Source of the DNA: Eledone cirrhosa
Lineage: Eukaryota
Reading direction: 5' to 3'
Length of the DNA stretch: 64,000 nt
NCBI GenBank assembly: GCA_964016885.1
Contig: CAXHJY010000264.1
Coordinates: 124,001-188,000, forward strand
Positions within the stretch are counted from its first letter, which is position 1; each line of letters begins with the position of its first letter. The notes beneath the pieces are model-generated. The model was not told where the DNA came from and searched no databases. It was given only the letters and a program-made list of their open reading frames with translations. The translations under genes were made by a program, and so were the position numbers. Below are positions 1 through 64,000 of this stretch, piece after piece.

Positions 1-3000
1 ATATATAGTGAGACAGACTGACATATATAAATAGTGAGACAGACTGACATATATATATAGTGAGACAGACTGACATATATATATAGTGAGACAGACTGAC
101 ATATATATATAGTGAGACAGACTGACATATACATAGTGTGACAGACTGACATATACATAGTGTGACAGACTGACATATATATATATAGTGAGACAGACTG
201 ACATATATATATATAGTGAGACAGACTGACATATATATATAGTGAGACAGACTGACATATATATAGTGAGACAGACTGACATATATATAGTGAGACAGAT
301 TGACATATATATAGTGAGACAGACTGACATATATATAGTGAGACAGACTAACATATATATATAGTGAGACAGACTGACATAAATATAGTGAGACAGACTG
401 ACATATATATAGTGAGACAGACTGACATATATATATAGTGAGACAGACTGACATATATATAGCGAAACAGACTGACATATATATAGTGAGACAGACTGAC
501 ATATATATATAGTGAGACAGACTGACATATATATAGTGAGACAGACTGACATATATATATAGAGACAGACTGACATATATATAGTGAGACAGACTGACAT
601 ATATATATAGTGAGACAGACTGACATATATATAGTGAGACAGACTGACATATAAATATAGAGACAGACTGACATATATATAGTGAGACAGACTGACATAT
701 ATATATAGTGAGACAGACTGACATATATATAGCGAAATAGACTGACATATATATAGTGAGACAGACTGACATATATATATATAGTGAGACAGACTGACAT
801 ATATATACTGAGACAGACTGACATATATATATAGAGACAGACTGACATATATATAGAGACAGACTGACATATATATAGAGACAGACTGATATATATATAT
901 AGTGAGACAGACTGACACATATATAGTGAGACGACTGACATATATATATAGTGAGACAGACTGACATATATATAGTGAGACAGACTGACATATATATAGT
1001 GAGACAGACTGACATATATATATAGTGAGACAGACTGACATATATATATAGTGAGACAGACTGACATATATATAGAGAGACAGACTGACATATATAAATA
1101 GTGAGACAGACTGACATATATATATAGTGAGACAGACTGACATATATATAGTGAGACAGACTGACATATATATAGTGAGACAGACTGACATATATATATA
1201 GTGAGACAGACTGACATATATATATAGTGAGACAGATTGACATATATATAGTGAGACAGACTGACATATATATAGTGAGACAGACTGACATATATATAGT
1301 GAGACAGACTGACATATATAGTGAGACAGACTGACATATATATATAGTGAGACAGACTGACATATATATAGTGAGACAGACTGACATATATATATAGTGA
1401 GACAGACTGACATATATATATAGAGACAGACTGACATATATATAGTGAGACAGACTGACATATATATAGCGAAACAGACTGACATATATATAGTGAGACA
1501 GACTGACATATATATATAGTGAGACAGACTGACATATATATAGTGAGACAGACTGACATATATATAGTGAGACAGACTGACATATATAAATAGTGAGACA
1601 GACTGACATATATATATAGTGAGACAGACTGACATATATATAGTGAGACAGACTGACATATATATAGTGAGACAGACTGACATATATATATAGTGAGACA
1701 GACTGACATATATATATAGTGAGACAGATTGACATATATAGTGAGACAGACTGACATATATATAGTGAGACAGACTGACATATATAGTGAGACGGACTGA
1801 CATATATATATAGTGAGACAGACTGACATATATATATAGTGAGACAGACTGACATATATATAGTGAGACAGACTGACATATATATAGTGAGACAGACTGA
1901 CATATATATAGTGAGACAGACTGACATATATATATAGTGAGACAGACTGACATATATATAGTGAGACAGACTGACATATATATATAGAGACAGACTGACA
2001 TATATATAGTGAGACAGGCTGACATATATATATAGTGAGACAGACTGACATATATATAGTGAGACAGACTGACATATATATATATAGTGAGACAGACTGA
2101 CATATATATAGTGAGACAGACTGACATATATATATAGAGACAGACTGACATATATATAGTGAGACAGACTGACATATATATAGAGACAGACTGATATATA
2201 TATATAGTGAGACAGACTGACACATATATAGTGAGACGACTGACATATATATATAGTGAGACAGACTGACATATATTTAGTGAGACAGACTGACATATAT
2301 ATAGTGAGACAGACTGACATATATATATAGTGAGACAGACTGACATACATATATAGTGAGACAGACTGACATATATATAGTGAGACAGACTGACATATAT
2401 AAATAGTGAGACAGACTGACATATATATAGTCAGACAGACTGACATATATATAGTGAGACAGACTGACATATATATATAGCGAGACAGACTGACATATAT
2501 ATATATAGTGAGACAGATTGACATATATATATAGTGAGACAGACTGACATATATATAGTGAGACAGACTGACATATATAGTGAGACAGACTGACATATAT
2601 ATATAGTGAGACAGACTGACATATATATATAGTGAGACAGACTGACATATATATAGTGAGACAGACTGACATATATATATATAGTGCGACAGACTGACAT
2701 ATTTATAGTGAGACAGACTGAAATATATATAGTGAGACAGACTGACATATATAAAGAGTGAGACAGACTGACATATATATAGTGAGACAGACTGACTTAT
2801 ATATAGTGAGACAGATTGACATATATATAGTGAGACAGATTGACATATATATAGTGAGACAGACTGACATATATATAGTGAGACAGACTGACATATATAT
2901 AGTGAGACAGACTGACATATATATAGTGAGACAGACTGACATATATATATAGTGAGACAGACTGACATATATATAGTGAGACAGACTGACATATATATAG

Positions 3001-6000
3001 TGAGACAGACTGACTTATATATAGCGAAACAGACTGACATATATATATAGTGAGACAGACTGACATATATATAGTGAGACAGACTGACATATATATAGTG
3101 AGACAGACTGAAATATATATAGTGAGACAGACTGACATATATAAAGAGTGAGACAGACTGACATATATATAGTGAGACAGACTGACTTATATATAGCGAA
3201 ACAGACTGACATATATATATAGTGAGACAGACTGACATATATATAGTGAGACAGGCTGACATATATATATAGTGAGACAGACTGACATATATATAGTGAG
3301 ACAGACTGACATATATATATAGTGAGACAGACTGACATATATATATAGTGAAGCAGACTGACATATATATAGTGAGACAGACTGACATATATATATAGTG
3401 AGACAGACTGACATATATATATAGTGAGAGACTGACATATATATAGTGAGAAAGACTGACATATATATAGTGAGACAGACTGACATATATATATAGTGAG
3501 ACAGACTGACATATATATAGTGAGACAGACTGACATATATATAGTGAGACAGACTGACATATATATATAGTGAGACAGACTGACATATATATAGTGAGAC
3601 AGACTGACATATATATAGTGAGACAGACTGACATATATATATAGTGAGACAGACTAACATTTATATAGTGAGACAGACTGACACATATATAGTGAGACAG
3701 ACTAACATATATATAGTGAGACAGACTGACATATATATAGTGAGACAGACTGACATATATATATTGAGACAGACTGACATATATATATAGTGAGACAGGC
3801 TGACATATATATAGTGAGACCGACTGACATATATATAGTGAGACACTGACATATATATAGTGAGGCAGACTGACATATATATATAGTGAGACAGACTGAC
3901 ATATATATATATATAGTGAGACAGACTGACATATATATATAGTGAGACAGACTGACATATATATATAGTGAGACAGACTGACATATATATAGTGTGACAG
4001 ACTGACATATATATAGTGTGACAGACTGACATATATATATAGTGAGACAGACTGACATATATATATAGTAAGACAGACTGACATATATATATAGTGAGAC
4101 AGACTGACATATATATAGTGAGACAGGCTGACATATATATATATAGTGAGACAGACTGACATATATATCGTGAGACAGACTGACATATATATAGTGTGAC
4201 AGACTGACATATATATAGTGAGACAGACTGACATATATATATAGTGAGACAGACAGACAGATATATATAGTGAGTCAGATTAACATATATATATAGTGAG
4301 ACAGACTTACATATATATAGTGAGACAGACTGACATATATATAGTGAGACAGACTGACATATATATAGTGAGACAAACTGACATATATATAGTGAGACAG
4401 ACAAACATATATATATAGTGAGACAGACTGACATATATATAGTGAGACAGACTGACATATATATAGTGAGACAGACTGACATATATATAGTGAGACAGAC
4501 TAACATATATATAGTGAGACAGACTGACATATATATAGTGAGACAGACTGACATATATATATAGTGAGACAGACTGACATATATATATAGTGAGACAGAC
4601 TGACATATATATAGTGAGACAGACTGACATATATATAGTGAGACAGACTGACATATATATAGTGAGACAGACTGACATATATAAATAGTGAGACAGACTG
4701 ACATATATATATAGTGAGACAGACTGACATATATATAGTGAGACAGACTGACATATATATAGTGAGACAGACTGACATATATATATAGTGAGACAGAGTG
4801 ACATATATATATAGTGAGTCAGATTGACATATATATATAGTGAGACAGACTGACATATATATAGTGAGACAGACTGACATATATATAGTGAGACAAAGAC
4901 ATATATAGTGAGACAGACTGACATATATATATAGTGAGACAGACTGACATATATATATAGTGAGACAGATTGACATATATATATAGTGAGACAGACTGAC
5001 ATATATATAGTGAGACAGACTGACATATATATAGTGAGACAGAGACATATATAGTGAGACAGACTGACATATATATATAGTGAGACAGACTGACATATAT
5101 ATATAGTGAGACAGATGACATATTTATAGTGAGACAGACTGAAATATATATATAGTGAGACAGACTGACATATATAAAGAGTGAGACAGACTGACATATA
5201 TATAGTGAGACAGACTGACTTATATATAGTGAGACAGATTGACATATATATAGTGAGACAGACTGACATATATATAGTGAGACAGACTGACATATATATA
5301 TAGTGAGACAGACTGACATATATAGTGAGACAGACTGACATATATATATAGTGAGACAGACTGACATATATATATATAGTGAGACAGACTGACATATATA
5401 TAGTGAGACAGACTGACATATATATAGTTAGACAGACTGACATATATATATAGTGAGACAGACTGACATATTTATAGTGAGACAGACTGAAATATATATA
5501 GTGAGACAGACTGACATATATAAAGAGTGAGACAGACTGACATATATATAGTGAGACAGACTGACTTATATATAGTGAGACAGATTGACATATATATAGT
5601 GAGACAGACTGACATATATATAGTGAGACAGACTGACATATATATATAGTGAGACAGACTGACATATATATAGTGAGACAGGCTGACATATATATATAGT
5701 GAGACAGACTGACATATATATAGTGAGACAGACTGACATATATATATAGTGAGACAGACTGACATATATATAGTGAGACAGACTGACATATATATAGTGA
5801 GACAGACTGACATATATATATAGAGACAGACTGACATATATATAGTGAGACAGGCTGACATATATATATAGTGAGACAGACTGACATATATATAGTGAGA
5901 CAGACTGACATATATATATATAGTGAGACAGACTGACATATATATAGTGAGACAGACTGACATATATATATAGAGACAGACTGACATATATATAGTGAGA

Positions 6001-9000
6001 CAGACTGACATATATATAGAGACAGACTGATATATATATATAGTGAGACAGACTGACACATATATAGTGAGACGACTGACATATATATATAGTGAGACAG
6101 ACTGACATATATTTAGTGAGACAGACTGACATATATATAGTGAGACAGACTGACATATATATATAGTGAGACAGACTGACATATATATATAGTGAGACAG
6201 ACTGACATATATATAGTGAGACAGACTGACATATATATAGTGAGACAGACTGACATATATATATAGCGAGACAGACTGACATATATATATAGTGAGACAG
6301 ATTGACATATATATATAGTGAGACAGATTGACATATATATAGTGAGACAGACTGACATATATAAATAGTGAGACAGACTGACATATATATATAGTGAGAT
6401 AGACTGACATATATATAGTGAGACAGACTGACATATATATAGTGAGACAGACTGACATATATATATAGCGAGACAGACTGACATATATATATAGTGAGAC
6501 AGATTGACATATATATATAGTGAGACAGATTGACATATATATATAGTGAGACAGACTGACATATATATAGTGAGACAGACTGACATATATAGTGAGACAG
6601 ACTGACATATATATATAGTGAGACAGACTGACATATATATATAGTGAGACAGACTGACATATATATAGTGAGACAGACTGACATATATATATAGTGCGAC
6701 AGACTGACATATTTATAGTGAGACAGACTGAAATATATATAGTGAGACAGACTGACATATATAAAGAGTGAGACAGACTGACATATATATAGTGAGACAG
6801 ACTGACTTATATATAGTGAGACAGATTGACATATATATAGTGAGACAGATTGACATATATATAGTGAGACAGACTGACATATATATAGTGAGACAGACTG
6901 ACATATATATATAGTGAGACAGACTGACATATATATAGTGAGACAGGCTGACATATATATATAGTGAGACAGACTGACATATATATAGACAGACTGACAT
7001 ATATATATAGTGAGACAGACTGACATATATATATAGTGAAGCAGACTGACATATATATAGTGAGACAGACTGACATATATATATAGTGAGACAGACTGAC
7101 ATATATATATAGTGAGAGACTGACATATATATAGTGAGACACACTGACATATAAATAGTGAGACAGACTGACATATATATATAGTGAGACAGACTGACAT
7201 ATATATAGTGAGACAGACTGACATATATATAGTGAGACAGACTGACATATATATATAGTGAGACAGACTGACATATATATAAAGTGAGACAGACTGACAT
7301 ATATATATAGTGAGACAGACTGACATATATATATATAGTGAAACAGACTGACATACATATATAGTGAGACAGACTGACATATATATATAGTGAGACAGAC
7401 TGACATATATATAGTGAGACAGACTGACATATATATAGTGAGACAGACTGACATATATATATTGAGACAGACTGACATATATATATAGTGAGACAGGCTG
7501 ACATATATATAGTGAGACAGACTAACATATATATAGTGAGACAGACTGACATATATATAGTGAGACAGACTGACATATATATATTGAGACAGACTGACAT
7601 ATATATATAGTGAGACAGGCTGACATATATATAGTGAGACCGACTGACATATATATAGTGAGACAGACTGACATATATATAGTGAGGCAGACTGACATAT
7701 ATATATAGTGAGACAGACTGACATATATATATATAGTGAGACAGACTGACATATATATATAGTGAGACAGACTGACATATATATATAGTGAGACAGACTG
7801 ACATATATATAGTGTGACAGACTGACATATATATAGTGTGACAGACTGACATATATATATAGTGAGACAGACTGACATATATATATAGTAAGACAGAGTG
7901 ACATATATATATAGTGAGACAGACTGACATATATATAGTGAGACAGGCTGACATATATATATAGTGAGACAGACTGACATATATATCGTGAGACAGACTG
8001 ACATATATATAGTGTGACAGACTGACATATATATAGTGAGACAGACTGACATATATATATAGTGAGACAGACAGACAGATATATATAGTGAGTCAGATTA
8101 ACATATATATATAGTGAGACAGACTGACATATATATAGTGAGACAGACTGACATATATATAGTGAGACAGACTGACATATATATAGTGAGACAAACTGAC
8201 ATATATATAGTGAGACAGACAAACATATATATATAGTGAGACAGACTGACATATATAGTGAGGCAGACTGAGATATATATATAGTGAGACAGACTGACAT
8301 ATATATAGTGAGACAGACTGACATATATATAGTGAGACAGACTAACATATATATAGTGAGACAGACTGACATATATATAGTGAGACAGACTGACATATAT
8401 ATATAGTGAGACAGACTGACATATATATATAGTGAGACAGGCTGACATATATATAGTGAGACAGACTGACATATATATAGTGAGACAGACTGACATATAT
8501 ATAGTGAGACAGACTGACATATATATAGTGAGACAGGCTGACATATATATAGTGAGACAGACTGACATATATATATAGTGAGACAGACTGACATATATAT
8601 AGTGAGACAGACTGACATATATATATAGAGACAGACTGACATATATATAGTGAGACAGACTGACATATCTATAGAGACAGACTGATATATATATATAGTG
8701 AGACAGAATGACACATATATAGTGAGACGACTGACATATATATATAGTGAGACAGACTGACATATATATAGTGAGACAGACTGACATATATATAGTGAGA
8801 CAGACTGACATATATATATAGTGAGACAGACTGACATATATATATAGTGAGACAGACTGACATATATATAGTGAGACAGACTGACATATATAAATAGTGA
8901 GACAGACTGACATATATATATAGTGAGACAGACTGACATATATATAGTGAGACGGACTGACATATATATAGTCAGACAGACTGACATATATATATAGTGA

Positions 9001-12000
9001 GACAGACTGACATATATATATAGTGAGACAGATTGACATATATATATAGTGAGACAGACTGACATATATATAGTGAGACAGACTGACATATATATAGTGA
9101 GACAGAGACATATATAGTGAGACAGACTGACATATATATATAGTGAGACAGACTGACATATATATATAGTGAGACAGACTGACATATATATAGTGAGACA
9201 GACTGACATATATATAGTTAGACAGACTGACATATATATATAGTGAGACAGACTGACATATTTATAGTGAGACAGACTGAAATATATATATAGTGAGACA
9301 GACTGACATATATAAAGAGTGAGACAGACTGACATATATATAGTGAGACAGACTGACTTATATATAGTGAGACAGATTGACATATATATAGTGAGACAGA
9401 CTGACATATATATAGTGAGACAGACTGACATATATATATAGTGAGACAGACTGACATATATATATAGTGAGACAGACTGACATATATATAGTGAGACAGA
9501 CTGACATATATATAGTGAGACAGACTGACATATATATATAGTGAGACAGACTGACATATTTATAGTGAGACAGACTGAAATATATATAGTGAGACAGACT
9601 GACATATATAAAGAGTGAGACAGACTGACATATATATAGTGAGACAGACTGACTTATATATAGTGAGACAGATTGACATATATATAGTGAGACAGACTGA
9701 CATATATATAGTGAGACAGACTGACATATATATATAGTGAGACAGACTGACATATATATAGTGAGACAGGCTGACATATATATATAGTGAGACAGACTGA
9801 CATATATATAGTGAGACAGACTGACATATATATATAGTGAGACAGACTGACATATATATATAGTGAAGCAGACTGACATATATATAGTGAGACAGACTGA
9901 CATATATATATAGTGAGACAGACTGACATATATATAGTGAGACAGACTGACATATATATAGTGAGACAGACTAACATATATATAGTGAGACAGACTGACA
10001 TATATATAGTGAGACAGACTGACATATATATATATAGTGAGACAGACTGACATATATATATAGTGAGACAGACTGACATATATATATAGTGAGACAGACT
10101 GACATATATATATAGTGAGGCAGACTGACATATATAGTGAGACAGACTGACATATATATATATAGTGAGACAGACTGACATATATATATAGTGAGTCAGA
10201 CTAACATATATATATAGTGAGACAGACTGACATATATATAGTGAGACAGACTGACATATATATAGTGAGACAGACTGACATATATATATAGTGAGACAGA
10301 CTGACATATATATAGTGAGACAGACTGACATATATATAGTGAGACAGACTAACATATATATATAGTGAGACAGACTGACATATATATATAGTGAGACAGA
10401 CTGACATATATATATATAGTGAGACAGACTGACATATACATAGTGAGACAGACTGACATATATATAGTGAGACAGACTGACATATATATATAGTGAGACA
10501 GACTGACATATATATATAGTGAGACAGACTGACATATATAAACTGAGACAGACTGACATATATATATAGAGACAGACTGACATATATATATAGAGACAGA
10601 CTGACATATATATAGAGACAGACTGATATATATATATAGTGAGACAGACTGACACATATATAGTGAGACGACTGACATATATATATAGTGAGACAGACTG
10701 ACATATATATAGTGAGACAGACTGACATATATATAGTGAGACAGACTGACATATATATATAGTGAGACAGACTGACATATATATATATAGTGAGACAGAC
10801 TGACATATATATATAGTGAGACAGACTGACATATATATAGTGAGACAGACTGACATATATATAGTGAGACAGACTGACATATATATATAGTGAGACAGAC
10901 TGACATATATATAGTGAGGCAGACTGACATATATATAGTGAGACAGACTAACATATATATATAGTGAGACAGACTGACATATATATATGGTGAGACAGAC
11001 TGATATATATAGTGAGACAGACTGACATATATATAGTGAGACAGACTGACATATATATATAGTGAGACAGACTGACATATATATATAGTGAGACAGACTG
11101 ACATATATAAATAGTGAGACAGACTGACATATATATATAGTGAGACAGACTGACATATATATATAGTGAGACAGACTGACATATATATATAGTGAGACAG
11201 ACTGACATATACATAGTGTGACAGACTGACATATACATAGTGTGACAGACTGACATATATATATATAGTGAGACAGACTGACATATATATATATAGTGAG
11301 ACAGACTGACATATATATATAGTGAGACAGACTGACATATATATAGTGAGACAGACTGACATATATATAGTGAGACAGATTGACATATATATAGTGAGAC
11401 AGACTGACATATATATAGTGAGACAGACTAACATATATATATAGTGAGACAGACTGACATAAATATAGTGAGACAGACTGACATATATATAGTGAGACAG
11501 ACTGACATATATATAGTGAGACAGACTGACATATATATATAGAGACAGACTGACATATATATAGTGAGACAGGCTGACATATATATATAGTGAGACAGAC
11601 TGACATATATATAGTGAGACAGACTGACATATATATATATAGTGAGACAGACTGACATATATATAGTGAGACAGACTGACATATATATATAGAGACAGAC
11701 TGACATATATATAGTGAGACAGACTGACATATATATAGAGACAGACTGATATATATATATAGTGAGACAGACTGACACATATATAGTGAGACGACTGACA
11801 TATATATATAGTGAGACAGACTGACATATATTTAGTGAGACAGACTGACATATATATAGTGAGACAGACTGACATATATATATAGTGAGACAGACTGACA
11901 TATATATATAGTGAGACAGACTGACATATATATAGTGAGACAGACTGACATATATATAGTGAGACAGACTGACATATATATATAGCGAGACAGACTGACA

Positions 12001-15000
12001 TATATATATAGTGAGACAGATTGACATATATATATAGTGAGACAGATTGACATATATATAGTGAGACAGACTGACATATATAAATAGTGAGACAGACTGA
12101 CATATATATATAGTGAGATAGACTGACATATATATAGTGAGACAGACTGACATATATATAGTGAGACAGACTGACATATATATATAGCGAGACAGACTGA
12201 CATATATATATAGTGAGACAGATTGACATATATATATAGTGAGACAGATTGACATATATATATAGTGAGACAGACTGACATATATATAGTGAGACAGACT
12301 GACATATATAGTGAGACAGACTGACATATATATATAGTGAGACAGACTGACATATATATATAGTGAGACAGACTGACATATATATAGTGAGACAGACTGA
12401 CATATATATATAGTGCGACAGACTGACATATTTATAGTGAGACAGACTGAAATATATATAGTGAGACAGACTGACATATATAAAGAGTGAGACAGACTGA
12501 CATATATATAGTGAGACAGACTGACTTATATATAGTGAGACAGATTGACATATATATAGTGAGACAGATTGACATATATATAGTGAGACAGACTGACATA
12601 TATATAGTGAGACAGACTGACATATATATATAGTGAGACAGACTGACATATATATAGTGAGACAGGCTGACATATATATATAGTGAGACAGACTGACATA
12701 TATATAGACAGACTGACATATATATATAGTGAGACAGACTGACATATATATATAGTGAAGCAGACTGACATATATATAGTGAGACAGACTGACATATATA
12801 TATAGTGAGACAGACTGACATATATATATAGTGAGAGACTGACATATATATAGTGAGACACACTGACATATAAATAGTGAGACAGACTGACATATATATA
12901 TAGTGAGACAGACTGACATATATATAGTGAGACAGACTGACATATATATAGTGAGACAGACTGACATATATATATAGTGAGACAGACTGACATATATATA
13001 AAGTGAGACAGACTGACATATATATATAGTGAGACAGACTGACATATATATATATAGTGAAACAGACTGACATACATATATAGTGAGACAGACTGACATA
13101 TATATATAGTGAGACAGACTGACATATATATAGTGAGACAGACTGACATATATATAGTGAGACAGACTGACATATATATATTGAGACAGACTGACATATA
13201 TATATAGTGAGACAGGCTGACATATATATAGTGAGACAGACTAACATATATATAGTGAGACAGACTGACATATATATAGTGAGACAGACTGACATATATA
13301 TATTGAGACAGACTGACATATATATATAGTGAGACAGGCTGACATATATATAGTGAGACCGACTGACATATATATAGTGAGACAGACTGACATATATATA
13401 GTGAGGCAGACTGACATATATATATAGTGAGACAGACTGACATATATATATATAGTGAGACAGACTGACATATATATATAGTGAGACAGACTGACATATA
13501 TATATAGTGAGACAGACTGACATATATATAGTGTGACAGACTGACATATATATAGTGTGACAGACTGACATATATATATAGTGAGACAGACTGACATATA
13601 TATATAGTAAGACAGAGTGACATATATATATAGTGAGACAGACTGACATATATATAGTGAGACAGGCTGACATATATATATAGTGAGACAGACTGACATA
13701 TATATCGTGAGACAGACTGACATATATATAGTGTGACAGACTGACATATATATAGTGAGACAGACTGACATATATATATAGTGAGACAGACAGACAGATA
13801 TATATAGTGAGTCAGATTAACATATATATATAGTGAGACAGACTGACATATATATAGTGAGACAGACTGACATATATATAGTGAGACAGACTGACATATA
13901 TATAGTGAGACAAACTGACATATATATAGTGAGACAGACAAACATATATATATAGTGAGACAGACTGACATATATAGTGAGGCAGACTGAGATATATATA
14001 TAGTGAGACAGACTGACATATATATAGTGAGACAGACTGACATATATATAGTGAGACAGACTAACATATATATAGTGAGACAGACTGACATATATATAGT
14101 GAGACAGACTGACATATATATATAGTGAGACAGACTGACATATATATATAGTGAGACAGGCTGACATATATATAGTGAGACAGACTGACATATATATAGT
14201 GAGACAGACTGACATATATATAGTGAGACAGACTGACATATATATAGTGAGACAGGCTGACATATATATAGTGAGACAGACTGACATATATATATAGTGA
14301 GACAGACTGACATATATATAGTGAGACAGACTGACATATATATATAGAGACAGACTGACATATATATAGTGAGACAGACTGACATATCTATAGAGACAGA
14401 CTGATATATATATATAGTGAGACAGAATGACACATATATAGTGAGACGACTGACATATATATATAGTGAGACAGACTGACATATATATAGTGAGACAGAC
14501 TGACATATATATAGTGAGACAGACTGACATATATATATAGTGAGACAGACTGACATATATATATAGTGAGACAGACTGACATATATATAGTGAGACAGAC
14601 TGACATATATAAATAGTGAGACAGACTGACATATATATATAGTGAGACAGACTGACATATATATAGTGAGACGGACTGACATATATATAGTCAGACAGAC
14701 TGACATATATATATAGTGAGACAGACTGACATATATATATAGTGAGACAGATTGACATATATATATAGTGAGACAGACTGACATATATATAGTGAGACAG
14801 ACTGACATATATATAGTGAGACAGAGACATATATAGTGAGACAGACTGACATATATATATAGTGAGACAGACTGACATATATATATAGTGAGACAGACTG
14901 ACATATATATAGTGAGACAGACTGACATATATATAGTTAGACAGACTGACATATATATATAGTGAGACAGACTGACATATTTATAGTGAGACAGACTGAA

Positions 15001-18000
15001 ATATATATATAGTGAGACAGACTGACATATATAAAGAGTGAGACAGACTGACATATATATAGTGAGACAGACTGACTTATATATAGTGAGACAGATTGAC
15101 ATATATATAGTGAGACAGACTGACATATATATAGTGAGACAGACTGACATATATATATAGTGAGACAGACTGACATATATATATAGTGAGACAGACTGAC
15201 ATATATATAGTGAGACAGACTGACATATATATAGTGAGACAGACTGACATATATATATAGTGAGACAGACTGACATATTTATAGTGAGACAGACTGAAAT
15301 ATATATAGTGAGACAGACTGACATATATAAAGAGTGAGACAGACTGACATATATATAGTGAGACAGACTGACTTATATATAGTGAGACAGATTGACATAT
15401 ATATAGTGAGACAGACTGACATATATATAGTGAGACAGACTGACATATATATATAGTGAGACAGACTGACATATATATAGTGAGACAGGCTGACATATAT
15501 ATATAGTGAGACAGACTGACATATATATAGTGAGACAGACTGACATATATATATAGTGAGACAGACTGACATATATATATAGTGAAGCAGACTGACATAT
15601 ATATAGTGAGACAGACTGACATATATATATAGTGAGACAGACTGACATATATATAGTGAGACAGACTGACATATATATAGTGAGACAGACTAACATATAT
15701 ATAGTGAGACAGACTGACATATATATAGTGAGACAGACTGACATATATATATATAGTGAGACAGACTGACATATATATATAGTGAGACAGACTGACATAT
15801 ATATATAGTGAGACAGACTGACATATATATATAGTGAGGCAGACTGACATATATAGTGAGACAGACTGACATATATATATATAGTGAGACAGACTGACAT
15901 ATATATATAGTGAGTCAGACTAACATATATATATAGTGAGACAGACTGACATATATATAGTGAGACAGACTGACATATATATAGTGAGACAGACTGACAT
16001 ATATATATAGTGAGACAGACTGACATATATATAGTGAGACAGACTGACATATATATAGTGAGACAGACTAACATATATATATAGTGAGACAGACTGACAT
16101 ATATATATAGTGAGACAGACTGACATATATATATATAGTGAGACAGACTGACATATACATAGTGAGACAGACTGACATATATATAGTGAGACAGACTGAC
16201 ATATATATATAGTGAGACAGACTGACATATATATATAGTGAGACAGACTGACATATATAAACTGAGACAGACTGACATATATATATAGAGACAGACTGAC
16301 ATATATATATAGAGACAGACTGACATATATATAGAGACAGACTGATATATATATATAGTGAGACAGACTGACACATATATAGTGAGACGACTGACATATA
16401 TATATAGTGAGACAGACTGACATATATATAGTGAGACAGACTGACATATATATAGTGAGACAGACTGACATATATATATAGTGAGACAGACTGACATATA
16501 TATATATAGTGAGACAGACTGACATATATATATAGTGAGACAGACTGACATATATATAGTGAGACAGACTGACATATATATAGTGAGACAGACTGACATA
16601 TATATATAGTGAGACAGACTGACATATATATAGTGAGGCAGACTGACATATATATAGTGAGACAGACTAACATATATATATAGTGAGACAGACTGACATA
16701 TATATATGGTGAGACAGACTGATATATATAGTGAGACAGACTGACATATATATAGTGAGACAGACTGACATATATATATAGTGAGACAGACTGACATATA
16801 TATATAGTGAGACAGACTGACATATATAAATAGTGAGACAGACTGACATATATATATAGTGAGACAGACTGACATATATATATAGTGAGACAGACTGACA
16901 TATATATATAGTGAGACAGACTGACATATACATAGTGTGACAGACTGACATATACATAGTGTGACAGACTGACATATATATATATAGTGAGACAGACTGA
17001 CATATATATATATAGTGAGACAGACTGACATATATATATAGTGAGACAGACTGACATATATATAGTGAGACAGACTGACATATATATAGTGAGACAGATT
17101 GACATATATATAGTGAGACAGACTGACATATATATAGTGAGACAGACTAACATATATATATAGTGAGACAGACTGACATAAATATAGTGAGACAGACTGA
17201 CATATATATAGTGAGACAGACTGACATATATATATAGTGAGACAGACTGACATATATATAGCGAAACAGACTGACATATATATAGTGAGACAGACTGACA
17301 TATATATATAGTGAGACAGACTGACATATATATAGTGAGACAGACTGACATATATATATAGAGACAGACTGACATATATATAGTGAGACAGACTGACATA
17401 TATATATAGTGAGACAGACTGACATATATATAGTGAGACAGACTGACATATAAATATAGAGACAGACTGACATATATATAGTGAGACAGACTGACATATA
17501 TATATAGTGAGACAGACTGACATATATATAGCGAAATAGACTGACATATATATAGTGAGACAGACTGACATATATATATATAGTGAGACAGACTGACATA
17601 TATATACTGAGACAGACTGACATATATATATAGAGACAGACTGACATATATATAGAGACAGACTGATATATATATATAGTGAGACAGACTGACACATATA
17701 TAGTGAGACGACTGACATATATATATAGTGAGACAGACTGACATATATATAGTGAGACAGACTGACATATATATAGTGAGACAGACTGACATATATATAT
17801 AGTGAGACAGACTGACATATATATATATAGTGAGACAGACTGACATATATATAGAGAGACAGACTGACATATATAAATAGTGAGACAGACTGACATATAT
17901 ATATAGTGAGACAGACTGACATATATATAGTGAGACAGACTGACATATATATAGTGAGACAGACTGACATATATATATAGTGAGACAGATTGACATATAT

Positions 18001-21000
18001 ATAGTGAGACAGACTGACATATATATAGTGAGACAGACTGACATATATATAGTGAGACAGACTGACATATATAGTGAGACAGACTGACATATATATATAG
18101 TGAGACAGACTGACATATATATAGTGAGACAGACTGACATATATATATAGTGAGACAGACTGACATATATATATAGAGACAGACTGACATATATATAGTG
18201 AGACAGACTGACATATATATAGCGAAACAGACTGACATATATATAGTGAGACAGACTGACATATATATATAGTGAGACAGACTGACATATATATAGTGAG
18301 ACAGACTGACATATATATAGTGAGACAGACTGACATATATAAATAGTGAGACAGACTGACATATATATATAGTGAGACAGACTGACATATATATAGTGAG
18401 ACAGACTGACATATATATAGTGAGACAGACTGACATATATATATAGTGAGACAGACTGACATATATATATAGTGAGACAGATTGACATATATAGTGAGAC
18501 AGACTGACATATATATAGTGAGACAGACTGACATATATAGTGAGACGGACTGACATATATATATAGTGAGACAGACTGACATATATATATAGTGAGACAG
18601 ACTGACATATATATAGTGAGACAGACTGACATATATATAGTGAGACAGACTGACATATATATAGTGAGACAGACTGACATATATATATAGTGAGACAGAC
18701 TGACATATATATAGTGAGACAGACTGACATATATATATAGAGACAGACTGACATATATATAGTGAGACAGGCTGACATATATATATAGTGAGACAGACTG
18801 ACATATATATAGTGAGACAGACTGACATATATATATATAGTGAGACAGACTGACATATATATAGTGAGACAGACTGACATATATATATAGAGACAGACTG
18901 ACATATATATAGTGAGACAGACTGACATATATATAGAGACAGACTGATATATATATATAGTGAGACAGACTGACACATATATAGTGAGACGACTGACATA
19001 TATATATAGTGAGACAGACTGACATATATTTAGTGAGACAGACTGACATATATATAGTGAGACAGACTGACATATATATATAGTGAGACAGACTGACATA
19101 CATATATAGTGAGACAGACTGACATATATATAGTGAGACAGACTGACATATATAAATAGTGAGACAGACTGACATATATATAGTCAGACAGACTGACATA
19201 TATATAGTGAGACAGACTGACATATATATATAGCGAGACAGACTGACATATATATATATAGTGAGACAGATTGACATATATATATAGTGAGACAGACTGA
19301 CATATATATAGTGAGACAGACTGACATATATAGTGAGACAGACTGACATATATATATAGTGAGACAGACTGACATATATATATAGTGAGACAGACTGACA
19401 TATATATAGTGAGACAGACTGACATATATATATATAGTGCGACAGACTGACATATTTATAGTGAGACAGACTGAAATATATATAGTGAGACAGACTGACA
19501 TATATAAAGAGTGAGACAGACTGACATATATATAGTGAGACAGACTGACTTATATATAGTGAGACAGATTGACATATATATAGTGAGACAGATTGACATA
19601 TATATAGTGAGACAGACTGACATATATATAGTGAGACAGACTGACATATATATAGTGAGACAGACTGACATATATATAGTGAGACAGACTGACATATATA
19701 TATAGTGAGACAGACTGACATATATATAGTGAGACAGACTGACATATATATAGTGAGACAGACTGACTTATATATAGCGAAACAGACTGACATATATATA
19801 TAGTGAGACAGACTGACATATATATAGTGAGACAGACTGACATATATATAGTGAGACAGACTGAAATATATATAGTGAGACAGACTGACATATATAAAGA
19901 GTGAGACAGACTGACATATATATAGTGAGACAGACTGACTTATATATAGCGAAACAGACTGACATATATATATAGTGAGACAGACTGACATATATATAGT
20001 GAGACAGGCTGACATATATATATAGTGAGACAGACTGACATATATATAGTGAGACAGACTGACATATATATATAGTGAGACAGACTGACATATATATATA
20101 GTGAAGCAGACTGACATATATATAGTGAGACAGACTGACATATATATATAGTGAGACAGACTGACATATATATATAGTGAGAGACTGACATATATATAGT
20201 GAGAAAGACTGACATATATATAGTGAGACAGACTGACATATATATATAGTGAGACAGACTGACATATATATAGTGAGACAGACTGACATATATATAGTGA
20301 GACAGACTGACATATATATATAGTGAGACAGACTGACATATATATAGTGAGACAGACTGACATATATATAGTGAGACAGACTGACATATATATATAGTGA
20401 GACAGACTAACATTTATATAGTGAGACAGACTGACACATATATAGTGAGACAGACTAACATATATATAGTGAGACAGACTGACATATATATAGTGAGACA
20501 GACTGACATATATATATTGAGACAGACTGACATATATATATAGTGAGACAGGCTGACATATATATAGTGAGACCGACTGACATATATATAGTGAGACACT
20601 GACATATATATAGTGAGGCAGACTGACATATATATATAGTGAGACAGACTGACATATATATATATATAGTGAGACAGACTGACATATATATATAGTGAGA
20701 CAGACTGACATATATATATAGTGAGACAGACTGACATATATATAGTGTGACAGACTGACATATATAGTGTGACAGACTGACATATATATATAGTGAGACA
20801 GACTGACATATATATATAGTAAGACAGACTGACATATATATATAGTGAGACAGACTGACATATATATAGTGAGACAGGCTGACATATATATATATAGTGA
20901 GACAGACTGACATATATATCGTGAGACAGACTGACATATATATAGTGTGACAGACTGACATATATATAGTGAGACAGACTGACATATATATATAGTGAGA

Positions 21001-24000
21001 CAGACAGACAGATATATATAGTGAGTCAGATTAACATATATATATAGTGAGACAGACTGACATATATATAGTGAGACAGACTGACATATATATAGTGAGA
21101 CAGACTGACATATATATAGTGAGACAAACTGACATATATATAGTGAGACAGACAAACATATATATATAGTGAGACAGACTGACATATATATAGTGAGACA
21201 GACTGACATATATATAGTGAGACAGACTGACATATATATAGTGAGACAGACTAACATATATATAGTGAGACAGACTGACATATATATAGTGAGACAGACT
21301 GACATATATATATAGTGAGACAGACTGACATATATATATAGTGAGACAGACTGACATATATATAGTGAGACAGACTGACATATATATAGTGAGACAGACT
21401 GACATATATATAGTGAGACAGACTGACATATATAAATAGTGAGACAGACTGACATATATATATAGTGAGACAGACTGACATATATATAGTGAGACAGACT
21501 GACATATATATAGTGAGACAGACTGACATATATATATAGTGAGACAGAGTGACATATATATATAGTGAGTCAGATTGACATATATATATAGTGAGACAGA
21601 CTGACATATATATAGTGAGACAGACTGACATATATATAGTGAGACAAAGACATATATAGTGAGACAGACTGACATATATAGTGAGACAGACTGACATATA
21701 TATATAGTGAGACAGACTGACATATATATATAGTGAGACAGATTGACATATATATATAGTGAGACAGACTGACATATATATAGTGAGACAGACTGACATA
21801 TATATAGTGAGACAGAGACATATATAGTGAGACAGACTGACATATATATATAGTGAGACAGACTGACATATATATATAGTGAGACAGATGACATATTTAT
21901 AGTGAGACAGACTGAAATATATATATAGTGAGACAGACTGACATATATAAAGAGTGAGACAGACTGACATATATATAGTGAGACAGACTGACTTATATAT
22001 AGTGAGACAGATTGACATATATATAGTGAGACAGACTGACATATATATAGTGAGACAGACTGACATATATATATAGTGAGACAGACTGACATATATAGTG
22101 AGACAGACTGACATATATATATAGTGAGACAGACTGACATATATATATATAGTGAGACAGACTGACATATATATAGTGAGACAGACTGACATATATATAG
22201 TTAGACAGACTGACATATATATATAGTGAGACAGACTGACATATTTATAGTGAGACAGACTGAAATATATATAGTGAGACAGACTGACATATATAAAGAG
22301 TGAGACAGACTGACATATATATAGTGAGACAGACTGACATATATATATAGTGAGACAGACTGACATATATATAGTGAGACAGGCTGACATATATATATAG
22401 TGAGACAGACTGACATATATATAGTGAGACAGACTGACATATATATATAGTGAGACAGACTGACATATATATAGTGAGACAGACTGACATATATATAGTG
22501 AGACAGACTGACATATATATATAGAGACAGACTGACATATATATAGTGAGACAGGCTGACATATATATATAGTGAGACAGACTGACATATATATAGTGAG
22601 ACAGACTGACATATATATATATAGTGAGACAGACTGACATATATATAGTGAGACAGACTGACATATATATATAGAGACAGACTGACATATATATAGTGAG
22701 ACAGACTGACATATATATAGAGACAGACTGATATATATATATAGTGAGACAGACTGACACATATATAGTGAGACGACTGACATATATATATAGTGAGACA
22801 GACTGACATATATTTAGTGAGACAGACTGACATATATATAGTGAGACAGACTGACATATATATATAGTGAGACAGACTGACATATATATATAGTGAGACA
22901 GACTGACATATATATAGTGAGACAGACTGACATATATAAATAGTGAGACAGACTGACATATATATATAGTGAGATAGACTGACATATATATAGTGAGACA
23001 GACTGACATATATATAGTGAGACAGACTGACATATATATATAGCGAGACAGACTGACATATATATATAGTGAGACAGATTGACATATATATATAGTGAGA
23101 CAGATTGACATATATATATAGTGAGACAGACTGACATATATATAGTGAGACAGACTGACATATATAGTGAGACAGACTGACATATATATATAGTGAGACA
23201 GACTGACATATATATATAGTGAGACAGACTGACATATATATAGTGAGACAGACTGACATATATATATAGTGCGACAGACTGACATATTTATAGTGAGACA
23301 GACTGAAATATATATAGTGAGACAGACTGACATATATAAAGAGTGAGACAGACTGACATATATATAGTGAGACAGACTGACTTATATATAGTGAGACAGA
23401 TTGACATATATATAGTGAGACAGATTGACATATATATAGTGAGACAGACTGACATATATATAGTGAGACAGACTGACATATATATATAGTGAGACAGACT
23501 GACATATATATAGTGAGACAGGCTGACATATATATATAGTGAGACAGACTGACATATATATATAGTGAGACAGACTGACATATATATATAGTGAAGCAGA
23601 CTGACATATATATAGTGAGACAGACTGACATATATATATAGTGAGACAGACTGACATATATATATAGTGAGAGACTGACATATATATAGTGAGACACACT
23701 GACATATAAATAGTGAGACAGACTGACATATATATATAGTGAGACAGACTGACATATATATAGTGAGACAGACTGACATATATATAGTGAGACAGACTGA
23801 CATATATATATAGTGAGACAGACTGACATATATATAAAGTGAGACAGACTGACATATATATATAGTGAGACAGACTGACATATATATATATAGTGAAACA
23901 GACTGACATATATATATAGTGAGACAGACTGACATATATATATAGTGAGACAGACTGACATATATATAGTGAGACAGACTGACATATATATAGTGAGACA

Positions 24001-27000
24001 GACTGACATATATATATTGAGACAGACTGACATATATATATAGTGAGACAGGCTGACATATATATAGTGAGACAGACTAACATATATATAGTGAGACAGA
24101 CTGACATATATATAGTGAGACAGACTGACATATATATATTGAGACAGACTGACATATATATATAGTGAGACAGGCTGACATATATATAGTGAGACCGACT
24201 GACATATATATAGTGAGACAGACTGACATATATATAGTGAGGCAGACTGACATATATATATAGTGAGACAGACTGACATATATATATATAGTGAGACAGA
24301 CTGACATATATATATAGTGAGACAGACTGACATATATATATAGTGAGACAGACTGACATATATATAGTGTGACAGACTGACATATATATAGTGTGACAGA
24401 CTGACATATATATATAGTGAGACAGACTGACATATATATATAGTAAGACAGAGTGACATATATATATAGTGAGACAGACTGACATATATATAGTGAGACA
24501 GGCTGACATATATATATAGTGAGACAGACTGACATATATATCGTGAGACAGACTGACATATATATAGTGTGACAGACTGACATATATATAGTGAGACAGA
24601 CTGACATATATATATAGTGAGACAGACAGACAGATATATATAGTGAGTCAGATTAACATATATATATAGTGAGACAGACTGACATATATATAGTGAGACA
24701 GACTGACATATATATAGTGAGACAGACTGACATATATATAGTGAGACAAACTGACATATATATAGTGAGACAGACAAACATATATATATAGTGAGACAGA
24801 CTGACATATATAGTGAGGCAGACTGAGATATATATATAGTGAGACAGACTGACATATATATAGTGAGACAGACTGACATATATATAGTGAGACAGACTAA
24901 CATATATATAGTGAGACAGACTGACATATATATAGTGAGACAGACTGACATATATATATAGTGAGACAGACTGACATATATATATAGTGAGACAGGCTGA
25001 CATATATATAGTGAGACAGACTGACATATATATAGTGAGACAGACTGACATATATATAGTGAGACAGACTGACATATATATAGTGAGACAGGCTGACATA
25101 TATATAGTGAGACAGACTGACATATATATATAGTGAGACAGACTGACATATATATAGTGAGACAGACTGACATATATATATAGAGACAGACTGACATATA
25201 TATAGTGAGACAGACTGACATATCTATAGAGACAGACTGATATATATATATAGTGAGACAGAATGACACATATATAGTGAGACGACTGACATATATATAT
25301 AGTGAGACAGACTGACATATATATAGTGAGACAGACTGACATATATATAGTGAGACAGACTGACATATATATATAGTGAGACAGACTGACATATATATAT
25401 AGTGAGACAGACTGACATATATATAGTGAGACAGACTGACATATATAAATAGTGAGACAGACTGACATATATATATAGTGAGACAGACTGACATATATAT
25501 AGTGAGACGGACTGACATATATATAGTCAGACAGACTGACATATATATATAGTGAGACAGACTGACATATATATATAGTGAGACAGATTGACATATATAT
25601 ATAGTGAGACAGACTGACATATATATAGTGAGACAGACTGACATATATATAGTGAGACAGAGACATATATAGTGAGACAGACTGACATATATATATAGTG
25701 AGACAGACTGACATATATATATAGTGAGACAGACTGACATATATATAGTGAGACAGACTGACATATATATAGTTAGACAGACTGACATATATATATAGTG
25801 AGACAGACTGACATATTTATAGTGAGACAGACTGAAATATATATATAGTGAGACAGACTGACATATATAAAGAGTGAGACAGACTGACATATATATAGTG
25901 AGACAGACTGACTTATATATAGTGAGACAGATTGACATATATATAGTGAGACAGACTGACATATATATAGTGAGACAGACTGACATATATATATAGTGAG
26001 ACAGACTGACATATATATATAGTGAGACAGACTGACATATATATAGTGAGACAGACTGACATATATATAGTGAGACAGACTGACATATATATATAGTGAG
26101 ACAGACTGACATATTTATAGTGAGACAGACTGAAATATATATAGTGAGACAGACTGACATATATAAAGAGTGAGACAGACTGACATATATATAGTGAGAC
26201 AGACTGACTTATATATAGTGAGACAGATTGACATATATATAGTGAGACAGACTGACATATATATAGTGAGACAGACTGACATATATATATAGTGAGACAG
26301 ACTGACATATATATAGTGAGACAGGCTGACATATATATATAGTGAGACAGACTGACATATATATAGTGAGACAGACTGACATATATATATAGTGAGACAG
26401 ACTGACATATATATATAGTGAAGCAGACTGACATATATATAGTGAGACAGACTGACATATATATATAGTGAGACAGACTGACATATATATAGTGAGACAG
26501 ACTGACATATATATAGTGAGACAGACTAACATATATATAGTGAGACAGACTGACATATATATAGTGAGACAGACTGACATATATATATATAGTGAGACAG
26601 ACTGACATATATATATAGTGAGACAGACTGACATATATATATAGTGAGACAGACTGACATATATATATAGTGAGGCAGACTGACATATATAGTGAGACAG
26701 ACTGACATATATATATATAGTGAGACAGACTGACATATATATATAGTGAGTCAGACTAACATATATATATAGTGAGACAGACTGACATATATATAGTGAG
26801 ACAGACTGACATATATATAGTGAGACAGACTGACATATATATATAGTGAGACAGACTGACATATATATAGTGAGACAGACTGACATATATATAGTGAGAC
26901 AGACTAACATATATATATAGTGAGACAGACTGACATATATATATAGTGAGACAGACTGACATATATATATATAGTGAGACAGACTGACATATACATAGTG

Positions 27001-29983
27001 AGACAGACTGACATATATATAGTGAGACAGACTGACATATATATATAGTGAGACAGACTGACATATATATATAGTGAGACAGACTGACATATATATAGTG
27101 TGACAGACTGACATATATATATAGTGAGACAGACTAACATATATATATAGTGAGACAGACTGACATATTTATAGTGAGACAGACTGACATATATATAGTG
27201 AGACAGACTGACATATATATAGTGAGACAAACTGACATATATATAGTGAGACAGACAAACATATATATATAGTGAGACAGACTGACATATATAGTGAGGC
27301 AGACTGAGATATATATATAGTGAGACAGACTGACATATATATAGTGAGACAGACTGACATATATATAGTGAGACAGACTAACATATATATAGTGAGACAG
27401 ACTGACATATATATAGTGAGACAGACTGACATATATATATAGTGAGACAGACTGACATATATATATAGTGAGACAGGCTGACATATATATAGTGAGACAG
27501 ACTGACATATATATAGTGAGACAGACTGACATATATATAGTGAGACAGACTGACATATATATAGTGAGACAGGCTGACATATATATAGTGAGACAGACTG
27601 ACATATATATATAGTGAGACAGACTGACATATATATAGTGAGACAGACTGACATATATATATAGAGACAGACTGACATATATATAGTGAGACAGACTGAC
27701 ATATCTATAGAGACAGACTGATATATATATATAGTGAGACAGAATGACACATATATAGTGAGACGACTGACATATATATATAGTGAGACAGACTGACATA
27801 TATATAGTGAGACAGACTGACATATATATAGTGAGACAGACTGACATATATATATAGTGAGACAGACTGACATATATATATAGTGAGACAGACTGACATA
27901 TATATAGTGAGACAGACTGACATATATAAATAGTGAGACAGACTGACATATATATATAGTGAGACAGACTGACATATATATAGTGAGACAGACTGACATA
28001 TATATAGTGAGACAGAGACATATATAGTGAGACAGACTGACATATATATATAGTGAGACAGACTGACATATATATATAGTGAGACAGACTGACATATATA
28101 TAGTGAGACAGACTGACATATATATAGTTAGACAGACTGACATATATATATAGTGAGACAGACTGACATATTTATAGTGAGACAGACTGAAATATATATA
28201 TAGTGAGACAGACTGACATATATAAAGAGTGAGACAGACTGACATATATATAGTGAGACAGACTGACTTATATATAGTGAGACAGATTGACATATATATA
28301 GTGAGACAGACTGACATATATATAGTGAGACAGACTGACATATATATATAGTGAGACAGACTGACATATATATATAGTGAGACAGACTGACATATATATA
28401 GTGAGACAGACTGACATATATATAGTGAGACAGACTGACATATATATATAGTGAGACAGACTGACATATTTATAGTGAGACAGACTGAAATATATATAGT
28501 GAGACAGACTGACATATATAAAGAGTGAGACAGACTGACATATATATAGTGAGACAGACTGACTTATATATAGTGAGACAGATTGACATATATATAGTGA
28601 GACAGACTGACATATATATAGTGAGACAGACTGACATATATATATAGTGAGACAGACTGACATATATATAGTGAGACAGGCTGACATATATATATAGTGA
28701 GACAGACTGACATATATATAGTGAGACAGACTGACATATATATATAGTGAGACAGACTGACATATATATATAGTGAAGCAGACTGACATATATATAGTGA
28801 GACAGACTGACATATATATATAGTGAGACAGACTGACATATATATAGTGAGACAGACTGACATATATATAGTGAGACAGACTAACATATATATAGTGAGA
28901 CAGACTGACATATATATAGTGAGACAGACTGACATATATATATATAGTGAGACAGACTGACATATATATATAGTGAGACAGACTGACATATATATATAGT
29001 GAGACAGACTGACATATATATATAGTGAGGCAGACTGACATATATAGTGAGACAGACTGACATATATATATATAGTGAGACAGACTGACATATATATATA
29101 GTGAGTCAGACTAACATATATATATAGTGAGACAGACTGACATATATATAGTGAGACAGACTGACATATATATAGTGAGACAGACTGACATATATATATA
29201 GTGAGACAGACTGACATATATATAGTGAGACAGACTGACATATATATAGTGAGACAGACTAACATATATATATAGTGAGACAGACTGACATATATATATA
29301 GTGAGACAGACTGACATATATATATATAGTGAGACAGACTGACATATACATAGTGAGACAGACTGACATATATATAGTGAGACAGACTGACATATATATA
29401 TAGTGAGACAGACTGACATATATATATAGTGAGACAGACTGACATATATATAGTGTGACAGACTGACATATATATATAGTGAGACAGACTAACATATATA
29501 TATAGTGAGACAGACTGACATATTTATAGTGAGACAGACTGACATATATATAGTGAGATAGACTGACATATATATAGTGAGACAGACTGACATATATATA
29601 GTGAGACAGACTGACATATATATATAGTGAGACAGACTGACATATATATAGTGAGACAGACTGACATATATATAGTGAGACAGACTGACATATATATATA
29701 GTGAGACAGACTGACATATATATATAGTGAGACAGACTGACATATATATAGTGAGACACTGACATATATATATAGTGAGACAGACTGACATATATATATA
29801 GTGAGACAGACTGACATATATATATAGTGAGACAGACTGACATATATATAGTGAGACACTGACATATATATATAGTGAGACAGACTGACATATATATAGT
29901 GAGACAGACTGACATATATATAGTGAGACAGACTGATATATATATAGTGAGACAGACTGACATATATATAGTGAGACAGACTG

Positions 29984-30032
<49 letters not shown>

Positions 30033-30039
30033 GACAGAC
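1..30039. repeat. Minisatellite/satellite array, monomer AGTGAGACAGACTGAC(AT)n, n mostly 4-5 (24/26 bp), with higher-order repeats; continues beyond the left edge of the window
   Basis: Monomer is directly visible throughout. Identical ORF-track translations recur at offsets of 5719, 16753, 10836 and 2355 bp. Confidence 0.99.
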
Positions 30040-30216
30040 CGATTAACCTCGATGTCACGTGATTTATTCTTTTGAATTTGCCACCGACAAAGTAGGCAGT
30101 GATTTTTTCGATGTTTTGGAACTTAGTCCACACTTTGCTTTTTTCTATCCACTGAATTATTTTTGTATAAGTTCCCTGTGTCCACGCATTGCCTGGGAAC
30201 TTAGCTGAGAATAGAC

Positions 30217-30270
30217 TTCCCTGATGACGAAAGGATTTCTCCATGTTGTTCCATTCGGAAACCATGTTTA
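30217..30270 (+). ncRNA. Degenerate type I hammerhead ribozyme-like motif (Penelope-type)
   Basis: CTGATGA (30221-27), stem II CGAA-A-GGA/TCC-A-TTCG, GAAA (30258-61), near-palindromic ACCATGTT. Stem I and the cleavage triplet are not intact. Confidence 0.45.
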
Positions 30271-30377
30271 TTCCCTTTCAGAAACTAATTAGTTGGAGTG
30301 AAATTTTAGTAAGTAAGTTAATTTTTAGAATTTTCTTATTTTACGTCTTTCATATATATATATATATATATTTATCT

Positions 30378-33096
30378 ATGTAATAGACCTCATAGTCAGG
30401 AATAGACATACTCGATGACAGAAGAGGCCTACCTTGAGGAGAAGAATATGGAAGTTGAAGGACGCCATGTCCAGTGACAAATTTAAAAGCTTATTACTTT
30501 GACAATAAGGAAGAGCAATTAGAGACGTGCAATATAGAGGAACAATGGCAATTCTTGAAAGTGAACCTGCTGAAAGCAACAGATGAAATCTGTGGCTGGA
30601 GCAGACCTATTGGCAAAGGAGAGTAACTTGGTGGTGGAACAGTAAGGTGGAATAGACAATCAAGGCCAAAAAGCAGGCTTGGAAAGTATGGCAGGATGGG
30701 GGAAGTAGAGAGCACTATTAAGTGGCCAGGACAGAAGCTAGGAGACAAGTGTACTTCGCAAGAAGGGTAGCAGAGGATAGAAAGTTCAAGCATGTTCTAC
30801 AACGCGAGGACCAAAAACGTGAGGTGTTCACGATTGCTAGACAATGTGTCAAGGAAAACCGTGATATTGTCGGGGAGAAGTGTGTCCGTAATGATAACGG
30901 TGTACTTGCCCTCACTGATACTGATATTCTCCTCATTTAAAAGTCTATTGCAGTGTCACTACAATAGACTTTTAAATGAGGAGAATAAATGGGAAAAAGA
31001 TAATCTGCCCCAAATCGATCCAATTGAGGGACCAGCAGTGCAAGTTAATGGTAGTATAATAAGTAAGGCAATCAAAGATATGAAGACAGGCAAGGCAGCT
31101 GGGCCTTCGGAGATAGTTGCTGAGATGTTGAAGGCATCTGGTATGGTGGAACACACTATGGTCATCCGTCTAGTTAACCAAGTAATACAGAATGGGGTCA
31201 TACCGAACGACTGGCGTAGCAGCATCATCATTAACTGATACAAGAGTAAAGGGGATGCTCTAGATAGGGGTAACTATAGAGGCATTAAGTTAGTTGACCA
31301 GATCATGAAGGTCACAGAAAGAGTTATAGCGCAACTAATCAGAGAGCAAATTGATCTAGATGAAATGCAGTTTGGGTTTGTGTCAGGTAAAAGTACCACA
31401 GACGCTCTTTTCCTTGTACGACAACTACAAGAGAAGTACCTAGCTAAAAGTAAACCCCTCTACTTAGCTTTTGTAGACCTGGAGAAAGCCTTTGACAGAG
31501 TTATCTTTGCTCCATTATCTGCAGGGCTCTTAGAAAACTAGGTGTAGATGAATGGCTTATGAGAGCTATACAAGCCATGTATAATGAAACAGTCAGTAAG
31601 GTTAGAATTAACAATGAATATTGTGAAGAATTTAGTGTAAAAGTTGGTGTTCATCAAGGCTCTGTCCTTAGCCCCCTATTATTTATTATTGCCCTTCAGG
31701 CTATAACAGAGGAGTTCAAGACCGGCTGGAGCATGGGAACTCCTATACGCAGATGATCTAACGCTCATAGCTGAATCAATAGATAAGAAATTCAAAACAT
31801 GGAAGCATGGCCTAGAATCAAAAGGCCTTAAAGTTAATTTGTCTAAGACTAAAGTTCTAGTTTGTAGGAAAGAAAATAGGGCACCGGTCCCATCTGGAAA
31901 ATAGCCATGCTCAGTGTGTAGGAAAGGAGTAGGTGGGAAACTCCATTTTATGTCCCAAATGCAAAGTATGGGTACATAAAAGATGTAGTGGGATCACAGG
32001 TAAGCTAACTAAGAATATAGATTTTATATGTGGCCGGTGCTCTGGTGCAATAAGTAGCAGCAAGTGCCCACAGAATACTAGCTCATTCCATTGCCCAGAT
32101 GGTTCTATAGAAATAGTGGACACCTTCTGTTACCTGGGTGACAAAATCAGCAGTGGTGGAGGGTGCTCTGAAAGTACAGTAGCCAGAGTCAGAACGGTAT
32201 GGAAAAAGTTCAGAGCTTATACCGCTGTTGGCCACGTTTCTCTCTAAAAATGAAAGGCAGGCTGTATGATGCCTGTATACGAACAGCAATGCTACATGGC
32301 AGTGAGACCTGGGCATTGTATGCAGAGGACCTGCGCAGACTGGAAAGGAACGAAGCATGCTCCGTTGGATGTGTAATAGTAATATACGTGAACGGCAAAG
32401 CATAAATGAACTAAGTGAGAAATTAGGAATAAGAGGAATCAGATGCTGTTTACTCGAGAGAAGACTACGTTGGTATGGTCACGTGATGCGCATGAAAGAC
32501 ACCAGCTGCATAAAAAAGTGCAGGGCGATCAAAATTGATGGTAGTTACGGAGTAGGCAGACCCAGAAAAACCTGGGACGATCTGATAAATTCCGACCTAC
32601 ACATGCACCTCTCTAAGACAATGTCACTGGACGGAGATCTTTGGTGCTACGCAGTAATATAGAAGACCCGCCTTACCTTGTACAAAGTGAAACCTACAGT
32701 CAGTAGGCACCTCTTAACCAAATATACACCCCAATCCACTACCCCTACCCTATCCTCCCACTCCCACCAACACCACCTCTTTCTCTGTAAATTAGTACCA
32801 TAAAATCCAGCCCAAATAAATGAGATAATGAGATCGAGATCGTGTAGGTGTCACGACAAAAACACACAGTCCACGCTGTAATGTGGTCGTGTAGGTAACA
32901 CGGTAATAACCTCCCAGTCCACACTGTAAATGTGGTTGGTGTTGGGAAGGGCATCCAGCCGTAGAAAACCTGCCAGATAGTCCTATATGAGCGAGACACA
33001 GTCACCCGACCTACCTTGCCTCAAGTGGGACAACTCCCGTCTAACCCATGCTAGCGTGGAAGATGGACGTTAAACGATGATGATGATGATGATGAT
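30378..33096 (+). mobile_element. 5'-truncated, decayed RTE-clade LINE (family A) with full 3' UTR and (GAT)n tail
   Basis: Fragmented RT frames (KAAGPSEI, FVDLEKAFD, VHQGSVLSPLLF, PHD-like [24 protein letters not shown]). Multiple stops and frameshifts. Ends GGACGTTAAAC(GAT)7. Confidence 0.93.
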
Positions 33097-33100
33097 ATAT

Positions 33101-33146
33101 ATCATCATCATCATCATCATTTTACGTCCACTTTTCTCTGCTTGCA
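33101..33146 (-). mobile_element. Orphan 3' tail of an RTE (family B-type tail)
   Basis: Reverse complement TGCAAGCAGAGAAAAGTGGACGTAAAATGATGATG matches the 3' end at 44669-44714. Confidence 0.8.
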
Positions 33147-33174
33147 ATATATCTCTCTCTATATATATAATATA

Positions 33175-33221
<47 letters not shown>

Positions 33222-33228
33222 TGCACAG

Positions 33229-33345
33229 AATCCAAAGAAAGAATCCTTTAGACACAGAAGCAAGAGGTCCAACACTGGTCTAGCTGAGTCTGGAGGCTCA
33301 AGGATGAGGACCGGAACTTCAAACTGAGGTGGAAAATTCTCCGTA
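33229..33345 (+). pseudogene. Fragment of a Penelope-like element GIY-YIG endonuclease
   Basis: With one frameshift it reads ESFRHRSKRSNTGLAE/VWRLKDEDRNFKLRWKILR, which resembles the PLE GIY-YIG pattern SF+H....T.LS..+W.LK......W.IL. Flanked by (TA)n. Confidence 0.6.
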
Positions 33346-33444
33346 TTGTATATATATATATATGCATGTGTGTATATATGCAAGTGTGTATGTACATGTG
33401 TGTATGTACATGTATAATTTCTATGTGTTAGAGAGAGTGTGTGC

Positions 33445-35110
33445 GTAGACAGGGAGGAGGAGGGTGATTTGGTCGAGGAACAATAAGGTAGATGAGACAA
33501 TTAAGGCTAAGAGACAGACATGGAAGAATGGAGGAAACAGTATACTACATAGAGGCCAGGAGGGAAGCTAGACGACAAGTATATTTGGCAAAGAGAGAAT
33601 AAAAAATACAAGCATGTTTTGCAACGTGAGGACCAGAAACAGAAGGTGTTCAGGATTGCGAGGCAGTGTGTCAGAAAGAATTGTGATGTCATTGGAGAGA
33701 ATTGTATCCAGAATGATAAAGGTGAGCTTGCCCTCACAAGTGCTGAGAAGAAAGCTGCGTGGAAGAGCCATTATGAAAGATTACTAAATGAGGAAAATGC
33801 ATGGGAGAAAGAGACCCTACCCCAAGTGGACCCTACAGAGGGCCCAGCTGTACAAGTTAGCAGCAGTGTAGTAAGGCAATTAAGGATATGAAGACTGGGA
33901 AAGCAGTCGGTCCATCAGAAATAGTTGCTGAGATACTGACAGCATCTGGGTTGGTAGGTCACACCATAACCACCCATATTGTTAACCAAGTAACACTAGA
34001 TGGTGTCATACCAAATGAGTGGCACAGCAGCAATACTAACAATTGCTACAAGGGTAAAGGAGATGCACTAGATAGAGGAAACTATAGAGGTTATACCAAG
34101 TCATGAAAGTAACGTAAAGAGTTATAGCACAGTTGATTAGGGACCGGATAAAACTAGATGAGATGCAGTTTGGATTGGTGCCACTGATGCTCTCTTCCTT
34201 GTGAGACAGTTACGAGAAAAGTACCTAGCTAAAAGTAAGCCTCTCTACCTGGCATTTGTTGATCTGGAGAAGGCTTTTGACAGAGTGCCCTGTGCTATAA
34301 TCTGGTGGGCTCTTAGAAAACTTGGAGTAGATGAATGGCTTCTGAAGGTTGTCAAGCCATGTATAGGGGAGCAGTCAGCAAAGTTAGGACTAACAATGAC
34401 TATAGCGAGGAATTTAGGATAAAGGTTGGTGTCCACCAGGGCTCTGTTATTAGCCCTCCCCTGTTTATTATAGTATTGTAGGCAATAACAGAGGAGTTTA
34501 AGACCAGCTGCCCATGGGAACTCCTGTATGCAGATGATCTCACACTTATAGCTGAATCTATGGAGGAACTAGAGAAGAAATTCCAAACATGGAAGCAGGG
34601 ACTAGAAAGAAGGGGTCTCAAAGTCAACCTGACAAAGACTAAGGTCCTTGTAAGTAGACGAGAAAACAGAACCCAGATCCCCTCAGGGAAATGGCCTTGC
34701 TCAGTATGTAGGAAAGGTGTAGGTAGGAATTCCATCCTCTGCCCCAAATGCCATCAATGGGTACACAAGAGATGTAGCGGGATCTCCGGAAGCTTAACTA
34801 AGTATGTAGGCTTCACATGTAGCAGCTGTGCTGGGACAGCAAGCAGCAAACAGCCACAGCAAACAAGTACCACCAATCTCTGGGAGGGCTCTGTAGAAAC
34901 AGTAGACAGCTTCTGTTACCTAGGTGACCGAATTTGGAGCGGAGGTGGGTGTTCGGAAAGTACAGTAACCAGGGTAAGAATGGGATGGAAGAAGTTCAGG
35001 GAGCTACTGCTAGCTGCAAAAGGCTTTTGCCCTCTAAATGAAAGGTAGACTGTATGATGTATGTATACGAACAGCAATGTTACATGGTAGCGAGACCTGA
35101 GGGTTGTGTT
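33445..35110 (+). mobile_element. Internal fragment of a decayed RTE LINE (subfamily C), truncated at both ends
   Basis: ORFs 33619-33891, 33888-34106, 34201-34422 and 34560-35048 are homologous to the other RTE copies. LLYADD is present near 34520. PHD-like finger CSVC..CPKC..VHKRC..CSSC. Confidence 0.92.
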
Positions 35111-35409
35111 AGAAGATAAATTTAAGGCCTTTTAATTTGTTTTAGCCACAGTGTTTCTGGCCATGCTGGAACACCACCTACAGTGTTGAATTTGGTTGTC
35201 ACCATTTCTTTAGTATAAATTGGTAATTGTTAAGTCCATTGGTAGATGTTGATCTTCTCAGGTTATAGATGGCTGGGTCGCTACATCTTCATCAGAAGTT
35301 TTTAAGTTAAGCTATGACAATGTACTGTATTGCTGATAACCTCAAGGTTATCAGCAGTAGGTGTTTGTCACTAGATTAAGTCAAATCTGATCATTTTTTT
35401 ATGCATAAT

Positions 35410-35480
35410 TTGCACATGGCCTAGTTGTTAGTGTTTGAACTCACAATCATAAGATCTTGGGTTGTATTCCTGGACTGGAC
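35410..35480 (+). mobile_element. Degenerate tRNA-derived SINE head
   Basis: A-box-like TGGCCTAGTTGT and B-box-like GGTTGTATTCC at tRNA-like spacing. Confidence 0.5.
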
Positions 35481-35701
35481 GGGGAAAATAATATATTTCA
35501 TGTTGCTATATCTGCCAGTCACAACTACTGGCAGATAGTATTAGAAATGGAAAAGCCAATGGGGACGTTGACACCTTGGTCTAATCTGGTGATCAGCTCC
35601 TTTCTTTTCCTTGGCTGTGAAGTATATTCCAGACCTCACAACTTTGTATAATTAGGCACATGACTGGTGATGCAGAAGTTATTGTATTTGAAAAGCAGTG
35701 T

Positions 35702-36048
35702 ACTCGATCTGTGATCGTGTGTTAAAACTAAAACAATTAAATCATGGAAGAGTCATTTTAGCCACAGTTGTACATGTCTGGCAGGTGACTTGATCTGAGA
35801 CTGTGTTGAAACTAAAACAATTACATTATGTAACAGTCAGTTTAGCCATTCAAAAACACACCACAATAAATGCTAAAGTTCACTATACATTTATCATTTA
35901 TTTCTAGGGATCAAAACTCTTGTTGCATTGTTTGCAACCCACTCATTGACATAATTCCACTGCAAACTGTAATTTTCAACACCAAGAAATAAATGATAAA
36001 TGTAAAATGAACTTTATCAATTATTGTTTTTCAATAGCTAAAATGACT
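35702..36048. repeat. ~86-bp tandem duplication followed by an imperfect ~65-70 bp inverted repeat (35835-35905 / 35985-36048)
   Basis: GATCT..GTGTT.AAACTAAAACAATTA..AGTCA.TTTAGCCA occurs twice. ACATTTATCATTTATTTCT pairs with AGAAATAAATGATAAATGT. Confidence 0.75.
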
Positions 36049-36289
36049 TCCACAATGTACATAACTAATTTCTTGCAGTCGAAGATGCTCCAATGTGAAT
36101 GCAGCCTCATTTTCAGTTGATAAATTTTGAAAAGAAGTTTAACCTAAAATGACTAACAATCTTTGATCACCAAGATGCGGTGTAAATTTTCAAGGCTTAT
36201 TTTAAGAGGGAAAACCCAACCCCACCGAACATTTTCCATATAAGGATACACGGTAGCTGAGTTATATAATTCTCTAGTGCTGGTAATCT

Positions 36290-36540
36290 ACACAATAAAG
36301 GCACCTGGTACATACTGTAATGTGGTTGGTGTTAGGAAGGGCATCTAGCCTTTTGGTTTGTGTCAAAAGACATGACAACTTCGCCCTTGATAATTACTGT
36401 ACATAAGTGAGATACAGACCTCTCCGGGCCTATCTGGGATATCAGTGGCCCCACTTCAGTCCTGACTTAGTCGATGTAGACATATCTAAGGGAAAGTGGA
36501 TGAAAGTTAAATGATGATGATGACGATGGTGATGATGATA
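36290..36540 (+). mobile_element. Degenerate bipartite RTE-derived/SINE remnant (GGAAGGGCATC motif plus (GAT)n tail)
   Basis: ACTGTAATGTGGTTGGTGTTAGGAAGGGCATCTAGCC, followed downstream by GGAAAGTGGATG..AAATGATGATG. Confidence 0.6.
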
Positions 36541-36685
36541 GTAAACTAATATAAACTGACCATTTAAATATTAGGCTATTGCTGTATATTTATTATTACT
36601 GTAAAAAGATTGTTGTTGAAGGAGTGTGAAGAACAGAAGGTTTTGGTGGTGGTACCTTACATTGTTCTGGTCTATTTCCAGTATA

Positions 36686-36920
36686 GGTGTAGTCATGGCT
36701 GAATAGTTAAGGAGTTTGCTTTGAAACCATATGGTTCGGGTTTGATCCTCCCACTATATGGGACCTGAGGTAGACCTACTATAGTCTTAGGTTTACCAAT
36801 GCCTTGTGGGTAGAATTTGGTAGATGGAAACTGTGTGTGTGTGTGTGCGTCTGTGTGTGTCTGTGTGTCTGCAAGCAGGGAAAAGCGGACGTAAAGTGAA
36901 ATGATGATGATGAAATGATG
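36686..36920 (+). mobile_element. tRNA-derived SINE (octopus-type) followed by a (GT)n run and an RTE-type tail
   Basis: A-box-like TGGCTGAATAG, B-box-like GGTTTGATCC, body CCAATGCCTTGTGGGTAGAATTTGGTAGATGGAAACTG, tail GCAAGCAGGGAAAAGCGGACGTAAA..TGATGATG. Confidence 0.7.
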
Positions 36921-37252
36921 ATATACATATATATTTATACATATATATATATTTATATACATACATATATATATATGTATATACATATATATTTATACAT
37001 ATATATATTTATACATACATATATATATATATATATATACAAATGAATATACGATAGGGATAAACACTGATACAAGTATATATGTGTTTGCATTGCAAAT
37101 GACCAAGTTAGCTAGATTGAAAAATACTAATTAAAATAATACGGTTTGCCTGCCTCGATTTAAAATAATAAATCAATAAAAACAAACCTATATTGGCAAT
37201 AGCCGTGATACCTGGACAAATTTTAAATTTCAAATCTGTTTCGCAACAAAAC

Positions 37253-40200
37253 GCTTGCATGGGTTTGGACGGGAGTTTTCCCACTTGAGGCAAGAGTGGT
37301 TGTCTTGCTCGCATAGGACTGTCTGGCGGGTTTTCTACGGCTGGATGCCCTTCCTAACACCAACCACGTTTACAGTGTGGACTGGGAGGTTTTTACTGTG
37401 TTGCCTACACGGCCACATTACAGCGTGGACTGTGTGTGTTTTTTGTCGTGACACCTACACGACCTCATTTGTTTCGGACTGGATGTTGTGGTACCAACAT
37501 AACTTTACATTGAAAGGGGTGGTGAGGATGAGGTGGGGGTAGTGGGACGGGGTGTATTTTTGTTAGAGGTGCCTACTGACTGTAGTAGGTTTCACTTTGT
37601 AATTAGGTAAGGCGGGTCTTCTGTATTACTGTGTAGCGCCAAAGATCTCAGTCCAGTGACATTGTCTTGGAGAGGTGTAAGTGTGTGAGGTCGGAATTTA
37701 TCAAGTCGTCCCAGGTTTTTCTGGGTCTGCCTACTCCGTGGCTACCGTCTATTTTTATTGCCCTGCACTTTTTTATACAGCTATCGTCTTTCATGCGCAT
37801 CACGTGACCATACCAACGTAATCTTCTCTCAAGTAAACAACATCTGATCCCTCTTATTTCTAATTTTTCCCTTAGTTCGTTTATGCTTTGCCGTTCACGT
37901 ATATTACTATTACACATCCAGCGGAGCATGCAAGCTTCGTTCCTCTCCAGTCTGCATATATCCTCTGCACACAATGCCCAGGTCTCACTGCCATGTAACT
38001 TTGCTGTTCGTATGCAGGCATCATACAGCCTGCCTTTCATTTTTAGAGAGAACCCTTTAGCGGCTAATAGTGGTATAAGTTTCTGAACTTTTTCCATCCC
38101 GTTCTGACTCTAGCTTCTGTACTTTCAGAGCACCCTCCACCACTGCTGATTTTGTCGCCCAAGTAACGGAAGGTGTCCACTATTTCTATAGAACCATCTG
38201 GGCAATGGAATGAGCTAGTATTCTGTGGGCACTTGCTGCTACTTATTGCACCAGAGCACCGCCCACATATAAAATCTAAGTTCTTAGTTAGCTTACCTGT
38301 GATCCCACTACATCTTTTATGCACCCATACTTTGCATTTGGGACATAAAATGGAGTTTCTACCTACGCCTTTCCTACACACTGAACATGGCCATTTCCCG
38401 GAAGGGACCGGCGCCTTATTTTCTTTCCTACAAACTAGAACTTTAGTCTTAGCCAGGTTAATTTTAAGGCCTTTTGATTCTAGGCCATGCTTCCATGTTT
38501 GGAATTTCTTCTCTAGCTCAGCCATTGATTCAACTATGAGCGTTAGATCATCTGCGTATAGGAGTTCACATGGGCAGCCGGTCTTGAACTCCACTGTTAT
38601 AGCCTGAAGGGCAATAATAAATAGTAGGGAGCTAAGAACAGAGCCCTGATGAACACCAACTTTTACGCTAAACTCTTCACTATATTCGTTGTTAATTCTA
38701 ACCTTGCTGACTGTTTCTTTATACATGGCTTCTATAGCTCTCACAAGCCATTCGTCAACACCTAGTTTTCTAAGAGCCCACCAGATAATGGAACGGGGAC
38801 TCTGTCGAAGGCTTTCTCCAAGTCGACAAAAGCTAAGTATAGGGGTTTACTTTTAGCTAGGTACTTCTCCTGTAGTTGTTGTACAATGAAAAGAGCGTCT
38901 GTGGTACTTTTGCCTGACACAAACCCGAACTGCATTTCATCTAGATCAATTCTCTCTCTGATTAGTTGCGCTATTACTTTTTCCGTGACCTTCATGACCT
39001 GGTCGATTAATTTAATGCCTCTATAGTTACTCCTATCTAGGGCATCTCCTTTACCCTTGTAACAGTTAATGATGATGCTGCTACGCCAGTCCTTCGGAAC
39101 AACCCCATTCTGTATGACTTGGTTTACCATCCAGGTGACCATGGTGTGTCCCACCGTTCCAAAGGCTTTCAGCATCTCAGCAACTATTTCCGAAGGCCCA
39201 GCCGCCTTACCCGTCTTCATATCTTTGATTGCCTTACTTATTATACTACCTTCGACTAACACTGCTGGTCCCTCTATTGGGTCGATGTGGGGGAGACTGT
39301 CTTTCTCCCATTTATTCTCCTCATTTAGTAGCCTTTCGTAGTGACACTTCCAAGCTACCTTCTGATCAGCGTCAGTGATGGCAAGTACACCATCATCATT
39401 AAGGACACACTTCTCCCCGACAATATCATGGTTTTCCTTGACACATTGTCTAGCAATCCTGAACACCTCACGTTTTTGGTCCTCGCGTTGTAGAACATGC
39501 TTGAACTTTCTTTCCTCTGCTTCCCTTCTTGCGAAGTACACTTGTCTCCTAGCTTCCCTCCTGGCCACTTGATAGTCTTCTCTACTTGCCCCATCCTGCC
39601 ATACTTTCCAAGCCTGCTTTTTGGCCTTGATTGTCTATTCCACCTTACTGTTCCACCACCATGTTACTCTCCTCCTGCCTACAGGCCTGCTCCAGCCACA
39701 GACTTCATCTGCCGCCATTAGCAGGTTTGCTTTCAGGAATTCCCACTGTTCCTCTATATTGTACGACTCTAATTGCTCTTCCTTACTGTCGAAAGCATCA
39801 AGTAATATGCTTTTAAATTTATTTCTGGCTGTGGGGTCCTTTAGCTTCCATATTTTTCTCCTGAGGATAGTCCTCTTCTGCTGTCTATTACGTCTCGTCC
39901 TGACTATTAGGTCGCTAATTATCAGTCTATGTTGGGAGGTGCATTCTTCATGGGGGATTTAGTGTTTACAACAGACACTCTGTCACGTCTTCTGGTAAGG
40001 ATATAATCTACCTGGCTTGTGTGTTCCCCCGATCTATAGGTGATCAGGTGATTGTCTCGTTTTTTGAAGTTAGTGTTACAGATAGTTAGGTTATTTGCAT
40101 CACAGAATTCCAGGATTCTGGAGCCTTCCTCATTTCTAGTACCAAACCCATAGCCTCCATGGATTCCGTCATAGCCGTCACAATGTTGTCCAACGTGACC

Positions 40201-41310
40201 ATTTAGGTCGCCTGCAATAATTATATAGTCACTGTCGGTTATTTGGGAGGTAGTGAGCATCAGTGTCTCATAGAATCTGTCTTTTATAGTGCCGGGCAGT
40301 CCGGATTGGGGTGCGTACGCAGATATTACTGTCACCGTAGTTCTATTGAGGACAAGTCTTATTTTCATTATTCTGTCGTTCACTCTATTTACATCTATTA
40401 TCTCTTATCTGCCCACTTTTCTGCTACCATCATTCCTACTCCACCCAGCCCATTGTCATTTCCCACCCAGAAAAGCTTATAGCATCGTTCTTTACCCACA
40501 ATGAATTTAGCAGACCCACCCCTCCACCTGGTCTCTTGAATACAACAACCTCCTTACGTTCAAGCATTTCTACAACCTCGTTAGAGCGACCCTTTAAGGT
40601 GCCTACATTCATGGTACCAACTCTGAAGTTTTGGATTGCGTTTGGAGGTTGGGAGCGGTGGGGTGCGAGGGGGAGGGGGGAGATGGGGTTATGTTAGCCA
40701 TCCGCGGCCGAAATAAAGAGGAGGAGTGCTCGCATTCTTGTCCACGAGGTGAATTTGTCTTTATCTTTGGCATTATCGCTGAGCGTCCAGATTTTTCTCT
40801 CTTCGACTCTCCAGAATTCCGTAGTCCGTCCATCATATCGAAAGGTAACCAGGTAAACGATAGTATAGGCCTCTAACTTATGATTGGTCCATGTAATAAT
40901 GGTGGTGCGTGGGGGCAGGTGGGAGGGATGTTGGGTTGTTAGCGAGAAGGTAAGGTTTAAATAAGATCCCCGTATTTTGGGCATAATTTAACAAGCATTA
41001 ACAAAAATACAAGATTTGTTTTGGAAAATACGAGAGGGTATCGAGTAGAAAGGCAAAGATTGGATTCGGGGGGAAAAGATGATAGAGAATGCCGAATGGA
41101 TGGAATAAGGAATTAAAAATGGAGAGGAGAATGAAGAAAATTTGTACGTTACATTATACCATGAATAGGAATTTCGCGGATGTGATTTTTCGTACTTGTA
41201 GGGTTTATCTTATATATATAGATAGAGAGGGGGGGGGGGGGGGGGTTGGCCGCGAACCAGCATGATGTAGGGGGGGGGAGAAGATAGGAGGGAGCAGAGG
41301 TTAAGAGTTT
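37253..41310 (-). mobile_element. Near full-length but frameshifted RTE LINE (family A): 5' UTR, APE endonuclease, RT with PHD-like insert, 3' UTR lacking the extreme tail
   Basis: APE motifs NVGTL, QET, SAYAPQ, GDLNGHVG, SQVDYIL (39922-40383). RT motifs in 38762-39568 and 38064-38744 (LLYADD). C-terminus in 37648-38097. The 5' boundary is approximate. Confidence 0.95.
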
Positions 41311-41350
41311 AAATATATATATATATATTATATATATATATATATTATAT

Positions 41351-41405
41351 CAAACCCATGCAAGCATGGAACATGGACGTTAAACGATGATGATGATGAT
41401 GATGA

Positions 41406-41406
<1 letters not shown>
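41351..41406 (+). mobile_element. Orphan 3' tail of RTE family A
   Basis: AAACCCATGCAAGCATGGAACATGGACGTTAAAC(GAT)n matches 33043-33096. Confidence 0.8.
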
Positions 41407-41438
<32 letters not shown>

Positions 41439-41449
41439 ATGACCATGCT

Positions 41450-44400
41450 GTAAAATGGAGGGGTAGAGAGGGCCCTTGAGTCTAGTAAGACATCCTCTCT
41501 AGTGTTGGTGGCACAAATAAAAGCACTGAGTCCATGCTGTAAAGTGGCGCTGGTGTTAGGAAGGGCATCCAGCCAGTGTATCACTGCCAAAACTCTTATC
41601 AGCACAGCAACAAATAGGAACAACAACAAAATATGAAGACGTCGCATCTCAGAGTTGCAACACTTAATGTTGGCACTCTCAGAGGTAGATCTGCTGAAAT
41701 AGCGGAGATGCTGGAGAGAAAGCAGGTGGATGTGTGCTGCGTGCAAGAGGTAAGATGGAGAGGTGCCTCTGCGAGACTAGTCGTAGGAAAGCGTCTTAGC
41801 TATAAGCTATTCTGGGTAGGTAAGGATGATAGGCTAGGGGGAGTAGGCATTTTCCTGGCTGAGAAATGGATCAATAAGACAATAGAGGTAGTTCGAGTTA
41901 GTAATCGAATAATTAAGCTTAGATTAGTTGTAGGTAGGAGACTACTGACAATCATCTCGGCCTATGCTCCCCAAGCAGGCCTAGGCAAAGATGAGAAAGA
42001 CTGCTTTTATGAGCAACTTTTGCAAACAACCGCAATGACAGAGGACGGAGACATCGTTATGCTAGCAGGAGACTTCAATGGTCATGTTGGACAGCTCCAG
42101 GATGGTTACACTGGGGTACATGGTGGGCACGGTTACGGTTCAAGAAAAGAAGAAGGAGTGAGACTTCTTGAATTTTGTGATGCAAGTACATTGACTATTT
42201 GCAACACAAACTACCAGAAACCTGCCAATCACCTAATAACCTACAAATCTGGTGAGCACATAAGCCAGATTGACTTCCTGCTAGTTAGGCAGCGGGACAG
42301 GCAGATAGTGTCTAATACCAAGGCATACCCTGGGGAAGAATGTACCCCACAGCATAGGTCAGTTGTTAGTGATATCTCAGTAAGCAAGAGATGGAATGAG
42401 ACATATAGGAAAGTGTGGAGAAGAAAGGTCTGGAAGCTAAAAGACCTTTCACTAAAATACAAATTTAGGAAAGCCCTTCAAGATGTATATGACGAAAAAG
42501 AAAACGATTTAGAGACGTATGACATAGATAATAACTGGAATTTCTTACGTGACAACTTGCTGCAGGCTACTGATGAAACCTGTGGCTGGAGCAGAGCTCC
42601 AACCAGACAGAGAGTGACCTGGTGGTGGAACAGCACAGTAGATAAGGCTATTAGAGACAAAAGACTAGCATGGAAGGCTTGGAAAAAGGGTGGGAGTAGG
42701 GAAGAATATACAGCCACTAAGAGAGAAGCTAGACGTCAAGTGTACTTAGCACGCAGGGAGGCAGAGAGTAGGAGGTTTGCCAATGTTCTGCGACGGGAAG
42801 ATCAGAGGCGTGCGGTGTTCCACATTGCAAGGCAGTGTGTCAATGCAAATCAGGATGTTGTTGGGGATAAATGTGTCCGGGATGATGCCGGTGTACTTAG
42901 TGTCACGAATGATCAGAAAAAGGAGGCCTGGAAATGTCATTATGAGAGACTGATGAATGTGGAGAACGAATGGGAGAGAGAGAAATTACCCTTGGTGGAT
43001 CCGACAGAGAGACCAGCTATTGAGATTGACGAATATAGGGTCCAAGAGCCGATTAGGGAAATGAAAAATGGTAAGGCTGCCGGACCATCGGGAATAGTTG
43101 CTGAGATGCTGAAGGCATCAGGGGACGTAGGCACTAAACTGGTTGCACGCATCATCAATCAGGCTATATATGGTGGTGTCATACCCAAAGACTGGTGCAG
43201 CACTATTCTCATAAATTGGTACAAAGGTAAAGGGGATGCTTTGGAGAGGAGCAATTATAGGGGTATAAAACTGATAGATCAGGTTATGAAAGTGGCAGAA
43301 AGGATTTTAGCACAACTAATTAGAGAAGGGGTCAAACTAGATGAGATGCAGTTTGGTTTTGTGCCTGGGAAGAGTACAACAGATGCCCTCTTCTTGGTGA
43401 GACAAATGCAAGAGAGGTTCTTAGAGAAGAATAAGCCACTATACTTAGCCTTTGTTGACCTAGAGAAGGCCTTTGATAGGGTACCCCGATCTGTCATCTG
43501 GTGGTCCCTAAGGAAGCTAGGTGTTGAGGAATGGCTTGTGAGGACAGTGCAAACTTTGTACAGAGGTACTCTGAGTAAAGTCAGGGTAGGAATGGAGTTT
43601 AGTGAGGAATTCCAGATACAAGTAGGAGTACATCAGGGTTCGGTCCTCAGCCCGCTCTTGTTCATTATAGTCCTCCAAGCCACAACAGAGGAGTTTAAGA
43701 CTGGCTGTCCATGGGAACTTCTCTACGCTGGTTCCTACTGGTTCTTATAGCAGAATCAGTAGAGGAGCTAGAGAATAAATTCTGGCTATGGAAACAGCAG
43801 TTGGAAGCAAGAGGACTGAGAGTGAATGTAGCTAAGACAAAAGTGTTGATGAGTAGAAAAGAGGACAAAACCCTGATTCCGTCAGGGAAATGGCCATGTT
43901 CGATATGCAGAAAAGGAACTGGCATAAATTCTATAAAATGCACACAATGCAGATCCTGGGTACACAAGATATGTAGCGGGATAGCAGGCAAACTAACAGG
44001 TAGGGAGAAATATGTATGCAGTAGATGTACAGGGAAATTAGACAGTAGAAGTCGCATTGATAGACACATTTTTCAAATGCAAGAGGCCGCTATAGAAGTG
44101 GTGGATAGCTTCCGGTACCTAGGAGATCAGATTAGCATGGGAGGAGGGTGTTCCGAGGCCATAGTATCTAGAATAAGGACGGGTTGGAAGAAGTTTAGGG
44201 AGCTGCTTCCTCTGTTAACGAAGAAGGGTTTCTCCCTGCGTACGAAAGGCCGGTTGTATGATGCCTGTGTGAGGAGCGCGATGCTGCATGGGCAGCAACT
44301 GCAGAGGATATGCGACGGCTGGAGAGAAATGAGGCAAGCATGCTCCGTTGGATATGTCCGTTGTAAATGTGCGTGAACGACCCAGCATAAATGTGTTGAG

Positions 44401-44714
44401 AGAGAAACTGTGTCTGAGAGGGATAGAATGTAGTGTACGGGAGAGAAGACTGAGGTGGTTTGGACATGTGATGCGCATGGAGGATGACCGATGGGTGAAG
44501 AAGTGCCAGGAATTGCCAGTTGAAGGAAGACGTGGTAGAGGTAGACCATGAAAAACATGGGCGGAGGTGGTGAGAACAGACCTCAGATCATTGAAGCTCA
44601 CGGTGGAGATGACGAAGAACCGTGATGAGTGGAGAGATGGCTGTGTTGAATAAGACCCGTCCCACCCTTGCAAGCAGGGAAAAGCGGACGTAAAATGATG
44701 ATGATGATGATGAT
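41450..44714 (+). mobile_element. Near full-length RTE LINE (family B), inactivated at the RT catalytic site
   Basis: 705-aa APE+RT ORF, then frameshifted C-terminal segments, a very short 3' UTR and an (ATG)n tail. Confidence 0.95.
41633..44650 (+). pseudogene. RTE ORF2-type polyprotein (APE endonuclease + reverse transcriptase + PHD-like finger), disrupted
   Basis: LNVGTL, VQEVRW, GDFNGHVG, SQIDF, KAAGPSG, NYRGIKL, FVDLEKAFD, HQGSVLSP. YADD is replaced by YAGS at a frameshift (43724-43747). Further indel near 44290 and a stop near 44549. Confidence 0.92.
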
Positions 44715-44746
<32 letters not shown>

Positions 44747-44818
44747 ATTATATAAATATATATTATATATATATATATTATATTATATATATTATATATA
44801 TTATATATTATATATATA

Positions 44819-44853
<35 letters not shown>

Positions 44854-44855
<2 letters not shown>

Positions 44856-45600
44856 CATCATCATCATTTTACGTCCACTTTTCCGGTGGGACGGGGTGTA
44901 TTTTGTTAGAGATGCCTACTGGCAAGGCGGGTCTTCTCTGTTACTGAGTACCGCCAAAGGTCTCGGTCCAGTGACATTGTCTTGGAGAGGTGTAAGTGTG
45001 TGAGGTCGGAGTTTATCAGCTCGTCCCAGGTTTTTCTAGGTCTGCCTATTCCGTGGCTACCGTCTATCTTTATTGCCCTGCACTTTGTTATACAGCTATC
45101 GACTTTCATGCGCATCACGTGACCATACCAACGTAGCCTTCTCTCGAGTAAACAACATCTGATCCCTCTTATTTCTAATTTCTTCCTTAGTTCGTTTATG
45201 CTTTGCCGTTCACGTATATTACTATTACACATCCAGCGGAGCATGCAAGCTTCGTTCCTCTCTAGTCTGCGTATATCCTCTGCACACAATGCCCAGGTCT
45301 CACTGCCATGCAACATTGCTGTTCGTATGCAGGCATCGTACAACCTGCCTTTCATTTTTAGGGAGAACCCTTTAGCAGCTAATAGTGGTATAAGCTCTCT
45401 GAACTTTTTCCAACCAGTTCTGACTCTAGCTACTGTACTTTCAGAGCACCCTCCCCCACTGCTGATTTTATCGCCCAGGTAACGGAAGCTGTCCACTATT
45501 TCTATAGAACCCTCTGCGCAAATGAAAGAGCTAGTATTTTGTGGGCACTTGCTGCTACTTATTGCACCAGAGCACCGGCCACATGTAAAATCTATGTTTG
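44854..45600 (-). mobile_element. 3' fragment of RTE family A with a deleted 3' UTR joined to a family B-type tail
   Basis: ORF 44906-45496 (FRYLGDKIS...RRLRWYGH...GRPRKTW). The minus strand reads ...CCCGTCCCACC|GGAAAAGTGGACGTAAAATGATG. Confidence 0.9.
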
Positions 45601-45613
45601 TGTATATATATAT

Positions 45614-45957
45614 CTAAGGCGGGTAAAATTCCCGAGATCCATGGACGAGTTCTCTCCAGCGGTCTCTGTCCCTCATTATCGCTGCCATGTCCTGCATCTC
45701 CAACAGTCCAGTGTCTGTCCTTAGGGCATCAACATATGTTAACCTTGGTCTTCCTCTTCTAGTGTGTCCATGTAGGGGCTCCCAAATGAGCACTGAGTGC
45801 AATGTCAACTCTGGATGTCGGTGAGCATGTCCAGCCAACCTCAGTCTCCTCTGTGTCACTTTTGAGCTGACTTTTGGGATGCTCCCATACAGCTCTGAGT
45901 TTTTCATCCTCAGTGTATACTGATTAATGTTCAGAGCCATCCTCAGCATTCTCGTGT
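45614..45957 (-). mobile_element. 3' fragment of a distinct RTE-group LINE (family D)
   Basis: TRMLRMALN...LYG...RRLRLAGH...WEP.HG...RGRP..TY.D.L..DTGL...DRDRWR, a typical RTE-group C-terminus. The stop codon abuts (TA)n. Confidence 0.85.
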
Positions 45958-47172
<1,215 letters not shown>

Positions 47173-47174
<2 letters not shown>

Positions 47175-48090
47175 CATCATCATCATCATCATCATCAACG
47201 TTTAACGTCCGTGTTCCACGCTTGCATGGGTTTGGACGGGGGTAGTCCCACTTGAGGCAAGAGTGATTGTCTTGCTCGCATAGGACTGTCTGGCAGGTTT
47301 TCTACAGTTGGATGCCCTTCCTAACACCAACCACATTTACAGTGTGGGTCTGGGAGGTTTTTACCGTGTTGCCTACACGGCCACATTACAGCGTGGACTG
47401 TGTGTTTTTTTGTCGTGACACCTACACGATCTCATTTGTTTCGGCCTCGATGGCGCGGCACCAACATAACTTTACATAGAACGGGGTGGTGTGGATCGGG
47501 TGGGGGTGGTGGTGGTGGGACGGGGTGTATTTTGTTAGAGATGCCTACTGGCTGGAGTAGGTTTTACTATATATTTAGGTAAGGCGGGTCTTCTCTGTTA
47601 CTGAGTACCGCCAAAGGTCTCGGTCCAGTGACATTGTCTTGGAGAGGTGTAAGTGTGTGATGTCGGAGTTTATCAGCTCGTCCCAGGTTTTTCTAGGTCT
47701 GCCTATTCCGTGACTACCGTCTATCTTTATTGCCCTGCACTTTGTTATACAGCTATCGACTTTCATGCGCATCACGTGTCCATACCAACGTAGCCTTCTC
47801 TCGAGTAAACAACATCTGATCCCTCTTATCTCTAATTTTTTCCTTAGTTCGTTTATGCTTTGCCGTTCACGTATATTACTGTTACACATCCAGCGGAGCA
47901 TGCAAGCTTCGTTCCTCTCTAGTCTGCGTATATCCTCTGCACACAATGCCCAGGTCTCACTGCCATGCAGCATTGCTGTTCGTATGCAGGCATCGTACAA
48001 CCTGCCTTTCATTTTTAGTGAGAACCCTTTAGCAGCTAATAGTGGTATAAGCTCTCTGAACTTTTTCCAACCAGTTCTGACTCTAGCTAC
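47173..48090 (-). mobile_element. 5'-truncated RTE family A copy with complete 3' UTR and (GAT)n tail
   Basis: [14 protein letters not shown]...EKTRLT. Nearly identical to the 44925-45433 region. (ATC)n at 47173-47196. Confidence 0.93.
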
Positions 48091-51332
<3,242 letters not shown>

Positions 51333-51533
51333 TTAGTTATACTATTTATGGTTATGTAAACACAAAACCTTAAGCAGTTGTAAGTATTTTACACACACCC
51401 TAAATAGTGGTAGGCAGTAATGTATTACTACCTTATTACCAGTAAGTTAAGTAGCTCAATGTAAAAACATCAGATGATTTACAGAGCAGTTATATGAAAT
51501 ATAAGAATCAAAGAACTGTTCAAAACATTATTG

Positions 51534-51580
51534 TGCTTACAGCTGTTTCCTCCAAACCGAGGTTTGGATTCTTCGGAGCA
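51534..51580 (-). ncRNA. Minimal type I hammerhead ribozyme (Penelope-type)
   Basis: Minus strand reads TGCT-CCGAAGA-A-TCCAAACC-TC-GGTTTGGA-G-GAAA-CAGCTG-TA^-AGCA. Stem I TGCT/AGCA, long stem II, palindromic stem III ACAGCTGT, GUA cleavage triplet. Core has U4C and the stem II closing pair is mismatched. Confidence 0.8.
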
Positions 51581-51649
51581 ATTTATTAATGCATGGACAG
51601 TTATATGACCTCCTTTTCAGCCGAGAGACATACCAATACATACCATTTT

Positions 51650-51753
51650 ATATTTCATATATTTCATATATTTCATATATTTCATATATATATGTATGTG
51701 TATATATATATATATATATATGTATGTGTATATATATATATATATATGTATGT

Positions 51754-51785
<32 letters not shown>

Positions 51786-51802
51786 ATATATATATATATA
51801 TG

Positions 51803-51853
<51 letters not shown>

Positions 51854-51898
51854 ATATATATATGTATATATATATATATATATATGTATGTGTATATA

Positions 51899-51937
<39 letters not shown>

Positions 51938-51948
51938 ATATATATATG

Positions 51949-51979
<31 letters not shown>

Positions 51980-51995
51980 GTATATATATATATAT

Positions 51996-52035
<40 letters not shown>

Positions 52036-52092
52036 ATATATATATATATATATATGTATGTGTATATATATATATATATGTATGTGTATATA

Positions 52093-52145
<53 letters not shown>

Positions 52146-52174
52146 ATATATATATGTATATATATATGTATATG

Positions 52175-52205
<31 letters not shown>

Positions 52206-52224
52206 GTATATGTATATATATATG

Positions 52225-52323
<99 letters not shown>

Positions 52324-52377
52324 ATATATATATATATATATGTATGTGTATATATATATATATATATATATGTGTAA

Positions 52378-52429
<52 letters not shown>

Positions 52430-52445
52430 TTGTGTGTGTGTATGG
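51650..52445. repeat. (TA)n/TATGTG compound microsatellite preceded by (ATATTTCAT)n
   Basis: Direct inspection. Confidence 0.95.
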
Positions 52446-53199
52446 ATTTATGTATGAACGTGATACAAACATTTAAAAAAAAAATTTTTTTAATTAAATT
52501 ATATAATTTAACAACAGTAATAATAATAATTTGTAAATAAATGAACAAATAAAATATAAGATAACAGCGACATTGCAGAAACGAACTCATTTCTTATAGT
52601 CAAAATAGAAAGTGGCTTGTATTGATTGATATGTATGAGGGAAAGAGTGATGCATATATATAAATATATGTGTGTGTGTAGATGAATATATATAGAGAGA
52701 GAGAAAAAAAGAGAGAGGTGAGAATAACAAGATCTAAGGTGGAAAAAGAAAAAAAAAACAATAAAACACAGACTCCTCAATTAATACATAATTAATGAAA
52801 GAAACAAATACAATTAAAGGAAGAGTAAAAATACGATTAATAGAAGAAAATATATATGTATAGACGTACCATGATAAATGAAGTCGGTTATTGTTAGAGG
52901 ATATACAAAGAATGATGTTACTATAATAATTGTGTTGTTTTGTTCATCACACAGACATTAGCTAAATGAATGTAAGGTTTCGACGACCATATAATCTCAC
53001 CTTCGCTACGTTGCTGAGTGTTTGTGAATGTGTGTGTATACATGTATGTACCGGAGCAACGTGTGTGCCTGTGTATGTATGATATACATATTAATACCAC
53101 AGTACGGGAATGTGTCACAAGTTTATGTGGTGGGTTTTATAAATGAAGAGAGTTATCTCCCTTGTCTGGTACTGTCAACAACAGCAGTAGCAGCAATGA

Positions 53200-53545
53200 C
53201 CCAGCGAGGGGTGGAGCCTTTATGTGGTCACTCAATGTGCTAGAAATAGCAGCCAAATATCCCTAACATGACACACCAATCGCCGTCTTATAATAAGACT
53301 GTGCATTAAATAATATTGTCCTACAGCAACAATGGCCTAATGGGGAAACCCTTTAAGTGATTATTTAGTGTGCTAAAATAGCAGCCAGATATCACACACC
53401 AGCCGCAGTTTTATAACGACAGAACGGATTATATAGTGTAGAGCATATACATGACAGAGTGTTCACGGCTGGAAAGCTTCGATCACATATTTGCTCGGTC
53501 AGGATTAACCTGGAATTGTGCAACAACAATAACAAGAGCAACGAC
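53200..53545 (+). mobile_element. Degenerate SINE-like remnant with an internal ~133-bp duplication and an (AAC)n-like tail
   Basis: TGTGCTA(G)AAATAGCAGCCA occurs at ~53237 and ~53369. The 3' part reads GCTCGGTCAGGATTAACCTGG..CAACAACAATAAC. Confidence 0.5.
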
Positions 53546-53835
53546 AGCGGCATCCATAGGACTAGCAGTCGCATAGGCTCTTCTCTCAGTATATATCTAT
53601 ATCTGTACTGCGGTGAACAAACTGTTGCTATTTATTGCTTAATCGTCTTGGTGATGGTGTTGCTAGAACTGATCGCTCAAGTAAAATCCTATAAACCTTC
53701 TCTATATTAAAGTGAAAGTAAAGTATCCGAAAATAAAAGCGAAAATACGAATGTGAGATAAACAATACTGCGAAAGAAGTGAATGTAAAAACCAATTATA
53801 TATATATGAAACATACATGTAAGTTAACTGAATAA

Positions 53836-53873
<38 letters not shown>

Positions 53874-53930
53874 GTATTTTTATATAAATATTAATATAGT
53901 TTATATATATATATAAACTTTATTTATATT

Positions 53931-53990
<60 letters not shown>

Positions 53991-54084
53991 ATTTATATAT
54001 ATATATTTTATATACATATACATATATATATATTTATATATATATATTTTATATACATATATATATATTGAAGCATATTCTATA

Positions 54085-54152
<68 letters not shown>

Positions 54153-54315
54153 AGGGAGTGTAACTTGGAGTTACTGTAAGGTTCACCTTGTTATCTTATA
54201 TATATATATATATAAACTTGAAGACTGCCGACCGGACTAGAAACTGTTAAATATTTGGCCACCTTCTTGTCTCCCGGCCTTTTCAGCTCCATGGATTTTG
54301 TCTATTATATTTCGA

Positions 54316-54373
54316 ATACCTGATGATGTAACCGGATTCATACTGAACCCAGTCATTGAAATGATCATAGTAT
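54316..54373 (+). ncRNA. Type I hammerhead ribozyme motif, copy 1
   Basis: ATAC-CTGATGA-[stem II with TTCA-TAC-TGAA]-GAAA-TGATCA-TA^-GTAT. Palindromic stem III ATGATCAT. AATAAA at 54374-79. The base of stem II is imperfect. Confidence 0.72.
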
Positions 54374-55331
54374 AATAAACCTTTTAAGGAATTACACCAG
54401 TCCAGCCTCCTGTTATTTTATAATAATTAACTCCGTACTCGCACCAGCAACAACGCAAACGAAGACAGATGAGTTGCATTACGTCGAGTGCTCTCCCTAA
54501 TATTACATCGAGGTTGACCACACGGAATGACCAGTTCTATCCAGTGGTGAACCAACAAACCTAAATGAATAAAGCTCCAGGAAATGTCGAGCGTTTCCAG
54601 ATGTAGGAAGGAACAGGGGCCTTGGCACCAGCATACAGCTATCGTCAACATGGGACTAACTGCACACCATTCGGATTTTGGCTGCATTAAGCTATGTCTA
54701 CCACCCTCCCGGACCATGCATTGCTGCTTCCGCCAGGAACACTCAAACTCCGTCAGACCTCACAGATTATTTTAAAAAATCAACATATTCTATTATACCC
54801 TGTCTTGTATTGACTGAATTCTCTATCCTATATTTCAAGGTTTTGGGATTCACATGGAAAATTAAGACTCGAACCTACACTACGTGTCACCTGATACCAC
54901 TCCTACTCTTCCATCCTCTCTATATTTATATATTCTCCAACCGTGTTATCTATTGCTTATTTGCTACACCTTAATCTCTATTTTATTTCTTCTGTATTTT
55001 GATTTCTTCGATATGTTTTTATTTACTTCCATTTTTACTCCCACAATTACCACTCTGGGTATGACTACATTTTATTTATGTATTTATTCACTTTACTCTC
55101 CTTATATACTTATCCTTGTACTCATCTGTTACCTAAAATTAACATACGATCCTAGAATATTACTTTCTGTACCCTTTATATCTGTTTATCTTTAAACACT
55201 CCCCATACCCACTCAGGAATCACATTACATATAACCCGGGCTAACTGGGGACTAAATATAGTATTCTTACCCATTTCATCAGATTTTGCCACTTTTAAAC
55301 TTCACATCACGGGTGTGAATAACTAATAATC

Positions 55332-55533
55332 GTTTGGTGCACTCGATGATCCAACTGATGTGGCGGCTTTCCCGATTGCACGCCAGGCACTCGAGTCGAT
55401 CAGCCTTGCTAGAGTGCTTGGAAAAATAAATTTCCCTTTCTTTCGGTAAACGAAAATACTCGGAACGGTTGTTTCGCCCTGGGGCCCTGTCGGGCTTGGA
55501 ATCCGCCGTGCTACCGGTTATTGACCGCCAAAC
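55332..55533 (+). ncRNA. Unknown ~200-nt structured RNA, copy 1
   Basis: Nested stems GTTTGGTG/CGCCAAAC, TGATC/GGTTA, TGTGGCGG/CCGCCGTG, CCCGAT/GTCGGG, CCAGG/CCTGG, CAGCC/GGTTG, GAGTG/TACTC. Apical hairpins GGAAA-AATAAA-TTTCC and TTTCG-GTAAA-CGAAA. Confidence 0.7.
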
Positions 55534-55635
55534 TGTACCTTTAAATTCTAGGCTTAATCATAACTTTAAAATTTATCATGCCTCCTTCTACTAGCCCTTT
55601 AACTAAATCCCCCACCAGTGTGAATAACTAATAAT

Positions 55636-55834
55636 CGTTTGGTATACACGATGATCAGCCGACGGTAGCGGGCTTCCCGCTAACACCCCGGCAACAGTTA
55701 ACATTCCTGGAGTGCTCGGAAAAAATAAATTTCCCTTTCTTTCGGTAGACGAAAATACTCGGAACGGTTGACACGTCATTGGGCCCCGGGTGGGCTGAGA
55801 GTCCGCAACGACGCTGGTTACAGACCGCCAAACG
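55636..55834 (+). ncRNA. Unknown ~200-nt structured RNA, copy 2
   Basis: Same fold with different stem sequences: CGTTTGGT/GCCAAACG, TGATCAGC/GCTGGTTA, GCGGGCT/AGTCCGC, CCCGCT/GGTGGG, CCCGG/TTGGG, GTTAAC/GTTGAC, TTCC/GGAA, GAGTG/TACTC. Same two apical hairpins. Confidence 0.7.
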
Positions 55835-56320
55835 GGCTTAATCTTAACTTTATATTCTACCCTGAAACTTTATCGTGACTATCAATAATACACTTAACCT
55901 TTTCATAAACTCCTCCGTCTGTAAATTCTTTAACTAAATCTTACTTTTCTAATCTCATCTTAAATGACATCTTTTAATTCTAAACATAAATGTTACCTTT
56001 CTAATCGTTAATCGTAATTTCTGACCCTACAATGACAAATCATTATATATAGCTTTGTTAAAGATATATGGTTTTTGAAAAAATATATTTCTTAGCACTT
56101 CTGACCAACTTCAGTGTAACCTGATCCCACCGCTGGCCTCTCTCCATGACAGGGTGGTTGTAGCGCACTATGAGCTTACGCCCCTTCACCAGAAAGACAT
56201 AAGAAAATTTAGTAGTCCTCACTTGAAGACGGCCGACCGGACTAGAAACTGTTAAATATTTGGCCACCTTCTTGTCTCCCGGCCCTTTCAGCTCCATGGA
56301 TTTTGTCTATTATATTTCGA

Positions 56321-56378
56321 ATACCTGATGATGTAACCGGATTCATACTGAACCCAGTCATTGAAATGATCATAGTAT
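56321..56378 (+). ncRNA. Type I hammerhead ribozyme motif, copy 2
   Basis: Identical to 54316-54373 and exactly 2005 nt downstream. Confidence 0.72.
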
Positions 56379-56566
56379 AATAAACCTTTTAAGGAATTAC
56401 ACCAGTCCAGCCTCCTGTTATTTTATAATAATTAACTCCGTACTCGCACCACCAACAACGCAAACGAAGACAGATCAGTTGCATTACGTCGAGTGCTCTC
56501 CCTAATATTACATCGAGGTTGACCACACGGAATGACCAGTTCTATCCAGTGGTGAACCAACAAACC

Positions 56567-56602
<36 letters not shown>

Positions 56603-56610
56603 AACAAGTA

Positions 56611-56658
56611 GGACCCCGACGGCTGAGCTCAAGCCGTTTCGATGGCTAATTCTTGACT
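56611..56658 (-). ncRNA. 3' half of a hammerhead ribozyme (truncated)
   Basis: Minus strand reads ...AGCCATC-GAAA-CGGCT-TGAGCTC-AGCCG-TC^-GGGGTCC. Stem III and the GUC triplet are perfect. The CTGANGA half is absent and an A/TA tract lies in its place. Confidence 0.5.
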
Positions 56659-56670
56659 AAAAAAAAAAAA

Positions 56671-56742
<72 letters not shown>

Positions 56743-56896
56743 GTGCATACATACGTATATACACACACACACACACATATATATTTATATATATATAATA
56801 ATAATAATAATAATAAATTTGAAGACTAAAATCCAAAGAGGGCTCGATAAGGATAAATATATATCAAATATATAAGAACCGTAGGGCAAATATTTA

Positions 56897-56938
<42 letters not shown>

Positions 56939-57126
56939 ATACGTATGTATGTATGCATGCAATTGTCTGCAATAAATTTCATTAAAGGCATCAATAAGAT
57001 TCACGAATGTATATTGCCTGTATTAAACTTATTTCTTCACATGTTCGTGCAAATACGGACACACACACACACATATGCTCTCACACACACACACACACAG
57101 ACGTGTGTGTATATATATGTGTATAT

Positions 57127-57261
57127 CAGGGCCGTAATAACGCATGGGCACGCTGGGCAGTTGCCCGGGGGCCCCACGAGGAAAGGGGCCCATTTGTATT
57201 TTTATTCCTGGGGACCAGTGCTCTGTTTTGCCCGGGGGCCTATAATGCTGTTAAGACGGCC

Positions 57262-57264
<3 letters not shown>
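57127..57264. mobile_element. 138-bp MITE (hAT-like termini)
   Basis: TIRs CAGGGCCGTAATAAC / GTTAAGACGGCCCTG. Internal TTGCCCGGGGGCC occurs twice. Inserted in TA-rich sequence. Confidence 0.8.
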
Positions 57265-57347
<83 letters not shown>

Positions 57348-57728
57348 TATATATATGTGATTTATTGACAAATAACTGGTACACGGGGTTTTTACTTTCA
57401 CTTTAATTATAGAAGGTTTATAACAATTATCCTCTACCATTTACCACTTGTGCAACAGTTGCGACGTGCAGAGAAGCGAGACAAGTACACCAACGGTTAC
57501 TCAATTGAAGCTCACCACGGAACGTTAAAACGTTAAAAATGTTAAGTATAGTGAATATGTTAAATATTCGTTTTAAGATCATAGACAACTTCCGGTAATT
57601 TCCGTGAGTGAAAATGGTAATTTTATCAACATAATTTCGAAAATCTGTCTTTGCGAAATATTAATCATTAAGAAAGTTAGGATGAAACAAAGTGAGGTGG
57701 TGGTACAAAACTGTAATTATATATATAT

Positions 57729-57981
57729 GAGGAGCGGTGGAAGCATTTTTAAATTGGGGAGGGGGGGGGGGACAAATTTGGTCAATTTAGCTGTAATGAT
57801 TAGTTTAGCTGTTATTATGAAATATCAAACAAGGTATAAAAAAACTTCGTTATGTAATAAACATAGCATGTATATAAATTGTAGCGTGTATACAAATAGA
57901 TGTGTGTTTTGTGGAAGTTTCGGGAGAAAATATAATTATTAGGAGGAGGGTATGCCCTTTCCCCCAGTTCCACCGCCCCTG
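57729..57981. mobile_element. ~250-bp degenerate MITE (hAT-like termini)
   Basis: Left end GAGGAGCGGTGGAA; the right end reverse-complements to CAGGGGCGGTGGAA. Confidence 0.65.
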
Positions 57982-58020
57982 TATGTGTATGTATGTATGT
58001 ATGTATGTATGTATGTATGT

Positions 58021-60140
58021 TCTTCTGGTTTTATAATTTCACAAAGTTTTACCAATAGAGAGAGAGTCGGTTTCTAACATAGACACAAGACTCTCATTGG
58101 AATTTACACAACATCAACTAGGTAGATATGTATGTATGTCTGCATGTGTAGATATGGATGTTATTGTATGTTTTGAGTTGTATGTGTGCATGTGTATATG
58201 CTTTGTATCTGTATATGTTTATATGCAGTTATTAGATGCAACATTTTTGGAATGTTTTACATATTTTTACTATTCCATTAATGGATTGTACTTGTAATTT
58301 CCTAACTAGTTGTCTTCTTTCTGTTCCTGTGAAGCCCAGCTTCTCAAGATTTGTATTGAGGCAGTTACTAACATATCCCAGTGCCCCAATAATCACAGGC
58401 ATAAATCTGAAGGTGTAATCAGGGTGGAGTATCTGCAGATTTCTCATTAGTTCTGCATAAATATTCTCCTTTTCGCTAATCGTTAATATTATATTGGCAT
58501 CTGCTGGGCAGCTAACTTCGACTACGGTGCATGCCTTCTTTTTCCTGTCCCATATCACAATATCTGGTCTGTTATGCCTTCATTTTATTGGGGTTTTTAC
58601 TGGAACATTCCACCAGTACTCTTTCATAATATGTCTAAGGATTTCCTCCACATTGCTGTAGCTTTTAATGTGTTTATTATCGGGGCTATCTTTTTTACGA
58701 ACTGCATTGTACAGTGTTTTGGCCACTACATCATGCCTCATAGGTAGATAGTACCGCGATGACATCTTTGGACAGCTGCTGATGACATGGGTGATATCCT
58801 CGATGTTAGTTCTGCAGAGTCTGCACTTGTTATCACATCTAGGTGTTTTGCCTGCATCCCTATCTCTTTTGTGAATCAGGTATTTCGTGTTAATCTCCTG
58901 TTCTTGGATTGCAAAAGCGTATCCTTCAAAGTGGGAGCCAATATAGCGGTTGTTGGTCCAAGATAGACTACTTTCCTTATCTATATTACTCTCACTCTGG
59001 AGCTTCTTGGCAACATATCCATGCATGATTTTTGCCGATAAGCATGCAGTTTTTCATCCATGGATTCACTGCGATATGCTGAGCGACATCCCTGGGTGAG
59101 AGTTTTTGATTATCACACAGGGAATATCTCTCGAGGAGTTCCTTCCCAACTCTCATGATCTTATCTGTTTCATGCAGATAGACTTGCTCGAGAAACGGGC
59201 TCCTACGCTTCGAGTTTCGTAGATGTTGTCGGAGAGATATGATGAGACATTCAAATGCTGTCTGGATTGATGTTAGGCCTCTGCCTCCCTGCTACATTTC
59301 AAGTAAATCCTATATCCTTTGAGAACGTTGTAACCAGGTCAAGATTTTTCTTCATACCATCCATGTTCTTGGCATAGAGTTTCAGATCGTCCACTAAGAA
59401 ATTATGGGTTAGGTTCGATTTTGTGTCCTCCTGTGAGCCAATGATGTATCCCTCACATTTCTTGAGCAGAAAGAACAAGGGTTTTAATGACAAGATGAAC
59501 AATATCACAGAGAGACTGTCCCCCTGAAATATACCCCTGCAATATTTTATTTTATCAGTGAAAATAGAGTCCTCCCTCTCTGTCTTTAACCTTAGGATAG
59601 TAGTCCCAGAAGAAGACAGCTGCTCTATGGCTCTGACAATAATGTCTGGGACTTTAGCATGTCGGAGGGCCTATATCTTCCAAGAGTGGGGAACAGAATC
59701 GAAAGCTTTCCTGCAGTCCAGCCAGACTGTAGCCACATTCCTCCGACATCGCAGTTTTATTGATTAGGAATTGTTCAGCACACACCCAAACCCTTTTCTT
59801 TCCAGATGCTTGTTCATCTGTGATGATGTTATTATTTTCACGGTGATCTTGGAGGAATGGGTTCAGGCAGGCTGTATACATCTTATACATCAGGTTCTGG
59901 CATGCAATGGGTCGGTAGTTTTTTGCCAAGTGGGTGTCTTTGTTCTTGGGGACCAGTAATGTTTGTGCTAATGTCAACCATTCTGGTATAAGTGTATCTC
60001 CCTTAAGAACTTGTTGGTAGAGGTCAGTAAGATACCTCCGATAGAATATCAGTTTTTTGTACCAGTAGCCGACAATCATGTCTCTTCCTGGTGTTTTCTT
60101 ATCTTGGAGTTTTCCTATCACAGTCTCAAGGGTACCCTCA
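58021..60140 (-). mobile_element. 5'-truncated, decayed R4/Dong-like non-LTR retrotransposon (RT + CCHC + restriction-like endonuclease)
   Basis: KTPGRDMIVGYW, NYRPIACQN, FLVDDLKLY, CRLC..EDITHVISSC, RHD, PDIVIWD..VVEVSCP...KENIY. Frameshifts and an internal deletion. The 3' end abuts (TACA)n. Confidence 0.9.
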
Positions 60141-60180
60141 CATGTATGTATATTATCTCTTTCTCTTAATTTCGAGTATA

Positions 60181-63100
60181 TTTTTTTGACCGGCCACCTT
60201 CCTGGTGGCAAGGTTGTAAAAGAAAAGAAATTGTCATCCCTTGAATCGCAAGAATGTTTTGCAAATTTTGAAGGTGCCAGCTATCGCAGCCATTTGTAGA
60301 CTATGAATTAGGGAGCTGCGCTTTTTGTCCGCAAATCCAAGTTCAGTCATACTTTGGTCCAAGCGGGTTGGTATATAACCCGTAGCTCCAATAATGATGG
60401 GTATGAAGCTAAAGGTATATCGTGGATACTGGATTTGTAAACTCCTCATCAATGGTCCGTAGATGTCCTCCTTCTCCTGTATTTTTCTGACAACGTTTAC
60501 ATCAAGTGGGCAGCTGATTTCCACAACAGAACACGTTTTCAATGTACGGTCCCAAACAACAATATCAGGCCGGTTGTGCTTTAATTTGGTGGCAGTTTTT
60601 ATTTTCAGGTTCCACCAGTATTCCTTAGTGCCATCTGTCTCAATATATTCTTCCTCGTTTGTTGTTAATTTTGTTTTCCGAAGTCCTTTCCAGATGGTTC
60701 TAGCCATCCCATCATGTCTGATGGGGAGGTAGTAGCGAGATGACATTCTTTCGCAGCTGGCAACAATGTGGCTTACATCCTCGATCTTTGTTTTACATAG
60801 CCTACATTTATTGTCAGCTGCTGGCCCTCCTCTTTTGTGCAGCAGATATTTGGTAGGGAGTTCTTGTTCCTGTATTGCATAGAGATATCCCTCAAGGTGT
60901 GATGTCATAAACTTGTCGGAACTTCATGCCAGGCTTTTTGAGTGGTATACCCCCTCTATAGTCTGTGTTTTACGTCTCAAGTATCCATGCACAACTTTTT
61001 CTGTAAATTGGTCAATTTTTTTATCTTGTTTGAACATTGAATAGGATCTTCCGATTTCTCTGGGTGAGAGATTTATATCAGGCTTTATTCCATATCTCTC
61101 CTCCAGATCAGTCGCTATTCTAATGATATTTTTTTTTCATGCTCATAAACCTGGGCAAGATGGTTGCCAACTTTTTTCCTCTGTTGAAGGTGTTGCTTCA
61201 GTGTTACTATCCGGGTCTCATATGTTGTTAATATTGATTTTAGACCTCGGCCACCTTCCTTGCGTGAGAAGTATAGCCTATCCACATCACCATTGATGTT
61301 AAAGTTCCCAGTAACACTGAGAAGTTTGCGAGTTCTAACATCCATCTCACTTAGTTCTTGCCATGACCAGTTCAGCAGGCCAAATGTTGGCGTTAGAATT
61401 GGCACAGCATAAGTATTGTGGGCAATGTATTTGTTGTACGCTGACAGTTCTGATGACCATATTTTCTTTACTCTTCTGAGGTATTCAGTTCTGGTTCTCT
61501 CCTTATTTATGAGTCCATCATATCTGACATTCTCATCCTGTCCAAGATATCTGTAGTTGTCACCTGACTGTAGAGGTTGTATTGTCAGGCCGTTCATCTC
61601 TAGATTTCTAGAGGAGGGCACAGCTCTTCTACGTTTTACTGCCAAATATGCACACTTGGACTCACCAAATTTCATTTTGATGTCGGTTGAAAATTGTGTA
61701 ATGAGGTCCAATTGTTTCTTGATGTCATTGATATTTGGCCCATACAACTTCAAGTCATCAACAAAGAAAAGATGGGAGATACTTCTGGGCCCACTTCTTT
61801 GTCCACCTTGTTTCCTGAGTAGGTAAGATAGTGGATTCAGTGAGAGAACGAAGAGTAGCACTGACAAGCTATCACCCTGAAAGATGCCCTTCTGGTAATG
61901 TATCTTATCAGTCTTAACTTGCTCCTTCTCACCTCTAAGGATCAAATTGGTGTACCAGTTCTTGGTCAGGCGTTCAACAGCAGCTACCAATGGTTGTGGG
62001 ACTTTGGCTAACTGTAAAGCCTTAATAATCCACCCATGAGGTACACTATCAAATGCTTTTTGATAGTCCAGCCACACCACAGTCATGTTTCTGCGATTCT
62101 TTGTTGTTTTTTCCTGAATCATTTTGTTAGTTAGTAGGTGATCTATGCAACCCCACACCTCCCTCTTTCCACCAGCTTGCTCAGGTGTTATGATGTTGTT
62201 GGTAGCACAGTGATCCTGTAAGAACAGGTTAAGGCACCCAGTATATAATTTATACATGATGTTTTGGCAGGCAATTGGGCGGTAATTTTTAGCAAGGGTG
62301 GTTTGGCTATTTTGGGGAATGAGGAGAGTAGTGGCAGTTGATAACCATCTGGGCAGTTCTTGTGTGCCTTTAATGGTTTCTGTGAACAGCCGTATGAGAT
62401 CTTGTCGATAGAAAGTGAAATTCTTCAACCAGTATCCTGTAATGAGGTCTGGGCCTGGTGATTTCCTATTCGACATTTTCTGTAGAGCTGTTTCCAGTAT
62501 TGACCCATCTGTGTCATATTGTTTTGTCTGGACATGTTGGCAGTAGTCCTGTTCCAGTTCTTTTAGCCATTTAGTTTGTCTGTTGAATCCGTCATCCATT
62601 TCCCATACAAATCTCCAGTAGCTCTCAACCTGTTCTTTTGAAGGGGTGTCGTTTACAGGGATTGAGCTTTTGCCACCGAAGCTGCGATAAACTGATTTAG
62701 GATCTCTGGCAAACAATCTATTTAGCACTTGTCGTTTATGTGCTGTTGACTTATATTTTAGTCTTTCTGTTGTAGCTGTGAGTTGTTGTTTCAACTGGTG
62801 TAATTTGGAGTTCAAAGTTTTAAATTTTGTATCTCCAAATCGTCTCTCTAACTTTTTTTTTAGGTCTTCCTGGTGTCGTGTGAAGTTGCTCTCTATGTTG
62901 CATTTCATAACGACTGCGATGTGTGAGATACTTCGTCTCAGGGACAAAATTTTGCTTTTTAAATTTCGCATCCACGCTGGTTCAGGCTTTCTGTTTGTAT
63001 CTTGATTGCGTGGTTTTAGATGTGTGTTATATGATAGCAATGTGACAGCTGAAACATATAACAAAATATTAAGCGTTTCAAATGTCGTTTCTACACCTTT

Positions 63101-63742
63101 AGATCGTATAGCCTTCAGATAATTGCCAGCTATTTCGTTCACCGCTTCCAATTCCAATTTAGTGGGTTCTTTACTGATTCTGGTGTTGTATGGTCTGTCA
63201 CTCACATTAAGGCTGTGTATCTCTTGAAACATATCGTTCCATATCACTTGTAAGGTGTCCACAAGTTTTTGGTGTTCTGTTTGTACAGTAGAGTCATGAA
63301 TTTCAGCCTCGTTGTTGATGTGGTGACAATTACTACTAGAGTCAGCTGACCTTTCTCGCTGTTCTTCAGTGGAAGTGGGATGGATTTCAGCAAAATTGTT
63401 GGTGAGCTGTTCACTGTTAGATTTGGCTGGCCATTCTCTTTGTCTGTCAGTGGAGGTGGGGTGGTTGTCTACAAGGGCTGTATTTGTAGTATCACTCAAT
63501 TCCGTTAGATGTATCAATTTACATCTAATGATACGTTTTGCCTGTTCATTTAAATGCTTTGGAGAAAAGTCTAATTCTGGGTGTTTGGAGTTCCATAAAG
63601 TTTTTAGCCTTTGCATAAAACCGAACTTTTGGGGTTCAGATTGTTTGTATGCTTCATATAATTCTTTGTTAAGCTCGCAGCTCCACTGTATACAACGGTT
63701 GTAATTGCGATTTGGTCGAAGGAGACTTGTACTTTTTGCCAT
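60181..63742 (-). mobile_element. Near full-length R4/Dong-like non-LTR retrotransposon
   Basis: 875-aa ORF plus a 224-aa C-terminal segment, then a ~45-nt 3' UTR with a hairpin and A7. The 5' UTR may extend toward 64000. Confidence 0.92.
60234..63742 (-). pseudogene. R4-clade polyprotein: Myb-like N-terminus, RT, CCHC knuckle, REL endonuclease; disrupted at ~61115-60908
   Basis: QWSCELNKEL..Y...FMQRLKTLW...P, KSPGPDLITGYWLK, NYRPIAC, WLDYQKAFDSVPH, GIFQGDSLS, FVDDLKLY, YRYLG, CRLC..HIVASC, RHD, RPDIVVWD..VEISCP..KEDIY. Confidence 0.9.
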
Positions 63743-64000
63743 GATGAGTTCGTCTATTCACTAATATTTCGTATTTATTTTTCAAAATAGTCGATGATCT
63801 TCTTTAAAAGTTTCGACAAAATTCTGTCAGAATCAAATTTAAAGTTATTCACAGCTTGGGTAATATTTCTTTTCAGTTAGTTTTTAATTCTACAACTGTG
63901 TTTTAAACGTTGTTCTTGAATCGTTTGAATCGAGAACAAAAAAAAAAAAACCGTTACTTAGTATATTTCTTTATGAATGTAATATAATATAACAACGCTG

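Follow-up and report, generated by a model that had tools for sequence, protein, structure and literature searches.

An ORF-less, hammerhead-bearing element of Eledone cirrhosa is one copy of a dispersed Penelope-like lineage with a conserved internal RNA module

Introduction

At positions 54216..56571 of the DNA analysed here (hereafter the window, 64,000 nucleotides of Eledone cirrhosa contig CAXHJY010000264.1, assembly GCA_964016885.1, positions 124,001 to 188,000), two direct repeats that each contain a hammerhead ribozyme motif enclose an interior without a credible reading frame. A preliminary description read this as a non-coding parasite of Penelope-like elements (PLEs), or a retrozyme-like unit, carrying a duplicated structured RNA. 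This raises the questions of what kind of element it is, from which RNA it is copied, and what its interior is for.

Results

Layout of the insertion

The insertion consists of the following parts:

54216..56571, + strand: whole insertion, one 2005-nt unit plus a 351-nt terminal overlap, between (TA)n runs
54216..54566, + strand: 5' pseudo-LTR, the 5'-truncated start of a second unit, of copy-specific length
56221..56571, + strand: 3' pseudo-LTR, terminating at the 'long' 3' end (see below)

The two direct repeats described before (54216-54566 and 56221-56571, 351 bp each, offset by 2005 bp) were reproduced at the same coordinates, with four mismatches, at 54226, 54280, 54447 and 54471. The absence of a credible ORF was upheld as well, the longest ATG frames of the 2005-nt monomer being 63 aa on the + strand and 96 aa on the - strand. 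There is no coding capacity for a reverse transcriptase (RT) or endonuclease (EN) in the element, and comparison of the 54216..56571 unit with six PLE proteins from its own genome gave nothing significant (best E 0.14). For the unit and five relatives, ARAGORN found no tRNA, and Rfam, at both the gathering and the E-value level, had no family near threshold; a SINE head derived from a small RNA (tRNA, 5S, 7SL or snRNA) was therefore rejected, as homology to a parent RNA was absent.

Elsewhere, the window holds a satellite of 24-26-nt units with a higher-order spacing of ~5.7 kb (1-29700), many LINE fragments including a 710-aa frame at 41618-43750 (30700-48700), which we take from their motifs to be RTE-like, and fragments of another non-LTR type including an 880-aa frame at 61115-63757 on the - strand (58580-63757). 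A piece of another repeat, present beside (TA)n in many loci (L073, L095, L242), occupies 56600-56660.

A dispersed family with several subfamilies

The element is one copy of a dispersed, ORF-less PLE lineage with thousands of copies. In the 3.0-Gb source genome, exact patterns, whose counts are lower bounds and count many insertions twice, matched at 6378 sites for the hammerhead (control 1), at 7006 sites for a pattern 33 nt downstream (control 0), and at 917 sites for the module core described below (control 0), so that the element is multi-copy and dispersed and not single-copy. A first-look DNA search, in which the best 40 candidates of each query were scored, returned 3318 candidates for the repeat, 1656 for the modules and 586 for the 5' interior, a gradient typical of 5' truncation. 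The nearest relative, among the best 40 of 3318 candidates scored, was 92% identical. By eye, the relatives were sorted into at least six subfamilies, A-F, of which A includes the 54216..56571 copy. Their units measure 1978-2905 nt; in the young subfamily B, whose copies are about 99% identical, they span 2362-2905 nt, and subfamily F is older. No subfamily had an ORF of its own in the stretches read.

A reading of the 351-bp repeat as a fixed, LTR-like part was not supported: the 5' overlap ranges from a few bases to 1116 bp. Because 5' ends vary in this way among copies, 351 bp is the terminal overlap peculiar to the 54216..56571 copy. Its two repeats have in common 11 letters seldom seen in 24 other copies, against only 4 positions of difference. 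The divergence between them is 1.1%, versus 4-14% within other A copies, and private changes amount to 1.3-1.4%, versus 1.7-2.6% in three others. Because of this low repeat divergence and the fewer private changes, the copy is, judged by its sequence, probably a late A insertion; the private changes likewise weaken a reading as an old, decayed copy. Family A has a possible 5' splice site at ~54469, which was missing from B and F and was dropped.

Two 3' ends and PLE hallmarks

Copies are truncated at the 5' end, and an inverted piece often lies next to them. Of 30 sampled 3' ends, 29 pass into (TA)n, and they do so at either of two positions:

54425 (equivalent 56430), + strand: family 'short' 3' end, putative RT start site 1; loose ends before (TA)n, unused by the 54216..56571 copy
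54426..54571, + strand: AC-rich 'tail' between both 3' ends, 141-146 nt
54566-54571, + strand: 'long' 3' end, putative RT start site 2, overlapping an AATAAA

In one sample, contigs from three runs (X1-X3) showed loose ends at the same two places, 54425 and 54566/54571, each leading into (TA)n. These places sit 56 or ~200 nt downstream of the predicted ribozyme cut, and conservation around the tail extends to about 54620. Among 39 inverted insertions, 32 combined a long with a short end, one was long/long, two were short/short and four were unclear, a count biased to long ends as the loci were partly picked with long-end queries. The PLE protein of the anole is described as cutting AT-rich DNA on both strands, and copying of that element starts at two internal sites, the spacing of which equals the tail (PMC11167929). 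As the long/short pairing fits these two internal starts, we infer that the two 3' ends are RT start sites, one per DNA strand. PLE tails are given as 30-40 bp, together with (TA)n targeting and the pseudo-LTR layout, in PMC8557442, and the tail of 141-146 nt is 4-5 times this published length.

Taken together, the features of a non-autonomous EN+ PLE are present: a variable, partial-tandem pseudo-LTR, 5' truncation with inversion, a one-sided tail, a hammerhead, (TA)n, and no RT/EN ORF. With dispersed copies, these hallmarks and the lack of an ORF, the earlier reading as a non-coding, hammerhead-bearing, PLE-type parasite was borne out. A second hammerhead family (L048, L107, L259, L081:4460), with the palindromic stem III TGCGCA, (TA)n targets and no linked ORF, has two 3' ends roughly 90 nt apart and a similarly long tail.

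The hammerhead motif and the ends of copies

Each repeat contains a hammerhead motif and, about 100 nt upstream, a GC-rich hairpin:

54316..54373, + strand: type I hammerhead motif of the PLE type with a palindromic stem III, cut predicted after 54369
56321..56378, + strand: second hammerhead motif, predicted cut after 56374
54221..54265 (also 56226-56270), + strand: GC-rich hairpin upstream of the ribozyme, damaged in both repeats here

The type I core and the palindromic stem III claimed for both repeats were found in place, with CTGATGA at 54320/56325, GAAA at 54358/56363, and the self-complementary stem III ATGATCAT. The AATAAA said to follow stem III directly lies at 54374-54379 and comes after the four nucleotides of the stem I 3' strand. 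In an alignment of 12 copies from different subfamilies, pairing was found in 94.6% of cells, compared to 24-35% when the structure was slid. Stems I and II showed compensatory changes, with a score that none of 500 shuffles reached, which, these being related sequences, is not a probability; stem III is invariant in this alignment and thus contributes no covariation. In F, G-U pairs preserve the self-complementarity of stem III (-7.2 and -6.0 kcal/mol for the 8-bp duplex), and some A copies have a U-U in it. The G10.1-C11.1 pair is lacking: 11 of 12 rows have two opposed U residues at the stem II base. An Rfam scan gave no hammerhead match above threshold in the window, the relative L126 reaching 19 bits (E 1.5) with HH9, and the minimum free energy fold of the monomer did not reach the active form. 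On the evidence of the alignment, the hammerhead is under selection. The upstream hairpin has other letters and the same fold in B and F, and its stability is -14.1 kcal/mol here, versus -23.7, -28.0 and -28.7 in three relatives. Dozens more hammerhead-like motifs with a palindromic stem III, of many families, were seen across all fetched loci.

Cleavage of a read-through transcript had been expected to release an exact 2005-nt monomer that could circularise and be mobilised in trans. A search for copies extending beyond the long end gave 27 sites, of which 4 from another repeat were discarded and 23 kept. Fourteen of these longer-than-unit copies start at unit positions 216 to about 350, and the other 9 pass upstream through the cut (154|155); none stops there, the nearest start being 138. 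The downstream-anchored copies passed through the cut in 29 of 30 cases, and TATATA joined straight to the cut occurred at 9 sites genome-wide, two of which are one locus, counted at the cut position alone. Because the 5' ends of copies do not collect at the cut (0/23, with 9/23 reading through), copying does not usually start from the linear 2005-nt RNA that ribozyme cleavage would release. Overlaps in B reach 893 and 1116 bp, and none of the loci read, each at most 10 kb, contained two full units in an array. A joint in X1-X3 that 'goes back 2005' was considered as a sign of a circle and rejected, since it is merely the intact repeat in DNA-like contigs.

A conserved module in the interior

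The structured RNA cargo noted earlier corresponds to a conserved module of ~200 nt in two copies, of predicted shape:

55332..55533, + strand: module 1, irregular rod capped by a three-way junction (predicted fold)
55412..55461, + strand: module 1 apical core, closing stem and two 5-bp hairpins with loops AAUAAA and GUAAA, near-invariant
55637..55833, + strand: module 2, diverged duplicate with a 7-nt deletion in the 54216..56571 copy (predicted fold)
55710..55760, + strand: module 2 apical core, loops AAUAAA and GUAGA (predicted fold)

The internal duplicates (55313-55533 and 55618-55833) are 75% identical. All module cores sampled (30/30) belonged to this non-coding lineage; part of the core served to select the first sample, and B and F were reached through the repeat. 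Core identity was 88% between A and B, with spacers at 38-70%, and 94% between A and F, with spacers at 54-80%. The fetched stretches of some subfamilies contain one module, and A and B contain two, with periods of ~305 and ~510 nt, respectively. From sequence comparison, the module appears to have been duplicated twice independently.

Alignment folds made separately for modules 1 and 2 had the same layout, with 43 of about 70 pairs in common. Taken alone, the window's modules 1 and 2 had stability z scores of -1.3 and -1.1, and slightly wider bounds gave -2.4 and -2.0. In 11 of 13 copies z was below -2, and antisense folds were often stable too. On a structure hand-drawn from the same sequences, 89% of cells were paired versus 35-50% when slid, and its covariation score was matched by 5 of 500 shuffles. 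In comparisons across subfamilies, 17 of 17 cases, which are not independent, folded at least as well as the average control with permuted letters (z from -0.02 to -2.9), the window's own copies reaching only -0.02 and -0.8. One-sided changes tolerated by G-U pairing favour the + strand. The core pairs never vary and so carry no covariation, and an unweighted RNAalifold run over the mixed subfamilies returned chiefly the apical core. The overall shape, a rod with a three-way junction, is a likely model and pair-level covariation is modest. The exact pairs of the lower rod are not proven, because a blind cross-test of module 1 against module 2 was null (9 of 21 changed pairs kept versus 9.6 expected).

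The module matches no Rfam family and is in this sense a new part of the element; resemblances to SECIS, C/D box, IRES, 7SK and SRP RNAs were dropped for lack of an Rfam match. Outside the source genome, the module gave no hit in viral contigs, and in metagenomes none and then two chance matches of 17-20 bits. Positions 54577-54590, just past the long end, are nearly complementary to 55700-55713 in the stem below the module 2 core; this complementarity is weaker in module 1 and in subfamily B, and is possibly due to chance.

Search for an autonomous partner

GIY-YIG candidates number 10,597 genome-wide. The genome contains PLE ORFs with RT matches, and three of five tested match GIY-YIG too. 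A long example of 938 aa has a CxxxxCxxC linker, which marks Neptune-like PLEs (PMC8557442), and by this motif it would be Neptune-like. An autonomous PLE sharing the repeat or the module was not found in the loci covered: a module model built from 14 copies had no match in 35 GIY-YIG loci, from 150 scored of the 10,597 candidates, and none of 30 hammerhead sites had a PLE ORF within 1.5 kb. The two best-covered PLE families terminate in (TA)n without this repeat. Several candidates were rejected. Locus L069, which resembled a PLE ending in this pseudo-LTR, carries subfamily B as an insertion of its own. The L192 family proved to be a further, divergent subfamily that is non-coding and has the module. 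No similarity was seen in the other hammerheads located close to PLE ORFs, and an 18-nt motif common to another repeat is antisense there, without a tie to an ORF. Two young PLE families with RT and GIY-YIG domains (L064, L065, L069, L072, L073, L075; L070, L076, L081) have 3' UTRs of more than 1 kb and a (TA)n end, and no hammerhead was detected at that end.

Discussion

Comparison with known elements

The closest parallels are MRC1, a Chlamys-type element of Chlamydomonas (PMC8557442), and the pLTR-flanked captures of Adineta vaga (PMC3846280), which likewise have pseudo-LTRs, no ORF and an inferred mobilisation in trans, and which, as here, show truncated and inverted insertions and microsatellite targets. 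They share ends with a known autonomous family, whereas none was found here, and the accounts of them in these two papers report, as far as they bear on these elements, no conserved internal RNA module or long series of ORF-less subfamilies. With the Poseidon PLE of Anolis (PAc), as described in PMC11167929, the element shares AT-rich targets, a hammerhead in the pLTR, and two internal 3' ends that lie in an AC-rich stretch past the hammerhead and not at the cut; PAc is autonomous with a usual tail of 30-40 bp, whereas the present element lacks an ORF and has a tail of 141-146 nt. Animal non-LTR retrozymes, too, have a type I hammerhead per repeat, no ORF and a proposed PLE origin (PMC7229834; bioRxiv 10.64898/2026.07.22.740005). 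Their monomers are given as 170-400 nt (PMC7229834) and 51-972 nt (bioRxiv 10.64898/2026.07.22.740005), compared to units of 1978-2905 nt here, and they are described as forming tandem arrays with demonstrated circular RNA, whereas copies of the present element, known from DNA, are dispersed and show the truncations and inversions of PLEs. As its unit size (2005 nt) and arrangement differ, its classification as a retrozyme is not supported. The hammerhead resembles the minimal PLE hammerheads of PMC4209133 in being type I with a short stem I, a palindromic stem III and a predicted dimer, and differs in its longer, irregular stem II, the missing G10.1-C11.1 pair and an 8-nt palindrome.

Our literature search found no description of such an element or module; Repbase and Dfam were outside its scope, where an unlabelled consensus may exist. 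For Octopus vulgaris, recently active Penelope-like and unknown families are described, in the relevant part of PMC13282606 without such detail.

Possible explanations

We consider it probable that the element is a protein-free, non-autonomous PLE that uses a borrowed RT-endonuclease, a nick in (TA)n DNA and two fixed internal starts, its hammerheads probably remaining uncut. Transcription through a unit would give a read-through RNA longer than one unit and uncut, to which a PLE protein made elsewhere would bind. This enzyme would nick (TA)n DNA, and copying would proceed from the long start on one strand and from the short start on the other. Mostly it would terminate early, and rare runs past one unit would rebuild the 5' overlap. 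The hammerhead would be weak and would depend on dimerisation or on a protein. If the anole element is a guide, the signal bound by the enzyme may be located around the tail, and the rod with its junction may be a selected RNA element presenting a protein-binding tip.

A large circular retrozyme would be an alternative source of the variable overlap: the hammerheads would cut as dimers, the 2005-nt RNA would be ligated, and a PLE RT would copy it round more than once. Such a route has been proposed for PLEs in PMC4209133, where PLE hammerheads are also described as poor cutters in vitro, and cleavage is dispensable for the anole PLE (PMC11167929). The head-to-tail junction is seamless, with overlaps of widely varying length, and copies read through it, as a ligated circle would permit, so that the junction data agree with a ligated circle as well as with an uncut read-through RNA. 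The circle also accords with the letters shared between the repeats (11 rare ones, against 4 differences), which suggest one template sequence for both, and with the self-complementarity of stem III kept by G-U pairs in the older subfamily; the lack of an end pile-up at the cut (9 exact sites versus 7006) speaks against it. We favour uncut RNA because PLE hammerheads cut poorly, the G10.1-C11.1 pair is absent and no two-full-unit array was seen among the loci read, and regard the circle as rather unlikely. That the element arose simply by deletion from an ORF-bearing PLE, or is a locally duplicated segment without mobility of its own, is largely refuted and very improbable. Deletion is a frequent origin of non-autonomous elements, and the partner search covered 35 loci around 150 of 10,597 GIY-YIG candidates; however, the hundreds to thousands of dispersed copies, the several subfamilies of different ages without an ORF in the stretches read, and the lack of any protein relic in the unit speak against it.

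For the module, a main role as an ENE-type stability element, in which the poly(A) tail would be held by a U-rich internal loop near the rod's base and the non-coding RNA thereby protected, has a small chance of being correct. In non-A subfamilies, U-runs on both strands lie, by eye, beside a G-C stem, the layout described for ENEs (PMC7583470), and such elements are reported in plant transposon RNAs (PMC7583470, PMC12501189); however, in family A, including the 54216..56571 copy, the U-runs are interrupted, the best-kept part is the apical junction and not the U-rich loop, and there is no Rfam match. Slightly less likely still is that the conserved core acts as a DNA-level signal (an internal promoter or factor sites) or as a working poly(A) signal, with the fold being incidental. 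The invariance of the core pairs, hence the absence of covariation, and the null cross-test of the two modules would suit a DNA signal, and the first core loop is an exact AAUAAA. Yet the flanking arms alter their sequence and still out-fold permuted controls, one-sided changes are often G-U-compatible on the + strand, and a working poly(A) site in the middle of the unit would remove the ends needed for copying.

If the module is instead a protein-binding RNA element of the non-autonomous PLE proposed above, it might recruit a host factor or the PLE enzyme and so help a non-coding RNA to compete with the enzyme's own mRNA, a tentative suggestion made by analogy. In Alu, a doubled SRP domain helps a non-coding RNA compete with the mRNA of the enzyme it uses. 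More doubtful is the wider picture of a long-lived, 2-3 kb lineage of protein-free PLE parasites that has its own, new-class, rod-mounted three-way junction for capturing the telomerase-related PLE enzyme or a host RNP, whose doubling was selected twice, which would make it the PLE counterpart of dimeric Alu, with replication possibly passing through a circle made by the ribozyme, whose size would exceed that of any animal retrozyme several-fold.

Significance

To our knowledge, the choice of RNA by PLE enzymes and their priming are barely known, with one element reconstituted in vitro. An ORF-less parasite retains only the parts that work in cis, so the lineage marks candidate signals, namely the upstream hairpin, the hammerhead, the two start sites and the undescribed module. 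The thousands of insertions provide genomic support for one start site per DNA strand, and also for a ribozyme-cut linear RNA not being the usual template, and the young subfamily B, with its closely similar copies, supplies near-intact sequences.

What the first reader, a model, noticed from the sequence alone, without database searches (positions are those of the whole stretch)
55313..55834. Tandem pair of unknown ~200-nt rod-shaped RNAs with compensatory base changes
Seen: two copies at a 305-bp period share an identical leader (GTGTGAATAACTAATAATCGTTTGGT) and a nearly identical apical domain. Their intervening stems have diverged yet still pair: CCCGAT/GTCGGG vs CCCGCT/GGTGGG, CCAGG/CCTGG vs CCCGG/TTGGG, CAGCC/GGTTG vs GTTAAC/GTTGAC. 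The many G-U pairs work only on the + strand, the same sense as the hammerheads. Topology is a long irregular helix topped by a junction with two hairpins. I do not recognise it as tRNA, 5S, an snRNA, 7SL, RNase P/MRP or vault RNA. Inference: selection is acting on RNA structure, for example an RT-recruitment, export or IRES-like element, or a new ribozyme.
Basis: partly seen in the sequence, partly recalled or inferred. Interest (0 to 1): 0.88.

Follow-up and report, generated by a model that had tools for sequence, protein, structure and literature searches.

The report
Repeatedly doubled RNA module in retrozyme
A non-coding jumping element, present in thousands of mostly partial copies in this animal genome, carries a 220-base segment predicted to fold as a long rod with a branched tip. 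The segment matches no catalogued RNA family, was duplicated at least four times, and likely serves as a docking site for the protein that copies the element.

Summary
The pair is real (55313-55533 and 55618-55833, 75% alike, 305 bp apart). It is not two stand-alone RNA genes. It lies inside a 2.0-kb non-coding Penelope-type element with hammerhead-bearing terminal repeats, (TA)n targets and 5' truncation. The hammerhead has 6,769 exact hits, and two patterns for the module's tip have 439 and 721.

Majority sequences of 19 of 20 subfamily units fold on their own to the same rod with a three-way junction, on the + strand. The tip is 87% conserved against 64-65% for the arms. Elements carry one to three modules, from at least four separate duplications.

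The rod keeps its shape better than neutral change allows in the distant lineages.

There is no Rfam match, no coding signal and no sign of self-cleavage. No RNA run was available. Copy ends match those of Hydra-clade elements in this genome, the likely partner.

Best reading (0.4): a docking platform that captures the partner's enzyme. An export or stability element comes next (0.3). The scan has no earlier look-alike of this sequence.

The parts
54216..56571 (+). Whole insertion: one 2,005-bp unit plus a repeated 351-bp end, set between (TA)n tracts; non-autonomous Penelope-type element (retrozyme)
54216..54566 (+). Upstream pseudo-LTR, 98.9% identical to the downstream one
54220..54266 (+). 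Predicted hairpin upstream of the hammerhead; stem letters change together between families (second copy 56225-56271)
54316..54373 (+). Type I hammerhead motif with a U-U pair in place of G10.1-C11.1; predicted cut after 54369, not tested
54429..54492 (+). Start of the 'tail' after copy-end site 1: RCUC...GAGY stem, and both strands of the module's tip helix (UACUCG at 54436, GAGUGCU at 54486)
54574..54592 (+). GCUC...GAGC hairpin just after copy-end site 2, placed as in Hydra-clade elements of this genome
55313..55533 (+). Module A: leader 55313-55331, predicted rod 55332-55533
55406..55465 (+). Conserved tip of module A: UUCC/GGAA, 2-nt bulge, GAGUG/YACUC, two hairpins (this copy has a private change at 55408)
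55618..55833 (+). Module B: leader 55618-55636, predicted rod 55637-55833; private 7-nt deletion in the 5' arm
55704..55764 (+). Conserved tip of module B
56221..56571 (+). Downstream pseudo-LTR with the second hammerhead motif (56321-56378); family copy ends fall near 56430 and at 56571

Best explanation
The two segments are duplicated copies of one conserved module inside a non-coding Penelope-type jumping element, and each is predicted to fold into a rod whose invariant tip likely binds the reverse transcriptase-endonuclease of a Hydra-clade partner, so that the RNA would capture an enzyme it cannot encode. SHOWN: the element's anatomy; conservation of the tip; at least four duplications; retention of arm-to-arm pairing in folding models; two copy-end sites arranged as in Hydra-clade elements. 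INFERRED: transcription from the upstream repeat; folding in the cell; the identity of the partner; protein binding at the tip; a gain from a second copy through avidity. The rod would act as a stalk of roughly fixed length and free sequence that holds the tip clear of the U-rich linkers. Copying would then start just upstream of one of the two RCUC/GAGY stems in the downstream repeat.
For: The tip averages 87% identity against 65% and 64% for the arms over 20 majority sequences. It is as conserved as the hammerhead region (82 and 71% against 89 and 82%), while spacers fall to 40-63%. Many invariant letters sit inside helices, which suggests sequence-specific recognition. The rod re-forms after large remodelling. 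Arm-to-arm pairs exceed the mean of composition-matched neutral re-dealing in 15 of 15 subfamilies, reached by at most 3 of 60 replicates in 8 of 15. Duplications: the E pair, the A/B pair, a third copy in G, and a re-duplication in a lineage that had dropped to one copy. Of 30 hammerhead-picked places, 3 reach the module zone and all 3 carry a module. Copy ends fall at two sites: 67 and 73 of 166. Each site lies just before an RCUC...GAGY stem, as in Hydra-like elements, where 9 of 12 ends precede hairpin 1 and 3 precede hairpin 2. Both strands of the tip helix recur in the element's own tail (GAGUR in 72 of 94 long copies). A perfect GAGUG/YACUC hairpin sits in the tail of 6 of 21 autonomous regions (shuffles at most 0.0016). 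PMC11167929 cites earlier work that the tail is needed for endonuclease recognition, and predicts a dimeric protein.
Against: No binding, folding or expression was measured. The module was not found in 34 loci holding autonomous elements, so those partners work without it. The tail hairpin of autonomous families is variable: exact in 6 of 21 related regions, loose in 14, a different sequence in 7. The 5-bp match was noticed after the fact. The terminal repeat already holds plausible start signals, so an extra binding site is not obviously needed. No autonomous element sharing the terminal repeat was found. Fixed-register covariation is weak, and tip hairpin 1 shows no two-sided change. One family has thrived with a single module.
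Confidence: 0.4

Rival explanations
1. The module binds a host protein that exports, localises or protects the RNA. The RNA would lack a cap and tail after hammerhead cutting, and the module would work like the transport elements of retroviruses and mouse retrotransposons.
For: It has the same conservation, duplication and rod evidence as the best reading. Its place, a few hundred bases before the 3' repeat, resembles that of the MusD element (PMC4588558, part 1 read). Absence from 34 autonomous loci fits an acquired host-binding aid. That tandem transport elements work better is recalled, not checked.
Against: No sequence or Rfam match to known transport elements. Hammerhead cutting is untested, and this motif has a non-standard first pair in stem II. 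It does not explain the recurrence of the tip helix in the tail.
Confidence: 0.3
2. The tip is the core of an undescribed ribozyme that cuts or joins RNA.
For: It has a compact, invariant three-way junction, and it lies in an element that already carries a hammerhead motif.
Against: The 5' ends of 50 truncated copies are spread out. No base holds more than 3, and those 3 are at the start of the leader that A and B share. Junction linkers and both loops vary between families. Internal cutting would destroy the 2-kb template, yet 22 of 90 copies run on more than 350 bases past both modules.
Confidence: 0.08
3. The structure is a neutral relic: an old inverted repeat carried along and duplicated by template slips.
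For: Fixed-register covariation equals the neutral expectation in 7 independent pairs. RNAalifold fails on raw copies. Energies of some subfamilies are ordinary (3 of 20 with z above -2). A/B chimeras show that slips occur.
Against: The tip is far more conserved than the arms and spacers. Pairing is kept at 53-63% identity and after deletions. Every long family examined keeps at least one module.
Confidence: 0.08
4. The module is a translation element (IRES or cap-independent enhancer) inherited from a coding ancestor, or a small RNA released from the transcript.
For: Its Y shape and 200-nt size resemble such elements (recalled). The A/B leader holds stop codons in all three frames (window sequence).
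Against: No reading frame is kept: variable columns fall 31, 31 and 27 on the three codon positions, and there is no remnant of a partner protein. The stop cluster, an AAUAAA loop and a B-box-like word are each lost in other families. The structure is maintained in non-coding lineages.
Confidence: 0.08

Closest known systems
Animal non-LTR retrozymes (PMC7229834, passages read; bioRxiv 10.64898/2026.07.22.740005, parts 1-3 of 5 read)
   Same: Non-coding, with a type I hammerhead at each end of the unit, head-to-tail arrangement and a proposed dependence on Penelope-like elements.
   Different: The unit is 2,005 bp, against 150-450 bp and 51-972 bp in those papers. It is dispersed and 5'-truncated rather than in long arrays. 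It carries an internal structured module that the parts I read do not describe.
Hydra-clade Penelope-like elements (PMC8557442, passages and section 11 read)
   Same: (TA)n targets, hammerhead in the terminal repeat, inverted 5' copies. In this genome there are also long U-rich 3' regions of 1.7-2.3 kb and two copy-end sites before GCUC/GAGC hairpins.
   Different: The element has no reading frame and no detectable sequence homology; the U-rich match is reproduced by reversed controls. The module is absent from the autonomous loci tested.
Anole Poseidon element PAc (PMC11167929, parts 1-2 of 4 read)
   Same: Two start sites of reverse transcription downstream of the hammerhead, with a tail between them.
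   Different: In PAc the needed RNA is confined to the start of the reading frame. No distant upstream module is described in what I read.
Retroviral and retrotransposon RNA transport elements: RRE, CTE, MusD MTE (PMC4588558, part 1 of 2 read; details of RRE shape recalled)
   Same: A structured cis element of a few hundred bases inside a retroelement RNA; a long stem topped by a branched tip (recalled for the RRE).
   Different: No sequence or Rfam match, a different class of element, and export not tested.
Dimeric Alu (search listing only; mechanism recalled)
   Same: A non-autonomous element built from a duplicated structured module thought to help it capture a partner's enzyme.
   Different: The module is not 7SL-derived by Rfam, has no conserved polymerase III boxes, and sits inside the element.

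Membership tests
Non-autonomous Penelope-like element / animal retrozyme | Direct terminal repeats (pseudo-LTRs) from partial tandem copies | tested here: met
   351-bp repeats, 98.9% identical; run-on junctions in other copies
Non-autonomous Penelope-like element / animal retrozyme | Type I hammerhead motif in each repeat | tested here: met
   Core and three stems present; pair 10.2-11.2 is G-U, A-U or G-C in 120 of 124 copies; stem I changes on both sides; first pair of stem II is U-U in 122 of 124
Non-autonomous Penelope-like element / animal retrozyme | No coding capacity | tested here: met
Non-autonomous Penelope-like element / animal retrozyme | Fixed 3' end, 5' truncation, inverted 5' pieces, microsatellite target | tested here: met
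Non-autonomous Penelope-like element / animal retrozyme | Self-cleavage and circular RNA | not testable with these tools
   No RNA holder listed; needs bench work
Partner: Hydra-clade element | Autonomous elements with RW(K/R), DKT and CxCX5C motifs present in the same genome | tested here: met
   Motifs read in the L112 frame against the definition in PMC8557442 section 11; 14,167 candidates, 150 scored
Partner: Hydra-clade element | Shared terminal-repeat sequence with an autonomous family | tested here: not met
   None in 30 upstream flanks and 30 full-length loci of Hydra-like and Neptune-like elements; only the layout of hairpins and copy ends is shared
Any Rfam family (tRNA, 5S, snRNA, 7SL, RNase P/MRP, vault, Y, IRES, known ribozymes) | Covariance-model match over the module | tested here: not met
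   0 at gathering level in the window. One 22.6-bit hit, HTH-XRE, E 0.26, cut-off 49.8. In 6 other loci only microRNA-precursor hits far below cut-off
SECIS / box C/D kink-turn RNA | Conserved AUGA...GA or C and D boxes at the base of the stem | tested here: not met
   The words are lost in the B2, G and F forms
Polymerase III SINE or VA-like RNA | Conserved A and B boxes and a T-run terminator | tested here: not met
   The B-box-like word occurs only in A-type units, and no common terminator follows (read by eye)
Self-cleaving ribozyme | A single cleavage site, which would show as a pile-up of copy 5' ends | tested here: inconclusive
   No pile-up in 50 ends; an indirect test, and cleavage itself was not assayed
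RNA transport element (RRE/CTE/MTE-like) | Promotes nuclear export in cis | not testable with these tools
   Needs a reporter assay

The most novel reading that the evidence does not exclude
This is an undescribed class of RNA motif: a bait that copies the enzyme-binding helix of Penelope-type retroelements and holds it on a long stalk. A parasitic non-coding RNA would use it to outcompete the coding element for its telomerase-like reverse transcriptase, and would gain by multiplying it. The 20-plus natural variants would then map what such an enzyme reads in RNA, a counterpart to the junction of telomerase RNA that binds its own enzyme.
Probability: 0.25. Interest if true: 0.85.

Novelty: new variant of a known kind. 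Interest (0 to 1): 0.58.

Why it matters
How non-coding retrozymes get hold of a Penelope-type enzyme is open; the July 2026 preprint says the mechanism remains to be worked out. Here is a bounded 60-nt tip on a stalk, with over 20 natural variants and four duplications, plus a named candidate partner clade with intact frames in the same genome. Binding, export and cleavage tests can be set up directly. If the module proves to be an export or stability element instead, it would show how a hammerhead-bounded RNA persists in animal cells. The element class itself is known.

Tried and rejected
Rfam at gathering and E-value level gave nothing relevant. RNAalifold on 58 raw copies returned 16 unrelated pairs; I put this down to decay after insertion.

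Coding readings. A leucine-rich-repeat-like peptide on +, a GIY-YIG-like peptide on -, and a 'PNGLN' tail were rejected: there is no codon-position bias, and stops and frameshifts differ between families; tblastn with 7 autonomous proteins gave best E 0.27.

Motif readings. A poly(A)-signal hairpin, a three-frame stop cassette, a STAR-protein or branch-point word, a kink-turn, SECIS, tRNA-like boxes, a loop-loop contact and a triple helix were each rejected because other families lose them (read by eye).

Partner search. Autonomous frames next to L018, L099, L043 and L109 are separate insertions: the 29 other members of the L099 frame's family lack our repeat. Similarity to a Hydra 3' region is compositional.

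Outside collections. Two patterns in metagenome contigs and two in viral contigs gave 0. No RNA holder listed. Three runs of one sample, kept as contigs, show about tenfold summed depth over the tip of A; this is no copy number and I do not lean on it.

Copy-end test. The planned test of 5' ends in 3' arms gave 15 of 38 (p 0.021) overall but 10 of 31 (p 0.18) in the later 60 loci. The wider contrast, 3' arm plus tip against 5' arm, gave 26 to 5 (p 0.001; later loci 20 to 5, p 0.012). It was chosen after seeing the data, and the spacer is also rich in ends, so it is only a hint that the rod is folded during copying.

Covariation was not counted branch by branch along the tree.

Full report
CONTEXT. 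The window lies in a 3.0-Gb genome of 1,796 contigs. The finding sits in a 2,356-bp insertion, 54216-56571, between (TA)n tracts, with 351-bp direct repeats 98.9% alike. Each repeat holds a type I hammerhead motif on the + strand. The pair drew 1,588 candidates, of which 40 were scored; the 39 besides the window's own are 86-91% alike. The repeat drew 3,141. An exact hammerhead word has 6,769 hits, and two overlapping words of the module's tip have 439 and 721, with 0 for reversed controls. Copies share a fixed 3' end at (TA)n, are cut at the 5' side and often carry an inverted piece. These are the marks of Penelope-like elements described in PMC8557442. No reading frame is kept. The element is a non-autonomous Penelope-type element, a long retrozyme.

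THE OBSERVATION. The leader, the period and every named stem strand are present. The window's copies are worn: z about -2 each, and copy A's best fold is not the rod. RNAalifold on 58 raw copies fails. The signal appears when copies are grouped. From 386 profile hits I kept 303 distinct units with full flanks, of which 41 stayed outside clusters of three or more. Twenty subfamily majority sequences were folded one by one. Eighteen passed the script's check for the tip helix, and a nineteenth shows the same fold by eye; z is -2 or lower for 17 of 20 on + and 2 of 20 on -. On 8 majority sequences the consensus energy is -59.3 against -37.6 +/- 4.4 for column shuffles (0 of 150), with 10 two-sided pairs against a mean of 3.7. 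The reverse strand also gives 10 such pairs, but only -41.2. On 33 real copies the 25-pair upper part is 87% paired against 34-53% when slid. It has 20 cells with two-sided change (0 of 500 shuffles) but only 5 such pairs (30 of 500).

HOW STRONG THE COVARIATION IS. With structures taken from one subfamily and tested on independent pairs of others, 11-26 of 41-62 changed pairs were kept, against 14-28 expected; slid controls scored lower, so the expectation is generous, but the excess is small. What is kept is the shape. Re-dealing the same substitutions at random left 16-42 arm-to-arm pairs on average, against 36-58 in the real sequences. The real value was higher in 15 of 15 cases and was reached by at most 3 of 60 replicates in 8; the cases share history. 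The most distant unit, 53-63% alike, has a 21-pair helix of different sequence below the same tip. Forms that lost about 20 bases of one arm, or the whole leader, re-pair. The rod therefore slides in register and repairs itself.

ANATOMY AND HISTORY. The constant part is the tip: a short helix, a 2-nt bulge, the helix GAGUG/YACUC and two small hairpins. It averages 87% identity against 65% and 64% for the arms. Along six families it rivals the hammerhead, while spacers fall to 40-63%. The loops, the linkers and the leader vary. Elements hold one, two or three modules. The tree of 20 units shows a duplication in family E, the A/B duplication seen in the window and a third copy in family G; two long branches are of unsure place. 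A G-derived form has one remodelled module, and a further family has doubled that one again, 499-512 bp apart. Of 30 places picked by the hammerhead alone, the 3 long enough to reach the module zone all have a module.

THE PARTNER. The genome holds abundant Hydra-like elements (RW, DKT and CxCX5C motifs) and a Neptune-like family (the clade label is mine). None of those tested shares sequence with our element or holds the module (34 loci). The layout, however, is shared with the Hydra-like ones. In seven of them 1.7-2.3 kb of non-coding sequence separates the frame from the hammerhead, against 205 bases in the Neptune-like family; our element has 1,759. Their copies end just before one of two GGCUC...GAGCU hairpins (9 and 3 of 12 ends). 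Ours end at two sites, 67 and 73 of 166, each just before an RCUC...GAGY stem; the first stem was matched in 48 of 94 long copies. This mirrors the two start sites of the anole element in PMC11167929. A Hydra-clade partner is likely but inferred.

MECHANISM. Invariant letters inside helices, a stalk of free sequence and repeated doubling point to a protein-docking site. The two strands of the tip helix also occur in the element's tail, and a hairpin with this helix sits at the matching place in 6 of 21 autonomous regions, loosely in 14. On that lead I favour capture of the partner's enzyme (0.4). A host export or stability factor is close behind (0.3). Against the first: the match is short, was noticed after the fact and is variable, and partners manage without the module. 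A ribozyme (0.08) has no support from copy ends. Neutral carriage (0.08) is opposed by the tip's conservation. Translation or small-RNA roles (0.08) lack a frame or conserved promoter words. Truncation is commoner in the 3' arms and tips than in the 5' arms, as expected if the rod is folded during copying, but the planned test was not significant in the later loci.

WHAT IS KNOWN. There is no Rfam match and no hit in metagenome or viral contigs. Six paper searches aimed at the element, combining retrozyme, hammerhead, Penelope, octopus or cephalopod, Hydra clade and conserved RNA structure, listed no paper describing such a module. The library lacks most subscription papers, Repbase and Dfam were not available, and I opened no supplements; the Hydra sequences in the supplements of PMC8557442 could bear on the partner. 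Papers seen: PMC8557442 (passages, section 11), the 2026 preprint (parts 1-3 of 5), PMC11167929 (parts 1-2 of 4), PMC4588558 (part 1 of 2), and PMC7229834, PMC4209133 and PMC10886601 (passages). The Alu, RRE and CTE comparisons are largely recalled. The scan's index has no look-alike by sequence; it lists other, shorter retrozyme families in this genome.

VERDICT. This is a real, conserved and apparently undescribed RNA module in a known kind of element. Its function is untested and no expression data were available. It is a new variant of a known kind; interest 0.58.

Noticed in passing
window 54316-54373 and 56321-56378: The hammerhead has U-U where G10.1-C11.1 is normal (122 of 124 copies), and a C-C pair within stem II, yet it is the most conserved stretch of the element. 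It may be slow, dimer-dependent or protein-assisted.
   Followed up: partly
window 54220-54266 and 56225-56271: A hairpin about 100 bases upstream of the hammerhead keeps its stem with different letters in six families; its role is unknown.
   Followed up: partly
window 54566-54607: A 13-codon mini-frame starts at the end of the repeat. Between the window's family and L085 many differences are synonymous, but the frame is shifted or lacks ATG in the G, H and B2 types. It may be a relic of an upstream frame, or a by-product of the hairpin there.
   Followed up: partly
L145-L164: Hydra-like autonomous elements here have frames of about 830-915 residues (stop to stop) and non-coding 3' regions of 1.7-2.3 kb, longer than the 'under 3 kb' elements in PMC8557442. 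Two GGCUC...GAGCU hairpins mark their copy ends.
   Followed up: partly
L150, about 100-300 bases after the stop codon: The 3' region of one Hydra-like family is predicted to fold into a long rod topped by several hairpins (-71 kcal/mol). It is not homologous to the module and was not tested for conservation.
   Followed up: no
L033, L062, L086, L108: Single chimeric modules with an A-type 5' part and a B-type 3' part, apparently from deletion between the two copies.
   Followed up: no
G000:C3 89.3-90.4 Mb and C4 77.58-77.61 Mb: The tip pattern recurs at regular spacing (about 125-170 kb, and 4-7 kb), which suggests copies carried inside larger tandem duplications.
   Followed up: no
window 1-29996: A 30-kb satellite of about 1,209 copies of a 24-bp unit fills the first half of the window.
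   Followed up: no
window 58300-60000, minus strand: A LINE-like reverse-transcriptase stretch appears to lie downstream of the element (read by eye); not analysed.
   Followed up: no
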